From Amoebophrya sp. A120 (lineage: Eukaryota; Protista; Dinoflagellata), in the NCBI GenBank assembly GCA_905178155.1, contig CAJINV010000019.1, forward strand, positions 976,913 to 1,040,912: 64,000 nucleotides of DNA. Direction: 5' to 3'. Under the pieces are notes generated by a model that saw only the letters and a list, made by a program, of their open reading frames with translations, searched no databases and was not told the origin of the DNA. The translations under genes and the position numbers were made by a program. Shown here piece after piece: positions 1 through 64,000 of the stretch (position 1 is the first letter of the stretch; every line of letters starts with the position of its first letter).

Positions 1-11
1 CATCAAAGTAG

Positions 12-2829
12 TGGTGTCTACCTGCGTACAAAGTTCTGGAAAAGAAAACCTTCAAGTTTATGGCCATTCTATCTGCATCTTTTCAAAGTGGATAAAAAAT
101 TTTCAGGGTCTCCGGGCATAGGCATTGCGCTGCTTTACGTTTGTGATGTGCCTTTGTCGCGCATGAAATGCATTTGGGCCATGCGCATCAAGTTATCTAG
201 TTGAGAAGGCGGCCATGTCGCCGCAGCGAGGACTATCCCGCGCACGGTCCCAGGTCATTTTTGAGTCTTTGGCGAAGACCACTTGGCTTCGGAGATAATC
301 ATGTCCACCAAGAGAAGCCGAGCGGCCTCCGATCGCTTCCTGCCCTCCCCATGTGCGGCGGAGTTGCAGGCGGCACCCCCCGACTCTTCGATGTGGCAGA
401 AGAAGTCGGAGATCTGGCTCTGGGTCACATCCACAGCGGCTCTACGATTTTCGCTCGACACCCCCCGCGCAGCTTCCTCGGCAGAGGATGTGTGGGCGGC
501 CAAGTTGCGAGGCTGCTTGGTTCACTCCGCCACCCCAACGTCGCTGGGAACATCAACGCCCCCGCCTTCACGCCCGGTTTTTGCCCTTTTCCTAGCTTTC
601 CAGATTTTGTGCTTCTGCGCAGCGCCCTCATGCGATTGCGTGAGTAATGGGCGCCAATCCAAGCGGGCCACGCTTCAGTAGCGCGATCCCATGCGGCACA
701 GCCCCTCTCGGGGAAGCCTGCGCGTGGCAGCCCCATCGGTACGAATTGCCTTGGTTGGGTTTGGTAGGGAAGGCTTTCAAGGCCATGGCCGTCTGTGTTG
801 TGGTGGGGCCAAAACGGACTGGAGGGGTGGGCGCGCTGGCAAAGCTGTAAACTAGGGGCAGGCTCCGGCGGCCTACGCCTTCTCCTGCCTACCTCTAGCA
901 CTAGTAGGTCCTGGGGCCTACGCGAACTTTGCCCGCACACAGGCCGGGACGCCCTGGGCCCCGGCGGAAAGATTCGCCGAGGGCTTCTGAAGCTGGAAGC
1001 TTTCTCCTTTTTGGGACCCTTGCTGAGGACCCTCCGGGAGGGGTAGCCAAAAACACTACTACGAGGAAGCTTCCCCCCCTACTAGTAGTTTTGGAAGCTT
1101 CCCCCACTGCTACGAGGGTTCCGGAAAAAACCCCTTTTAGGGGTCTCGCGGGTGGGCCTTTCTTCGCAGAATCTAAAGAATTCCCGGAGACCCAGGGACG
1201 CGACTTCTAGAAAAATGGCGCCGCGAATTTAGCTTTTTGGCGCAGTGCGCCGGCAATAGCCTGCCCGCCCCCTAAGAACGCAACCTGCCCGGCGGAGTGC
1301 GATATCGCCTGCGAAGGTTGTAGCGCTTTTGATAGCGGGCCACCCAAGGCATGCAGCGCTGGGCTTTTTGCGAGGGTTTTCAGGATGCGGCGCAGGATGA
1401 TTATTCTCAGTGATTTCGCTATGGCGGGGTCCTTGACACAGACCAAGCTGCGGCGTGGCAGCGACTGCCCCGCCTGCGAAGCCTTTGGCCCGTTGAGAAA
1501 TGTGCCGCACGAATAAGGCGACTCAGGCAGCCCCGGCAGCAGTGGCCTGCGGCTGTTGGGGAGCCGCTGCCCAGAAGTATGCAAGCGCGAGGCGGCCTGA
1601 TCGCCCTGCGTGGCGTTTTAGATTGTCCGGCAGGCCGAATCAGGACCCCGCGGCCCGCTGCGATTGTTTTTTGGGCCGCCGCCCCCGCTCCCCGCGCGCA
1701 CTTCCAAGGGCCGGCCCGTCCGCGAACACTTCGTGGCGGCCGCTGACAGCAACCGCCGGCCCTGCAAATACGCCCTGCAAATAGGCAGGGCGCCACCCGC
1801 CACGGGCTAGTGGGTGCCCAGCGCCATGCATCCGGCAGGCCTGCCGGCGCAATGCCCTACTTGTAGATCTTCTGCGGCTGGCGGGGCACTCTGGTGGCGG
1901 CCCTGCGCTGGCTCGTGGGCAGGCTGCCGGGCCGGCGCGCGAACAAGCAGGCCGCCGCGGTATGGTGGCGCAGGCCATCCCGGCTAGGCCCCCAGGCCAT
2001 CCCGCAGGCCACCGCGGAAGAGGCCGCCGGCTTTCGAGGCCCCCTGCTGGAAAAATGAAGCGGCGCGATGGGCTGCACTGATCTACCCGGACAAACGGCG
2101 CGACTCGATACGGGCGCGGCTACGGCGAAAACGGCGCGCCGCGCTGAAATGTCCAGAATCCGCAGGGCGCGATTTTTTCCCCGATGCTGGCACACACCGT
2201 GTTCAGCAACGTCCAGAATCCGCAGGGCGCGATTTTAGGCACGACGGCACGATGGGGCCAAAACAGAAAGCCAGGACCTTTGACAAACCAGACAAAAAAC
2301 GAGGCCCGGAGAACTTTCGCAAGACTTTCGCTGGGTGGCGAAAAGGAGGCCAAAACGCGAGGCAAATTGGCTCCGGTTTTTTACCCTAGGCCGCATTGTA
2401 TGCTGCGTTTTTGCGGTTGGCCTCCATCGCGCAAACCTCTGCCCCAGCGAAAGTTCTCCGGAAGGCTTCCGCGACTGCCGGCCACCGGCAGACGAACGCC
2501 GCAAAAAGCCCAGCAGGAAGGCAACAAGCCACCCGGCCCGCTGCCTGCTTCCGCCGTTCTTCCCCAATGTCCGGCAGCAGTCTGCTGGCTGGCGTCTTCT
2601 CTTGCTGCCCGCCCGGTGCTTCAGGAGTCGCGTCTGCTTCTGGACACCCATACCAGCACCGCCACCGTGGCAAAGGAAAATAAAATACCAAGAGCGAGCC
2701 AACGGCCCTACAGAGATGAGAAGGCGACTGAGTAAAATACCCCCACCATAGCATGCGGCGAAAAGTCGCGCCCTGCGGAATCTGGTGTCTACCTGCGTAC
2801 AAAGTTCTGGAAAAGAAAACCTTCAAGTT
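12..2829. mobile_element. GC-rich degenerate insertion bounded by perfect 47-bp direct repeats (12-58, 2783-2829)
   Basis: TGGTGTCTACCTGCGTACAAAGTTCTGGAAAAGAAAACCTTCAAGTT occurs at both ends. The interior is GC-rich with no convincing ORF and has a ~28-bp near-tandem duplication at ~2150/2210. Confidence 0.5.
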
Positions 2830-2967
2830 CAAATTGTGTCGATAATTGCAGCCGTTAGGCATGTAAGTGAGTAAGTACTTTGGCTTTGCTTCCGTCGCGC
2901 TACCACTACACCTCAACAAGCACACGCCGAAACAAAAAGACCACAAAGAACAAAGCCGAGCGCCTGC

Positions 2968-5900
2968 TCATGTTATCTGTATGAACGCCCCAAAATCTGG
3001 CACGGTCAAGATGTTTTTCTGCCTTCGAAATTCCTCGATTTCAAACTCCCCACACTGCTTGCTGTCGCTGTTCAGGTACAATTGCGTTAACTGTTTCAGC
3101 CCGTGGATCTGTGCCTCCATGTGGTCATTTTCCTTCTCCACCTTTGATTTCGCGATATCCAAATACGCCGGGTGTTCCTCTTTTGCCAACCGGTATTCGT
3201 CATCGTACCCGTCCCCTCCGTGGTTAATCGGCCCGTAGATCTCCATGCCGCCGAAGTCAATCGACTTGGCGTATCGTAAGGAAAAATCCCCCCTCCCCAC
3301 ACTGAAAAGGAAAAGGTATACTGCTGGAAGTTTGCGATGCTGAGTTGTTGGTGTCTGTCTTGCAAGAAAGCAAACCCAAAAGGCCCCCACGCATTATATA
3401 TACGGGCGGTTTGTGATGCTGTTGGGCCTACAGCGTGGACTTTTGTCATGCTGAGCGCCTAGGCCAAAACCTCTCCACTCCGGCTTGATATTATGGGCCT
3501 GCAGTCCTCCACTGCAAGACAAATCTGATTTGTGTACGCAAGTCCAGCATCACAAAGGTCCTTCTCGATATGGGGAGAAGGGGATTTTTCCTTTTGATAT
3601 GGCGTAGAATTTCGTCACGGACTTTTGCAGTTTTTCCAACTCCAAACTGAGTTCCCGGAAATTCACCTTGCAGGCGACCAAGTCCACCGGATTCAGAGCC
3701 TGGGTCAACCGCAAACACGCCTCGATGAAGTCCGAGAGCAATACCGACTGCTTCTCCAACGCAATGGAGCTGGCCGTGTTGCTCAGTTTCTGGAAGATGT
3801 GCTTGATTCGGTGATGCGTGATGCCGCCCTTTTCCAGCGCAAAGCGCAGCTGCTCGTCGTTCCGCATCACGTCCCGAAATTGCGCCATGGAAACCCGAAT
3901 CGACCTTGCGAATTCGTCCATGTTGCGGGATTTTTGCTTCTGCTCGACCAGTATCACTTGCAAATATGTCTGGGTCTGGAAGGTTGAAACTTGTGATGCG
4001 AATTTCGTAACACACACAAATTTCTCATGCACAGGCAGCAAAAGGCGCCCATTTACTGTCACCAAAAAGTTAAGTAGGATTTGTCATGCGGAATGGGCAT
4101 TGCGCAAGGGTCTTGAAATCTGTTATGCTAGGGCTTCCATGACAGTCTTTCTGTGTAATGCAAAAACAGCATGACTCTTCGTCTTCCAGACCCAGACTAC
4201 ATTTATTTTGCATTTGATAACCACCACGTTGGACGCGAAAACCGACTTCGCCTGCAGCATCGCCTGCGATAAATGTAAAAGTGTCTGGGTCTGGAAGAAT
4301 GCAACTTGTCATGCTAAATCTGAAGCATACAAAAATCTGTGTTGCATGATGGATTACCAAAAGTCGTCCAGTTTTGACCAAGTCGGGAGGGAGTTTGTCA
4401 TGCAGGATAGGCATGAGAGGGATCGCACAGAATCTGTCACGCTAGGTCCTGCATTCCAGAGCTCATGGGCCATGGAAAAGCTGCATGACAAATCGCGCAT
4501 TGTTCCAGACCCAGACATTTTTGCGTTTGATACCTGCTTGGCCGCGACCACGGCCTCGCCGCGCAACCGCGACTTCTCCGTTTGCACGATGGTGTAGGAC
4601 TGCGTCACCATCACTCCGACGATCAGGTTCATCAAGCCCAGAGCGGTGAGCACGACGAAAGCGAGCAGGAAAATGAAGACGAACAAATTGCCCTCGGAAA
4701 CCTCCGTGATCAGCGAGAACCAGGTGCTGTTATCCAAGAAAAAAACTGTGTTAGTGTAACTTTCTTTGGTTGACAGCATTACAAATTTGCTCTACATGAC
4801 AGAGAAAACCTGTCATGCGTGGTTTGTAAGGGAAAACATACATGAAAAGAGGACGGCATGGCTGTCTGGCATGACAGGTGTAACTCTCTTGCATGTTCTG
4901 CATCACAGATTTACACTTACACAGTTTCTTCCTTGGATAACTGTCCGCGACGTCGTAATCGCTGTCGAAGGTGATTTATCCAGTGAAAATAGAATGTCTG
5001 GAAACTTGTGATGCAAGGAAGGGAATTATAGGGAGCGCGCTGTAATGCGCTGCCAAGCATGACAAGTTTTTCCCTGGTTCTGAGTTGCGTACTCCGCATG
5101 AAAAGCTGCGTTTTTTGCATGACAGGCAAGAGGAGCTCTTTGCGACCACGTAATACAGAGTTCAGAGTCGTGCCAGGATAGCATGACAAATCTCGCAATC
5201 TTCCAAACCCAGACATATTTGCAATGCATATGATGATCTGCAGCATCCGGTACATCGCATTAAATAGGGAGTCCCATTTCCCCTTCCAATTGCCGCGCTC
5301 GTTCGTCGGAATGGACTCTTTCACGATGATCGCACCGACGTAAATCATGATCGCCAGCATCAGGGTTGCCCAGAACAGGGTCCCGACCGCCTGGACCATG
5401 CCCTCCATCAGCAGCCAGAGTTCCCGCAAGGCGTTGAACAAACGGATGATTCGGATCAACCTCAACAGCCGAAACACGCGAAACACGCTCGCCATGCGGC
5501 CGTCGAAGGATTCTCCCATCCAACGGAGGATATACTCCAACGCGCCGAGCAGCAAAATAATCGTGTCGAATACCACCCACGGGTCGCGGAAAAACTTCTT
5601 GGAGTTTTTCAGCGTGTCGGGCAGCCAGCGGAAGATTTCGGAGCGTTCCATGCGGGGAAAGAGGCCGAAGAGCAGGGTGTCGTCGCTGTAGTTCTCCAGC
5701 TGGTTCAGTAGCACCGCGCGCTGCAGCAGTTCTAGACAGAAAACCGCGTAGAAAAAGGAGTCGATGAGCGTCCACATGGTATCGGCGTCCTTCGCGACGT
5801 TATCGGCCTTCAGCCCGATCGCGATGCCGTTGGAAATGACGAAAAACCCGTAAAAAATGTCAAAGCGGTCCCACACCAGCGCGTCCTGTTCCGCCTGCTT

Positions 5901-6687
5901 TTCCTTCTTGGCCCGCTGAATTTCGCCGTCGGTTTGCGCGACGATCGGGGCCTGCTGTTTTTGCGCGGACTGGTGGTGTTGGGAACTGGGGGACAGGGCT
6001 TCCTGGTTGGGCTTGTCCCCGGTCGTCTCGCCCGGCTTCTGCAGTTGGCGGACTAATGTTGTAAATGTATATATTGATCGCTGTGTGAGGACGTCACAAT
6101 TGAACTTTTGTTATGCAGAGGACCGCAACAAACGCCGCTTCGCACCACATCGTCCATACCTGAATGCAATAAAATCAAAACACACAAAAAAAAGAACCTT
6201 TCCGCAGTCTCCGTGGCTCCTTGACTGCAACCACACTCGACGGGGCCGTCGGGTCACTGCGAAACCTGTGGCTCGAGGCACTCCGGTCAACCGTTGTGTT
6301 CAGTTCCAGCGTATCAAATGCAAAGACGTCCGGGTGTGGAAAGTTCGAACTTGTAATGCTGGTCTCGCATTCCTGTAATTGTGAACGCTAACGCAGTCTG
6401 TGTTGCATGACCGAGAACAAAAAGTCGCAGCCTCCTTTGTCATACAAAAACACAGTTTCTCATGCCGACTGCGCATGCAGTGACAGCGTTCTGGAAAGTT
6501 GTCATGCGTGGCTGCATTTGGAAGTGTTTGCATCATCCACACTTTAGCATCACAAGTTTCGAGACCCAACCATATTCTGTTACAGTGCATACAACGGCCC
6601 ATCGGCAGCAGCAGAACTTCTCGGTGATTTTCCTCCTGTACCCGACTTTTTCCCCGCGCTGCTGGACCCCGAGTGCCCGGACCGGGC
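2968..6687 (-). CDS. Voltage-gated cation channel 6TM (Ion_trans) domain with C-terminal tail; multi-exon, downstream channel repeat or gene
   Basis: S4 VFRVFRLLRLIRIIRLF, pore MLQIITFDS..TWFSL, S6 LGLMNLIVGVM. The frame is restored by removing 6 introners and a GT-AG intron at ~6053-6198. The 5' end is uncertain and may join the upstream channel repeat. Confidence 0.8.
3272..3599. mobile_element. Introner family E
   Basis: TIR TATC..AGGAAAAATCCC; DR TGGCG; splicing gives KFYA|KSID. Confidence 0.85.
3952..4219. mobile_element. Introner family A
   Basis: TIR with GTCTGGGTCTGGAA; DR ACCAG/ACCAC. Confidence 0.8.
4268..4532. mobile_element. Introner family A
   Basis: TIR; DR CCTGC. Confidence 0.85.
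4731..4939. mobile_element. Introner family D
   Basis: TIR TATCCAAG..AAACTGTG; DR GCTGT/ACTGT. Confidence 0.8.
4977..5230. mobile_element. Introner family A
   Basis: DR TGATT/TGATG; splicing gives LQII|TFD. Confidence 0.8.
6312..6591. mobile_element. Introner family A (diverged)
   Basis: TAT...ATA; DR CAGCG/CAACG. Confidence 0.7.
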
Positions 6688-8505
6688 TATTGTATTTAAA
6701 AACGTCCCCACCCCATTACTATCTATTATATTCATGCGAAAAAAGAGGTCTACAGAGGATAGAAGAGAGGTGGCCGAGAGGTCAAAAAGAGGTGAAAAGA
6801 GGTCAAAAAGAGGTCGACAGAGGTGGAGAGGTGGCGCGGGAGGTCATTCGAGGGGGTGGCCGAGAGGTGGCGCGGGTATAGCCAGCCGAACCGTTCACCC
6901 TAAAGCCGCGCCTATGGGGGACGGAGGTGGCCGAGAGGTTCGGGAGAGGGTAAGCGAGAGGGGGACAGAGGTGCCGAGAGGTTGCGCGAATAAGGGCGAA
7001 CCTCTCGCGCACCCTCTGGGCCACCTCTCGGCCACCTCTGTAGACCTCTACCGGCGAGTATAGCCGGACTATTAGCAACACCTCTCGGGAGAGGTCAAAA
7101 AGAGGGTCTGCGAGAGGGGTAGAAAAACCCGAATCCGCCCGGCACGAGGCAGGCTGATTCTTTTGTGGCCTTTTCAACGGGATCGGGCCCCAATGGGCCC
7201 GGAAATAAAAAAATCATGAATCCCAAAAGAAAAACGAAAAAAAAAATTTTTGCACTGCCGCCCTATTGTGCCAAACCACTCCGCCGGGGCTCGCTCGATA
7301 GGAAATCTGTAGGCCCTAAAATAACGCCGGGGCTTTGTCAACAGGCTGCGGACCTGTGGGCTCCGGGGTTTTCGAAGAACTGCGCCACATGAAATCGAGC
7401 ACGCAACTTTTGTTCGGGCAAACACAACGTCACCGAAAAAAAAGAAAAACACCGAATAAATTTGCGCCAAAAAATTGCTTTCTTTGCGACATGAGTGCGA
7501 CACGGGTGCGACACCGGTGCGACATTTTTCGGGTGCTTCCTGAAAAAAAAACCACGGCCGAAAGCCGATCTTTTTTAATTATTTCAGATTTTTTGTCGCA
7601 ACAAAGGCGATTTTTTGTCGCAGAATTAATTGGCCACTCGCCCACCCAAAACTTTCCCACCCAACATCCCTCTCCCACCCCGAAGCACACACCGGCAACA
7701 TGGGCTCCCTCTGCCGGCCCCACTCCAATCCCTTGCGCCCAAGCCTGCTTTTCCCGCCCAACCCACAAACCCAAGACACACAACCAGAAAAAGAAAACGC
7801 ACCAGCGAGCGGCTGCAAGAACTGCAAAAACCCTGCGAAAACTTAAAAGCGCGAAAATTTTCCGGCTTTTGTGATTTTTTTGCTTTTCTGACTACTGGGG
7901 GCCGATCCCGTTGAGCCTTTTCATGCATAAGCTGGCCCGAACCGTCTCGCGCACCCTCTCGCGCCACCCTCTCGCGCACCCTCTCGCGCCACCCTCTCGC
8001 GCCACCCTCCCGCGCCGGGCGGCTTCTGTTCGCCCCCGGCGTCCTTTGCAGCTGCTCCCTGCGCAGAGCGCCCACAGGCGCGGGAAGCGCGCAAGTGGTC
8101 GTGCGGGTTGGCGCCGCGCAAACAGGCGGCAGGACTCCAGTATGCTTCATTATGCATATTAGGCCTGTGGCATTGTGGCCCGATCCGCAAATAGACCTGC
8201 CCCGCCCCAACAGCCTTGCGCCCCGGCATCAGCCGGGGCATGGCTGGTAGTTGTAATGCAAATCTGCATGCTGAGAATGTTTCTCATGCGGAGCCCCAGG
8301 AGAAGCATTTTCTAGTCGTGTTTCGGAATTTGTCATGATCCAATCAGCATGGTAGACTAGATCTGTGATGCTGCTCAGCTAGCTCAAACAGCACTACGCT
8401 ACGAGTCCAAATCTGTCATGCGAAACAGCCAAAGCTTGTGGATTTGTCTAGCCGATTCCCCATCTTGACTATGGGGTGGGGAAGTTTTTACATAGGATAC
8501 CGATA
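6688..8505. mobile_element. Introner family B expanded by a nested 1.5 kb insertion
   Basis: TIR AAAAACGTCCCCACCCC / GGGGTGGGGAAGTTTTT; DR CGGGC; body similar to 39583-39862. Confidence 0.75.
6716..8247 (+). mobile_element. Non-autonomous Helitron-like element nested in an introner
   Basis: Splits the family-B introner sequence CCCCA|TAGTTG between A and T with no TSD. 3' hairpin GCCCCGGC-ATCA-GCCGGGGC (8220-8239) followed by CTGG. Internal GAGAGG/CCTCTCGCG repeats. Confidence 0.55.
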
Positions 8506-11500
8506 CGGGCGGAGTGGAGACTCGTCCCGGCGGCTGCAGCGGCGTCGTGGCCGCCGGGCTGCTCCACCGCTGCAACAAGAACCGCGCTCGTCGCTTCGGG
8601 TCCGCCTTTGTTCCTGAGCGGGCTGTTATCCGGACTGGAAAACAAGTCGATTGCCGCCTCGTCCTGCTGATTTTCGCCGGTATTACCTCCGCCCCTAGCA
8701 CCTCCGGGCTTCGTTTCTGCCCTTGCCTTGAACATAGACTGGAAGGGTCCCATCAGACGCCAAATGTCGTAGGAGCATTTTCGCTCTCCAGTGCAAAAGT
8801 ATCGCACTCGTATAAATGCATGACAAATTCTTCCCTCAGCATGAGAAATAAAATTTGTCATGCGGATTTACCTTTGGAAAAAAATTTTTAATGCATGATT
8901 GCAATTACTACGAGTACGATACTTTTGCACAGGATATTCGCAGCGCGTTGAAGGATTCAAACAGGTCCTTCTCAACGAAATCCAGGTGCCCGCTGATTTT
9001 CCCCTATCCTGTGCAAAAACGTCCCTCATGCAGATTTGGAACGACAGGAACACTTGTAATGCGCTTCCCCATGCCAGGCATTTCTAATCGAGTTGTGGCG
9101 TTTGTAATGCTGCAAACAGGATAAGCGGATGGATTTGTGCTGCGGATATCCTTGCTAACATGCACTACACTGCGGACTGTAACTTGTCGTGCGTGGCTCC
9201 TAAAGGTTCTGCATTTGTGTTGCTAAGTTCCCAACTTGACTATGGGGTGGGGACGCTTTTACATATGATATCCCCACGGAGCAGTTTATCTGCACCATTT
9301 TCACCGCCGACACCTTTGATCCCACGAAAAAAGTGTCACATATTGTGTTGCAAGCCCAGCGTGGCAGACAACCTCTGTCATGCCAGAAATGCTTGCGACC
9401 CTCATTTCATACGTGTTTTGTTGGTTTTCCCTTTATGATCTTTGCATTACAAGTTTTTTCTCTCATGCGGAGAAAATTTGTGTTGCTGAAGTCACAGCAA
9501 ATGTGTAACTGTAACACTTTTTTCGTGGGATACCTTTTCCAACGAGGCCAGCAGTGCTTCGAAGTAGTCATCCGCCAGAATCACGTTGTCGCCCGGCCTG
9601 GCCTCCCGCATCTCCGAATAAACCTCGATCAAATTGCGAAACTGCAACCCGTATCATATGTAAAAACGTCCCCATCCCATTGGGAACTTAGCTCGCAACA
9701 CAAATCCACAAGTTTTGGGAGCGACGCGTGACAAGTTGCAGTCCGTAGTGTAGTGCATGTTTATGTTAGCAAGGACAACCGCATTACAAATCCATCTGCT
9801 TATCCTGTTTACAGCATTACAAAGTCCAAAACGCGACTGGAAATCATGCCTCTACTTATGGAGATGCGCATTACAAATTCAAATCTTCCTGTAGTCGCAA
9901 GTCTGCATGACAACTTTGGGGTGGGGACGTTTTTACTCAGGATAATCCGCACCGGTCGAACAGCTTCTTTGCGGTGGGGTCTTCGTACAGGCGGCCTAGA
10001 ATTGCGAGTGTGTATCCACTGCAAAAGCATCGTACTCGTATTGCAGTCATGCGTTACAAGTCTTTTTCTTAAGCTAAATCAGCATTACAAATTTTATTGC
10101 TGAGGAAATTTGTAATGCAATTTATACGAGTACGATTATACTTTTGCAATGCATAGCGTAACGTAGGTGACGATGTTATCGTCCTCCACATCCTCCTCCT
10201 TCTTTTTCTTCTCCCTCTCACTGCCCCGAAAATTGGTCATCATGGACTCCGAGCGCCGCATCAACGATTGCTTCATTTTCCCCGCAACGCCGCCCGCGGC
10301 TCCTGCACCTCCGGGAGGTTGTACCGCCGCCACTACTTTGCTCGCTGACAGGCCACGCTTTAGTTTACCCGCGAATCCTAACGCTGCGGTGGGCATTTTG
10401 GTGAGGGGTTTCTTTGCAGCACCTGCTGTGGCATCGTCTGTTGTCCCGGCATTTTTGTTCTCGTCTTCGACCACCTCGATCCTCACGGCGTCGGAAGTAG
10501 TTGCCGCGGCGCCACCGGTTGCTGGATCTTCTTCTCCAGCTTGTTGCAACGAAGCTGCTGCTCCTTGCTGCCCCTCCAGCTGACCCACTGTTGGTGCGTC
10601 ACCATCTGTACTAGCCGCGGGGGCGCCATTTGTAGTTGCGGCACGACTCCCTTCTTCTGCGAGAAAGTGGTCCCCTTCCATTGCGAGGGCTTTTGTGACG
10701 TCGTAGCTCATATGCATTGCACAAGTATCTTACTGGTGGAAATCGCATCAGAAATATTCCACGAATGACAAATGGAATTTGTATTGTGGATTGACCTTAA
10801 GAAAGAGATTTGTATTGCATGACTGCCATTACTAAGAGTGCGATACTTTTGCAATGCATAGTTCACTTCTTCTCCGCCTCCTTCGGGTCTGTCCTTCTTG
10901 GCGCCACCTGACGTGGATGGTAAACTCCGGGCCCCCGCGCCGTCCGCGTCGCTGCCCGAGATTTTCTGCCGCGCAACCAGGCGCTTCTTCTTCGCGGCGG
11001 TAACGAAACTCGGCGCGACGGAGGCCTCCCCCGCCTTGTACGCGTTGTAACCGGCGTCGGTCTATGCATTGCAAAAATGTCAGGCTGGAGGTCTAGAAAG
11101 TTGTGATGCATGTCAGTGAATAGAAAGCGCACTGCATTAATGCACTGCCAAGCATGACAGACTTTTCCGTGGCTCCGTGTTGCGGAATATTCCGCATGAC
11201 AGAGACAGACAGCGTTTTTGCATGACAGACAAGAGGAGCCTCTTGCTGGCCACGCAATACAGAGCTCCGTGTCATGCCAGACTAGCATGACAGATCTCGC
11301 ATTTGATACGGTCTTCAGGATGTGGTGAATGTCCTCCTTCATCGCGTTCGCCTGGAGCCACGTCTATCCCAGAGAAAAAAGCTGGCAGGGCATACTTAAC
11401 TTGGTTGTAATGCAAAAATATATACACAGAAAGATCTGCATTGCATATCCGAAGCAGCATGCTATGGGGCCGTCCATGACAAGTTTTTCTGTGCATTCAT

Positions 11501-14500
11501 TTTTGCATTACAAATCTGCCCTGCCGGCTTTTTTCTCTAGGATAACGTCCGCACGTAGGCCAGGGAGTCCGACAAAGCCGCCAGTTTCTCGAAGTGGGTC
11601 ACGTGCTCTATAACCTGCTCAGGTGTTACAATCTCAAACGTTACAATAGAGTATGGAAATCTGTGACGCAAGAGTGCATGATCTAGCCAACTCACTCTCA
11701 TAGGATTGCGCATGACACGTTCCGGAGCCCCGAACCCCACTACCATCTGGCGAACTTTGTATTGCAAAAAGTGGAACGCTGTGCGAGTCTGTCATGCTCA
11801 TCATGCAACACAAAATTCCAGATTCTATTGTAACGTTTGAGATTGTAACGTTTGAGCAGGTCATATGCTCCTGCTTGTCCGACGCTTCGTGAATGGTCTG
11901 CACCACGCGGCCGACCAGTAAGTTCATGATCCCCAGCGACGTGACGAGCGTAAAGAGGAAGAAAAACACCAGCATCGCGGGGTACCCCGGGTAAAGCTCT
12001 TCGTCGGTCGTTTCGAGTGAGCGCAGGTTCATGTAGTTGTTGTAGTCCGATTGTTGTTCTTCTACTTGCTGCGAACCAGGCATGAAGATCACCTCGCCAA
12101 CATCTGCGCCCTGCAACTCGCGTAGCTCCAGCAAAGCAGTGCTGTTCCAACTGACTGCTGGCTCGGTGACGTATCCTGAGGAAAAACGTCCCCACCCCAT
12201 AGTCAAGTTGGAATCTCTGCAACACAAATCCAGAAGTTTTGGGAATCACGTATGACAAGTTTCTCGCTGTATTGTAGTGCTGGTTAGCAAGCACAACCCC
12301 CGCATGACAAAGCCGTCCCCTGATCCTGTTTGCAGCATTACAAATGCCAATATACGATTGAAAATGCCTCTCTTGGGGATGCGCGTTGCAAATGTTCCTG
12401 TCCTTGCAATTCTGCATGACAACTCTGGGGTGGGGACGTTTTCACTCAGGATATGACGCCTTTTATCGTCGAGACCCAGTCGTCGAGAGTGACAATCCTA
12501 TCGCAAGAAAAAACTGTTTCACTGTGAACTTGTAATGCAGAAACTGTATCTGAGAAGTGTTTGTCTTGCTACACATGCAAGACACTAGATTTTTAGCTGT
12601 GTTTTCTCTTAGAAATATCGCATGGCAAATTTTCTCTGTGATGTAGAACGAACTTGTGATGCAAAACTTGCAAAACCCTTACAGTGAAACACTTTTTTCG
12701 TGCGATAGATCCGCAAAAGGGTGTACATGGCGCGCCCAATGTTGGAAAAGTCCTTGCTGTTACCACTAGTACCTGCGGATGAAGAAAGAAGTGTTGAGCT
12801 AGAAGTACTCGAGGCTGCTGTTGTACCACTAGAAGTAGTTGCACCGCCACTGCTACCACTACTACTCCCCCCGGCAAGAAGAGCATCGTCTTTCCGGACT
12901 TGCAAGTCGCCGACGGTTTGCACCAAGAAGATGCTCGCTGTGTAGGTTACGACGATTAGCAAGATCATCAGAAAGCACATCGCCTCCAACGTGTTTATCA
13001 GGGAGGAAACCAGAAGCCACAGCTCCTTGAATTGGTCCATCAATCGGACCAAGCGGACCAGCCGCAGTAGCCTCAAAATCCGCAAAATGGCGAGAAACGG
13101 AAGATCTGCGTTGAGGTTCAGGTTGGGCACGATCCACTCGTCCACCACCCCGATAAAGATCAGGGTGAAGTCGAACTGCACCCACCCTTTCCGGAAGGAC
13201 TGTCGCACGCCGTCGAAAACGCAGCGGAGGGCAAGTTCCACCATGAAGATGAGGAGAAACAGCTGGTTCAGCCACCAGGTGGTTTGGCGGTCCTCCAGAA
13301 ACGCAGCGTCACTGCTTCGCACGTGCGGGTTGTTCGCTTCAATGCCCATGGTGACCGCGTTCGCGACGACGAAAAAGCCGATATTCCCTGAAAATCAACC
13401 ATCCCCAACCCCATCCAATTTGTCATGCAAAACATGTACGGAGCGGAGTAACAACTAGGCCAACAAACTAACTCGGCTCCCCGAGTTAGTCACCCGGGCG
13501 GCCGAATCCGGGCGGCCGGACGACTAACTCGGGACTCTAAGCGCGAAAGTTTTTCTATATAGCGACTCCGGGGCCGACGACTTCGGTCAGAGGTGTGTTT
13601 TGAAAACGTCCTGGCAACATATGCAATTCGTGCGGTTCTGTACTGTGCATAGTTTTTGTGCTTTCATTCAAAAACTCGCTTCAGAAGTCGGAAAGCGTGT
13701 AAAATTGTTGCGCTTCGTAAGTGTTAACTTCACGGCAGGGAAATCTCGTCGTGACAAAACAGGCACTGCCTGCGTTGAAAAGAAAGCGAAAACGTTGCCC
13801 CGTCGACTTTCAAAAAAGACCCCAAGCGCACAAATAGCATGCACAAAAGCACAAATCCGCGCAGGGAATTCCGGCTGTCACAGACTGCGCGATCGTCGGC
13901 CCTTGCCAGCACGAGTTGCCTGCTAACTAGGTAGTGGTCGCCACGAGTTACCTGGCTAGGGAACTCGTGCGCGGCGACCAGTCTCGGTCGCCCGAAAAAC
14001 TTTCGCGCTTAGAATCCCGAGTTAGTCGTCCGGCCGCCCGGATTCGGCCGGCCGGGCGACTAACTCGGGGACCCGAGTTAGTTGGCGTAGTTGTTACTCC
14101 GCTCTAGGAAAATCTGTGTTTGTGATGCATAAATAAAATGGATGGGGATGGTTAATTTTTTTCACGGAATAGCCGAAAGCTAAATCAAATTTGAGCCACG
14201 AGCGGAGCTCCGCGTCCTCGCTCTTCATTTGGAGGATCTCGGGGGACATCTTCACCGCGAACTTGCGCTCCCGCTTTTGCTCTTGCATGTCGGACTGGAA
14301 ATAATTGCGATCCTTTGCCGTGATCAGCCGAGATTTGACCGCACGGGATGACGATTTCCCCGTCCCGGCAGCTCCGTCGTCATTCATCAACTCATCCATC
14401 GCTTTTGTCTTGCCCAGCTGCTTGCCGAATTTGTGGAATTGGTCCACCTTCTTGTTCCTCATAGTGGATGGCTTGCTCTGGCTTTGGCTTTTTTGCTCCT

Positions 14501-15485
14501 CTGGGGGAGGCGAGCCGTTGAGGACTCCTGTGGTGATGATATATAGGAAAAGGTTTATCAGACTGCAAAGAAATAGTAATAGAGAAACCATGTGCAATGC
14601 TAGAGCTAGAGGACATGTGACTCCAGAGAGATTGGTGAAAATAAATGACCCCGTATATTACATCAAATGCAATTAGAATAACGTTTCTCAGCGTGAAAAA
14701 GAAACATGAAAAAGAACTGCATCAGCGTGATCCAAAGTACCAGCACCTGCATCCTCAGCCCCTGCGCGGCGGCCATCAAGTAGATTCTTCGCAGTAGTTT
14801 CACTCTCCTCTGCAACGATCTGAATCCCGATCTCCTCGGCAGTTAGACTGCTCAAGGCGTTCTCTTGATCCACAAAATTTGTCGTGCTGGGCGCCGTCAC
14901 GGCATCATCCACTGCCTGCTGGGCAAACTGGGCAGAAAGGTAGTCCAGGTTGTTGTTGCCTCTTGAAGATGTTGTTCCTTCCCCTTGTTCCCCTGCTTGA
15001 AGATTTTCCGTTTCATTTTCCGTTTTTTCCCCCTCTCGTCCTGCCTGGCGCTTCTGCTGCAGTAGCGGCGTAGTTGCCGGCGGTTGCAACTCCCGTGCCG
15101 GGGCTGCGGCCGAGCCCCGCCCACTTCGATTGCCGGAGGAGGGCGGTCGGGGTGAAGAAGTCGCATACTGTTCGTACTCGCGCTCCGTTAAGACCACCAC
15201 GTTAGGACTGCTGCTGTTGTCGGCATTCTGGACCAACGAGGAGCGCGCTGAGTCCGGTCTCTTCAAGATCCCGCGAGGGGACTCTGGATTATTGACACCT
15301 GCTGCTGCACCCGAGGCGGCCAGGCCTGACTGCTGCAGGAGCCGGGGAGAGCTCGTGGAAAGGTCCATGCTAGTTGTGGTGCAAACAAAAGTATGTAGTT
15401 CCTCGCGCAATTTGAATTTTGCAGCTTTCGACTCATTAATGACGGCCTGCAAATCACTTCTCGCTAAATATCGTCGCTCAAACAT
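8506..15485 (-). CDS. Voltage-gated cation channel 6TM domain with TLDDW filter; multi-exon, upstream channel repeat or gene
   Basis: S1 FDLAFGFFVVANAVTMG forms after splicing out 13382-14171 plus one DR. S4 LRILRLLRLVRLVRL, pore LLRIVTLDDWVS, S6 LGIMNLLVGRVV. Contains 12 introners and a GT-AG intron at ~14530-14740. Start and end are approximate. Confidence 0.8.
8785..8936. mobile_element. Introner family C
   Basis: TIR GCAAAAGTATCG; DR TTCGC. Confidence 0.85.
9005..9270. mobile_element. Introner family B
   Basis: TIR; DR TCCCC. Confidence 0.85.
9318..9532. mobile_element. Introner family D
   Basis: TIR ATCCCACGAAAAAAGTG; DR CCTTT. Confidence 0.8.
9652..9944. mobile_element. Introner family B
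   Basis: TIR; DR ACCCG/ATCCG. Confidence 0.8.
10013..10155. mobile_element. Introner family C
   Basis: TIR; imperfect DR. Confidence 0.75.
10711..10860. mobile_element. Introner family C
   Basis: TIR TATGCATTGCA; DR GCTCA/GTTCA. Confidence 0.8.
11063..11308. mobile_element. Introner family A
   Basis: DR CGGTC; TAT...ATA. Confidence 0.8.
11365..11544. mobile_element. Introner (singleton type)
   Basis: TIR TATCCCAGAGAAAAAAGCTGGCAGGGC; DR ACGTC. Confidence 0.85.
11609..11865. mobile_element. Introner family F
   Basis: TIR ACCTGCTCA..GTTACAATCTCAAACGTTACAATAG; DR TGCTC. Confidence 0.85.
12172..12453. mobile_element. Introner family B
   Basis: TIR; DR TGACG. Confidence 0.85.
12499..12707. 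mobile_element. Introner family D
   Basis: TIR TATCGCAAGAAAAAACTGTTTCACTG; DR AATCC/GATCC. Confidence 0.85.
13382..14171. mobile_element. Introner (singleton type) carrying a nested MITE
   Basis: TIR TATTCC.TGAAAA..AACCATCCCCA; DR GCCGA; splicing restores the S1 helix. Confidence 0.8.
13441..14104. mobile_element. MITE with ~115-bp terminal inverted repeats, nested in an introner
   Basis: GAGCGGAGTAACAACTA...AAGCGCGAAAGTTTTT is mirrored by AAAAACTTTCGCGCTT...TAGTTGTTACTCCGCTC. Repeated CTAACTCGG motifs. Confidence 0.8.
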
Positions 15486-16005
15486 CTTCGACTTATCACA
15501 TGGAGTCCGCTCACAAATCACCTCGCGCCTGGACCCTTCGCGATAGCAGGTACTTACCCACTGCGCGGCGCCCCACGACCTTGAAGGCCCCCACCCGACA
15601 CGGAGTCTGCAAGCCAAGCACTGCGCGAGCGCGGCTCATCAGTCGGCGATCCGCATAATAATACGATCTTCTTCGCAACTAGTAGGTACTTACCCCATTG
15701 TCGGGCCGCTCAATGGGCGACCAAAAGAAACGAAAACCACGACGACATAAAACTCTTTTGTCTCCTACTTGAAAGCAGGACAAGGTAGAACAGACACAGA
15801 GGGTTTTGAAGGTGCTGCAGAGCCTGTTCTGGTTCCGTCCGTCGACAGTGGACGAAGCGAATGTAGAGGTGTGTTCGTACTCACTAGTATGTCCTGTCGT
15901 AGTCGCTCTTTCAACTATTGCGCAAAGTTTTTTTCTAGAAAATTCATTTATCTGATAGCAGCAAGACGTCCACCTGCACCTCATCATGAACCAAATCCGA
16001 TGTCA

Positions 16006-17005
16006 TTATTTCAGTGCCTGTTTTTTCAGCAGTGTCTGATTCCTTTCGACCTTTGCTACGTTGCGGTCCGTCGTTTCATTCAGTTTGTCGAGCATGTCGT
16101 TTTGCATCCCGAGGGTTTGATTCATCGCAAGGGATTTTTCTTTCAACCCGCCCACAAGCTGCTCCATCAGCGCCATGTCCTGGTCCTCTCTGCTCAATGG
16201 TGCACCTCCTGGCGGATTCGCATAATTCGTGTAGTTTTTGCTAGAGCTATTAGAGTGCTGCGGTTGCTGATTGTAAATTAGCGCACTTTGATGTTGTTGA
16301 GGTGGCGGAGGTTGGGGTGGCTGTCCTCCATGTAGTTGTGCGTTTTTTCCGCTCGAGTCTGGTGCTGCTGCACGACCCGCCGCATTTTGTGCGCTACTTG
16401 ATGTAGTTTGTTCCCCTCCATCTTCCTCGAGTCCGAATGTCGTGCTTGTTTGTTCGTATGCGGAAGAGAAGGCGCCTTTCACGCGACCGAAAAAGGAGGT
16501 CATACCTGCAAGCGGTTGCATTGGTCGAGGACGTGTGGTGAAACAGACCACTTTTATTAGCCTATTCGTTTTACTTATTTTGACTGACACAGAACGAATT
16601 CTTTCAGCAGAAATTCTACAGAGCTCATTTGCTTCTCCTCTTTCGCAGAACTAAGAAGTATACCAAGAAGCATTTCAATTGAACATCCGCACCCATATTC
16701 TTACCTTTCAAGATCTGTTCGCCCATGTCCAGATTGCTTTCCGTTGCGTCCGCATACGCCTGAGTCCGCTGGATCTGCTCGGTTTGGGAATCCAAAGTCA
16801 GGCACGACTTTGTCGCAATCTCGTCTGTTTGCTTCAAGGTCGTCAAAGTTCTTTGCAGGCTCTCACTTGTCTTCTCCCGATAGTAGTCGGCCGAGTGGTG
16901 GTGCGACGGAAGATTTTGGGTCTGGTACGGTTGTATGCTGTTGCTCGACGAAGAGCTCGCGGATGAAGATCCCCTTCCGCCGGGGCCTCCAAAGGGTGCA
17001 GTCAT
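16006..17005 (-). CDS. SNAP-25/SNAP-29-like Qbc-SNARE
   Basis: Two SNARE heptad motifs (TLDSQTEQIQRTQAYADATESNLDMGEQILKGM; MNQTLGMQNDMLDKLNETTDRN) joined in frame by a GT-AG intron at 16506-16704. Confidence 0.8.
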
Positions 17006-17921
17006 TTGGTTTATTCTGGTGGGCTCTTTAGATGTTGATCCGTGGTGTTGTTACTTACTAGTTTTCCTTTTCTTCAATCTCAACTCTAACCAGCACGACG
17101 GAATAGCGACAAACTACAGACAACGTATAGAAAATGTCGCCACCCACGCTAGGCGAGCAGAAAGAACTGTACGAAGAAATACAGGCACTGGCACCTCGAC
17201 ATTCCTTTACCGTCCTGCCGCTCGTCCAGGAAAAAAAAGCCACTCGTGTGAAAAACGTCAACGTCATCAACCACCAGGAGTAGATGACAAAAACAAGGGT
17301 TCAAAACGAATTGAAGCCCAGGAAGTGTGGCTTCAACATCTCACATCAAGCCCTAATTTGCCGACTATGGTTGAGTTTGTGAAAAGCTATGAGCTCCAAA
17401 TCAATTACAGTCTGTATTGTTTGGTACTTCTACACTGTCAAAAAGTCTGAGCCAGGATAATGTACAGGGGTCGTGGTCTTTTGTGCACCATCATACAATA
17501 ATTAAGAAGAGAGATTGTAGCCCATGTGTGAAGATAAAAATACTCGCCAAAGTTGTCCTGTTTTGATGTCCAAACTTATCATATACGATTTCATTTACTT
17601 CTCACGTCACCAATACTGTGACTGAGGTTCGTCTGTGATGTCCATAGGAATAACTCAAAAAAAAAAATGTCAGTATAAAGTGGTCGAGTGAGATTAAGTA
17701 AGGTAACTTCCTGTCTGATAGTATCTTTTTGCATATGAGAATTAGGGGCTGCAAAATCCACGGGTTGATAAATGTGTTTTTTTTCTGATCGACGATAGAA
17801 TTCTTTATCCAGAGCTGTCGAATTTCTTACAGGGAGACCACAGGAGCTCGAATTCATCATCCGTCATACTCTAGTTAGTGCGCGATCCAACGAAAATTTT
17901 CCGATACCCACCAGAAGCAAA

Positions 17922-20900
17922 TCAGAACAACAGCCCTTGTCTCAGCGCGACCACGAGCGGCAAGTCCGGTTTTTCTTCCACCTTCTTCACTTCCTCAATC
18001 GGGATCAAGTTTTGTGCTCGCAAAACCTCCGCGCAGAGCGCAAAACCCCGGTATTCGGCCAGGTCGACGGCTAGCTCGCCCCGCAAGGTGCGGATGTGCA
18101 GGCTCGGTTTCCGCTGCAGCAGCAGATCCAACACTTGTTTTTTCCGGTTTTCCGCCCGGAAAGCCCGGTCGTGGAGAACGTTGGCGAGGAGTATCAGGCT
18201 GAAAAGGGGAAAGGAGTTTGATGTAGGTTGTCATCTTCATGTTGCGAGACCATCAGCATCACGTCGTGGCAGTTGGACTGCAGATGCAGAACATGCATCC
18301 ATTTTTTCCATTCCTCTGCTCTTGACATGTTGCCAACAGAAGATATTAACAGAAAAGGACACGACCGCTATAGTACAACAGCGAAGTCGTGCTGAAAAAA
18401 CTGCGAGATGAAAAACGATCTAGTACGTCCGACTCGCTGATTCACTCGCAGCAATGGTGTTTTGGCACCATTCCCACGATACTTTTCCATGCATGTATGT
18501 TGACCGCATCATGCAAAGCAATAAACAATGAGATCACATGATCGCATGAAAACTTCGCCGCGCTCCGAACTTCCTTTCCGAGCGTAGCAGCGTGTAATGG
18601 TGTCCACCCCTTGCAATCTTGATGATTGATAGCGGCGCCTGGATTTTTTTTCAAGAGGGATACTTGTGAAGCAGCACACGAAGGGTACCCGGGACGCGAA
18701 GGGTACCTAGAACAGAAAAAGGCACAGAAAACAGACAAAAAGACGTATGAACAGAGAAGTTTTGTCTGACCACGCGCAGTGTTTGTCTGTGCTGCGCGGC
18801 ACATACAACTTTTTCGTATGTGGAGAAGAAGCGGCGCGGTTCTGATTGAATATTCATTCTAGTACAAGGAAAACGCACGCAGAAACGGCGCACTGCGGTT
18901 TTTCGTCCATCACAAGAAGGGGCGCTCGCGCGCGCAGCACAAGCTTGGCGCGAAGAACAACCGAGCGAGGGCGGAAATCGCATAAGAAGCACTGCCCTCC
19001 TGGGCGAAGCGCGCGCGACAAAAAGTTGAGACACCTCCACAACGCCGAAAGCGGCGATGCTTGTCCAGAAAAGCGTTACCCGCAGCGAAGTCCCGACCGA
19101 TCTGTGGTGAGGTAGCGGCGAACTGGCGGTTGACGCACGGGTGGACCAGGTCCGTGCTTCGCACAGCAGACTGCTGCGCAGGCGGCTTCGCAAAGGGAGC
19201 GTCAGGTGCTGCTGGTTGTGGGCGGCGCCGGGTTTAGCTTTGGTGGTTGTGACGGGGTCGGAACCAGGCCGGGGCGGACGCAATTCTGGCAAGCGCGCCA
19301 CGATAGTGTCGCGGTGGTGTTTCTACAAAAAGTTAGCGACGCGCAACGCCCGAGAAGACAACACTTCGCACACGAAAAACGCGCCCCACAGGGCTGAACT
19401 AAGCGGCCGCGCCTGTGCCGCGCAGCGAACTCCGAAACTGCGACAGAAGGGCGCCAGAAAGAGCGCAGTACGTTCAAAAACTGTGTCAATCTGTGGGTTC
19501 AAAATCTTGCTGCGAACAGAGCACGCAGCACACACCGGCTTTTCAGCATCCGAAGTTGTTGCCGAAAAAGCATGGCACCGTGGAGAAACACGGGAGCCTT
19601 GCGAGAGCAGGTGGCGGGCGGGAGTCCCGAGCTCAAGGTGAGCAGCACGGCCATTTTATTTTTTTTACGGTTCCAAAATAGCGCATTTGGGCGCGCTAGT
19701 GAAGATTCGTTGCCGCGCGGAGAGTAGGGCGAGGGGAAAGACCTCGCCCACGCTGCCACGGTGGGTATGTAGAAGCGTAGTACGGAAGCGCTAGACATAG
19801 GCATAGAGCATAGTTGCAGAGCACAGGTCCCAAGCGGTCCACAAGGGTATCCAAATAAATAGAAGCTTTACAGAAGTCACGTAGTAGCACTCGAGAAGAA
19901 TAGAAACTATGAAAATAGGCAGAGGCAGAATGTAGCTATTGTGTAAGTACTTAGCAGCGCGAGTCTTGGTGGTCCATGCAAAACAGGGGAGGGTGGGGAG
20001 GGGAGACGGGAGCCCAGGATAGCAGGTAGCACTCCGTCTGGTTTGGGCGACCGCGCGAACGTAACAGGGCGCACCAAACCACTCTTGGCGTGCTAGCTGC
20101 TCTGGGACATTGTGGACATCGTGTTATATTTCTACCCGAAATAAAATGTCGCCCTGCATGCAAAAACGTAAGCCCCCGCGCCTCGTCACGGCGCTCGCGC
20201 AAAGCGGGGGCCACCACAGGGGGAGGGCGCCCTGTGGTGGGGGGCTGGAAAGCCCCCGGGAGTATTTCTATAATTGCGGCCCCTAGGATGCAGTCGTTGC
20301 CAGCGCGCCCCTGAAGTGAACTTGTCGCACCTATAAAACCGGGCTTCCCGCCATAGAGCCTCGTGGCAGGCGCCGCATCGCGGAGTGCCCACAAAAACGA
20401 GCGGCACCTGCTGGGAGGGTGAAATACATCGCACAAAGAAGAAAGGAACGGGAATAGGCGAGCGCCTATCTACACGCGTGGGCCCGCCGCGTGTACACAG
20501 GAGTTCGCCGGCGGCTGGGAAGCGCGCACGCCACGGAGTACGAGGCGTGCGCGCACCAGTCAGATCCGACGAAGGGACGACTGGGAGCATATCTAACTGT
20601 GTGCGATGAAGAACAGGCTCATCAGGGGGGGCCGGCGGCGGGGATGGGCAGCAAAGAAATGTCTAAAACGTTTCGCATTCCTAAGCGCGCTGAATTTCTG
20701 ATTACGAGAGCGGCAAATCTAGAAGAGAGAAAAAAAGCGATGCAGAGCGTTGGAGGCGGATGTGCAAAAGTGCCAGAAAAGAAAAACCGTCGACAGACAA
20801 AAGAACTAAGAAAAAAGGAGAGCCTCCGGAGGAAGAGAGAAATATGCCTCCCCCCACGAAAAGTGGGGGCAGGGGGCACCGCGTTCCCCTTAGGTCTACC

Positions 20901-23900
20901 GGGGGCGCCGCCTCCCAAGTTCGGGCGCCCCGCCTATCTCTAGTTGCACATCGGTACTCGCCTTTTCTCAAGAAGGCAGGGGAGCGACCTACTTTTCCCC
21001 TGGCGCATGTTTACCGCATAAGCGCAAGCGGAACGAAGGGCGCCGGAACGATGGAAAAACCCTACCCACAAATATCCACAGAACGGCAGCACCCAACGCC
21101 CCCCCCGCGCACGGATTAGGCATACGCCGTCACCGAAGACCGCACGGTAGGGATCGCAATCTTTTTGGCCGGGAGGTGTTAAAAGAGAAGGCGAAAACCA
21201 AGGCGAACGCGGGCCAAGTATGCCACGCTTGCGCCAAGCGCAAGTCACCGTCGCGACGGTGAGGGCTACAGGTGAACGAAACCCTGCGCCCCGAGAGGGG
21301 CCAGGGTTCGAGTTAAGAACGAAAGGGACCGGAGGTAGAGCAAGATACTAATCGACACACAACAACGGTAGTACGTAGAGCGCCGCAAAAGGTTTGTGGA
21401 CTGGTGCCTTGACAAAGAAAAAAACTCCTGCGTGGAGGAGCAAAGAGAGCAGCTAGAAAAACACACCGCCCAGGGACGGCGGGCTACATACTACGGACGG
21501 GATCCCCTGTCTGAACTTTTCGAGTTTCCTTCGCAACGACGGTTCGTTGTAGCGATTTTTTGAAAAAAAAAAGAATGACAACTTTTGGGACAAAATGCCT
21601 TCGATGGTCGTACACGTACGGGAAGTTTTGAGCTTTCATTTTTTCGGAAGGTGGGGCACCGGGATACAATTTTCGGACTTTCATGCTGGGCGAGCAGGCA
21701 CGTAGCGCTGCGCCCACGAGTCTATAACTATATTTTTTTTGTATGTGGAGTTTTTCATAGGCTTATCTTTACTGAACTGTAGACGAATGTGCGGCGGAAT
21801 GACAGAACTAGCGACGCCGAACGCGCAAGAAAACGACCTATAGCAGGGTGAGAAGAAGTACAGCGAGAAACTGATCAAGAGCGATGAAAATTTTCATTGT
21901 CGACGATGCCCCGCTACACATGGCGGGGCGCGTGCCCTCAAAGCTGGTCGTCATAGCCAGGCAGGGAAGCAGGAAGAGGGACGCGCGACACACAAGTGGT
22001 GACCGACCCAAGGTCGGACGCCTGCGCCGCCTCGGCAGCTTTCTCCGCGACCTCAAGGAGCAACCGCGCCCGGTCGCGCAGCGGCTCCGGGATTTCCCGC
22101 AAATCGGGGCCCGCCCGGTCTCCTCGTTTCCCCCAGCGAAACATCCCCCCAAGGAGACAAGTGGCGCCTGAAAAGGTTCCATACGTAGCTCCCTGGCGTA
22201 ACCGCACGCCCACCCCCGTGAGCTGCAAGTAGACGCCATACCCGCCGCCGCGCCCGGCCGCTTCACGGAGCAAATTACCAAAAAGCGGCCCGGGGGGCGG
22301 GCGGTCTTCCACGTTCGCTCCCGCCCAAGGGTAAACTGTGATAGCAAGGGCCTGCCCGTAGGCGTAAAGCAGCAGGCGGTGTCCACGCGAAAGCGCCTTG
22401 CACTGCAATAAAATCCCCTCGACGTGGAAATCCCGGCGCGGCTGAGCGCGCTTTGTTGCTAGGTTGGGCAACGCAACCAAAGCAACGGGCGCCGCGAGCG
22501 GAAGCGGGTCGGGAAAATTCCCGAACCGAAACCCGCCGGTGGGGAAGCGTTCTAAACCCCCGCCCCGGGGATGCGCAGCTTCCCCCGCACCGGCCGAGGC
22601 CGGCTGCGCTTCGGGAACAGCAGGGGAAGGAGAAGTGGCAGCCGGCCCAAGTGGCGTTGGGACAACAGGAGGAGATGAAACTGCCGGCGCCGGCGCGGCG
22701 ATGGCCGGGCCAACGTCACTAGGAAGCCCAACGCGGTCGGGCGACGCCCCCCGGTCCAGCTCGACCGACGCAACGGAGCGCCGGAGGCGCTGCCGTTTTT
22801 GCCCCTGCGAGGGCGTAGACTCCACCACGAGAGTCGTCCCGTCGATAGCTGCGACACGGAACCCCAACAGCCAGTTTGCTTCTTGCACCCGTTGGCCTGC
22901 CACCGCGCGCAGGTTGCCCGCCCGGGGGTTGCGGACTTTTACCCGGGTGCCAATCGGGAAAAGCCGCAAGCGGTCAACGACCGTCCCCCCGCGGGCCTGG
23001 GTGTACCTGTTAACACGCCGCTCCGCCTCCGCCATGGCCCGCTCGTTGGCCACGTCCCGCAAGGCCGCCAAGGCCGCGGACCGCGGAGGCACCGCCGGCG
23101 GCGCCGCGGGACTGGCAACCAAAGGCGGAGACGACGGCGCCGGCGCCACCGCTGCGGGCGGGCCGGCGGGCGCGACGGGAGCGCCCGCGGCGGGTGGCGC
23201 CGCTTCCGCTGCCGCGGCAGCCGGGGGCCCTGGAGATGGAGGCGGCGGAAGCGCAAGCGCCTCCGCCACCGCCCGGGCCTGTCGTGTGTGCGGCGCACAC
23301 CCCCGGACGAACGTCCAGGGGGACTGACCATGCTTCCACGGCTTCGGGGCGGTGTTGTACCGAAACACCGCCCGCGGAAGCAGGTCAGCCCACGACTGGC
23401 CCGGGTGCTCCAGAGCCAGCGCCGCCAAGATTTTGGACAACGAGACCCACACCACCTCCATGGCCCCGTTGCCCTGCGGCCGCCCCGGCTCCGTGAACGA
23501 CACCGAGCAGCCCCACTCCGAAAGGAGCAGGCCCCACTCGGTGCCGTTGTCGCAAACAACATGCTCCGGCAGCCCCCAGCTGCTCTCCAGCGGCGAGTAC
23601 GCGAGCAGCGTACAAGCCGCGGAGTGGTCGGCCGCCGCGGCGGCCCACAACTCCCCGCCGACGGCGCAGACGGCGCCGCAGATGGCGACCGCCTGGCCGG
23701 GGGCGGGGTTTGTGGCAGTGGGGGCGACCCGGCAACGGGGCATGATTTTGCGGTCGATGTGCACTTTCCGGTAGACCTTTCCGGAAAGTGCACTGTGTTC
23801 CGCCGTGAGCGCCGCCGCGCTGTACGGCGGGACCGGCGCCTTCACCACCGCGCGCGCGGCGCAGACGCGGCAACGCGCCACCACGTCTGCGCAGATGCGA

Positions 23901-26900
23901 CTCGCGTTGGAGCCCCAGTAGCCCGCTTCTACTAGGGCGGCCAGTGTGGAGTCGCGCCCGCGGTGCGACACCTCATGAAGTTTGGCCGCAGCGGCAGCCA
24001 GCTCGTCATCATTTTCAAGCACAGTGAGCCACCCAGCTGGCTCCTTGAAGATTTCCACCCGAGACTCCACGCCGGAAAGAGCGGTCCCCGGCTTCAGGCG
24101 GTAGTCCTTGCCGTGCTTGCGCCACCAAACGCGCTTTTTCTTGGTCGGCAACGACAAGACGAGCGGCTGCTGGGCCCCCTCGCCCACTAGCACGCGGCGA
24201 ATTTCGTCCCACGAAACCGCGCGCGCCGCCCGTTTGGAGTCGCCATCGAGCGGCGGGGTGTCGGCGAGGCCGGACGCCACTTCAGGTCCCTCGGCGCCGT
24301 CGCTCGACTGCTCTTCACTGCCCCCTTGCGCGGAGAGCGGCGTCGCAACGGACGCCTCGTCGTCGCTCAGCAGGTTGACAACCTCCGAAAGAGGAACTGC
24401 TGCCTGTGCCGGGGGCGGGAGCGCAGAAGCGGGCGCACCCGCCGCTGCGTTCACACCCACAACAAGTGCCGCTTCCGCTCGACGCCGTTTGGTGGACGGG
24501 CTGTCACCACCAGCAGGCGCGAGAGGAGACCCAACTTCTGGGTCGGCAGGCTCTTTGCCGGGAGGGGGGCCCGGCGCACCCCCGGCTGGCGAAGGGCCGC
24601 CTGGCGGGGCGGGCGGTGCAGTTACGGTTTCCACAGAAGCCGCGTCGCCCCGTCGCCGCTTGGCGACCGGGCTTGCGCGCTCCTGGGAGGTGGCGTCCCG
24701 GGGCTCGCCCGGGTTCAGAAATTCCGCGGCCTGCGGAGATCCGGCCTGGCCTCCCGTTGGCGCAGCTGGCTCCGCAGGAGCCGGGCGAAGGTCAAACGCC
24801 CCGGCGGGCGCGAGCTCCCGGGGCCCCTGCGTGAAGTCGGGCAACGCAGGACCAGGAGAAACCGGGGAAGCCCATGCGTTTGCTGCCGCGGCGGCGGCGC
24901 TACTACTCCCAACAGCCGCCCCGAACGGCGGCAGCGGCTGCCCGAGAGCTGCAAAAATGGCTCTCTGCCCGGGGGTGAGGCCCCGGCGGGCGCGAAGGTA
25001 GGGCGCCACCTCGATCGCGCCCGCGGCCTGCGCCGAGCGCACCCGGCAGACAAACCCCCCCGCGCCGGGTTTTGGGTTTACGGTAATCGGGACGCGCCCG
25101 GCCTGCCCCCGCTGGCAGGCCGACACGTCGACGCCGTGCGTGTCCTCATACAATTGCCGGCGAACCTGCTCGGCGGCTTCCCCGGGTTTATCGGCAACCA
25201 CAAACCAAAACTGGAACTTTTGCGCGCTTGTCTCGGTAACCAATCGAGGCTCCCCGGCGCCGGAAGGAAATTCCGGGGGGGACGGCGCGGCAGCATGGTC
25301 TATGTCCACCATCACAAAAGTCCTGTCCGCCGCCAATGGCAGAAAGAACAGATGCGCGCCCTGCTGCTGCGCCTCCACCGCAAGACGCGGCAGGGCCGCC
25401 GCGATTTCCCCGCGCGGAACCTCGCGGCGGTAGCCCTGCCTGCCGGCAACCTTCACGGTGAAGGCAAACCCCGCCGCCTCTGGGAACGCCGTGAGAAGGT
25501 GCCCAGCGGCAACGCCTGCGCGCAGTCTGTGAATTTCGGCCCAGTCCCAGTTGCTGGTGTCGTGGGCGGGCGCCGGTGGGGCAGCCGGCGGCACCGGGGC
25601 CGGCGCAGCCGGAACGGCAGACGCCACAGGGGCACCGGGCTGCGCAGCGTCGCCGCTGCTGCTACCAACCGGGACCAGCGCTCCTCCCGACGCCTCATCC
25701 GGGAATGGAGTGGGTTCCGGTAGCTGCAGGCTAAATTGCGCCCGCAGTTTTTGTAACCAGCTGCTCTGGCGCTCCGACAAGGAGCGCAACCAGGGCGCCC
25801 GCACGAGGAAATCCCGCGCATAGCCCGCGCCACTAAGGGCATCTACGGTGACTGCCCAAGCAGCCTTTTCCCGCACGCGGGCGGCGAAGGCCTGCAGCCG
25901 CGCCGAGACGCCCGCGCCCGGGGCGGCAAACTCAACCCGCGCCCAGGCAGACCGCTCGGCATCCGAGAAGGACGCGTCCACGGCGATTGCGTGGGCGGTT
26001 GCCGAGGCCTGCAAGCCCTCCCACTTGCGCTGCATTTCTAGCAGCACCTTCGCCGTTGCCGGCGTGGCCGGCGGTGGGTTTTCCCCCTCCCACGTGCCCG
26101 GGCCTGCGCGGTCACCTAGAAAATTTTCTTCAAACTCGCTCATAAACGACGCGAGGGGGCTAGCAGCCCATTCCTGGAGGCGCTCTGCGACCTCCTGCTG
26201 GTCGATTTCCCCGCCCAACATAGCCATTTTCTGAAGATACTCCCCAATTAATACTTTTGCCAAATAAATATATTTTGTTGCCCCGCCCCGGATTCCTTAT
26301 ATAAATCTTTACTTTCCTGTAGGTGTGCTGCCCAGATAAATCGCCGCTTCTTTGAGCGAAAGTGTAGTTTTATCCTGTGCAAAAATGTCGCCGCCCCATA
26401 AACACAAAGCTCCCATCTTTATCCATTTTGCATGCCAACCATGCCCTGTGTGCGATCTTGTACACTAGCATCACAAAGTTAGCGCATCTCACTGATTCCC
26501 GCATCAGAAACTGCAAAACACGACGAGGGCATGCTCTTCACGGGGCCCCCCGGGCGAAACTCTGTTTTTATTGGATGGCAGATTTGCATGACAGGTTTGG
26601 GGGGTGACGTTTTTGCTCAGGATAAACACTATGGTTAGTGTCTTTGAGTCTTGGATACTGCCCGCGGCTCGAATACTGCTGCCCTGCACTGCTGCCGATA
26701 CTTATATAGCAATGCGACTAAACTGTTAATACTGCTTGTTCAAAAACAAAACCTGATCTACGATAGTGCTGCCGATGTTTACACTGCTTCAAACTGATTC
26801 AAATTGATATGCTTTGCTGTGAGCGATGTTTGCTTAGGGATGCGCTTGTGGAACGTGCTGGCACTGATTGGTGTAAAAAGATAAAGCTACTGCCTGGAGT

Positions 26901-28560
26901 TAGAAGTCTGCTGACTACTGATTTGCTGCTCGATGTGTGCTACGCTTGGGACCTGACTGCGCATTTTACTCCGCCAGAAGCATGTCGACAATAGCTAGCG
27001 CGCGCGCGCGCGTTCGAGGGCGATGTGACCGAAGGGCCGCACATAGGGCAGTGAAGTCCTGCAGGCAGGGCGATGGAAGATGTACAAGGACCGAACTGCA
27101 GCGCACTCTGGCTGCTGCTCACACGGAGACTCGCTCTCTATGGCCACTCTGTTTCTGCTAGCAGTCCGTTGGAATGCAGATGACCGAGCGACTGCCGACT
27201 GTATATAGTTGTAGTGCGGCGCGTAGTGCGTCGTAGCGCGACCGCGGCCACCCGGAACGAAGCGGGGCTAGAGCGAAACCATACAAAACGACGGCGCGGA
27301 GGCATTGTAGGTCCCTTCGCGTCCGGGGGCCCCGGGAAGTCCTGGGGGCCCCGTACCGGACGGTAGAACCAGTACCGCAAGGGTCCGCCGGGAAAACAGC
27401 GGACCAGAAAACACAACAAATTTGTATGAGAAAGCGACTTATAGGCAAGGTTTCTTCTAGGACAATTAGGGGCAGGCCCCTTCGTGTCCCGACATACAAA
27501 TATAATCTGGGGGGTCTCAGGAATACTGGTTCACTTGTTCAAAAAGTGAAGCAAGTAGTACAGTAGCATGAAGATGAAGATGCACTTGCACATGCACGAC
27601 TAGTCCGCCTTCTACAAAACTACCCCAAGTACTAGCACTGCCAGACGTCGTAGCATAATTCATATATAATAATTGCAGGGTCTACCTCTACAGTAAATAT
27701 TTTTATCGACAAAAATCTATTCACACCGTTTTCAAAGCACAGCTCCACGGTTGCCGGGTCCCCAGCGGTATGCATTGCAAAAGTATCGTACTAGGATAAA
27801 TCGCATGACAAATTTGCTCAGCATGAGAAATGAAAGTTGTCATGCTGTTTTACCTTGGAAAGGAGATTTGTAATGCATGATTGCAATTACTACGAGTACA
27901 ATACTTTTGCACAGGATAATCGGCGCACGCGTCCACGAGTCTGTCGTTCCAAAACGTGGTCGGTGAAGGGTTGTAGTCGGAGAGCTATCAAGTGCAAATA
28001 TGTCTGGGTCTGGAAACTTGTGATGCCAATGTCCGAATGATACGCAACCTGTATCAGGGGGTCGCGCATGACAAGTTTCTGAGCGGCTATCTATGTGTAG
28101 CGTGAACCGCATGACAAATGGCCTTTTTGCGTGACAAGCAAGTGGCACTGTAGCGCGCCAAGCATGACAGACTTTTCTGTCTTGTCGCCCAAGCATCACA
28201 AACTTGCTTTCTTCCAGACCCGAACATATTTGCGCTGGATAAGAGCGCGATGTTCACAATGTACGGAAACTTTGCTGCACAATAGGACTCTTCGCGGGAC
28301 CGGCCAAGCAGGGCGTACGGGACATAATATGCAATGCAAAAGTATCGCAGTAGTATGAATTGCATTACAAACTCCCCCAGCACTACAAACTAAATTTGTA
28401 ATGCGGATTTACCTTGAGAAAGAGTTTTGTGATGCATAAATGCAATTACTACGAGTACGATACTTTATTTGCAGAGGGTACATAAACCGGGATCGCGATT
28501 TCGAAATTCTCGACTGTGACGTATGGAAGGGGACGAGTGGAGGATTTTCAGAGTCACCAT
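17922..28560 (-). CDS. Ankyrin-repeat protein, split by 3 introners and a 9.1 kb transposon-containing intron (18639-27726)
   Basis: The splice product reads RLVDACAAGDPATVELCFENG|AAINHQDCKGWTPLHAATLG, then VLDLLLQRKPSLHIRTLRGELAVDLA. Phase-1 GT (27726) and AG (18639) match. Confidence 0.75.
21938..26263 (-). CDS. 1441-aa polyprotein: RepB'-like (AEP) primase domain + HHCC zinc finger + DDE retroviral-type integrase + GPY/F-like C-terminal module
   Basis: Primase motifs FVMVDID, PRLVTETSAQKFQFW and GRVPITVNPKP (~25030-25400). Zinc finger LHEVSHRG...CRVC (~23860-23980). Integrase VHID, VCDNGTEW, PQGNGAME, then W.DLLP.AVFRYNT and FPIGTRVKVR. First ATG at 26227. Confidence 0.88.
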   Translation of the reverse strand: MAKVLIGEYLQKMAMLGGEIDQQEVAERLQEWAASPLASFMSEFEENFLGDRAGPGTWEGENPPPATPATAKVLLEMQRKWEGLQASATAHAIAVDASFSDAERSAWARVEFAAPGAGVSARLQAFAARVREKAAWAVTVDALSGAGYARDFLVRAPWLRSLSERQSSWLQKLRAQFSLQLPEPTPFPDEASGGALVPVGSSSGDAAQPGAPVASAVPAAPAPVPPAAPPAPAHDTSNWDWAEIHRLRAGVAAGHLLTAFPEAAGFAFTVKVAGRQGYRREVPRGEIAAALPRLAVEAQQQGAHLFFLPLAADRTFVMVDIDHAAAPSPPEFPSGAGEPRLVTETSAQKFQFWFVVADKPGEAAEQVRRQLYEDTHGVDVSACQRGQAGRVPITVNPKPGAGGFVCRVRSAQAAGAIEVAPYLRARRGLTPGQRAIFAALGQPLPPFGAAVGSSSAAAAAANAWASPVSPGPALPDFTQGPRELAPAGAFDLRPAPAEPAAPTGGQAGSPQAAEFLNPGEPRDATSQERASPVAKRRRGDAASVETVTAPPAPPGGPSPAGGAPGPPPGKEPADPEVGSPLAPAGGDSPSTKRRRAEAALVVGVNAAAGAPASALPPPAQAAVPLSEVVNLLSDDEASVATPLSAQGGSEEQSSDGAEGPEVASGLADTPPLDGDSKRAARAVSWDEIRRVLVGEGAQQPLVLSLPTKKKRVWWRKHGKDYRLKPGTALSGVESRVEIFKEPAGWLTVLENDDELAAAAAKLHEVSHRGRDSTLAALVEAGYWGSNASRICADVVARCRVCAARAVVKAPVPPYSAAALTAEHSALSGKVYRKVHIDRKIMPRCRVAPTATNPAPGQAVAICGAVCAVGGELWAAAAADHSAACTLLAYSPLESSWGLPEHVVCDNGTEWGLLLSEWGCSVSFTEPGRPQGNGAMEVVWVSLSKILAALALEHPGQSWADLLPRAVFRYNTAPKPWKHGQSPWTFVRGCAPHTRQARAVAEALALPPPPSPGPPAAAAAEAAPPAAGAPVAPAGPPAAVAPAPSSPPLVASPAAPPAVPPRSAALAALRDVANERAMAEAERRVNRYTQARGGTVVDRLRLFPIGTRVKVRNPRAGNLRAVAGQRVQEANWLLGFRVAAIDGTTLVVESTPSQGQKRQRLRRSVASVELDRGASPDRVGLPSDVGPAIAAPAPAVSSPPVVPTPLGPAATSPSPAVPEAQPASAGAGEAAHPRGGGLERFPTGGFRFGNFPDPLPLAAPVALVALPNLATKRAQPRRDFHVEGILLQCKALSRGHRLLLYAYGQALAITVYPWAGANVEDRPPPGPLFGNLLREAAGRGGGYGVYLQLTGVGVRLRQGATYGTFSGATCLLGGMFRWGKRGDRAGPDLREIPEPLRDRARLLLEVAEKAAEAAQASDLGSVTTCVSRVPLPASLPGYDDQL
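26371..26624. mobile_element. Family-B-like introner inside the integrase element, with no direct repeat
   Basis: TIR TATCCTGTGCAAAAATGTC / GACGTTTTTGCTCAGGATA; GCATNACA motifs; flanks AGTTT/AACAC. Confidence 0.75.
27769..27918. mobile_element. Introner family C
   Basis: TIR; DR AGCGG/ATCGG. Confidence 0.8.
27986..28241. mobile_element. Introner family A
   Basis: TIR; DR AGAGC. Confidence 0.85.
28328..28480. mobile_element. Introner family C
   Basis: TIR; DR CATAA. Confidence 0.8.
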
Positions 28561-29017
28561 TTTTTTTGGGGGATTTGTCCCTGCTTCATCTTCCCGCTAG
28601 AGAAGCTAAATCATTTCAAGCAAGAACGTCAATGCCAAATATTTGAAATTGGACTATTTATTTGCAATTAAGTATGCAGTCCATTCTTGCGACAGCATGC
28701 GTTGTCGCGTTCAGGACTCAGGGCGAGAACATCCTCAACATGCAAGTAGGATCACGATCAGCGAAACAATATTACAAGGTTCAAGGCCTGTTGTATTTTA
28801 TTATTTCGACTCAGACACCCCGCGCGTGACAACTTTCATACCCCATCGCGCAAGCAATCTCGATACGGTCGACCGGTCATCAGCTCGACCAGTTGGACTT
28901 TAGCTGGTTTTATTTTGTTGATATTGTCATTGTGGTTGGTTTTTGCTTCTGCATAAAATCCAACACCAACTACGTTGCAAGAATGAAAAACAAAGAACGA
29001 CACGACAGAGCGATTTG

Positions 29018-30401
29018 TCAACTACTGTAAGTACTTGGATGCGCGTAGCCCTCCTTGTCGTTGAAGGGGCGCACGTCGTTTTTAATCGCCATCTGGTGCA
29101 CATCTTCTATCTCGAGGGTCAGAAACTCCCCGAGAAATATCCTTTTTTCCACGGCGCCCGTCGCTAACGCCAGGGAGTCAATGGAGGAGTTTGTTGATGT
29201 GATCGAGGTCCTGGTTATGGTGGATTGCTGCTCCATATTTGACTGCTGTGTCGTTGCATTCGGTGCAGCATGCACCGCAAATGTGTCTGGGTCTGGATTT
29301 TGTAGTGCGGGACTTCAAGGACAACATCACTATGTATCTCTATCAACAAGACCTAATTTGCATGAATACGTCGATTGGGCAATTTTTCTGTCGTGCTGAA
29401 TACGCTTGAATCCGCAAAAAGCTCCTCAGGGGAATTCCTCATGCTGTTACGCCGTACAAGCAGCCAGTCTGCAATGTATCAGAAACACGACAATTTTCTG
29501 GAGGACCCAGACATATTTGCAGTTGATACGCAGTTGAACCGGCGGTCTGTGGAGGTAGTTTATTTCTCAGAAGTTGCTACAGCGACGTGTAGTTGTGCAA
29601 GTTAGTTATAAAAATGCGAGTCATGCCTACAACGTTGTCATGCACAAACAGAATAAAGCAAGCAGTTACAATACCTGAAACGACTCGTGGACGACGCATT
29701 TCCCCATCAGGATGTCACTCCAAATGGCGTTGTCTTTTCCCACTTTGAGAAACGCGCTGACGCTGGTATCCTGTGTGTCAAATCTACTTGCTCCGACATG
29801 AGTTTAGCGTGCTGACATGATGACAAGCTGGAATAAAACATACATCTTCGTATTGGCTGTGGCACGACCTAGTAATCGAAATGAAGTCTACTTCTCTTTG
29901 CAAATCTTAACACTACATTCTTTTTTCAGGCGCCACTTGCCTGAATGAAAAAACTTAGCTGCGCCAAACAAATAAGTATCACAGCTGCAGTTGGTCTTCT
30001 TCTTGATTTTCGTGTCAGTTGAATAAATGATTTATTCAGCTATCCGATTTAAGCGCATGATGAGCAAGGGGTTGTCACACAGGATACTTTGCCTTTTTGG
30101 TCCAGAAAAAGACGCAAACGTTTTCCCGGTTGTCTGGATACCGCTTATCCGTCCGGTTTACCAAGTCTGCAAACCCGCGCCATACCTGCAGCTTGGACTC
30201 CCTGTGCACTACAGTGTTCTGCTCTACGTCCTCGTCGTAAAGCCTCCTGTACTCGATCGGCTCCTTGCCCCACATGTCCTGCGTCCGCGCCCGGCGGTCG
30301 AAGAGCTCCGACAAGGTCGGGGCCTCCCGCGTCGTCCCAATTTTTTTCGCGGCCCCCAGCATCGTCGCGCCCGCGCGCTTCGGGTCGGCGGTTACCGTCA
30401 T
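29018..30401 (-). CDS. Hypothetical multi-exon protein; exon linkage and 3' end uncertain
   Basis: ORF 30075-30401 starts with ATG, and ORF 29018-29268 adjoins an introner at 29269-29528. Confidence 0.35.
29269..29528. mobile_element. Introner family A (diverged)
   Basis: GTCTGGGTCTGG / CCCAGAC ends; DR TGCAG/CGCAG. Confidence 0.7.
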
Positions 30402-32396
30402 GAGTCACTGTTATATTAATGCCCTGTCTTAACAAAAGAAGAAGAACCTAGCTGTTATTATTTCAATTATTAGTGTTGTTCGCTCAAATGAAAAATCTTG
30501 AAGCCACGCCATCTCCTTTACTTCGACGCTTGTGGATTGTGTATACCGTTTGTCAAATAATATCAGTAGCCACTTTCTCCTCAACAAAGGTACTACCCCC
30601 ATTGATTGTGGTCCTCACAGAGGTCAAATGAAAAACGCTTCGTGATCTTCTCCCGATCCATAGACAGAGCAAGTACAAGGCGAAAAGTGAAAACCGAACG
30701 ATTGAAAAGTACGCTAACTTGCTTCCCCCACATCTGCAATCGTCGATGAAACAGAATCAATCGATCCACCCAGTGCGAATGAAACTGATGAAGCACGAAC
30801 GGACGATCCGCGGAATCTGCAGCTTTGTGGAGGTCCCCAACGAAACTACTGTGTCTGAGTCTGAACATGCACATGGGCTATCACATCCACGCACAATAAA
30901 CTCGTCGTGGGTCTAAAAATTAGTTGTAAACCGAGCGCGTACAGGTACAACGACACCGAGATTAGTACTTAGACCACAAGAAAGAGAAAAACGATCAGGA
31001 GGGGCCACTGCCCAGTGATTTGACAGCAGCAGCGCATGCTCTAGTAACTACAGAACTCAGCCAGGGGGCAATCTTGATAGATGATGATGTTGCCGCTGAG
31101 CGCTTCCGAAGATTCGTACATTCCATCTCTACATCATACATCATCATCATGTTATAGTAGTGCTTGTCCTGTGAAAGTTTCTGCCGTTCTGTTCATTCTC
31201 TTCCATTTTTTCTTGGACGTGCACACGAGCCTGGTGCTTCCCACATTTCGGTGTCATTCTACAGTCCAGGTTTGATCCTGGATGCGATAGAAAGCCACCC
31301 CTTGCCGTACTTCACTTCTCTTCCACTTGGCTTTTTTTTTCTTGCTCTTCCACCAACATTATACAAAAAAAATAACTGAAATACTAATTCGTTTTTGTGG
31401 AGCAACAAATAACATACGCTTCGCGTTACGGTCTCATAGCTTTCCGTTCTTCTTCTTTATCTTTTGGTTTTGCCTGCTTCGTTGAAAAAAATACATTCAG
31501 ATTCATTGCGCAGCTTGTTGATGAGACTAAGGGCGGCCGCTGCATGGAACGGAGTGCAACGGAGATTGTGGGGCGGAATGCTTGCGTGTTGGTAGCACCC
31601 ACAACATCCGATATTATGTCCTATGCAAAAACGACCTGCTTCGTCTCCTTCTTCAGAGCGTCCAACCGACCCTAAGTTGTAGTCAGATTCCGAAGATTTC
31701 TTCATCTTGTTTTTGTAGTTTCTCGTGCTAACAAACCTTTTACATTCATTTTCGAATGACAATAATCTTAATTGAAGGTTAAATATATGAAAGTTGATTT
31801 CGTTTGATCCCCAATGTAGGCTTAGTTGTAAGCTCCTGACGAAGTAATAAATCTCTGCACTGCAAATGCTTTCTGCTCAGCGCCATAGTTGGATTAAGTC
31901 ATCCAAGGTGATGAATGTACTTATTCTGTTGCTGTTCGGCGCTGTCGCAGTAAAATGTCCTTGAATCTTCTTGATCATTTTTACATCAGTGCCTGGATTG
32001 GAATTATATCCCAAGAAGTAGTTGATTGAAAGGATATCGCTGCTCAAGACATGCTCCTTTTCTAGTTTTACATCATGCTTCTTCTCTTTACTTTTTTTTC
32101 TTGTACTTGTTTTAATCATAGTCTTACTCAAGTGCGTTCAATACAATTTCCCCCGTGATGAATCAAGTGCATCGGCTGGGTCCTAGTAATTTATCATTCT
32201 CGTTGGGATGACAGTGAAAAGGGGCGGCTTTGTTCGAAAGTATGATGTGCTTCGCCTCTGTGTATGCTTGTCGTGCCAAGCTAGATGAAGTAAATCTCTA
32301 CATTGCAGAGAAACGCTTTGGGAAATTGAAATCCTACATCTCTTATTCTTTTCTCCTGTTTCAAGAAGGATGATCATACTTACATTTACTACCGAT

Positions 32397-33245
32397 TCAT
32401 CGCGGCCCACCACTTCTAGTTCTCATCGAATCCACCGAGCTCGCGGACGCGGAGCGCGCGCGCGCATGATGATCAGTCGCGTGACGACTTCGAGACCTTC
32501 CTCGACGACCCGGGCCTCTGGACTGCCTCCGGCTACGACCAAGAACCTCTTCTTGCGATGCTCCCATCCCCGCCTGGAACCGCTCTTCGGTAGGACAGCG
32601 CAACGACTGAACGAAATTCCGAATCCTATCTTCCTCTGCTTCAGACAGCGGGCCAAGGTGATCCACCCTGCTGCTGCGGCTGCTGCTGCTCCCCGTTAAT
32701 ATTTCACCAGGTTCTACCGGTTGTAGTAATACCAAGGATTCTCTGTAGCGTCGAAACACCCTCGCGTAGTACGGCCTGGAGCTCCGTTCAGCGCGCGTTT
32801 GCCGCTCGACGCCCGCTTCTGCCTGTGCCACGCCAGAAGGGTCCACTGCACGCAGCGCCTCCACGGTTTTCTCCACGTCAAGCAAGGACAGCCCGTTTTC
32901 GTCCGTTAGCGTCCAGCGCACAACGAAAAGCGCTTGGAGTATCGTCGCGACTCTTCTGTGGAGTTGGTCCACTTTCGTTTCGCAAGTCATAGTGCTGGGC
33001 GCCCTCTCCGGGTTGTGCTTCTTCGCATAGCTGCCGAACATATCGCTCAAAATCTTAGCTATCTTGCTGCGCTGCGGATGCGGAGTCTCGGCGGTAGAGG
33101 CTGGCGCAGCAGCGGTCGTGGTTCTGCCGGTCTCGCTCTCGAGGAACTGCAGGCTTTTCATAAATTGGCGATGAAACTTCACCGACAAATCCGCCAGCTC
33201 CTTGTTTGCTTTCCCTCTTTGGCCAAACAAATCAAGATATCGCAC
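32397..33245 (-). CDS. Hypothetical protein exon, possibly continuous with 33465-34319
   Basis: 282-aa ORF with protein-like composition, on the same strand as neighbouring genes. Confidence 0.45.
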   Translation of the reverse strand: MRYLDLFGQRGKANKELADLSVKFHRQFMKSLQFLESETGRTTTAAAPASTAETPHPQRSKIAKILSDMFGSYAKKHNPERAPSTMTCETKVDQLHRRVATILQALFVVRWTLTDENGLSLLDVEKTVEALRAVDPSGVAQAEAGVERQTRAERSSRPYYARVFRRYRESLVLLQPVEPGEILTGSSSSRSSRVDHLGPLSEAEEDRIRNFVQSLRCPTEERFQAGMGASQEEVLGRSRRQSRGPGRRGRSRSRHATDHHARARSASASSVDSMRTRSGGPR

Positions 33246-33464
33246 AGAAAAGTCTACACATAAAATGCTACGACCTCGGGTCCACGCAGAGGTCGAAACC
33301 GGTCCTGGCGCTATCGAATCAAAAATGCAGCAATTGTAGTTCTTCCTATGCCATCAGTTTGGCAATGTGTTTATGTTCTTTCCATGAAAAGTACGAAGTA
33401 GACAGAACTCGCGGCCTGCTTGAAAAATCATGCCAAAAACGCCTCGCTTCCACTGTGCGACCAA

Positions 33465-34319
33465 CTAGCAGCATTCTTTGCGAAGAAGCTTTCTGTGCCA
33501 TACAACGCGGCCGAGTGGATATCTCTCTACAATCGCGTCTAGATCCGCCTCCCGGTCCGCCAAATAGTGCAGCAGATTGCGAACTGCCTGCGTAAAGTCC
33601 TTGAATTTTTGTTCTTCTTGGATGCGAACATGTACATGGCCCTCTCCAGTGCGAGAATGCTCTGACTGTGTTTGCCTGGCGTACTGGCCCACGGCTGCCG
33701 CCGATGATACAGCGTCGAACGAGGTGCCCAGGGTTCGATCCCCCGCTCGTCCCGCTTCTATTAAGTCGCTGAAGTCACCAGGTTCGGCGCACTTCTCTAG
33801 CTGCACTTTCGCCGCCACAATCTTTCCCCGCAAACGTGCGACCTCGGCGCTCCGGGGCCCGCTGCAGCAACTCCGGAGCTGCTCCTGCTGCTGCAGCTCA
33901 TTCTTCTGTTCGCGCAGCGCCAGAGCTGCCGCCTTGCAGTCCTCCAAAGTGGACCGCGGCATTATCTTGCCACCGTAACTTTTCAACATGTAGCGCAAGG
34001 CCGCATCGGCGTGAGTAGCAGACTCCGCGACGGCTGTGTTTCCCAAAGCTTGGAAGTCCATGAAGAACTGACTCGGGGTGCATTTCGAGCGGTAGGGCTT
34101 GGCTGCACGGCGCGCAAGAATCTCTGCCATGGATTTCAAACGAGTCAAGCGTAACCCCCGGTCGTGCACCGCAGTGCCCACACTTAGGTAAGAAAACGCA
34201 AAACCGGTAGGCGCATCGATGTCGGTTTTCGTGCCGCCCTTCGCCAAAGCTACCAAAAACTTCTTTTGTATAGAGGTCACTTCTCTTGCTGGTGCCAGTA
34301 CGCTCCGGCTGGAAACCAC
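33465..34319 (-). CDS. Hypothetical protein exon with a coiled-coil segment
   Basis: 284-aa ORF; no recognisable family motif. Confidence 0.5.
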   Translation of the reverse strand: MVSSRSVLAPAREVTSIQKKFLVALAKGGTKTDIDAPTGFAFSYLSVGTAVHDRGLRLTRLKSMAEILARRAAKPYRSKCTPSQFFMDFQALGNTAVAESATHADAALRYMLKSYGGKIMPRSTLEDCKAAALALREQKNELQQQEQLRSCCSGPRSAEVARLRGKIVAAKVQLEKCAEPGDFSDLIEAGRAGDRTLGTSFDAVSSAAAVGQYARQTQSEHSRTGEGHVHVRIQEEQKFKDFTQAVRNLLHYLADREADLDAIVERYPLGRVVWHRKLLRKECC

Positions 34320-34789
34320 TTCCGGGAGTACTCCGTCTGAGCCAACGTATCCTAACGAAAAACTGACTCCTCGCTTTTTGTCGTTGCTTTAGCAGCACAA
34401 CACCTCCGCGCACTTGTGAATATAAACTTCAAAAAATTGTTTCTGTTCCTGTCACTCGGAGCGCACCTTTTTCTGCTGATCAGGGCTGCGCGCACCCCCC
34501 ACCCGGGTTGTGCTTGTGTGTTGCTTCTCTCTCATGCTACGAGCAGCAGGCGGTTACATAAGTCGATCTAATTCTAAATCCACGTCATCAGCTCAGGCTC
34601 ATTTTTATAGGAGAAAACAAAGAGACGACTGTCGGTTCGTAGTTCTACTACTTACCGATGCGTCGTCGAGGGAGGTATCGCTATCGTATTGATTATGATT
34701 TCCTTGCAATTGCATTACAGGAGTAGTTGCAGATTGTGCAAAACCACCAAGGCGCTGTGCTAAAAACAGCTAAGCAAAAAGCGACTTCT

Positions 34790-35308
34790 TCAAGACCAGT
34801 TGGATAGGCGGTAGTAGCTGAGCTCGGTTCGGAACGGGCTTGCGCTAGTCGGCGATTGATCGCTCCGCACGTACAGACGAAAGCCGGCACTTGGGGGCGC
34901 GTCTGCATGCGGTCGTGTAGTCGTCAATGCTTCCGGAACTGTCTCTCGACTCTCGAGGATGATCATCAAGCCGTCCAGTGGGCGCGGAGTGATGCGCGCC
35001 CGGTCAGCCTCCGACACCCTGCTCAGGTCGTACATGGCCCACCCCACATTCCGCCCCGGAGCAAGAAGCTCCTGCACAAGCTCCAAGTCGTCCAGCTCGG
35101 GGATCTCGGGGATCGGGGGGAACTTTCTTTTATACAAATCAAACAAGCGGCGCTTCTCAAATTTTCTCATCTGGTGCCGACGCGGGTCTTGCGCAGCTTC
35201 AACCCCATTTTGACTGCCAAAAAAAAGAGGCCCCGCTCCTCCGCCAAAAGCACACCACATCGCGGAAGCGAAAGTGTTCCGGACCGACCTACGCAGAAAC
35301 TCGGTCAT
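34790..35308 (-). CDS. Hypothetical protein
   Basis: 172-aa ORF starting with ATG, with protein-like composition. Confidence 0.4.
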   Translation of the reverse strand: MTEFLRRSVRNTFASAMWCAFGGGAGPLFFGSQNGVEAAQDPRRHQMRKFEKRRLFDLYKRKFPPIPEIPELDDLELVQELLAPGRNVGWAMYDLSRVSEADRARITPRPLDGLMIILESRETVPEALTTTRPHADAPPSAGFRLYVRSDQSPTSASPFRTELSYYRLSNWS

Positions 35309-36668
35309 CTTTTTTCCTTTCCGACCACAAGTAGTGTGCAGGTTCTTGATAGATGCAAACGATGTCGACGGAACTCGGAATGCGTATATTCTGTTGCACG
35401 ATTCAGATGATAGAGTATTGGGCTACTCACTCGTAAGGCGGGGTAAAGGTAGATAAACTGTTTAGGTTTTATCGTGGAACAAGGCAAGAGACAGAAAGAA
35501 AGGACCTACAAGTTGCCTGACACCACGTGACTTAGGAGGTTGTAATAATTGACAACCGAAGTTGATGATCGTAAAGAGTCGTTTTTGCAAAACAGAAAAA
35601 TAGAAAACTACAATTGAAGAATCAATAGCACAATCATGCTCAGAATCTTGTTCCTGTTTTAGCAACTGCGGAAAACGAAACGCCGAGCGACTCTCATAAA
35701 GCATACTTATTCAAGATCTACAACACTTCGATAAGGGAACCTTTCTTCATTTCGCTTTTTCCCTTTGCTCCCCCACCAGGCACTCTAGTTGTATCTCATG
35801 GCCCAAATAAATGATGAAGATCTTCTCGCAATTTTCAATCATTTGGATCTCGATTTTTGAACTGATCTTGCCTGTGATCCTGGCACGACAATAAAATCAT
35901 TGATTTTTTGAACCGACCATCAGGATGCTCTAAAAAAGGGGACCGTGTTTATTCTTTTCTTTCTCGCAGGAGCGCGGAGGCCGCGGAACGGACAGAACCG
36001 ATGGCAACAAGGTGTCTATATTATCATAATTTCTTCGAACTATTTGTACCATTCTTGTCGCAACAGCCACGGCCTGTAGAAGCTGATCTCGTACCGAGGA
36101 CACTCTAGATACAACATTTCTGAAATGAATCCAGCATTGCGCTGCTGCAGCCGCACATTAGGAGCGGACTGAACTGTTGAAGAAACGAGAACGAATTCTC
36201 CTCGGCGACGCAAAGCGCTTATCACAATCACTCCATACCAAGTGGTCCATGAACAAAAATGGGCACGGCCTCTTCTGGGCGGAGGAGGTGGCTTTATTAG
36301 ACTCATTCGAAAAAGAAATCCCAAGTTCAAGTAGAATCTTCGACGCAAATCTTTCAGACGGAAGGGTAGAAAATAAAAGTGCGCAGTCCATAGGACGCAA
36401 CCCTCAAAACATCAAAAAGTCAAAATTATCTGAGCGGGAACGAAAACTGGGCGTAGTGGATTTTGTCTTCGTTTGTGTCGGATCGTTCGACCTAAAAAAA
36501 AATGCAATTCCAAGCATAGGCCAGGGAGTTTTGTCGTACTCGCAAAAAAGAAGGGAAAAAAGACACGTACGGGTGGAAATAGAGCAATACAGCCCCCGCT
36601 ATTATTGACGATGAATTTCTTCATTTGCAGCAATTCCTCCTTCATCATCCACCCGCACCCTTGAAGAT

Positions 36669-39600
36669 TCACGATAAAATATCCGAAAGCACGCGCCTCA
36701 GCGCGACCGCCAAGTCTCGGCCATACAGCAGTGCCTCGGCCTCCAGAGTTCTTGTACTAGAACAACCATTCAGTACCACAGAAGGTGGCGACCAAGAAGA
36801 CGACCTACGTGTTGAAGACGAAGACGTACTAGATCGTGGTGAAACTACGTTGTTTTGCGTGGTCACAACTACGCCGTCAGAAGCCAAAGGTTTGGGTTGT
36901 TCTTGTTCTTCTTGCTGCGCAGCAGGCCTTCTGGTAGAAGTATTTGTCAGTATTTTCCCGTGTTTCATGCACCCCTCCACGGTAATTCCGTTTGGCCAGC
37001 GGCAGTAGAATATCAACTGCAACCATGTGGTCTGGGTCTGGAACAGTGCAAGTTTGTCAGGCTGGTCTATGATCACATGACTCTATAATTTTAATTCTGT
37101 GACGCGAGGGCAGGAAATAAAGACCCTCTCCCATGAAGGTCATGCGAAAACGCAGCCTTCCATGCGCAAAACGAATCACATAGAAGCCCAAAAAATTTGT
37201 AATGCTTGCCTGCGTAACATTGCAGTGCGCATATCATTCACTTTTGGCATTACAACTTTCCCGACCCAGAGGACATATTTGCAATGCATATCGAAGCACC
37301 CGTCTGCTTTTCGCTTGGTGTGCTCGTCCTTGGGCGCAGAAGGGGACCAGCGCGGGGTGGACGAAAACCTTCTCAGAACTTCTTCTACTCTCTTCGGAGA
37401 AGATATTTTTGTCCTTGTTGCGTTGGAGGGTCGTGTACTTGCACCAGCACAACTGTTTTTTCGACGATGAAAGAACGAGTTGCCTTCTCGTCCAGTGGTC
37501 GTGCCAGAGGACTCCGCTTCGACGGGTGTTGAACAATGATCTTCGTCAGCACTAATGATCCTTTGAAGGTTTCTACTCAGCTGGTCATACAAGTTCCCGT
37601 AGTACTCTCTGCGCAAACTGCGCAGTTTCATCTTGGATCCCGAGGCCGGGGTGGAAGAAAGAACACCAACACGCTGATGTTCATCTTCTGCTTTTCCGCA
37701 CAGCAGGAGAGCGGTCGTTAAGTCCTGGACCAGAGCGTGGAATTTCAGGTGATTATGATTTCTTCTTGCCGCAGATAAGGTCTTCATGGAACCGTTCTGC
37801 TTTGCTGGACAGGACGAACCGCGCTCCGTAGTACTGCTCTTGCTCGTGGACGATGCAAGAAGAACCATTTCAGAAGTACTAGCAGCAGTTGCAGTTCTTG
37901 CACCAGCTCCAGCATCAAGCTGACCGATCAACGCCGAATCTTCATTCGTCGTGCATGGTGGATCAACACTTGGCGTCAAAACAGCACCCGCAGATGAACA
38001 GCCCACCGCCACTTCACTTTTGATTTTGCGTCGCTTCGCCGCTGGTCCCTGAGATGAAGTAGCGGAGATGAGGTTAAAGTTGACGTCGGCGTTTTCATTG
38101 GGAACTACTACACCTGGACGTCGAGATGATGATGAAAATAAAACGTCGTCGTTCCCGTCGGGAGAAAAACTGAAATTCCCACTAGACGAGGAGGTGCTAG
38201 TACTATCCTTATCGACTTCGACTTGATGCTCGTCCGGCAGAAATGAATTATTCTCCTTCTCACCAGCGTCTACTTTAGTACTGTCTCGCAAGAACGTCCG
38301 AGTAGGAAACAACATCAAGTCCTCGAAGGAAGTCAGGTTTTTTTCCGATGTAGGCTCTACCGTGGCGGGGGAGCAAGATGCGCGGCAGGAGCTGGTGGTA
38401 GAAACCGTGCTAGTAGAAGAAGCTCCTGTGCTCGCCCTTGTAGTGCTAGTCCTAGTCTCCTCGTCTGCATCATACTGATCCACTGCGTCGGCACAGCTAC
38501 CACGACTTGTTAGTACCATGTTGAAGTTACAGCTATAGGCAGGCGAAATATAATTTGGTCCCCGCTTTATTTTTGCGCTGTGGACGTGGTCAATGGCAGG
38601 AGCTGTAGTTGCCTTTACACTGTCGCGTGCAGTACTAGACCCAGGCGGCCCTGCTGTACTAGCTGTTGGTGTTGTACAAACATGATGGCCGCTAGTATCT
38701 TCCGTTTTGGTTTTGACACAAAAAGAACCTTCTCCTGCGCCGGAGATCGTCGCGAGCACCTCGCTTCGGCTCAGGAAGCTTTTCTTCAAAACCGACTCGT
38801 CGCCGTGGATATCTAGGTGGGGGAAGAGAAGATCGGGCCGTCTACTGGAGTGCTGTACCACGACCTCCGAGTGATCTTCGCACAGGCCGTTTTCTCGTTG
38901 TTTCTGAGTAATACGAGTAGAAGTTATACTCTCCTTGTTCTTTCCGTCCCCGTCCCCCATCGCCGCCGTAATTACTCGCACCTCTTTGCTTTTGGCCTGA
39001 AACCAATCTTGGTTCATATTCACCCCCTTACTTATCAAATGCAAATATGTCTGGGTCTGGAAGAATACCTGGTTTGTCATGCATATTTTGCATGACTCAG
39101 GATGTCTGTAATGCACGATCCAACATCACAGATTTTTAGAGGCCTTCCTCATGCCTATTCGGCATGATAAAAGCCCTCCCCGCGTACTACAAACTGGACT
39201 TTTCTTGCTGGTCATGCAATACAGATTTTTTTAGAATCCAAACTCAGCATCACAACTTACAACCTTCCAGACGTCCAGGGATATTTGCAATGCATATTAC
39301 TATTCGTGTACCAATTCCCGAGGGCCACCCCATCCGGGTTCGCTAGGGGGACGACGCGCAGACACAAGCTCGGGTGCTGGCGGAAAAGCTCGAACCAAGA
39401 ATAATTGTAGTTATTTTTCCCTGCAGTCGTGCTGGAGGCTGTACATACAGTTGCGCTTGGTCGTGTGGTGCTGTAAGTAGCGGTGGAACCAACTTGCTGA
39501 TGCATGTGCTTGTCCTCCTCCTCGTCCTCTCTGGCACAAAGAATCTCCCGCAGGAAGCCCTCCAAGATGAAACTGGCAATGCTATCATAAGGAAAAACGT

Positions 39601-42239
39601 CCCCACCCCAGTGTTGTCATGCAAATCTGCATGCCAAAAAGGTTTCCCATGTGGAGCCGCATGAGAAGCGTTTTCTAGTCGTGTTTCAGAATATGTGATG
39701 CTCGAACCAGCACGATATGCTAGATCTGTGATGCTGCTGGAAGTAGCTAAACAGGATTACACTACAGGGTCAAATTTGTCATGCGAAACAACCAAAGCTG
39801 GATGATTTGTCTAGCAGATTTCCCATCTTGACTCTGGTGTGGGGATGTTTTTGCACAGGATAAATGCTCTCACCCGGGTGCTGGCGACAGACCACCCAAA
39901 GATTTCGATATCAAATGCAAAAGTGTCTGGGTCTGGAAGAATGCGCGACTTGTCACGCAGCTTTTCCATGACCCATGAGGTCTGGAATGCGAGACCCAGC
40001 ATGACAGATTCTCTGAGGTCTCTATCATGCCTTTCCTGCATGAGAAACTCCCTCTCAACTTGGTCAAAATGGGACAGCTTTTGGCACTCATGCAACACAG
40101 ATTTCTGCATGATTCGGATTTAGCATGACAAGTTGCAATCTTCCAGACCCAGACATTTTTGCATTTCATATTCGAGTTCTTCTTGTCATTCCTGAACATG
40201 GGCTGTTTCTTTCGCTCGTCATTATACTCTTCAGGCTGCTATCGTTCGTATCTGGTCTGCCGAAAGAAAGAACAGGACGGCTCTGCAATGAGGATGAGTG
40301 GAGACTCAACAGCTGCAGTGGCCTTCCCTGCTCGCTGTAGCCGATGGTTTCCAGCGTTGTGCAGATTTTCAACATGGGGTGAAAATTTGTATCCTGCTCC
40401 CGGTTTTTGTAGCTGCTGTCTTCTGCACCAGGAATTGCAACCAATTCCCGCAGGAATTTGTCACACCGGGCGATGGAGTAGGGCGGGTAGTAGGCGAAGG
40501 ATACAACTTCTTCTTTGAAATGAACTCTTGACGTCGAGGTGGACCTCACGACCTGGGGCTGGGAAAATTCTTCACTTTTCGCTCTGACACGAACTCCTCC
40601 GCGCCGTTCTTGCGCCTTGTGGTGTTCCGCCGCACATTTCTTGCCTTGTTGATCGTGAGCGTGATCTTCTTGATGTTGACCTCGGTGGAAAAAATAAGTG
40701 TACTTCCATGTAATAACACTGGAATTTTTTGTGCGCGGCGAAAATATCTTTTTGTTCGTCTGCATTTTTCTTGGGGAAAAATCTAGTCCGGCTTTAGTTG
40801 ACCCCGTCGTGAAGCCGCCACTGCACTTCGTGTTTAAGATTCGAAACCATTGAAGCTCCGGGTCATCATGGTCCTCGTCAGCAGTGGATTGTTCTGCACA
40901 TGGAATATCTCTTGTGCTGGTCGTCGTTGTGCTTCTATGACTATTGCTAATATCACCAGTTCTTGTCCCACCTTTGTCAACATGCCGTGCGGCGCAAACT
41001 TGGAAGCCCTTCCACGGCTGGGGATCATTCCCACGAACTTGTAGGCGGAATTCCACTTGGATGGGTGGTGTGAAGATTTTTTGCTGGCTCTCGTCTTCGT
41101 GATAATGGTCGTCAGGGGGTAGGTTCTCGCCGTCCTGCGCAGGTTCTACTTCATCTTTGGTGGAGGTATTTATCGTATGTGATGAATTACTTGTGCCAGA
41201 GTACTGCATCTGCAGCTTAGCTCGAAAATGGAACCAGAAGCTGTATTTCTGCGGCGTAAACTATCCAGGAAATAAAAAAGTATGTAAGTGTAACTTTCTT
41301 AGAGAAACAGCATTACAAATTTGCTCTACGTGACAGAGAAAACCTGTCATGCGTGGCTCGTAAGGAAAAACACACATGAAAAGAAGACTTCATGGCTGTC
41401 TGGCATGACAGGCGTGAGTCTGTTGCATGTTCTGCAAGACAAAAAATTTACACTTACAGAGTGGTTTTTTTCTTGCATATGAACTTCGGCAGGTTCGTGT
41501 CGTCCCGCATCTGCAGGTGGCAAACAATCTTGTCCGGTTTCTCGTACTGTTATGCATTGCAAATATGTGTGGGTCTGGAAAGTTGCCAGGTTTGTCATGC
41601 AGATTGTGTATGATCCATGATGCCTGTAATGCATGATCTAGCATCACAGATTTTTAGAGGGTTTCCTAATGCCTATCCCGCATGAGAAATGCCCTCCCCG
41701 CGTAGCACAAACTGGAGTCCTGTTGCTGGTCATGCAATACAGATTTTTTTCAAATCCAAAGACAGCATTACAAGTTCCAACCTTCGAGACCCAGACATTT
41801 TTGCATTTCATAACTGTGTCGACTTCACGATCACGTTGCCGCTCTCAAAGTCCGTGTCGATCGTGAGGTGGAATGGATGTTTGCTGTGATTTAACATATC
41901 TTCTTCATCTTTTCCACAAGCCACGGCGGAGCCAATTCTTGATGCAGGAGCTTCATGCAGCTCCTCGTCGCGGCCTGGCAGTACCACCTGGGGCTTGTCC
42001 TGCTCCAAGGAAGTAGCTACATTCGTCCCGATGTAAGCACCGCTCACCTTTGCGTGATTTTGCAGCGGCATAGACTCCAGATCACAGGCGTACGAGCTCT
42101 TTTTCTTCGTGCCATCTACCACTTCTGCACGGGGAGGGGGCACAACTGCTGGGCGTAACGAAGCGGCTGGTTTTTGTGCCCTCTTCGCTGGTTTTGTATG
42201 TGCCTTCTTCACCACAGCTTGGATCTTTTTGTTCTTCAT
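36669..42239 (-). CDS. Peptidase M14 cytosolic carboxypeptidase-like (CCP/AGBL/Nna1-type) protein, multi-exon with long low-complexity inserts
   Basis: After removing 6 introners: IDTDFESGNV, YSFWFHFR, FAYYPPYS, IGYSEQGRPL, RQHPGES, VVPLANPDGVALGN..GVNMNQDW and LDIHGDE. Confidence 0.85.
37011..37290. mobile_element. Introner family A
   Basis: DR TAGAA/TCGAA. Confidence 0.75.
39033..39296. mobile_element. Introner family A
   Basis: DR TTACT; splicing gives TNS|KGVN. Confidence 0.85.
39583..39862. mobile_element. Introner family B
   Basis: DR AATGC; splicing gives HPGES|IAS. Confidence 0.85.
39909..40170. mobile_element. Introner family A
   Basis: DR TTCGA; inverted near-copy of 4268-4532. 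Confidence 0.85.
41262..41479. mobile_element. Introner family D
   Basis: DR TAAAC/TGAAC; similar to 4731-4939. Confidence 0.8.
41551..41812. mobile_element. Introner family A
   Basis: DR ACTGT. Confidence 0.85.
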
Positions 42240-43470
42240 GATCAGAAATTTATCCGTGCGGATACGTGGTAAGTAAGTAAAAAGGAAAACGAAAAGATGA
42301 AAACCGTTAATGTAAAGAACAAGAAGTCGTAAGAACAGAGGAAAATAAATCAACAATTGAAGTGTGCTTCGCAAAAATTTCAAAATCAAAACTGCAAGGC
42401 TGCATGTGTCAATACGACCATGTATGTCCTGGATAGTGAAGAAACTAGGTCAAAAACGCGACTGCGACAACATCAACATCTTCATGAAAGCGACTCAATA
42501 ATAAATGTGGTTGTGACACAAAAATTCAAAACAAAGCGATTCAAAAACTCAAAACGATGAGGAAGAAAAGTACAATTGCGTGAAAAAAAAGTACTTAAAA
42601 CCCACAACTTAGTCATAGGCTAGTTGTTCGCCAAGGCTGCTCTTGACACAAAATTCAACGCGCGGGGTGCGTGCGTGGGCGACGTGCTAGTTTAGTTCCT
42701 CTACAACGAACTTGAGTTAGGACCTGACAAAGTGAAAATCAACAGCTCCGATGCAATAAAACGAGTTTAGCGACCTGCACCTCGAGGACAGAAAAGTGAT
42801 TCATCAACTAACTGCCTTTCCTCGTAGATAGTCGTTGGACGGAAATTTACAACTTCCGGTGCACGTACGATGTTGATGATGATGGTGGTGGACGTAGGTT
42901 CTACTTGTATCTCCTCTATGAAGCACGGCACAAGGGAACTACGCGATCTTGACGTTAGCAATAGGTATGTGAATAGTTTGCTATATTCCTGCATTCACCT
43001 GCTACAAGTGCAGCTACTGCAGCTACAACTTCCTTGCCAGTGGAAATGGACAGGAGATATTCCTGGACCGAGAAGCCTCGGAATCACGACCGACGGAGCA
43101 TTTTCAATTTGAATTGTTACTAGACAGACACTTAAGCACTTTTTCTCCCTGCCGAACATGCTTATCGAACACAAAAGCACAGCTGCTTCGACAATCCATG
43201 GAACAGGAACAAACGGCAGAGGCAGATCTGGAAGCCCCCGGCCTCTTTGGTTTTAAAGTCGGCCCGTCATGTGCCACCAACATTGAAGAAGTAAACAAGT
43301 ACTTACTCTCAACTCCGTAATTCTTCCGCTGCTAGACCTCCACAACTTGTAGTTTATAAAACCATGAAGCCTTGTCGTCTCGCGTCCGTCTGCTCGCTGC
43401 AAGAACTTTATGCAAACCGAGGGGGTGAAAGCTGCTGCTGCAGAAATTTCTGTCCAAAAATGCTTTATTG

Positions 43471-46400
43471 TTACTTCATCTTTGTCTTGTAGTTTGCATT
43501 GTTGTTTATTCCTGAAGTGGAAACACTTCGCGTCCTGCTCCTTGCTTTGTTCTTCCCTACGGTAGTCGCGTTTTTTTTGGATGACGAAGAAGTGCCGCGG
43601 TTTGCCGTATTACTACTGTTCTTGGGCGACTTACTGCTAGAAGTGATTTTATTCCCTCGTCCGGCCGCCTGCTTCATGCTGGACACCATTTTCATCGCTT
43701 GTGTGAAGAGAGCTGGTGGTGCAGTTTTTGGCTCTTCTTCTGCTTTCTCCTCGTCTTCATCATGATCAACTTTTTGCTTTTTACCACTCTTCTTGTCCAA
43801 CTTTTGCCGTTCGACCGTCTGCTGCCCAACCGGCGTGGCCTTCGCCGGATTTACCGCGTATTGCACCAAGCCGGCCGTACAGATGGCGTAGCCCACCCAC
43901 CCAATAAACTGCACCTCGGACGGGTGGGTGAGTCTGCTCACCATGGTGGTCACAAACTTGTAGCTGATGTTCGCCAACTATGAGAGTGCACAAATTCAAC
44001 TCCCCCTCATTTGAATTGTAATGCAAAATACCAAACTCACACCTTGCTCGTAAGTACTGCACGCATGACAAATTTTGGAACCTCAAATCGCACAACAATC
44101 TGCACGCAGATTTGTCATGCGAAAGCCCTTTTTCTGCTGTAGCTTGTGTTGCTGTTCATGCCATACAAATGAGGGGGAGGGGAAGTTGTGCACTGTCATA
44201 CCAACTGGATAGTGGTCGCGGAACAGAGGCCCTGGAGACCGAGAAGGAAAGAACCTGCCAAATACGACTTTTTTGTGCATGTAACCATCGTCCACGCGCT
44301 GTTGTCGTTGCTTTATGCATTGCATGAGATGAACAAGAAATGCTCTCTATTTCAGGAGGCAAAGCAACACAAGCAGCCGCAACGTCCTTATCGTTATCTC
44401 ATTTACCGATGCTAAACGCCAAGAGAGCGCTCAGGACCAACTGGATGAAGACGGGTCTTATGAGCTCCTGGATCTCCGCGAAGCCGACGCTTGCGCTAGT
44501 CCATTCATAGTACAGGATCGGCGGGAGGTATCGCAAGAATAAAACTGTGCTTGTGATGCAAGGGATGCAAAACGGTTAAGTACACTTGTGATACTAGGCA
44601 TGCGTCGTAGGTAATGGACCTTTCGCATTCACGTACCAGCCACGCATGACAGTTTTGGCTTGCTGTCACGTGGGATGCTCCTGCCCACATGGAAGAATGT
44701 ATGAAGAAACTTTCACATTCACTATACACAGTTTTTTTCTTGCATAGCAGGAACGGCATGGAAAAGAGCACGCGGTAGAAATTGAGCTGTATGGCGGACA
44801 GCTCCTTCTTGACCAGTTTCATGGTGACAGACTCGTAAACGCAGATGGTAGAAACGAAAACGACGTTCAGCATGGCAAAGGTATGCGACCAAAAAGTCGG
44901 ACTTTTTGTTCTCGGTTTTGCAGTGATCTCAAATCGAAATTGAAAGCTGTTCGTGACGAAAATTGGGTGGACTACAGACCCCATCTGCAAAGCGGAAGAA
45001 ATTGAAACGCTATATAAATGCTAATAATGCACATCAACCAAAAGGCAATACAAACCTCGGCGTGATACTTTCGAGACACGACTTTGAATTTTTTTGCGAG
45101 GATAATAGATCAACCCGGTGTACTCCATCTCCGCCTCAGCCAGCGTGTAGATGGCGGTACCTGGAACATTTTAAGTACGAACATTTGGATGAGCAAAACT
45201 GGAGGTTGTTCTTACGTTCTTACACGCGGTGGTGGAACAGCTAGCGGTTTTTTACGCATGACTGTGACTGACAACTAGAACTACAACTTTTACTTTACAT
45301 GTGCCCCAAAATTATACCGACAAAGGTCAACAGCAACCCCCCGATGGTTCGCCAGGACATTCTGACTCCCAGTAAAACTCGGTCGAGCAAAGCGGTCAGG
45401 AAAGGTACCGTATTGCGCGCAAGAACGTATCTGATGTTTTGTGATTCAAGTCTAGCATGATAAAGAAAAAATCGACGAAAGTAAGTATCTCTATCTTGAT
45501 CTTCTATCGTGGACATGGACAAAATCGAGGATAATAAACGATGATCAAAATGATCTGTCCTTGGTTCAGCAAAAAACCCTGGTCCTCCTTGCAATCTCGC
45601 ATCAGGCGGCAAGTCACGGGCGGCCCTTCATACCACCAGAAAAACCACGACGTACAACACGATCTATCAGGGAGATAACCTAAACAGGCTTTTTTACTAG
45701 GCTAAACTCACATTGCATAGCTCAATAATACAGTGGCACGCTGACTTTGCCGAGAGCGGCGATGCTGGCCCACAACATATCAAACGCAAAAATCTCTGGG
45801 TCTGGAAGGTTGCAACTTGTAATGCTAGCTCTCCATACCTAGGAAATCTGTATTGCGTAGCCAACAAAAGTCGCAGCCTCTTTTGTACACGCAAAAACGC
45901 AGTTTGTCATGCGGATTTCCTATGAGAAAGCGTTCTGAAAAGTTGTCATGCTGTGTTGCATTCGGAACTGTTTCCATCATCCACATTTTAGCATCACAAG
46001 TTTCCAGCCGTCCAGGGATTTTTGCAATCCATACAACACCGTGATCAGCCACGCGGAGTTCAGGACGATGCGCCACAGGTACTTTCGTTATCGCAAAAAA
46101 AAAGTGTTTCACTGTGAACTTGTGATGCATAGAATCGAACGCAGAACCATTTGTCGTGCTACACCTGCAAGGCATTGGACGTTTGAGCGTGTTTTCCCTT
46201 GGAAAGCGCGCATGGCAAATTTTCCGTGTCATGTGTAGCAAACTTGTGATGCGGATATTGCAAAACCATCACAGTGAAACAGTTTTTTCGTGGGATATTC
46301 GTGGCGGCAGTTTTAACGCGTGGATCCCGGTGACGTGCAAGAACCCGGCCCCACCGAGCGTTCCCAGATTTTGCACGGCGACCGTGGTGAAGTTGTGCGG

Positions 46401-48102
46401 AAAGCGAATCGCGATGGATTTGTTCATCAAAATCAGCACGATGGAGCTGCACGCGTGTCCGAGGAAGAGGAACGCGAGCCATCGGGTCGCTGCGTCGTGA
46501 AATTCGAAAACTTTCGAAAGGAACTGCATCTTCGTCGCGACAAAGCTGTAGGTCATGTCAACGCCGGTTTGGTAAGAGGAAGAGAAAGAAGCGGCGCACC
46601 TGTTGCCTTTTTTGCAGCAGGAATTGTAGCAAGAACGACTCTTCCGGTTATTTTTACCGCTTTTAATGTTCTTCTTTCCCGCCCATGTGGAAGTAGTAGA
46701 TCCGTGCCGTAGTTTTTTCTTCGTCCGGATCAGGTTTACTGTTCCCCGCCGCACTGCAGATGTCACAGGAAAAAACTGTTTCACTGTGATGATTTTGCAA
46801 GATCTGCATCACAAGAAGTTTGCTACACATGACAGAGAAGATTTGCCATGCGCGCTCCCCAAGGGAAAACACGCTTGGAGATCCAATGTCTTGCAGGTGT
46901 AGCAAGAGAGACACTTTGGTGCTTCTGTTTCATTTTCTGCATCACAGGTTCACAGTGAAACAGTTTTTTCTTGCGATAGCAGAGGGCGTTTCGTCGTCAC
47001 TCGAGGTTCGGCTCGACCGACTGCTTCCCCGGCGTATGAATTGCAAAAGGAAAAGTATCGCACTCGGCATTATATACAAGTTTGTAATGCGGATTTACCT
47101 GAACAAAAAGATTTGTAATGCAGGACTGCAATTACAACGAGTACGATACTTTTGCACAGGATACGGCGGGGAGATGGACAACTCTCTGAAAAATCTTCCC
47201 CGTGCTGCCGGTCCGAGCGAGAATCAGACTCGTCCGTGCCACCCAAATCTTCGTGCTCTCTCGAATCCAGTGTCGTGTTCCGGCTCACATTTCGTCTCTA
47301 TCAAAAGAAAAAATCCCCCCTCCCCATATCGGAATGGAAATCCGTGACGCGGGACTTGTGCACACCTATCGACTTTGCCATGCTTGCAGTAGAAGACTGG
47401 AGGCAGATGCAGAGCAGCAGAAGTAGGGGCGTTTTGGTGTAGGCGCCTAGCAAGGCAGGCATATCCTCTGTAGGCGACACAGCATTACAAAGTGCCTGCG
47501 AAGCGCGGCTGAGTCTCTGGCTTTGCCCTCTTGCAATACAGGGACGATTTGTGGCCACAAATCAGCATCACAAATGTTCAGGAGTGTCCCTTTTTGGTAT
47601 GGGGAGAGGAAGTTTTTCCTTGCAATAGCCTCGGAAGCTGCTTCTGACTGTCGAGGGCGCTGCTAGCCCGTACGCCACGGATGTATGTGGTTGTAGTTTT
47701 TGTAGCTCTGCAAGTCTCCGAAGTAGATTTAGTGTCAATTCCTGCAGCTCCTCCAGAGGACACCAAAATAGAACCACTACAACCTGGTGGTCCAACAGCT
47801 GCGGTCTCCTGCTTTGAACCGCTGCTTTGTAGTTGTCCGCTCTGGTGGCCAACTGCGGCACCGAAAACCAGCTGCTGTTGGCCTTCCTTGCTCCGTCCCC
47901 GCCCGCCCGCGTTCTGCGCGAGCGTGATCGAATCCCGTATCCGCTTGTAGAGTGGCTCTTTCGATGAAGATGGTGCTGGTGGAGCTGCTCCTGTACTAGT
48001 CGTGCCGGTTAATATACTTTTCAACATCTGGCGCGGCCCCCCCGGCAACTTGTAGTTCCCTTGCTCACGGCCCTGTTCTGACGTGCTGGCTCGGGGCAGC
48101 AT
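43471..48102 (-). CDS. Nucleotide-sugar / triose-phosphate transporter family (SLC35-like) protein with long N-terminal extension
   Basis: CSSIVLILMNKSI..FPHNFT.VAVQN, SVPLY..ARNTVPFLTALLD and LSAIQLNFY, with multiple TM helices. Contains 7 introners plus canonical introns. Confidence 0.8.
43979..44200. mobile_element. Introner (singleton type)
   Basis: TIR TATGA.AGTGCACAA..CTCCCCCTCATTTG; DR CCAAC. Confidence 0.85.
44529..44746. mobile_element. Introner family D
   Basis: DR GGAGG/GCAGG. Confidence 0.75.
45778..46033. mobile_element. Introner family A
   Basis: DR CAACA. Confidence 0.85.
46089..46297. mobile_element. Introner family D
   Basis: DR TTCGT. Confidence 0.85.
46761..46978. mobile_element. 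Introner family D, inverted relative to 46089-46297
   Basis: DR GCAGA; left end TGT. Confidence 0.85.
47035..47163. mobile_element. Introner family C
   Basis: DR CGGCG. Confidence 0.85.
47299..47627. mobile_element. Introner family E
   Basis: DR GTCTC/GCCTC. Confidence 0.8.
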
Positions 48103-49569
48103 GATGGCGCTTGTTCGTGGTCCAATAGGTAGCTTCTTGTCCTTTCGCTGGACCAGCGGGGTGCGGGGATGACACGCATCCGTCGGCAAGGTTGTTTCAC
48201 TTGTGCAAAGCAAAAGGTTGAACAACTCGGGTATCGTAGATATAGTTGACAGAATGAACAGCTCGACGAGGACGACGCGGTGCAAGAACCAAAGAACGAA
48301 GACGAAGCAAACGATTATCAACCAGTTTCTTTCATGTAGGAAAGACCAAAAACTGCTCGTCAGTATACACGTAATTAGACTGTGACTGACTACATAGAAT
48401 AAGAAGATCAGCCTTAAGGATCGTCCTGCTTGTGGTCAGCACTCTCACAACTCATGTGAAAAATCAAGAACGGGTTCGGGATCTGATCTTCCAAAACAAG
48501 GAACCGAATCTTTTCGACCCAATCAGCTCCGATCCACAGGAAGCGGAGTGCGAACACAAAAAATGGTATATACAAAGCGCACTTTTTACTCTAGCACGAT
48601 GAAAAGCGGTCGCCTGAGAAGGGATTTTTACTTTGGGTGGGAAACAGTACCACGATATGGAGGTGGATATTTCGTGTTCAACGCGAAAATCGGGTCGCGG
48701 TCGGGGATCACGCCGGGGCTGGCGTAACATCAAAAGGTTGTGTGCACAGATGGGTGGACTTGCAGAAAGTAGTTCGGTGGGAGGTTCGAGCTTTGTCTCG
48801 GACTATTGTGTTCATTTAACTACTAAGTACTTTTAAACTTATCAAAAAATGCTTGAGTTCCACCTACTTGTTGGGCATAGAGATAGAACTGGAACTGCTT
48901 GGTAACATGTGGGGAACGTCTACGGGGGACATACAACAAGCGGCATGCTTAAAGATTCGGAATGAGGAATAGAAAAGGAATGACGCGTGCGCTTCTCAAG
49001 GTGAGCGGTAAAAGGAAAAGACTCCCGCATACTGTAGTGCAATTCTCAGAAGAAAAAACGATAAAAATGGTGCATTTGATATTACGCCTGTGCGCGCGGT
49101 GTCTGAAAAGTTAGAGGCAAAATAGATACGAGAATAAATGAAGTTGCAGCCACTTACTCTCTCTCTGGACAAAGTACTTTCTTTCTTGCGATCTTGTCGC
49201 GGATGGTTCGAGCAGGACCTTTCGGCATTCTTCTTGTCTTTTTCCGACCCTTTTCTTCGTTCGATCAGTGTACGACCTTGGTAGTCACACATCAACATGA
49301 AGTAGCCTTTTTCTCGTTGAACACGACGTCACAATCATACAGCCGATGCGCAAGATGAATTCCGAACTCCTAACTGCGATGGATATGGAAATGCAATGAA
49401 TATGAAAACTTAAGTAAAAGAAGTGATAAAAGTATGTCAGAATATAACCAGGCTCCGCTTCCTGTTTCTGATCTTGTTGATCTTGTCCTTGTGCGAGTGC
49501 GACTGCGTGATAATAAGACCGTGCTTATTATTTTTGTGGAACATTCCCGACCGAGGTTTCGTCTCAGTT

Positions 49570-50037
49570 CTAGAAGTTCAGGGTGTTGGAATTGAAACCC
49601 ATGGATTCCTTGACTTGTTCCACGTTGGACTTGACCTGTTCCACGAGAGTTGATCGCGGGCGACCAGGGTTGCAGCAGTCCCTCTGCTGGTTGTCAAAAT
49701 CCTGCGGGCAGGTAGCCATTCCATTAGTACAATTCGAGGAGCAGAGGTCCGCCCAGTCGTTGCAATGATCCGTGAAAGTGAATTTGTCCGCAGTCCACTC
49801 GGTCTTGTCGTTCTCGCAAAACTCCGCCTTAAATTCGGCTGCCGATCGCGTTTTCATTCCGATGCATTGGGCCAGGGCCTGACTGGCTAGACGTTCGTGC
49901 TCCATGAAGCCCGCCGGCAGTGTTTCGCTTCCTTCCCAAGAGTGCGTGGTCGTGGTGTGGTCCTTCTTCGTCGCTGCCGCAACGACCCCCCCCCCCAGGG
50001 GGCCAGCGGCAGCGACGACGGCGACTTTTTTCAGCAT
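49570..50037 (-). CDS. Small cysteine-rich, possibly secreted protein
   Basis: Hydrophobic N-terminus (MLKKVAVVAAAGPLGGGVVAA) and 8 Cys in the mature region. Confidence 0.5.
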   Translation of the reverse strand: MLKKVAVVAAAGPLGGGVVAAATKKDHTTTTHSWEGSETLPAGFMEHERLASQALAQCIGMKTRSAAEFKAEFCENDKTEWTADKFTFTDHCNDWADLCSSNCTNGMATCPQDFDNQQRDCCNPGRPRSTLVEQVKSNVEQVKESMGFNSNTLNF

Positions 50038-51099
50038 TTTGCGGTGTTGGCGCACCCGCTTTTTTCAAAGCACTTGCCTTTCTTACTCGTCTAAGACGGT
50101 GGATGTTGTTGAAAAGAGAAGGACAGATGCCCACTTTCTTAATGTCGTTGGACGATAATTTTCTTCTTGCTCTAAAGCAAATCTCGACCCGGGAGGGTTG
50201 TAAACAATTGGGAACTGGACATGCGAAAAAGATTGAAAGGCTAAATGAACAATTCCACATCAGAGTACAAACACGACGCGGAAGACCACAAAAACGACGA
50301 CCTCTATGGATTTTATGCGTTTTGCTTTTGCTTCCTTACATCAGTCAGTGAGAAAAAGATTACGAAGGTACAACACTTTTTTTAACTCAGTTTTACATTT
50401 TATCTTGCACCACGATTCATTCAGTTCCAGACAATATATTTCTGACGAATTAATATGGGACGAAAGGCTGTGCTGGGAAAGGACGTTACCATGCGCAGAT
50501 ATTCAGTCCGGACGATGAGGAAAATAGTAGACCACGAGGACGATTGATTATGTCGGAAATTGCCACTGAAGGAACGAACTTCTTGTTCTTCTGGACGTCA
50601 GTATTAATTTTAAAACATTTAGTGCTATTCACACACTGTCGTGCGAAGAACAAGTAACTATAAAACGGGGCCGCCCTATCTTTAGCAGACACAAATTGCT
50701 CTTTCAGAACAATACTGAAGTGCTCAAAATGTACTTTCGGTAGAACGCCACGACCTTCACAAAAGGTGACGACAGAGAACGCAAACGCAAACGGTAAGAT
50801 TCTTACCCTGCAACTACAGAACAGCGCAGATGCGTGCCGCGAAGATGAACGAAGGCTACAACTAGCGAAAGAAAAGTGCAGCTGCGAAGACATTCGAAGA
50901 ACATTCTGATTCTGTATGATGGTATTCAACATCTTGCGCACCTTGCGGAATATCTTCGTGCTGTCGTGAACAGAGAACATCACGCGTGGTCCCCAACTAC
51001 TATACACCGATTCAGCCTCAGCAACCTACCGCGGTTAGTAGAGAAAAACCGCTCAAAGCCAACAACATGCGCCCGTCTACTTCATACGTATGAAGTTTT

Positions 51100-54000
51100 C
51101 TACCTTCTCGTACTCCGTCGCCTCTCCTCCTCCTCGCAACAGCCCGGCAGCACGGAGTACGACGCAAAAAGCCCGCCCGGCATGGCTTGCTCCACAATGA
51201 AGCTCGGGAAGATCTGCATGTTGATCAGGGACAGCGTCTCCAGAATCGTCAGCTCCGGGTCCGTCACGTCCGTTCTCAGCTGCAGGTAAAATATCCCACA
51301 AAAAAACTGTTTCACTGTGATGATTTTGCATGAATCGCATTACAAGTTTGTTACACATTACACAGAAAATCTGCCATGCGCGTTTCCCAAGGGAAAACAC
51401 GCTCCAAAATCCAATGTCTTGCAGGTGTAGCAAGACAAATAGTTCTGCGTTCCATTTTCTGCATCACAAGTTCACAGTGAAACAGTTTTTTCTTGCGATA
51501 TAAAACTCCCCATCGTCGATCACCACCATGCCGGACTGCGTCTATCAAAGTGAAAAAAGCCCCAATCCCATATCCAAAAGACGCTCTGCGTTGCTGGATT
51601 TGTGTACACAAATGAGCTTTGTACTGCAGCAAGAGCTTGTCGGCATATTCTAAGCCGATCTGGTTACGCATCCTGCTAGCAGCTGAGCATGAGAAACGAC
51701 AACAAGTCTGACATAGGCGAAAACGCACGACAGCCTCGCTGTACAATGCGCCACATGGGTGCCGTTTGCCTTGTACGGATGACAAAGCTGACGTGTCCTT
51801 GTGGTCAGCACAAATTAGCATCACAAGTTTTCTTTTGTTCGATATGGGGAGGGGGGAGTTTTCCTTCCAATAGCGTCAAATCGGTCTTGATCGGACAGTC
51901 GGGGAAGCCGGCGGAAAATTGCTCAATGAACGTCGTGGTCATGTTGTTTTTACCCAGAGATTATCGAATGCAAATATACCTGGATGTCTGGAAGATTCTG
52001 AGACTTGTCATGCATGTTTTTCATCAGCCATGATGTCTGTAATGCATGCCCTAGCATCAAAGATTTTTTGAGGGCTTCTTGATGCTTATTCCGCATGACA
52101 AATACCTCTGCTACCGCGCAGCAGCAATTAGACTCCTTTTGCTGTTCGTGCAATACAGATTTTTTTGGAATCCAAATGCAGCATGACAAGTTGCATTCTT
52201 CCAGACATCAAGGGATATTTGCACTTGATACAGATGAATGAGGCCCAGCAGCGCCTCGGCCGGGGTTTATAACCAGCTCATGTGTTACAATCTCAAACGG
52301 TGCAATAGAATATGGAAATCTGTGATGCAAGAGTGCATGACCTAGCCAACTCTTATAGGATTGCACATGACAAGTTCTGGAGCCCCAAACCCCCCTACAG
52401 TCTGGCGAAATTTGTATTGCAAAAGGTGGAACGCTGTGCGAGTCTGTCATGCTCATCATGCAACACAAGTTCCAGATTCTATTGTAACGTTTGAGATTGT
52501 AACGTTTGAGCAAGTCATAGGGTTCGCCACCGGTGTCCACTCGTCGGGGATCGAGTCTTCTTCTTCCGACGAATTTACAGGCGGCGATGAGCCGTCAAGT
52601 CGCGACGAGGCCAACTTTGCAGCGGGGCTCGAAGTAGAAGTAGAGCCCCCTGCTACAACCACTACTTGTTGTCCTCTTTTTCTCGTCAAATTCGCAGTGA
52701 CAATTTGCCGCGATTTGATCGGGCCTTGGCGGGTAGTTATGACCTCCTTGATCGAAATTTCGTCTGGGATTTGCGTATTCGCCCCTGCGGCCACGGCCGC
52801 GACAGAGGAGGCGGTGGTAGAAGAATTGGAGTACGTGTCCGCGTCATCCTCGACAAAACCGAGAATGCGGGACCTGATACATAATTGGTACAATGATCAC
52901 GATCACATCAATGATCTACTCCCTCATACAGCAGTCCGACGAATCGTACTGAAATTTTGTCCTCGTTACGCGGCAGATCGTTGCAAAAATCTTTAAGTAT
53001 AGAATCAATCAATCGAGTTAAATTCTTACCCTTCGTCCAAATTTTTGTCCCATTTTCTCCTTTTTTCCACGTCCGTGAAGTACTCGTACACCAAATCAAT
53101 GCTCGCCTTGATCTTCAGCGACACCCGCCACCTCCGGATGCCTAGCTCCGTCTTCTGGCTGTAGATTTGGATCTTGTCCCCCTGCGATTTTTCCAGCACC
53201 CAGTCGGATTTGTTCTGCAAAAATCGCGGGTAGGTCGCCTGTAACCGATTGAGGCGCTCTTTCACCACCGCGGGTAGGTGCTTCTTCGCGATCTTTTTGG
53301 GCGAAAACCGGTTTGGAGAGCTGGAGAATTCGGTCTCCAGGTCCGAATCTTCTAACTCGTCCGCGTCGATCTCCGCTTGTGGATAATTTTCCCCGGTTGT
53401 AGTGGATAAAGCAGGTTCTACTTGTTTTCCTATTCGTGTTCTGCTACTGCTTTTATTCTTACTGCTCTTCACCGGACTGGTACCTCGCACATCTTCTTCG
53501 AGCAGTTGGTAGTCTCCGTAGAAGCCAAACCAAGGGTTCAGAAACTCCAAAGAGTTCGCAAAGTCGATTGCTTGTAGGAACTTCTCGAGCTGCTTCTCCT
53601 ATCAAATGCAAAAGTGTCTGGGTCTGGAAGAATGCAAGTTTGTCATGCTTGTCTGGCATGACTCGAGAATCTGTGTTGCATAGGTACGAAAGAGCCGTCT
53701 TAACTGTCATGCGAAAAGGCAGTTTGCCATGCGGAATACGTAAGACATGGCTGCACCCACAAAATTTGTCATGTATACCTGCGTATTGCGGCGCGTCTAT
53801 CATTCATTTTTAGCATTACAAACTTCCAGACCCAGACATTTTTGCAGTCCAAATCTCCCGCTCCTCGATGATTTTCATTTTCCCGCTGGCAAACAGCTTT
53901 TTCTGCGGGAAGTCGGGGAACTTCTGCGGCCCCAGCTGCTCGTACAGTATCAAAGTGAAAAATCCTCCCTCCCCATATTGAAGCGGAAACTTCTGTTGCT

Positions 54001-56053
54001 GGATTTGCGTACACTAATCAGCTTTGTCTTGCAGCAGAGGACTGCACGCAGCTCGCAAGCCTGGATAGGTGCCTCTTAATGTAGGCGCCTAGCATGGTAG
54101 ACGGCTGCCCTGTAGTCCTTACAGCATCACAAATCGCCTGCATAGCGTGGTAGAGAGCCTGGATTTGCCTTCTCGCAAGACAGACAGGATTTGAGGTCAC
54201 AAATCTGCATCACAAATTTTCAGAAGATACGTTTTTAATATGGGGAGGGGGGATTTTTCCTTGCAATATACAGCTCGCGGAACTCGCTGTACCGCTTCCA
54301 CACGGAATACAGGATCTCCTGAGATGAAGAGGACGAAGATGAAGAATTCGCGGTTCCGCTATCTATCCTGTGCAAAAGTATCGCACTCGTACTAATTGCA
54401 GATATGCATGACAAATCCAACTTTCTACCTGAAGTAGCATGACAAATTGCATTTTTGTTCTTAGGAAAATTTGTAATGCAATTCATACTAGTACGATAGT
54501 TTTGCAATGCATAAAATGATCGGCAGGATTTCTTTGTTCCTCCTCCGCCGAAGATTTTCTTCTTTTCGAAGAAGATATGACTTGCTCAAACCAACGTTAC
54601 AATCTCAAACGTTACAGTAGAATCTGAGACTTGTGTTGCATGATGAGCATGACAGACTCGCAGAGCGTTCCACTTCCTGCAATACAAATTTCGCCACATT
54701 GTAGTGGAGTTTGGGGCTCCGGAACTTGTGATGCGCAATCCACCTCCAAGAGCTCGCTAGATCATGCACTCTTGCATCACAGATTTCCATAACCTTTGAG
54801 ATTGTAACACCTGAGCGGGTTATAGAAGACGAGGACGTTTTCTGTGGCTTCGTCCGTTTGTTGTTATCCAGTGTAAAAATGTCTGCGTCTGCAAACTTGT
54901 GATGCTGGGTGGCGTCTCATGATGAGGCCACAAGTGCTGGCTCAGCATGACAAGTTTCTGAGCTTCTAGGTGTTGCCCATTCTGCATGACAAACTGCGTT
55001 TCTGCATCACAGAAAAATGGAGCTCTTGGGTAACGTGCATGACAGATAGATTTGAGAGTCATGCCAGACAAGCATGACAAACATGCATTCTTCCAGACCC
55101 AGACATTTTTGCACTTGATAGTTGTGGGACCGAGACAACGCGACCTGGTAGAATCCGGTTTCATCCTCGACTTTGGAATCAATTTATTGTGAGGAAAAAT
55201 ATCTTCCCCTCCCCATATCAAAAGGAAGTTTCTGAAGCGGGATTTGCGTACACAAATCAGATTTCTCTTGCAGAAAGTGCTTGGCGGCATTTTGATTTTC
55301 TGAGCCTGTTTGGGTATGCAGGAGGCTAGCAATTACGCATGGCAAACAGGTTTGCAGTAGCCGAAAGCGCATGACAGATTGGCTTTGGAATGCGCCACAT
55401 GGCTCCTATTGCCCTATAGGCAAGACAAAGATGATTTGTGACCACGAATCAGCATCACAAATCTCCATTTTGATATGGGGACGAGGGGGAATTCTTCATT
55501 GTAATACAATTACGTGCATCACGAGCGGTGGGATCGAGGGCGGGGATGCTGTTAAGGCAGAAGTAGCTGGTATTTCTTGCTCCGTTTGAAGATGTTCTTG
55601 CTTTCTCTTGTCTTTGGACCGTCGCCGCTCTCGCACGTCGGAAGTGAGGGAACTGTGATCGGCGCTGTTTGCGCGGAGCTGGTTTTGCGCTCCCGCGCGC
55701 TTGGCCCCGCAACAGGCGAGAATGGTTTTTTTCAAGAAAGCGGTTAATCCGGATTTCGGGAAGAACCCGAAGAGTTCGAGAAAACAGGTGAGGACAAGGA
55801 GGAAAAAAACCGTTTCGGAAACTACGATGGTGAAATCGCGGTTGCCGCTGGAAAGAAGGTCGAAGAAAAATGTCAGGAGTCTTGTGAACAAGGCGGGCTG
55901 GTGGTGCACGGAGTCTGCGCCGTCGTGGGGTTCTTGCGCTTTGCCTCGGGCCAGCTGGAGGTCTCCTCCGGTTGCACCTCCAACGTCGGTGCTGGTCGTG
56001 GATGGGTGCTCAGGCGAGGGCTCGTTTGTTTCACTGCTGAAAAGTGAAAACAT
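51100..56053 (-). CDS. Membrane-anchored PX-like plus START-like lipid-binding domain protein, multi-exon
   Basis: N-terminal TM (VFFLLVLTCFLELFGFF), PX motif YSVWKRYSEFREL, START-like IKASIDLVYEYFTDVEKRRKWDKN. Contains 10 introners. Confidence 0.65.
51292..51500. mobile_element. Introner family D
   Basis: DR TAAAA. Confidence 0.85.
51543..51872. mobile_element. Introner family E
   Basis: DR GCGTC. Confidence 0.8.
51962..52230. mobile_element. Introner family A
   Basis: DR GAGAT/CAGAT. Confidence 0.75.
52268..52519. mobile_element. Introner family F
   Basis: DR GGGTT; near-copy of 11609-11865. Confidence 0.85.
53600..53853. mobile_element. Introner family A
   Basis: DR TCTCC; right end AAA. 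Confidence 0.8.
53948..54268. mobile_element. Introner family E
   Basis: DR TACAG. Confidence 0.85.
54364..54513. mobile_element. Introner family C
   Basis: TIR clear; DR degraded. Confidence 0.7.
54576..54824. mobile_element. Introner family F (inverted)
   Basis: DR GAAGA; reverse complement of the 52268 type. Confidence 0.85.
54865..55120. mobile_element. Introner family A
   Basis: DR GTTGT. Confidence 0.85.
55185..55506. mobile_element. Introner family E
   Basis: DR CAATT. Confidence 0.8.
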
Positions 56054-57126
56054 TTGCTTGCTGCTAGCGTGCGGGAGAAAAAAAGGAAAAATCGGCAGCG
56101 TAGATGAACTACATCAAGTGGTTGCTCAGAGCTGCACCGCGTGGTCCAGCTCCACCAGGCGCGCGTGTCAATGCTTCCATAGGAATTTTCTGTGCGCACT
56201 AGCTAGTACAGAAGCGAAACGCGAACTTATATGCGCAAAAAAACTGAAAAAACCGTGGCTCCTCGTTGTTGAGCAGTCACCTTCTTATTTTAATTTTGGT
56301 AAGACCAGCGACCGAGATAAAAAGAATAAAATATCACAGAGCTATAAAAAATGCTCTCGTTCTTGGAAAGAAACGTCGCCGGCACGTCGGCGAACACCAC
56401 GAGAAGTCACCTAGTATCGACTGAAAGAAGTACAAACTATCCACTATCCGCTGTTCGGGCCGCTGCTCGTGCCCTCCGAGCTCCTTCTAATACCTTAGAA
56501 GTACTACACGCCACCAGTTGCGACCAATGTGTTTCTCTTTTAATTATGGAATAAATCTCGTGCGTTTATGAGGTGCTCCGATGCGCTTGTTGTACTTCTA
56601 CTGCTCCGACATTCTAGTTCTTTCAACTATCCCTGTTTCACAATGAAAATTGATTCACGTGACACATGTTAGTCACTCGAGGGCGATTCGAGTCCACGAG
56701 TGATGATGCATTTAATGACATCCTGCTTACTTTCTACGGGTGAATTGTTCTTCGATAGCAATAGGGCAATACGTAAAAGTATTTTGACTGAAATGCGTAG
56801 GCTTTGGCTCTCCACGTTCCTTGCAAATAAAAAGACCAATGAATATCATATCTCCGTTTTCATGTCGAAAAACAGTAGTACGTTCGACCTGCGGTTTTTT
56901 CGGTTCTCATGCTCCGATCGGAAAGCACGAACAGGATCACCAGCAGGAGAGTCTCTACTATTGATTAAATGGCGCATTATTTGTTGGTTATTTTTCTGTT
57001 TCTGTACACAATGCAGTACTAAATCGAAATCATACGTACAGCGATCAGATGACAAAGAAGTGCGTTGTACTTCATTGAAGACAAAGGAGCGTATTGCAAT
57101 CTACTACCTCAGAGCTCCGAACTCCT

Positions 57127-60100
57127 CTAGCAGTTCGGACTGGCAACCACCTCCGCATGCAGGCGGAGCTCGAACATGGAAGTAAAATCCGGGTCGCAGA
57201 ACTTCACCAATTGAAAAATTTCGTCTAACGCCGTTAACGACTATGCATTGCAAATATATCTGGGTCTCGAAACTTGTGATGCTAATCTATCTATGAACTG
57301 TGGGGACACTGCAATAGGCAGCCGCGCATGACAAGTTTCTGGGCTCCTTTGTGATTCGCTTTCCGCATGACAAACTACATTTTTGCATGACAGGCAAGAG
57401 GCTCTTTTCCTGCTCACGCATTACAGGTGTAAGAGTCATGTGAGACAAGCATGACAAGAAACCTTGCACCTTTATTCCAGACCTAGACATATTTGCAGTG
57501 CATAACGACGTCGCGTTGTCAATGTTCAGCAGTTCCTGCCTCGCGATCTCGTCTTTGGTCGGTGTAGACGTATCAAATGCAATTATGTCCGGGTCTGGAA
57601 ACTTGTGATGCAAGTCCGTGGAAAATAAAGCGCTCTGTAATGCGCAGCCGCCAGGAATGACAAGTTTTTTCGTGCTTCTGCGATGCGTATTTCGCATGAG
57701 AAACTGCGCATTTGCATGACAGGCAAGAGAACCTCTTGGTGGCCACGCAATACCGAGTGCAGAATGAGAAACATGCCAGACTAGTATGACAAATCTCGCA
57801 ACCTTCCGGACCCAGACATTTTTGCATTCGATAAGACGCTGCGGTTGTGGATTTCTTTTTCTTACCGCCCACCACCGTGCTCGCGTCGTCATCCACCAAC
57901 ACGGGTGATTTCACGCTGGTCTTCGACGTTTTCGCGATGCTTTCTGTCACCTCGGAGGCAGCCTCATCAGCGCCGTTAGAGAGGACCACACTGGATTTCG
58001 AAGAAGTGACCGACGTCGCGGACGGGCGCTTTTCCTTCTCCTCGGGTTGTTTTGTAGTTTATCGCACGAAAAAAGTGTTCCAGTTACACATTTGTAGTGA
58101 ATTCAGCAACACAAATTTCTCGGCATGAGAGAGAAAACTTATAGTGCAGAAATCGTACGGGAAAACACCTACGAAACGAAGCCCCTATGGATATCCGGCA
58201 TGACAGAGCTTGTCTGTCTTGCTCAACCTGCAACACAATTTGTAACTGTAACACTTTTTTCTTGCGATATAGTAGTTCCTGATTCTCTCAATACTGAGGA
58301 CCTGCTGCTCTTCCCAAGATTGCTGGTTCTTTCATCCTGCTCTTCTTGTTGCTCTGTAGTAGCTTTGCATGCTGTTGTACTATCACGATCCGCATCTACT
58401 TTATCCTCCACAGATTTAGCCTCTGCTTCGCCGGCAGAAGTTGTGGCTGCAGGAGCTTTCTCTTCTTTTTTTTCGCTTGTTCTTGCGTTTTCATCTTTAT
58501 TTTGTTCACCTACCTGCTCAGTTGTAGACTCCTTGTCAGCATCTGCTTTGGTGTCGTCGACATTCGCATTTATTCCGCTGGCGGCGTGACTCATGTTCGT
58601 GCTTCTTCTGGAACCGACGTCGTTGGTATGAGAGTGCACAACTACTCTTTCCAAAGCTCATCTGTAGGCCACGAAGAGCACAACTACAAGTTCGCTATCG
58701 GGAAAAAAAAAAAATGCAGGTTCTGTATGACATCAAAGTCTTACGAGATTGTAATGTTTCTATTTGGGCTGCTACAAGCTAGCAGTGTCACGCAGTGCAA
58801 AGAAGCAAAGACTGGAACTGCAACTGGATTAATTATTTGGTATGTTGCATGACAAAAAAGGGGAAGATTAAATTGTGCACTCTCGTCATAGTTAACCACG
58901 GCGGATTCCGCCAGCTGTAAGAGCTCCGCAACGTGATCGGGCAACTCCGACAAGTTATCCAAGAAAAAAAGATTGTATGAGTAACTTTCTTGGAGGATTA
59001 GCGTGACAAATATCACTCGCATGACAGCAAAAACCTGTCATGCGCAGATAGTACGTGAAAACGCCCTTGAATGGACCCTACAATGCAGGCACAGCATGAC
59101 AGGCGCAATCAATTTGCATTTTGAGCATCACAAATTTACACTGACAACGCTTTTTTCTCGGATACAGGTCGCTGATGGTCCACTGGTACTCCAACTGATA
59201 TCCCGTGTAAAAGCGTCCCCATAGTTGTCATGCAATTCTGCATGACAAAAAAGTTTCTCATGCGGAGCTCTATGAGAAGCATTTTCTATTCGTGTTTTGG
59301 AACAATTTGTGACGCTAGAACCAGCATGCTATGCTAGATCTGTGATGCTTCAGAACTGGCTAAATAGGATGGCACTACGAGGGCAAACTTGTCATGCCAA
59401 ACAACCAAAGCTGGTTGACTTGTCTAGCAGATTTCCCATCTTGAGTCTGGTGTGGGGACGTTTTTAACCAGGATAGCTGATTTACCGTCCCCATCCCGAT
59501 GCGCTCCATGTCCCGGAATTTCCGCTCCCACTTCATGCGGTGGGAAATTTCCGGGAGCTGCGAGCAGATGCTCAGCCGCACTGCCTGCACGATCACCTGG
59601 AATTCGAAGGTGTTGCGACTCAACTCCAGCTCCGTGCCGTATCTCTTATGAATTGCAAAAGTATCGTATTCGTATAAATGCATTACAAATTTGCTCAGCA
59701 TGAGAAATGAAATTTGTAAATGCGGCTTTGCTTTCAGAAAAAAAATTGTAATGCATGGTCGCAATACGAGTACGATACTTTTGCACAGGATACCGCTGCA
59801 ACTTGGACAAAATCTCCGTCACGTGGGAGATCGCGGTGTCCACTTCGCCCCGCATCTCTTCAATGTCCTATCCTGAGTAAAAACGTACCCACGCCAGAGT
59901 TGTAATGCGGATTTGCAAAGACAGGAAGACTTGTAATGCGCATCCCCATGAGAGCCATTTCCAGTCGTGTTTTGGAATTTGTGATGCTGTGAACAGGATG
60001 AGCAGATGAATCTGTGACGCGGCTGCACTTGCTAACCTGCACTACACTGCAGAGCGCAACTTGTCATGCGTGACTCACAAAACTCCTAGGTTTGTGTTGC

Positions 60101-63100
60101 AAAATCCCCATCCTGACTCTGCTGTGGGTACGTTTTTACTCAGGATATGTCCGTCAAATGCTTCAAGTTGATCAAAATCCGCTTCGGAAGGGATTGGTGC
60201 TGGTGCGCTGCGGTGCCTGCTCCAGTTGCAGTTCCCGGCGGGAGCATGTTGTATTGCTCCTGTTGTGCAGCACTAGAATTGTTGTCCTTCGGGAGCTATC
60301 AAGTGCAAAAATTTCTGGGTCTGGAAGAGTGCATGTTTGTCATGCTTGTCTGGTATGACTCTTAAATCTGTCATGCACGTTGCCCAAGGGCTCCATTTTT
60401 CTGTGATGCAGAAACGCAGTTTGTCATGCAGAATAGGCAACACCTAGAAGCACAGAAACTTGTCATGCTGAGCCAGCATTTGTGGCCTCCTCATGATACG
60501 CCACACAGCATCACAAGTTTCCAGACCCAGACACTTTTACATTTGATAAGAGCTTTTCCAGCACCTTCTGTACCTTCGAGGCGTACTCGCTCGCCTTGTC
60601 GTGTTACAATGAAAAATGCCCCCACCCCAAGTTTCTGATGCAAGGTTTCCAAATGAAAACTTTTTGTCTTGCATGAACCGGACTGCGAGTCTTTGTGATG
60701 CAGAATCTAGGATAGGATAGTAAGGTATCTTTTACATGACAGGCCCGGCTGCTGCTGGGCTCTTGCGCAACACAAATTTGAGCTATTCAGCATGGCAAAT
60801 TTGGGGTGCTGATATATGCAAGACGGGGAATGTTTCTATTGGAAAGGTTTCCCATACGAATGCTGCCAAGTTCAGCGGTGGGGGCATTTTTCATTGTAAT
60901 ATGTCGAGATCCCCCTTTTTGCAGTACGCGTCCCGCAGACAGCTGTAGGCGCCGGCGATCAAGAAGTCGTTTTTGTTGCTGCTTTTCACGGACAAATCCA
61001 GCGACCGCTGGTACTCGTTAATGGCCTCCGTGACCATGTCCGCGCGCACGTAGACGTGGCCGAGTAGCGAGTGATACCACGCGGTGGTCCCGTGCACACG
61101 GCCAAACGCCGCTTTCGACAGCTCGACGCACTTCTTGGCGACGGAGAGAATTTCCGCCACGTCCGCGTGTACCGTTTGATACAAAGTGTCCAGCCGCTGG
61201 CGCCAGAAATCTAACAGCAGCGGGTGGTCCTCCCCGAAGTTGTACTCGATGTGCTTTGCAATGTCTTCGAAGGAGAGGTCAAACTGCGCGTCCGAGGGGT
61301 CCGGTAGTTGGACCACGGAATTCTTGGTCGTCCCGCTTTTCCGTTGCTTTGCCGTGACGATCCCGGTGTCGAACAGGCGGTGCTGGTACGCCTGGCTTGC
61401 GAACGTGAGCCAAAGGTTTGGGTCGTCCTCGAACAGCTGCAAGGCGAATTTCGAGGCGGCCTTGGCCTCCTGGAGATTGCTGTCGTTGGCCGCGTTGTTG
61501 ATATTTGTGATGCCAAACTGCTGCTGAAAGGTGGCGGTGCTGCTTTCCGACACTAGATGGTCGATGTACAGGCGCAGGGCCTGGTCCAGACCGTATTCCG
61601 AACCAGATTTGTCGATCAGGTAGCCGTTGTTCTGCTGCAATCTCCGACAAGTTGTGGTCAGTAAATGCTCCGCAGGGTTCATCTTGGTCGTCGACGCGGA
61701 CATGTTGCTGCTCGTGGCAAAGTTGTTCGGGTACGCGGACTCAGCCGGATCCAGGGTCGCACCTGGATAGAAGTTGCAGTACTAAGCTTGACTTTGTCAC
61801 TTGCACTTCTGCCTTGCTCTGGTTACTTATCCTGCTCGACTGTTTCATCTAAATATCTCCCTTGTCATGCTGCAACCGGGCCCATCTGTCAACAGGCGTC
61901 AAAAAAAGCGTTCCCTGCGGGGATCGAACCCGCGCCCACCCTCGAGAGTTTTCGATGAGGTGCCGCGCAGAGCGCCGGCGCTTCTAAATGTGATGAAGGC
62001 GCTCTACCACTGAGCTAAGGGAACCTGATCTGACTACGTTGAGCAGAATTCCCGGCAGGTGGTCAGAATAGCCATGCTAAACACTGGGCTTCGGGCAAAA
62101 CAAGGAGAAAGCCAAGCCACGTCAGCGCACCTCGTCCATCATGCGGCGCAGGTGGCCGGTATTTTGTTCATCGATAACTACAAAGAAGACCATCTATCAG
62201 CAGATGTCTTCGATTACCGCAGGCATATTCTACCAGGAGGCGCAGCGCACACTTTGCGCCCCAACTAGACGGCGGCCACCCGCGATCCTTCAAAAAAAGC
62301 GCGTTCCAGGATTCGAGCCTGGATCTCTCAGTCACTGCCCGGGGTCAGTCTTCTCGTTGCGACCTGCTCTCGCTACCAGCGAGCTCCTTCGCCCTGGGTG
62401 CGGCGTCTCCGCGGCTGGTCGATGAATGCGAGAGCTCGTCCTGCGTGCCGCACTATCCTGCATCAGCTCGGCCTGGTTTTTGTGTCTTTACTCATGCGGG
62501 TACTAGCTGTAGTAGATCCACTGATCGTTCCAGCATTTCGCCCTGAGCCTCGGCAGCAACCCGGCGAGCAGTTGCCTTGGCTTGCGGACACTTCTGACAT
62601 CGTCCTGCAGACTCATCGCACCAACACCACGTCTTGACTGCCCGACCCAGGGAGCACAGGTTCGACCGAGCGCATTACCAATTATGCTAGCCGCGCAATT
62701 GAAATAGTTCATCAAGTCAAAACCCGGGTCACCAGAATACCTTTGCTAAATACCGTATAAAATATTAGTCACGAGGAATTCAAATATATACCAATTGTCG
62801 ACGTCGCATTCGAGCTGCCGGTAATCGCGTCCTGCTTCATATCAAATGTAAAAATGTCTGGGTCTGGAAACTTGTGATGCTGGGTGGCGTCTCATGATGA
62901 GGCCACAAATGCTGGCTCAGCATGACAAGTTTCTGAGCTTCTAGGTGTTGCCTATTCTGCATGACAAACTACCTTCCTGCACCACAGAAAAATGGAGCTC
63001 TTGGGTAACGTGCATGACAGATTTAAGACTCATGCCAGACAAGCATGACAAACCTGGCAATCTCCCAGACCCAGACATTTTTACAATCCATACTTCAAAC

Positions 63101-64000
63101 CCGTTAACGACTTCTGCCCCGCACCCCCACCGCCTTGCTCTTGCCCCGCCGATGCGGAAAAGCCACTGACCGCCCCGTTTCCGCAAAGCCACGGCTTCGC
63201 GAGCTTCTGCTCGTGCTCGACGAATTTCACGAAGTCTTTTGTGGTCCACCGCTCCTTGTTCAGCATCGAATGCGAACACTTCCGATAGCACAGCGTCTTC
63301 ACGGTCGGAACAAAGTCCACGAACAGCCCTACTTTCCGCCACTCCTTCCTCAACGTTATCCAGTGTTTGCAAAAGAATTTGGTTTCGCCCATGCGATTAT
63401 CAAGTTATTACGTACTCATACTCAACATGATGCTTTTTTTCAGCCTGGCATACAGATGTTGAGAGATCCCGTTTCTATACCTGATTCAGCATGAGAAGTT
63501 CTTACATTTTTCCCTGCATAAACGTCGGGTAGAGTTGGTTTTCCGTGTCGATGTGCACGCCACAGTGGTGGGCCATGGACTGCAGGAGAATCGGAGCGTG
63601 AATCGACGTAGAAAAGTCAACGCCAACAACGTCGGACTCTTGGAAGGTGTAGTGGGCCTGATAAATAATGAGAAAATCGTTTTGATAATTCTTGATTTGG
63701 TACCGCATCTGCGACGAGAGTGATTAACTTCATGCACAAAGACAAACAAGTACCCACGACTACCTACGAAAAATACACTCGAATTTATTTCATCTACTTC
63801 ATCATGTTGCAGATCAGTATGTACCTGCAGCCACTCCCTGATACTGGTCCAGACCTTCGATTCGTATTGCATCACTGTTGAGAACCAGGTCGAGGCGTAG
63901 GCTATCACGTGCAAATATGTCTGGGTCATCTGGGAGGTTGCAACACTTGTAATGGTGCTCCGCTGACAGAAGAGAGAGATTTGTAGTCATGCATGTTGTG
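57127..64000 (-). CDS. Large TPR-repeat protein (CLU/kinesin-light-chain-like TPRs), 5'-truncated by the window edge
   Basis: FGEDHP, FGRVHGTTAWYHSLLGHVY..AINEYQRSLDL. In-frame GT-AG intron at 61763-62791 and 11 introners. The stop position is tentative. Confidence 0.6.
57242..57504. mobile_element. Introner family A
   Basis: DR ACGAC. Confidence 0.85.
57571..57833. mobile_element. Introner family A
   Basis: DR AGACG. Confidence 0.85.
58060..58269. mobile_element. Introner family D
   Basis: DR TAGTT/TAGTA. Confidence 0.8.
58956..59164. mobile_element. Introner family D
   Basis: DR CAAGT/CAGGT. Confidence 0.8.
59199..59475. mobile_element. Introner family B
   Basis: DR ACTGA/GCTGA. Confidence 0.8.
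59647..59792. mobile_element. Introner family C
   Basis: TIR; weak DR. Confidence 0.75.
59869..60147. mobile_element. Introner family B
   Basis: Perfect TIR TATCCTGAGTAAAAACGTACCCAC; DR TGTCC. Confidence 0.9.
60297..60548. mobile_element. Introner family A, inverted copy of the 54865 type
   Basis: DR GGAGC/AGAGC. Confidence 0.85.
60602..60901. mobile_element. Introner (E-related)
   Basis: TIR TTACAATGAAAAATGCCCCCACC; DR TGTCG. Confidence 0.85.
61909..62024 (-). tRNA. Intron-containing tRNA-Val(CAC)-like gene, 44-nt intron at 61945-61988
   Basis: Acceptor stem GTTCCCT/AGGGAAC, D-arm GCTC-AGTGGTA-GAGC, anticodon stem CCTTC/GAGGG, T-arm GCGGG-TTCGATC-CCCGC, downstream T7 Pol III terminator. 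A32 and G73 are atypical. Confidence 0.75.
62299..62394 (-). pseudogene. Degenerate tRNA-like sequence
   Basis: T-arm CCAGG-CTCGAAT-CCTGG, A-box-like AGCTCGCTGG and a T7 terminator. The acceptor stem pairs poorly. Confidence 0.4.
62840..63092. mobile_element. Introner family A
   Basis: DR CTTCA; near-copy of 54865-55120. Confidence 0.85.
63903..64000. mobile_element. Introner family A (truncated by window edge)
   Basis: Left end TATCACGTGCAAATATGTCTGGG. Confidence 0.7.

Follow-up and report, generated by a model that had tools for sequence, protein, structure and literature searches.

How an integrase of the retroviral type obtains the DNA that it inserts is a question raised by a locus of Amoebophrya sp. 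A120, where one long open reading frame (ORF) joins an archaeo-eukaryotic primase (AEP) to such an integrase. Linear DNA for these enzymes is normally supplied by reverse transcriptase (RT); for RT-less integrase elements (Ginger, TDD, and GingerRoot), the source of the donor DNA has, to our knowledge, been assumed rather than shown. We analyzed a 64,000-nucleotide stretch of DNA containing the locus, referred to as the window, and conclude that the locus is very probably a DNA transposon of the integrase type that carries a fused AEP. The element and its surroundings comprise the following features:

18667..27533, minus strand: whole transposon, 8867 bp, 62% GC, TG...CA ends (best-scoring boundary pair)
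18663..18666, plus strand: target-site duplication CTTG, left copy (boundary search)
27534..27537, plus strand: target-site duplication CTTG, right copy (boundary search)
18667..18676, plus strand: left terminal inverted repeat TGAAGCAGCA, 8/10 positions matching the right end
27524..27533, minus strand: right terminal inverted repeat TGAACCAGTA, a 10-bp imperfect repeat
18672..18703, plus strand: two copies of a 14-nt subterminal motif (CGGGACRCGAAGGG-like; inverted repeat I20)
27313-27326 and 27478-27491, minus strand: two inverted copies of the same CGGGACRCGAAGGG-like 14-nt motif
18639..27726, minus strand: intron of a host ankyrin-repeat gene, 217 nt long when the element within it is discounted
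18957..26996: breakpoints, at a depth of 71.8, of a derivative with an internal deletion that is present elsewhere in the genome

Boundary pairs as good as 18667/27533 arose in 7 of 1,000 shuffles. In DNA run X1, which may be the source of the window itself and would then lend no independent support, the unique flank contig begins at 27505, and depth is 634 at 27509 versus about 44 inside the element. The 4-bp duplication CTTG was read at one insertion only, and the borders can also be read as a 6-bp duplication, ACTTGT, with GA...TC ends. A direct terminal repeat (LTR) was absent from the element ends (score of 48 versus a shuffle maximum of 51), no strong origin-like hairpin was found there among six folded stretches (best z of -2.4), and Rfam gave no match. 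TG...CA ends, a CTTG duplication, and no LTR support the DNA transposon proposed by the first-pass annotation. The borders, like the C-terminal OB-like domain described below, did not figure in that annotation and were added here. The CGGGACRCGAAGGG-like subterminal motifs are possibly integrase-binding sites.

Two other readings of the borders were rejected. A first guess, TGT at 18665 to ACA at 27494/27498, was dropped because no clean duplication resulted and depth was still high at 27509. The element is also not itself a spliced intron: branching in the RNA graph occurs at the host intron's AG acceptor (18639-18640; we infer its GT donor) and not at 18666.

The element ends are repeated in the genome according to the DNA run, and the interior, at 41-45 versus 41-42 in the flanks, has single-copy depth and therefore speaks against a recent burst. 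The deleted derivative would be about 830 bp long, provided that both ends are kept. A paralog differs by synonymous changes at all nine listed positions, which lie in or just past the integrase core (aa 902-984).

The transcript and its protein are organized as follows, with residue numbers according to a 1441-aa translation, P0001:

26625..26954, minus strand: first exon of the element transcript, non-coding (run X3 contig)
26366..26624, minus strand: non-canonical 5'-leader intron, a host-type introner bounded by inverted repeats (I5), spliced out in run X3
21938..26227, minus strand: single ORF, first ATG at 26227 to stop at 21938, 1429 aa
25694..26227, minus strand: N-terminal domain without an assigned family (P0001 aa 13-190)
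25031..25525, minus strand: RepB'-type AEP catalytic domain (P0001 aa 247-411)
23861..23977, minus strand: HHCC zinc finger, H763/H767/C798/C801 (Pfam Integrase_H2C2 match)
23339..23764, minus strand: integrase catalytic core, D837/D905/E936 (PFV integrase and Pfam rve matches)
22748..22966, minus strand: putative SH3-like integrase C-terminal module, named from sequence only and earlier called "GPY/F-like"
22019..22480, minus strand: C-terminal beta domain (Atlas matches to OB-fold families)
18667..21937, minus strand: 3.3 kb lying downstream of the ORF, with coverage by one run X3 contig

The spliced contigs of run X3 indicate that the element is transcribed. The ORF had been described as intact, intron free, and 1441 aa long; its coding frame is indeed unbroken on the minus strand (stop to stop, 21938-26296), but the earlier length counts from a TTG at 26263 on that strand rather than from the ATG, and an intron is spliced from the leader. 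The N-terminal domain (aa 13-190) had no Pfam match and no meaningful PDB match, and neither search backed its candidacy as a gag-like domain.

Several lines of evidence agree on the AEP domain proposed by the first-pass annotation, whose primase motifs were all located in P0001 (HLFFLP at 304, FVMVDID at 316, ETSAQKF at 344, GRVP at 389, and NPKP at 396). The domain matches the RSF1010 RepB' structure 3h25 in the PDB (E of 3e-4), scores 0.96 in the Atlas, and aligns with a relative subfamily by hhalign at 98% probability (E of 2.5e-13). The Foldseek check that had been suggested placed 3h25/3h20 at ranks 1-2 (probability of 1.00, E of 0.011) from a model with a pLDDT of 49. The match to Pfam RepB_primase (PF16793; E of 1.2e-4) is under threshold, at 22.4 bits with a cut-off of 24.3, unlike 17 of the 18 nearest AEP representatives, yet the PF16793 signature of three aspartates and an arginine is present: D320/D322, D379, and R390 align with D77/D78, D134, and R145, described as residues of the RepB' catalytic domain (PMC8567376).

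The resemblance to RepB' (3h20/3h25) lies in this catalytic domain with its three aspartates and arginine; in place of the RepB' DD, the element has a canonical DxD, and W50 of RepB' is not kept (PMC8567376). RepB' also has a helix bundle, the RepA helicase, the RepC partner, and an ssi hairpin, for which we detected no counterpart in the element. Primers made by RepB' are only 10-12 nt long, and priming requires the helix-bundle domain (PMC8567376). Behind the catalytic domain of the element, this bundle was not found in low-power tests: Pfam gave no RepB_primase_C match, a home-made profile scored -2 (199 of 500 shuffles were equal or better), and a second profile was negative on the element protein and also misses the Pfam-verified bundle in P0015. 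A bundle permuted to the N terminus, suggested by DxSxxD-like words around aa 96 and 235, gained no support from the home-made profile. Word-based searches with the AEP among proteins of near lengths gave no match, phage records held no relatives, and the sole plasmid match, to TonB, was spurious.

The HHCC/DDE integrase was likewise borne out. All quoted residues were located in P0001, including D837 in VHID, D905 in VCDNG, and E936 in GNGAME, and the region matches the foamy-virus (PFV) integrase (E of 6e-6) as well as Pfam rve (E of 7e-4) and Integrase_H2C2 (E of 1.5e-3), neither of which reaches its cut-off. The distance from D905 to E936 is 31 residues versus the usual 35-36. The GPY/F-like module fared less well: the literal GPY/F is missing and Pfam gave no relevant match, although the region has a pattern that we take to be that of an SH3-like integrase C-terminal module. 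The C-terminal beta domain likely adopts an OB fold that binds single-stranded DNA, which we offer as a lead. All named Atlas clusters among those listed are OB-fold families (RPA-like and POT1; 0.88-0.91, 116-130 shared features), and the poor single-sequence model (pLDDT of 48) had no match (Foldseek E of at least 0.17, VIA Z of at most 3.4). Word-based protein searches with the integrase region at near and shorter lengths found nothing, a search of metagenome contigs with this integrase gave no relatives, and viral contigs gave none for the window domains.

The element ends enclose a single long ORF. As the first-pass annotation had held, Pfam searches of this ORF and of the 21 frames of about 90 aa or more that flank it within the element gave no match to RT, RNase H, gag, PolB, or capsid. 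The same frames contained no Ty3/gypsy-type protease and no recognizable helicase, processive polymerase, or packaging ATPase, and no protein family was found in the 3.3-kb downstream region. The gag result covers recognizable gag; the N-terminal domain could hold a very divergent one. The earlier description as a minimal self-synthesizing element thus stands as far as an AEP/c-integrase DNA transposon is concerned, but "self-synthesizing" is too strong, because no helicase or processive polymerase is encoded and the helix bundle is undetected. Given the short primers of RepB', its need for the bundle, and the lack of these enzymes, the synthesis would fall mostly to enzymes of the host.

Among known systems, Ginger (Ginger1 and Ginger2/TDD) is similar in having an HHCC and DDE Gypsy-like integrase in a single ORF without RT or RNase H, TG...CA ends, 4-bp (or 5-bp) duplications (CTTG here, with the 6-bp reading also possible), non-autonomous derivatives, and extra fused domains (PMC2836005). 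According to the same description, Ginger differs in its TGTNR termini (TGAAG/TGAAC here), inverted repeats of 40-297 bp (10 bp, imperfect, plus short subterminal motifs here), elements of 2.6-7.1 kb encoding 500-800 aa (8.9 kb and 1429 aa here), and fused OTU, Ulp1, or PHD domains (here an AEP at the N terminus and, likely, an OB fold). Ginger1 in particular has CCGG/CCGT targets, YPYY, GPY/F, and OTU/Ulp1, whereas the element has CTTG, no literal GPY/F, and no OTU/Ulp1 match. Overall, the element appears Ginger-like in its predicted action, yet its termini fall outside those that define Ginger.

GingerRoot/IS3EU and IS481EU are also integrase-related DNA transposons without RT (PMC6839031, PMC10045372). 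Some of them share TG...CA ends, and some IS481EU share 4-bp duplications; GingerRoot differs in its 100-150-bp terminal inverted repeats and 6-bp duplications. Polintons and Polinton-like viruses (PLVs), along with virophages, combine an rve integrase with a self-encoded replication enzyme, an AEP in some PLVs (PMC12220804, PMC12721341, PMC3671162). However, as described there, these systems have a separate integrase gene, an AEP that, where present, is fused to a superfamily-3 helicase, capsid and packaging ATPase genes, and 14-40-kb genomes, with pPolB or a primase-helicase as the replicase of Polintons and PLVs, whereas the element fuses AEP and integrase in one gene, and capsid, PolB, and helicase were not found. 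Ty3/gypsy LTR retrotransposons are set apart by their LTRs, gag, protease, RT, and RNase H, none of which was matched here. "Primase" is absent as a word from the main texts of PMC6839031 and PMC10045372, from PMC12130899 (main text and SI PDF), from PMC7789003, and from 10.1101/2021.09.26.461848. A full-text literature search, at the level of titles and abstract starts and with Repbase, Dfam, and subscription papers outside its scope, returned no AEP-integrase fusion transposon.

We did find the same pairing in two further contigs. L001 and L002 are metagenome contigs, likely of dinoflagellate DNA, in which a related Symbiodinium-like AEP lies upstream of an HHCC/DDE integrase, and the pairing is therefore not unique to the window locus. 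In L001, RepB_primase (E of 2e-9) and rve (E of 5e-9) lie on the same strand, with nothing between them but a single change of frame and a 279-nt GT..AG interval that is itself in frame; the L001 pairing has a spliceosomal-type intron. L002 has an AEP, zinc fingers, and then integrase sequence. Downstream of the L001 pairing, a frame without a Pfam match contains what we take to be an OTU-like motif. The architectures differ, with unknown-AEP-IN-SH3-OB in the window element and AEP-helical-zinc fingers-IN in L001; the conserved helical segment behind the catalytic domain in the L001/L002 subfamily scores below zero for homology to the RepB' bundle. The window and L001 integrases are 26% alike (E of 3e-5), by score no closer than the window and foamy-virus integrases. 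Both integrases have PGRPQ-NG ahead of the catalytic E, and where V-D is usual, both have AVC. Alignments of the subfamily AEP found nothing in viral contigs or prokaryote genomes, and the L001 integrase found nothing in viral contigs. That the pairing is kept in lineages with a likeness of only about 26-30% speaks for a function.

Since the pairing recurs in L001 and L002, such elements likely help to copy their own DNA before insertion; to the more specific proposal that the AEP serves copy-out synthesis of element DNA, we give slightly less than an even chance. As far as is known, retroviral-type integrases cut one strand only at each donor end. In copy-out, the integrase would nick one strand at a CA end and join or displace it as the related IS3-family enzymes do, the OB-like domain would hold the single strand, the AEP would lay or extend a DNA primer to start the second strand, and host polymerases would complete the copy, which the integrase would then insert with a 4-bp stagger while the donor stays in place. 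Copy-out-paste-in by the IS3 family passes through replication, and IS3 elements are acted on by IEE, an AEP protein (10.1101/2023.06.07.543989, PMC9943667). There, too, an AEP works with a DDE enzyme related to integrases at the stage of replication, although the system is bacterial and IEE is a separate AEP-helicase protein that promotes excision. Copy-out is favored by ends and a duplication compatible with c-integrase chemistry and by AEP catalytic residues kept in one intact frame with the integrase. It is disfavored by the undetected helix bundle (on which the primase activity of RepB' depends), the lack of a helicase, weak terminal hairpins, the short D-E spacing (31), the single-copy interior, and the IEE precedent, which is for excision and not productive copying.

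It is possible, if doubtful, that the element instead moves by Ginger-like cut-and-paste, with the AEP as an accessory polymerase, comparable to the OTU/Ulp1 add-ons of Ginger1, that fills the 4-nt gaps or repairs or end-joins the donor site. The TG...CA ends, 4-bp duplication, and non-autonomous derivative are all Ginger-like, copy number is low, an undetected bundle suits an enzyme that extends primers rather than laying them, and L001 has its OTU-like frame, albeit one lacking a Pfam match. The AEP of IEE does fill gaps and join microhomologies in vitro (PMC9943667). However, with other integrases the integration gaps are already filled by host repair (PMC10045372), long single strands are implied by an OB-like domain, and the L001/L002 subfamily keeps a helical segment as complete primases do, albeit one without positive bundle homology.

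Two further explanations are improbable. The locus could be a reduced or recombined remnant, mobile or immobile, of an LTR retrotransposon or of a Polinton-like virus or virophage, as PLVs have AEP-helicase fusions and Polintons have rve integrases (PMC12721341, PMC12220804), 2 of the 18 AEP matches are primase-helicase-type proteins of about 800 aa, the GA...TC reading with a 6-bp duplication is available, and the 3.3-kb 3' region has no explanation. Yet a single ORF is flanked by two intact ends and an intact duplication, without LTRs; capsid, ATPase, PolB, helicase, and RT matches are all absent; viral contigs and phage records hold no relatives; and the pairing reappears in L001 with its spliceosomal-type intron. 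An independent origin of the window and L001/L002 fusions, or an AEP that is a passenger from a stand-alone dinoflagellate gene with no role in transposition, is equally hard to credit. The AEP tree leaves the placement of the query unsettled (p-AU of 0.30), the architectures differ, and none of the 18 representative AEP matches carries an integrase, but most of these lie on contigs of 0.7-3 kb, 8 of the 18 nearest matches belong to the subfamily through which L001/L002 were found, no catalytic residue is lost, and PGRPQ-NG and AVC are common to both integrases.

A bolder reading, somewhat less likely than not, is an undescribed, dinoflagellate-wide superfamily of eukaryotic DNA transposons in which one protein would both prime (plasmid-type RepB' primase) and insert (retroviral-type integrase) during replicative copy-out. 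If true, a eukaryotic element would transpose by replicative copy-out with no RT, PolB, helicase, or capsid and could serve as a living model of how integrase-only elements make free DNA copies. With the AEP-integrase fusion, the donor-DNA question can be put to the test using a single protein and its point mutant. The element also extends the repertoire of eukaryotic transposons by a replication module of plasmid or phage type and ties IS3-like copy-out logic to LTR-type integrases.

The element is, moreover, a candidate for an autonomous DNA transposon in a lineage whose introns were gained on a massive scale through transposons, although few transposases had previously been found in it (PMC7789003). 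Introner family 38 of Amoebophrya sp. A120 is a terminal-inverted-repeat element with homology to LTR-retrotransposon proteins, described as reminiscent of Ginger without being Ginger (PMC12130899). Compared by description only, it resembles our element as such an element in the same host lineage and differs in generating introns, in having several near-identical copies, and in its Copia/Gypsy homology, with no primase mentioned in that description. Relatives of the leader intron at 26366..26624 are present at other sites in the window.

The transposon at 18667-27533 is real, apparently intact and low-copy. Its ORF, proposed in the first-pass annotation, is also real; it lies on the minus strand (stop to stop, 21938-26296; first ATG at 26227; 1,429 aa) and has a GC content of about 69%, compared with about 48% over most of the window. 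The whole protein gave four weak Pfam matches, in the order RepB_primase, Integrase_H2C2, zf-H2C2, and rve. Searched alone, the region of the archaeo-eukaryotic primase (AEP) had RSF1010 RepB' as its top PDB sequence (E 3e-4), matched Pfam RepB_primase (E 1.2e-4) and the RepB clusters of the Atlas (0.96), and, from a weak predicted model, gave RepB' as the top Foldseek row. Residues D320/D322, D379, and R390 (numbered on a 1,441-aa translation) align with D77/D78, D134, and R145 of RepB', whose catalytic role has been demonstrated (PMC8567376). Foamy-virus integrase is a match for the integrase region (E 6e-6), which has an HHCC motif and a D837-D905-E936 triad, in which the D905-to-E936 spacing of 31 is below the usual. 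The two domains claimed in that annotation, a RepB'-type primase and a retroviral-type integrase, are both borne out. For the C-terminal 150 aa, the named Atlas clusters are OB-fold families (0.88 to 0.91), only a lead toward an OB-like domain; the N-terminal 180 aa had no match in Pfam and no meaningful one among PDB sequences.

A flank scan for paired ends gave 18667-27533 as the best pair with a flanking duplication. The terminal repeats, TGAAGCAGCA and TGAACCAGTA, match at 8 of 10 positions and are flanked by CTTG. This pair is the better of two TG...CA/4-bp candidates in the allowed intervals, and an equally good one arose in 7 of 1,000 shuffles. The junctions of this single insertion also allow a reading as GA...TC ends with a 6-bp duplication; we prefer TG...CA with a 4-bp duplication because integrases act at CA ends. 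A 14-nt motif is present in two copies near each end, inverted between the ends, and comparison of the ends found no LTRs in the element. From the TG...CA ends and the target duplication, it follows that the c-integrase inserts the element with a short stagger.

Read runs were compared for 4 of the 10 listed. In DNA run X1, possibly the window's own source, long interior contigs have a flank-like depth of 41 to 45, summed depth not being equivalent to copy number. The end bins are raised (118 at the left, 138 to 245 at the right, and 634 at 27509), and the unique right-flank contig starts at 27505, inside the proposed end by roughly a word length. These contigs and depths agree with the proposed boundaries. 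Another X1 contig connects 18957 to 26996 at a depth of 72, which indicates that a copy without the entire ORF exists. Among the 40 of 181 listed, there are at least nine ORF differences, and all nine are synonymous third-position changes, pointing to a second integrase copy under functional constraint.

Runs X3 and X6 are taken to be RNA as a guess; their contigs are without introns that X1 keeps. Record 17 of X6 (a record being one contig) links host exons from 30463 via 29035 to 18187. The first 52 letters of X3 record 9 are unplaced but compatible with an exon at 18639-18588, whose sequence is ankyrin-like (weak Pfam matches), and X3 record 10 ends at 18610, the exact merge point for an unspliced path at the AG acceptor. 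These contigs place the element inside a host intron, in the same orientation as the host gene, with an inferred donor at about 27726. The host ankyrin-repeat gene (16700-30460, minus strand) is spliced across the element, and element-derived RNA appears to continue beyond the left end and into the host's exon at 18639 (X3 record 10). In X3, the element's own leader is spliced across 26366-26624, and a single contig covers 18610-22312, with the GC-rich middle only thinly covered; the element is probably transcribed.

Close relatives were not found in word-based searches of proteins of similar length (and of shorter ones for the integrase), viral contigs, metagenome contigs (integrase), and phages or plasmids (AEP). 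A full HMMER scan that used the AEP domain as query found 18 proteins (best E 9e-9), 17 of which passed Pfam RepB_primase and none of which carries an integrase. Eight form a subfamily having the query's N-terminal "AFPEA" segment, and the cluster of the best match includes a Symbiodinium protein. In an AEP tree of 19 rows (P0017 and cluster members P0021 to P0026 left out), the query sits in an open fork, and its grouping with the subfamily is neither rejected nor established (p-AU 0.30). Proteins P0002, P0004 to P0006, P0008, P0009, P0011, P0013, and P0020 belong to a eukaryote-associated, Symbiodinium-containing RepB_primase subfamily with a DxSxxD[WF] helical segment, Stc1-like fingers in P0009, and two clusters with members on long contigs (4.8 Mb and 781 kb).

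A metagenome search with an alignment of four subfamily members returned two contigs, L001 and L002. L001 encodes, all on one strand, an AEP (E 2e-9) and an HHCC/DDE integrase (rve E 5e-9), with a helical segment and cysteine-rich fingers between them. Its AEP and integrase frames are likely one gene, since they are split by a single frame change (near 660-700) and a frame-preserving 279-nt GT..AG interval. L002 has an AEP, a helical segment, and Stc1-like fingers, and its last 77 bases translate as integrase sequence; at its other end is a second, inverted integrase piece with 54% identity to the L001 integrase (E 5e-20). Both contigs look degenerate, and their 38 to 41% identity to the Symbiodinium protein suggests that their hosts are likely dinoflagellates. 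The window protein is distant from that of L001, matching it at 30% in the AEP (E 3e-11) and at 26% in the integrase (E 3e-5; score 91 versus a shuffle maximum of 57). At the two ends of L002, positions 1-77 and 2725-2801 are identical in inverted orientation over all 77 nt, within integrase coding sequence; this duplication is likely an assembly overlap of two inverted copies and not a terminal inverted repeat (TIR). In L001, a plus-strand frame at 4033-5166, 3' of the integrase and past a TA microsatellite, resembles an OTU protease by motif and has no Pfam match. Ginger1 elements are described as bearing OTU domains (PMC2836005).

Copy-out is our tentative proposal for the source of donor DNA without a reverse transcriptase, held at somewhat under an even chance. 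The integrase would nick or transfer one strand at an end, the OB-like domain would hold the single strand, the AEP would start second-strand synthesis for a host polymerase to complete, and the finished copy would then be inserted. IS3-family copy-out is reported to include a replication step (10.1101/2023.06.07.543989), at which the AEP protein IEE acts (10.1101/2023.06.07.543989, PMC9943667). A cut-and-paste transposon in which the AEP fills gaps comes close to it in likelihood, given that priming by RepB' depends on a helix bundle (PMC8567376) and none was detected in the element protein with Pfam and home-made profiles, both low-power tests. The earlier label "self-synthesising," if meant as it is for Polintons, lacks support, since RepB' primers are 10 to 12 nt long (PMC8567376) and Pfam searches of the ORF and flanking frames found no helicase or PolB. 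L001 and L002 are evidence that the AEP-integrase pairing recurs beyond the window, with a single origin not proven; that the AEP is a passenger or a convergent acquisition seems improbable.

A remnant of a Polinton-like virus (PLV) or LTR element is an unlikely identity, and Pfam searches found none of the genes that define Polintons, PLVs, or LTR elements. In PLVs, the AEP-helicase and integrase are described as separate genes (PMC12721341, PMC12220804), whereas here a single gene joins AEP and integrase. Although the element works like a Ginger, we do not file it there because two features defining that group in its description, TGTNR ends and long TIRs (PMC2836005), are missing. An Amoebophrya TIR family with homology to LTR proteins, compared here by description, is reported in an account whose main text and SI PDF mention no primase (PMC12130899). 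The full-text literature searched, a scope that Repbase and Dfam lie beyond, held no description of an AEP-integrase fusion transposon. Of the candidate new transposon class, what stands is an integrase-type DNA transposon of an architecture not found described, possibly a new superfamily.

The window has many repeated, noncanonical introns bounded by inverted repeats, as described for Amoebophrya (PMC7789003), and from these the host is likely a parasitic dinoflagellate of the Amoebophrya kind. Dense families of such introners, with TIRs and noncanonical boundaries, occupy 3000-14500, 27769-28480, and 37000-63900; some match 15 to 20 other places in the window and are very deep in X1. Other features are as follows.

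4920-5777 and 12612-13349, minus strand: Ion_trans (PF00520) exons from one or more voltage-gated channel genes, interrupted by introners (Pfam)
37176-39080, minus strand: 634-aa ORF with no Pfam match
60891-61703, minus strand: TPR-containing exon (Pfam)

A short stretch at 31172-31451, with an X6 depth of 315 and diverged copies in X1, is either one more repeat or a small transcript with high expression.

Follow-up and report, generated by a model that had tools for sequence, protein, structure and literature searches.

RESULTS

Introners and host genes in the window

The window is a 64,000-nucleotide stretch of the genome of Amoebophrya sp. A120, a marine parasite (contig CAJINV010000019.1), in which we kept 58 introners. 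Fifty-six of them are 129-330 bp long, too short for an internal transposase gene, and two introners carry insertions of 0.7 and 1.5 kb. One of the 59 initial candidates (26371-26624), which has no direct repeat and does not lie within a restored frame, was discarded. The introner families of A120 recur across unrelated host genes. Elements are named below after their first coordinate, and all those described lie on the minus strand.

Deletion of each element together with 5 nt opened minus-strand frames of 1043 aa (14 elements), 1394 aa (6 elements), 713 aa (10 elements) and 515 aa (5 elements). The last frame includes both 46089 and 46761, which an earlier note on this DNA had correctly assigned to one gene. 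If retained, 42 of the 58 elements would shift the frame. One host gene (51103..56113, minus strand) contains ten introners in both orientations, and the database protein P0003 matches it over 711/711 aa. Part of a TPR-containing host gene with ten introners extends over 56527..61781 on the minus strand and ends at the poly(A) site at 56527, where an untemplated T-run found in one run marks minus-strand polyadenylation. Pfam placed Ion_trans and TPR domains on the minus strand. A canonical GT-AG intron (52874..53029, minus strand) belongs to a transcript that also carries ten introners, showing that both kinds co-occur in one transcript. ARAGORN detected no tRNA in the window, and Rfam detected one.

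Like copies lie in both orientations

Identity and relative direction of element pairs in the window were measured by blastn. In family 0, 54865..55120 (orientation B, TAT..ATA; repeat GTTGT) and 60297..60548 (orientation A) are inverted relative to each other (54864-55121 versus 60549-60296, 91.9% identity). The same holds for 60297 and 62840..63092 (orientation B; 60304-60551 versus 63085-62837, 92.0%), and 54865 and 62840 are direct copies (91.6%). The 62840 introner, recognized by its likeness, probably shares a gene with 60297. A further inverted pair of the family comprises 4268..4532 (orientation A) and 39909..40170 (orientation B; 4271-4532 versus 40166-39909, 85.9%). In family 5, 11609..11865 and 52268..52519 (both orientation A) are direct copies (90.7%), and 54576..54824 (orientation B), in the same transcript as 52268, is inverted relative to both (52268 versus 54576, 85.3%; 11607 versus 54826-54575, 83.7%). 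In family 1, 46089..46297 (orientation B) is inverted relative to 51292..51500 (orientation A, 88.6%) and to 46761..46978 (orientation A), whose 3' end is ACA rather than AUA. The latter pair aligned at 87% over 92 nt, with an interior alignment score of 0.70 inverted versus 0.28 direct.

The orientation calls were unchanged when the first and last 20 nt were removed, so the symmetric ends did not produce them. Both blastn and the opened frames agree with the earlier claim that like copies lie both ways round in minus-strand genes. The description of these copies as near-identical was right about their opposite orientations but generous in its wording, as the named pairs other than 46089/46761 share 84-92% identity across most of the element length. 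A departure from a 50:50 orientation ratio was significant in no introner family. Nearest-neighbour introners shared their orientation in 188 cases versus 137 with opposite orientations, although these counts are possibly non-independent.

Introners are removed at the RNA level

RNA-type contigs skipped 13 of the 13 elements wholly within 54450-61000, in both orientations, and each skipped segment equalled the element plus 5 nt. The RNA-type runs, none of which is registered as RNA on record, are four runs of one sample. All four yielded the exact joints for 54576 (54569>54824), 54865 (54859>55121) and 60297 (60292>60550). Judged by its loose end at 54515 (4/4 runs), 54364 was also skipped as its length plus 5 nt. 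Fourteen RNA-type contig junctions support introns with ends other than GT-AG. Exact contig-length accounting showed removal of 46761 (181=181), 51292 and 52268 (661-156=505), the last two also matching P0003, and removal of 46089 was shown by an RNA contig piece that starts at its edge (46298), consistent with the open frame. For 4268, 11609 (both matching P0001) and 39909 (P0002), removal is indicated by database proteins, which may stem from data related to the RNA runs, and by open frames; for 62840, it is indicated by an 823-aa open frame only, with no joint.

In contrast, contig pieces of the DNA-type run X5 crossed or entered the elements: DNA-type contigs span 44529-44746 intact and enter other elements at their borders. 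Since contigs lose rare variants, this comparison of the expressed copies covers the common DNA form only. The raw-read runs X9 and X10 contributed only partial reads on repeat motifs, 82 and 2 respectively. The RNA contigs showed no back-joined form, an observation that carries no evidential weight. Introner removal thus happens at the RNA level, and the skipping of copies of both orientations bears out the claim that removal occurs in either orientation.

A probable single cut register, independent of the direct repeat

A 5-nt direct repeat is found at the element borders and is perfect in most copies. We also collected 158 metagenome loci from one assembly, yielding 351 unique elements, 257 of which have a perfect repeat. 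Fifty-one elements with weak strand calls were dropped and 300 were used below; these are sequences without RNA, and A-run families are over-represented among them.

Copies with decayed repeats located the cut. The introner 54364..54513 (family 2, orientation B; repeat CTATC/AAATG) has kept 2/5 repeat bases and joins with zero shared bases. It is excised as exactly 54360-54514, and the P0003 residue is compatible with that cut only, which pins the register. Such a joint shows that removal does not need the direct repeat. In 59647..59792 (family 2, orientation A; repeat 3/5; joint 59642>59794, 4/4 runs), the joint shares one base and narrows the cut to two positions, the register being among them. 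The removal of these two copies does not support the earlier proposal that recognition uses the direct repeat in addition to the terminal stem. A mismatch in 10711..10860 (family 2, orientation A; P0001) confines the cut to 0-1. Opposite orientations of family 2 (54364 versus 59647 and 10711) thus have an identical transcript-sense cut, a within-family comparison that depends mainly on one copy, 54364.

Mismatches in other families confine the cut to at least 1 in 59199..59475 (family 3; joint 59194>59477), to 0-1 in 47299..47627 (family 4; contig piece from 47628, no extra letters), to at most 2 in 58956..59164 (family 1; joint 58949>59164), to at most 3 in 58627..58890 (repeat 3/5; joint 58621>58891) and to at most 1 in 6688..8499, a 1.8-kb introner with a nested insertion (repeat 2/5; P0001). 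In 60297 (repeat GGAGC/AGAGC), the left repeat copy retains at least one base after joining. Altogether, the 13 copies with informative mismatches, eight with RNA evidence and five with a database protein only, fit only one common cut, that of the register. Such a shared cut arose in 0.6% of random draws for the 13 copies, and in 6.6% with the RNA evidence alone. All eight copies able to discriminate preferred a 1+4 over a 4+1 arrangement. A window hint that mismatches cluster beside the cuts was not replicated in the 300 copies (26, 18, 16, 22, 11).

The cut thus appears asymmetric, lying 1 nt ahead of the opening UAU and 4 nt beyond the closing AUA, and the data argue strongly for a single register, intron = N-UAU...AUA-NNNN, set by transcript direction. 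In this register, the intron at 54865 is 54861-55121. As 1 + 4 equals the 5-nt target duplication, an element inserted anywhere, whichever way round, would not alter the mRNA.

Two bases of the terminal stem are conserved with transcript polarity

In a position table of the 58 elements, the terminal inverted repeat begins with TAT, followed by an A-run about 11-14 nt inward; in strain A25, the repeats start with TTA. Read in the mRNA sense, the ends of most copies are predicted to pair, and predicted folding is strong both ways round, with paired ends (z -3.5 and -4.8). These results agree with the idea that the symmetric terminal inverted repeats hold the information. An excess of G-U over A-C in the stem was seen in the window (40 versus 21, p=0.02, for one of three stem lengths tried) but not in the 300 copies (139 versus 122, p=0.32), which leaves selection on stem pairing unsupported. 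An extension of the stem into the direct repeats was not enriched.

Conservation of the outermost stem bases was unequal in the 300 copies. U at +2 had 0 deviants versus 10 at the mirror position (-5 A, p=0.002), and A at -7 had 1 deviant versus 9 for the mirrored base, U at +4 (p=0.02). This polarity persisted in three stricter subsets, and no imbalance of deviant counts was found at deeper stem positions. Changes at the +4/-7 pair broke the stem 8 times (U>C) and kept it 0 times (A>G), whereas the +2/-5 pair showed the reverse pattern, 0 versus 9 (Fisher p=4e-5). Given these opposite patterns, neither pairing nor one mutation bias accounts for the polarity, which strongly suggests that U+2 and A-7 are read as bases and not merely as pairs. 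In the transcript sense, A-7 is present in 357 of 358 copies, making it a candidate branch only; it is absent from the two canonical introns examined.

The flanking positions +1, -1 and -2 are unconstrained. GT..AG ends occurred in 12 of 358 copies, near the margin expectation and without enrichment, and the copies thus do not follow a GT(GC)-AG rule. In the inferred register, 3 of the 58 window elements have GT..AG, 4268 being one. Covariation between +1 and -1 was not significant (p=0.10), and a link between GT..AG and a decayed AUA was not replicated in the 300 copies (0/9 versus 26/291). The base after the cut showed no purine preference in the 58 elements (A19 C14 G14 T11).

Close to the 3' end, U is found at -15 to -17 in 52-54 of the 58 elements. 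The U-run at -15 to -19 is present in either orientation and mirrors the 5' A-run, and its conservation shows no polarised excess. From orientation independence, the earlier note had excluded a strand-specific branch point or polypyrimidine tract. That exclusion is not supported, as either orientation brings AUA and a U-run near the 3' cut, and the cut, U+2 and A-7 are all polarised by the transcript. Only asymmetric-interior signals are ruled out by orientation independence. Because the inverted ends supply base-specific signals and a U-run both ways, it is compatible with a spliceosome. An internal motif, UUGUnAUGC/GCAUnACAA, was considered as a branch signal and rejected: it occurs in both senses, its spacing to the 3' end varies, and some copies lack it.

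DISCUSSION

We lean slightly towards removal of the introners by an altered spliceosome, with the register fixed by the inverted ends and A-7 as the candidate branch. Such a spliceosome would read the paired inverted ends in place of GU-AG, A-7 would serve as the branch adenosine, and the cuts would fall 1 nt before UAU and 4 nt after AUA. A-7 is predicted to pair with U+4 in the stem, and its use as a branch would need opening of this pair. U2, U4, U5, U6 and 83/89 spliceosomal proteins have been reported in A120. Introns removed by spliceosomal chemistry are most strongly conserved at U+2 and at a 3'-proximal A, and the putative assignment to the spliceosome draws on the resemblance of these two bases. 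In a broader formulation, for which we put the chances at about even, A120 would have a splicing code without terminal dinucleotides, the inverted ends, U+2 and A-7 being read by a U1-less spliceosome or a wholly new cut-and-join machine.

A non-spliceosomal protein endonuclease acting with an RNA ligase, recognizing U+2 and A-7 in the terminal stem, is a possible but distinctly weaker candidate that would leave the register and the RNA level unchanged; a mechanism of this kind has been outlined as a proposal for the nonconventional introns of euglenids. Neither cut shows a base preference, the ends are predicted to be paired in most copies, U1 is reported as undetected in A120, and Euglena introns, as described in the accessible parts of the sources cited below, combine similar asymmetric spacers (N3-CDG...CH'G-N5-6) with circular products. 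On the other hand, the polarised bases resemble those of spliceosomal introns. A bulge-helix-bulge intron, the substrate of tRNA endonuclease, has a 4-bp helix between two bulges formed by the exon end and the intron 3' end; this central helix was not found in the introners, 38 of 357 copies reaching three of its four pairs as a raw count.

Self-removal of the RNA, or an RNA polymerase jumping the hairpin, guided by structure alone, would fit the strong folding both ways (z -3.5, -4.8) but is improbable: removal is seen or annotated for all of the unrelated interiors of 129-330 nt and for the two with 0.7- and 1.5-kb insertions. Moreover, Rfam gave no ribozyme match in the window, and a polymerase jump requires a direct repeat, yet 54364 has none. 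Excision from DNA, or the transposase-like excision that the earlier note envisaged, through inverted and direct repeats is very improbable. A transposon origin is indicated by the terminal inverted repeats, by target duplications of 5 nt and by the random orientation, but DNA-type contigs retain elements that RNA-type contigs skip, crossing 44529-44746 whole and entering others at their borders, the asymmetric cut and conservation follow the transcript, and the repeat is dispensable. Less probable still is reverse-transcriptase template switching, whose classic signature of short direct repeats and strong hairpins fits these elements, since the joints share zero bases at 54364 and one at 59647, 42/58 retained elements would shift the frame, and removal restores frames over up to 14 elements.

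More than 60% of the introns in Amoebophrya are removed without GT-AG. Direct repeats blur the intron border, which was therefore left undefined in print. Under our preferred reading, altered spliceosome and fixed register, this unexplained kind of splicing would become a testable rule. From one register and two polarised bases it can be predicted which nucleotide should branch and which mutations should abolish removal, and that changes in the repeat or the interior should be tolerated. A fixed register would explain the tolerance of tens of thousands of insertions and permit corrected annotation of these genomes. If the code without terminal dinucleotides is true, any copy at any site, either way round, would make a perfect intron. 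The system would then be a domesticated means of neutralising transposon insertions, and the A120 introner a potentially portable scarless intron. Orientation independence alone is less surprising, because it has already been published for other introners.

The organism is identical to that of Farhat 2021 (PMC7789003), as three database proteins are 100% identical and named Amoebophrya sp. A120, and in the available part of that paper its introner elements correspond to those of the window, with TAT inverted repeats and an A-run, families and non-GT-AG ends. There, 3-5-nt direct repeats were described, U1 was missing and hairpin-guided removal was proposed. Splice sites were variable relative to the hairpin, with an unknown border (Fig. 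3 legend), the S23 legend giving 1-5 nt. In the available text, 'strand' is absent and 'orientation' is applied to genes only (PMC7789003). In the text of openly accessible papers, we found no orientation counts, fixed register or branch candidate for the introners of Amoebophrya. Relative to the part of Farhat 2021 available (PMC7789003), both orientations, the register -1/+4, the dispensable repeat and the polarised U+2/A-7 are additional here.

According to the accessible part of another report, introners of Polarella glacialis and Aureococcus anophagefferens are derived from DNA transposons and form introns in either orientation (10.1101/2020.10.14.339549). They have in common with those of A120 that the mRNA is restored by using the target duplication. 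They differ in carrying or recruiting ordinary GT/GC/GA and AG sites, whereas the ends of A120 introners follow no dinucleotide rule and positions +1, -1 and -2 are free. Several of their classes are also orientation-biased, unlike the A120 families, which show no significant bias.

Nonconventional introns of Euglena, as presented in the available excerpts (PMC12501133, PMC11282704), probably originate from MITEs, are excised as circles and are processed by an unknown machine. Like A120 introners, they have short inverted end motifs and asymmetric spacers that are shorter at the 5' end. Their motifs are CAG/CTG with spacers of 3 and 5-6 and a purine opening the next exon, in contrast to UAU/AUA with spacers of 1 and 4 in A120, and the signature N3-CDG...CH'G-N5-6|R was not found in A120 introners (N1-UAU...AUA-N4). 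The introns of Fritillaria borealis, in the portion of the source available, are likewise transposon-derived (MITE) and non-GT-AG, and their removal is attributed to an adapted spliceosome; they favour AG-AC and AG-AT ends, whereas A120 introners favour no dinucleotides (PMC11282704).

RESULTS

Fifty-nine dispersed elements were curated in the window, 57 of them 129-330 bp long; their ends are TAT...ATA inverted repeats, and 5-nt direct repeats lie at the borders. When one shuffled window was scanned with a symmetric detector, no such element came up. They belong to an already published family, the A120 introners, whose anatomy they share as described in the accessible text of Farhat et al. 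(PMC7789003), and three exon translations were 100% identical to database proteins whose sources name Amoebophrya sp. A120. We analyzed 58 elements, leaving out the introner-like 26371-26624, which has intact inverted ends, lacks a direct repeat and lies beyond any restored frame. Introner families that are otherwise unrelated, in the window and in 158 metagenome loci, share an internal 9-nt motif that recurs in either sense (TTGTnATGC or its complement); the mobilizing enzyme may bind there, or the motif may form an internal stem unit.

The earlier note had described near-identical copies in opposite orientations within minus-strand genes. Every pair that it named is indeed inverted (long alignments, 84-92% identity), with calls unchanged after trimming of the symmetric ends, and every host frame sits on the minus strand. 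Both orientations were present in 6 of 7 multi-member families in the window and, once a single metagenome assembly had contributed 300 more copies, in 11 of 13 families (70% identity), the largest of which split 93:78, 34:22, 20:9, 15:8 and 10:7 (none at p<0.05). The host strand of the metagenome copies was assigned with a codon model, which called 58/58 window elements correctly and gave neighbor agreement in 179 of 182 cases.

Deleting each element plus 5 nt opened frames of 597, 1043, 1394, 515, 238+501 and 713 aa across 5, 14, 6, 5, 10 and 10 elements, respectively. Database proteins of 1324 aa (P0002) and 711 aa (P0003) matched introner-removed gene models in full. P0001 (1782 aa, Ion_trans domains; 2971-15368, minus strand) spans 19 introners plus canonical introns; 18 of its 19 junctions matched, and so did the last with the right end of introner 6688 placed at 8499. 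This introner (6688-8499), which P0001 crosses in the same register, holds a nested ~1.5-kb insertion, at about 6715-8262, with abundant inverted purine repeats; parts of the insertion match metagenome loci L020/L021 at 95-98%, indicating that it is itself mobile. A 790-bp introner (13382-14171) contains a nested ~660-bp element with 90-nt inverted arms (13441-14104).

Two neighboring features were recorded. A GC-rich 1452-aa ORF (21941-26296, minus strand) has weak Pfam matches, under the curated cut-offs, to the rve integrase core (E 0.007) and to a RepB primase (E 0.003), and is a possible mobile element; clear TAT...ATA ends were not found around it, so a link to introner mobilization is unsupported. 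A tRNA gene (61909-62024, minus strand; 116 nt, Rfam 48 bits), probably itself intron-containing, lies within a 1-kb canonical intron (61763-62791), and a second putative tRNA-like stretch occurs near 62290-62390.

Introner removal was observed at the RNA level. Contig runs X1-X4 come from one sample whose RNA status is a guess on record, and they behave as RNA: X1 skips one canonical GT-AG intron and has no cover within another, and X3 carries an untemplated T-run at 56527. All 13 elements wholly inside 54450-61000 were skipped in 4/4 runs, contig evidence speaking for presence only, and a 14th removal was fixed by a loose end; each skip equals element length + 5. Length accounting over three X1 contigs was exact in four intervals (181, 330, 505 including a canonical intron, and 1154). 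Run X5 acts as DNA, its pieces running whole through one element and entering others at their borders.

At mismatches between the left and right repeat copies, the base kept in RNA reveals the number of left-copy bases retained, k (plus strand). RNA allowed k=1 only at introner 54364, 1-2 at 59647, at least 1 at 59199 and 60297, 0-1 at 47299, and at most 2, 3 and 4 at 58956, 58627 and 58060, respectively; database proteins allowed at least 1 at 51962, at most 1 at 10711, 37011 and 6688, and at most 4 at 3952. A single value, k=1, is compatible with 13/13 informative copies, and independent random cuts shared a value in 0.6% of draws (6.6% for the 8 RNA copies alone). We strongly infer that the intron in mRNA sense is N-UAU...AUA-NNNN. 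A 1+4 cut was favored over 4+1 by all eight copies able to separate the two, and within family 2 introners of opposite orientation showed the same transcript-sense cut, in a test relying on a single B copy (54364); the transcript thus sets the polarity of the cut. As 1+4 is the length of the target duplication, a fresh insertion would be silent. Introner 54364 was joined with zero shared bases, so the direct repeat, on which the earlier note had relied, is dispensable. In the single case of 59647-59792, both repeat mismatches are those that give GT..AG ends in this register. A 71-nt skip inside this element (59693-59765; 4/4 runs), one side of which is anchored by only 20-24 letters, is probably a shorter paralogous copy elsewhere.

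Two bases of the inverted ends are polarized. Counted from the intron ends, U+2 and A-7 were invariant in 58/58 window elements, and their mirror positions varied. The independent 300 copies had 0 deviants at U+2 versus 10 at A-5 (p=0.002), and 1 at A-7 versus 9 at U+4 (p=0.02). This polarity persisted in three stricter subsets, with deviants balanced at deeper stem positions, and was not imposed by the search, whose pattern begins at repeat position 8 and whose detector is symmetric. Transitions were opposed at the two pairs (+2/-5, 0 U>C versus 9 A>G; +4/-7, 8 U>C versus 0 A>G; p=4e-5), and therefore one strand-biased mutation process cannot be the cause. Since the stem-breaking change at +4/-7 is tolerated and the stem-keeping one absent, A-7 appears to be read as a base. 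Neither cut showed a base preference, and introner ends showed no GT..AG enrichment in the window and the 300 copies.

DISCUSSION

The proposal that the inverted ends carry recognition information was correct, and a predicted fold pairs them in both orientations. Its companion, that a strand-specific branch point or polypyrimidine tract is excluded, is not supported: the symmetric ends present the same UAU, U-run and AUA either way round, so that only interior signals are excluded.

On balance we lean towards removal by an altered spliceosome. Of all intron bases, spliceosomes hold U+2 and an A close to the 3' end most firmly. In this register N-UAU would line up with a GUAU-type donor, and the stem could stand in for U1-dependent pairing of the intron ends; most spliceosomal machinery is reported in A120, U1 excepted (PMC7789003, accessible text). 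Against this, no lariat was seen in the assembled contigs examined, +1 and -1 are free of base preference, and A-7 is absent from 2/2 canonical introns checked and paired in the predicted fold. A G-U excess in the window was not replicated in the 300 copies. A protein endonuclease-ligase using the same register is a serious rival, albeit a tentative one; the Euglena rule shares its asymmetric shape, the machine there being unknown according to the accessible parts of PMC12501133 and PMC11282704. Excision from DNA, one form of the transposase-like excision that the earlier note suggested, is nearly excluded by DNA-type X5 keeping elements that RNA-type X1-X4 skip, and template switching is nearly excluded as an artefactual source of the skips.

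The introner family itself and two-way introners in other organisms are already known, the latter with ordinary splice sites in Polarella and Aureococcus (10.1101/2020.10.14.339549, in the part available). Farhat et al. call the introner border variable or unknown, and the searchable text of their paper leaves element orientation unaddressed (PMC7789003). We found neither a fixed register nor polarized bases described for Amoebophrya introners in the literature searched, figures and subscription papers being outside its scope. Together, the register and the polarized bases make the open splicing question directly testable. In shape, the register resembles the asymmetric spacer rule of Euglena introns, as given in the accessible text of those two reports.
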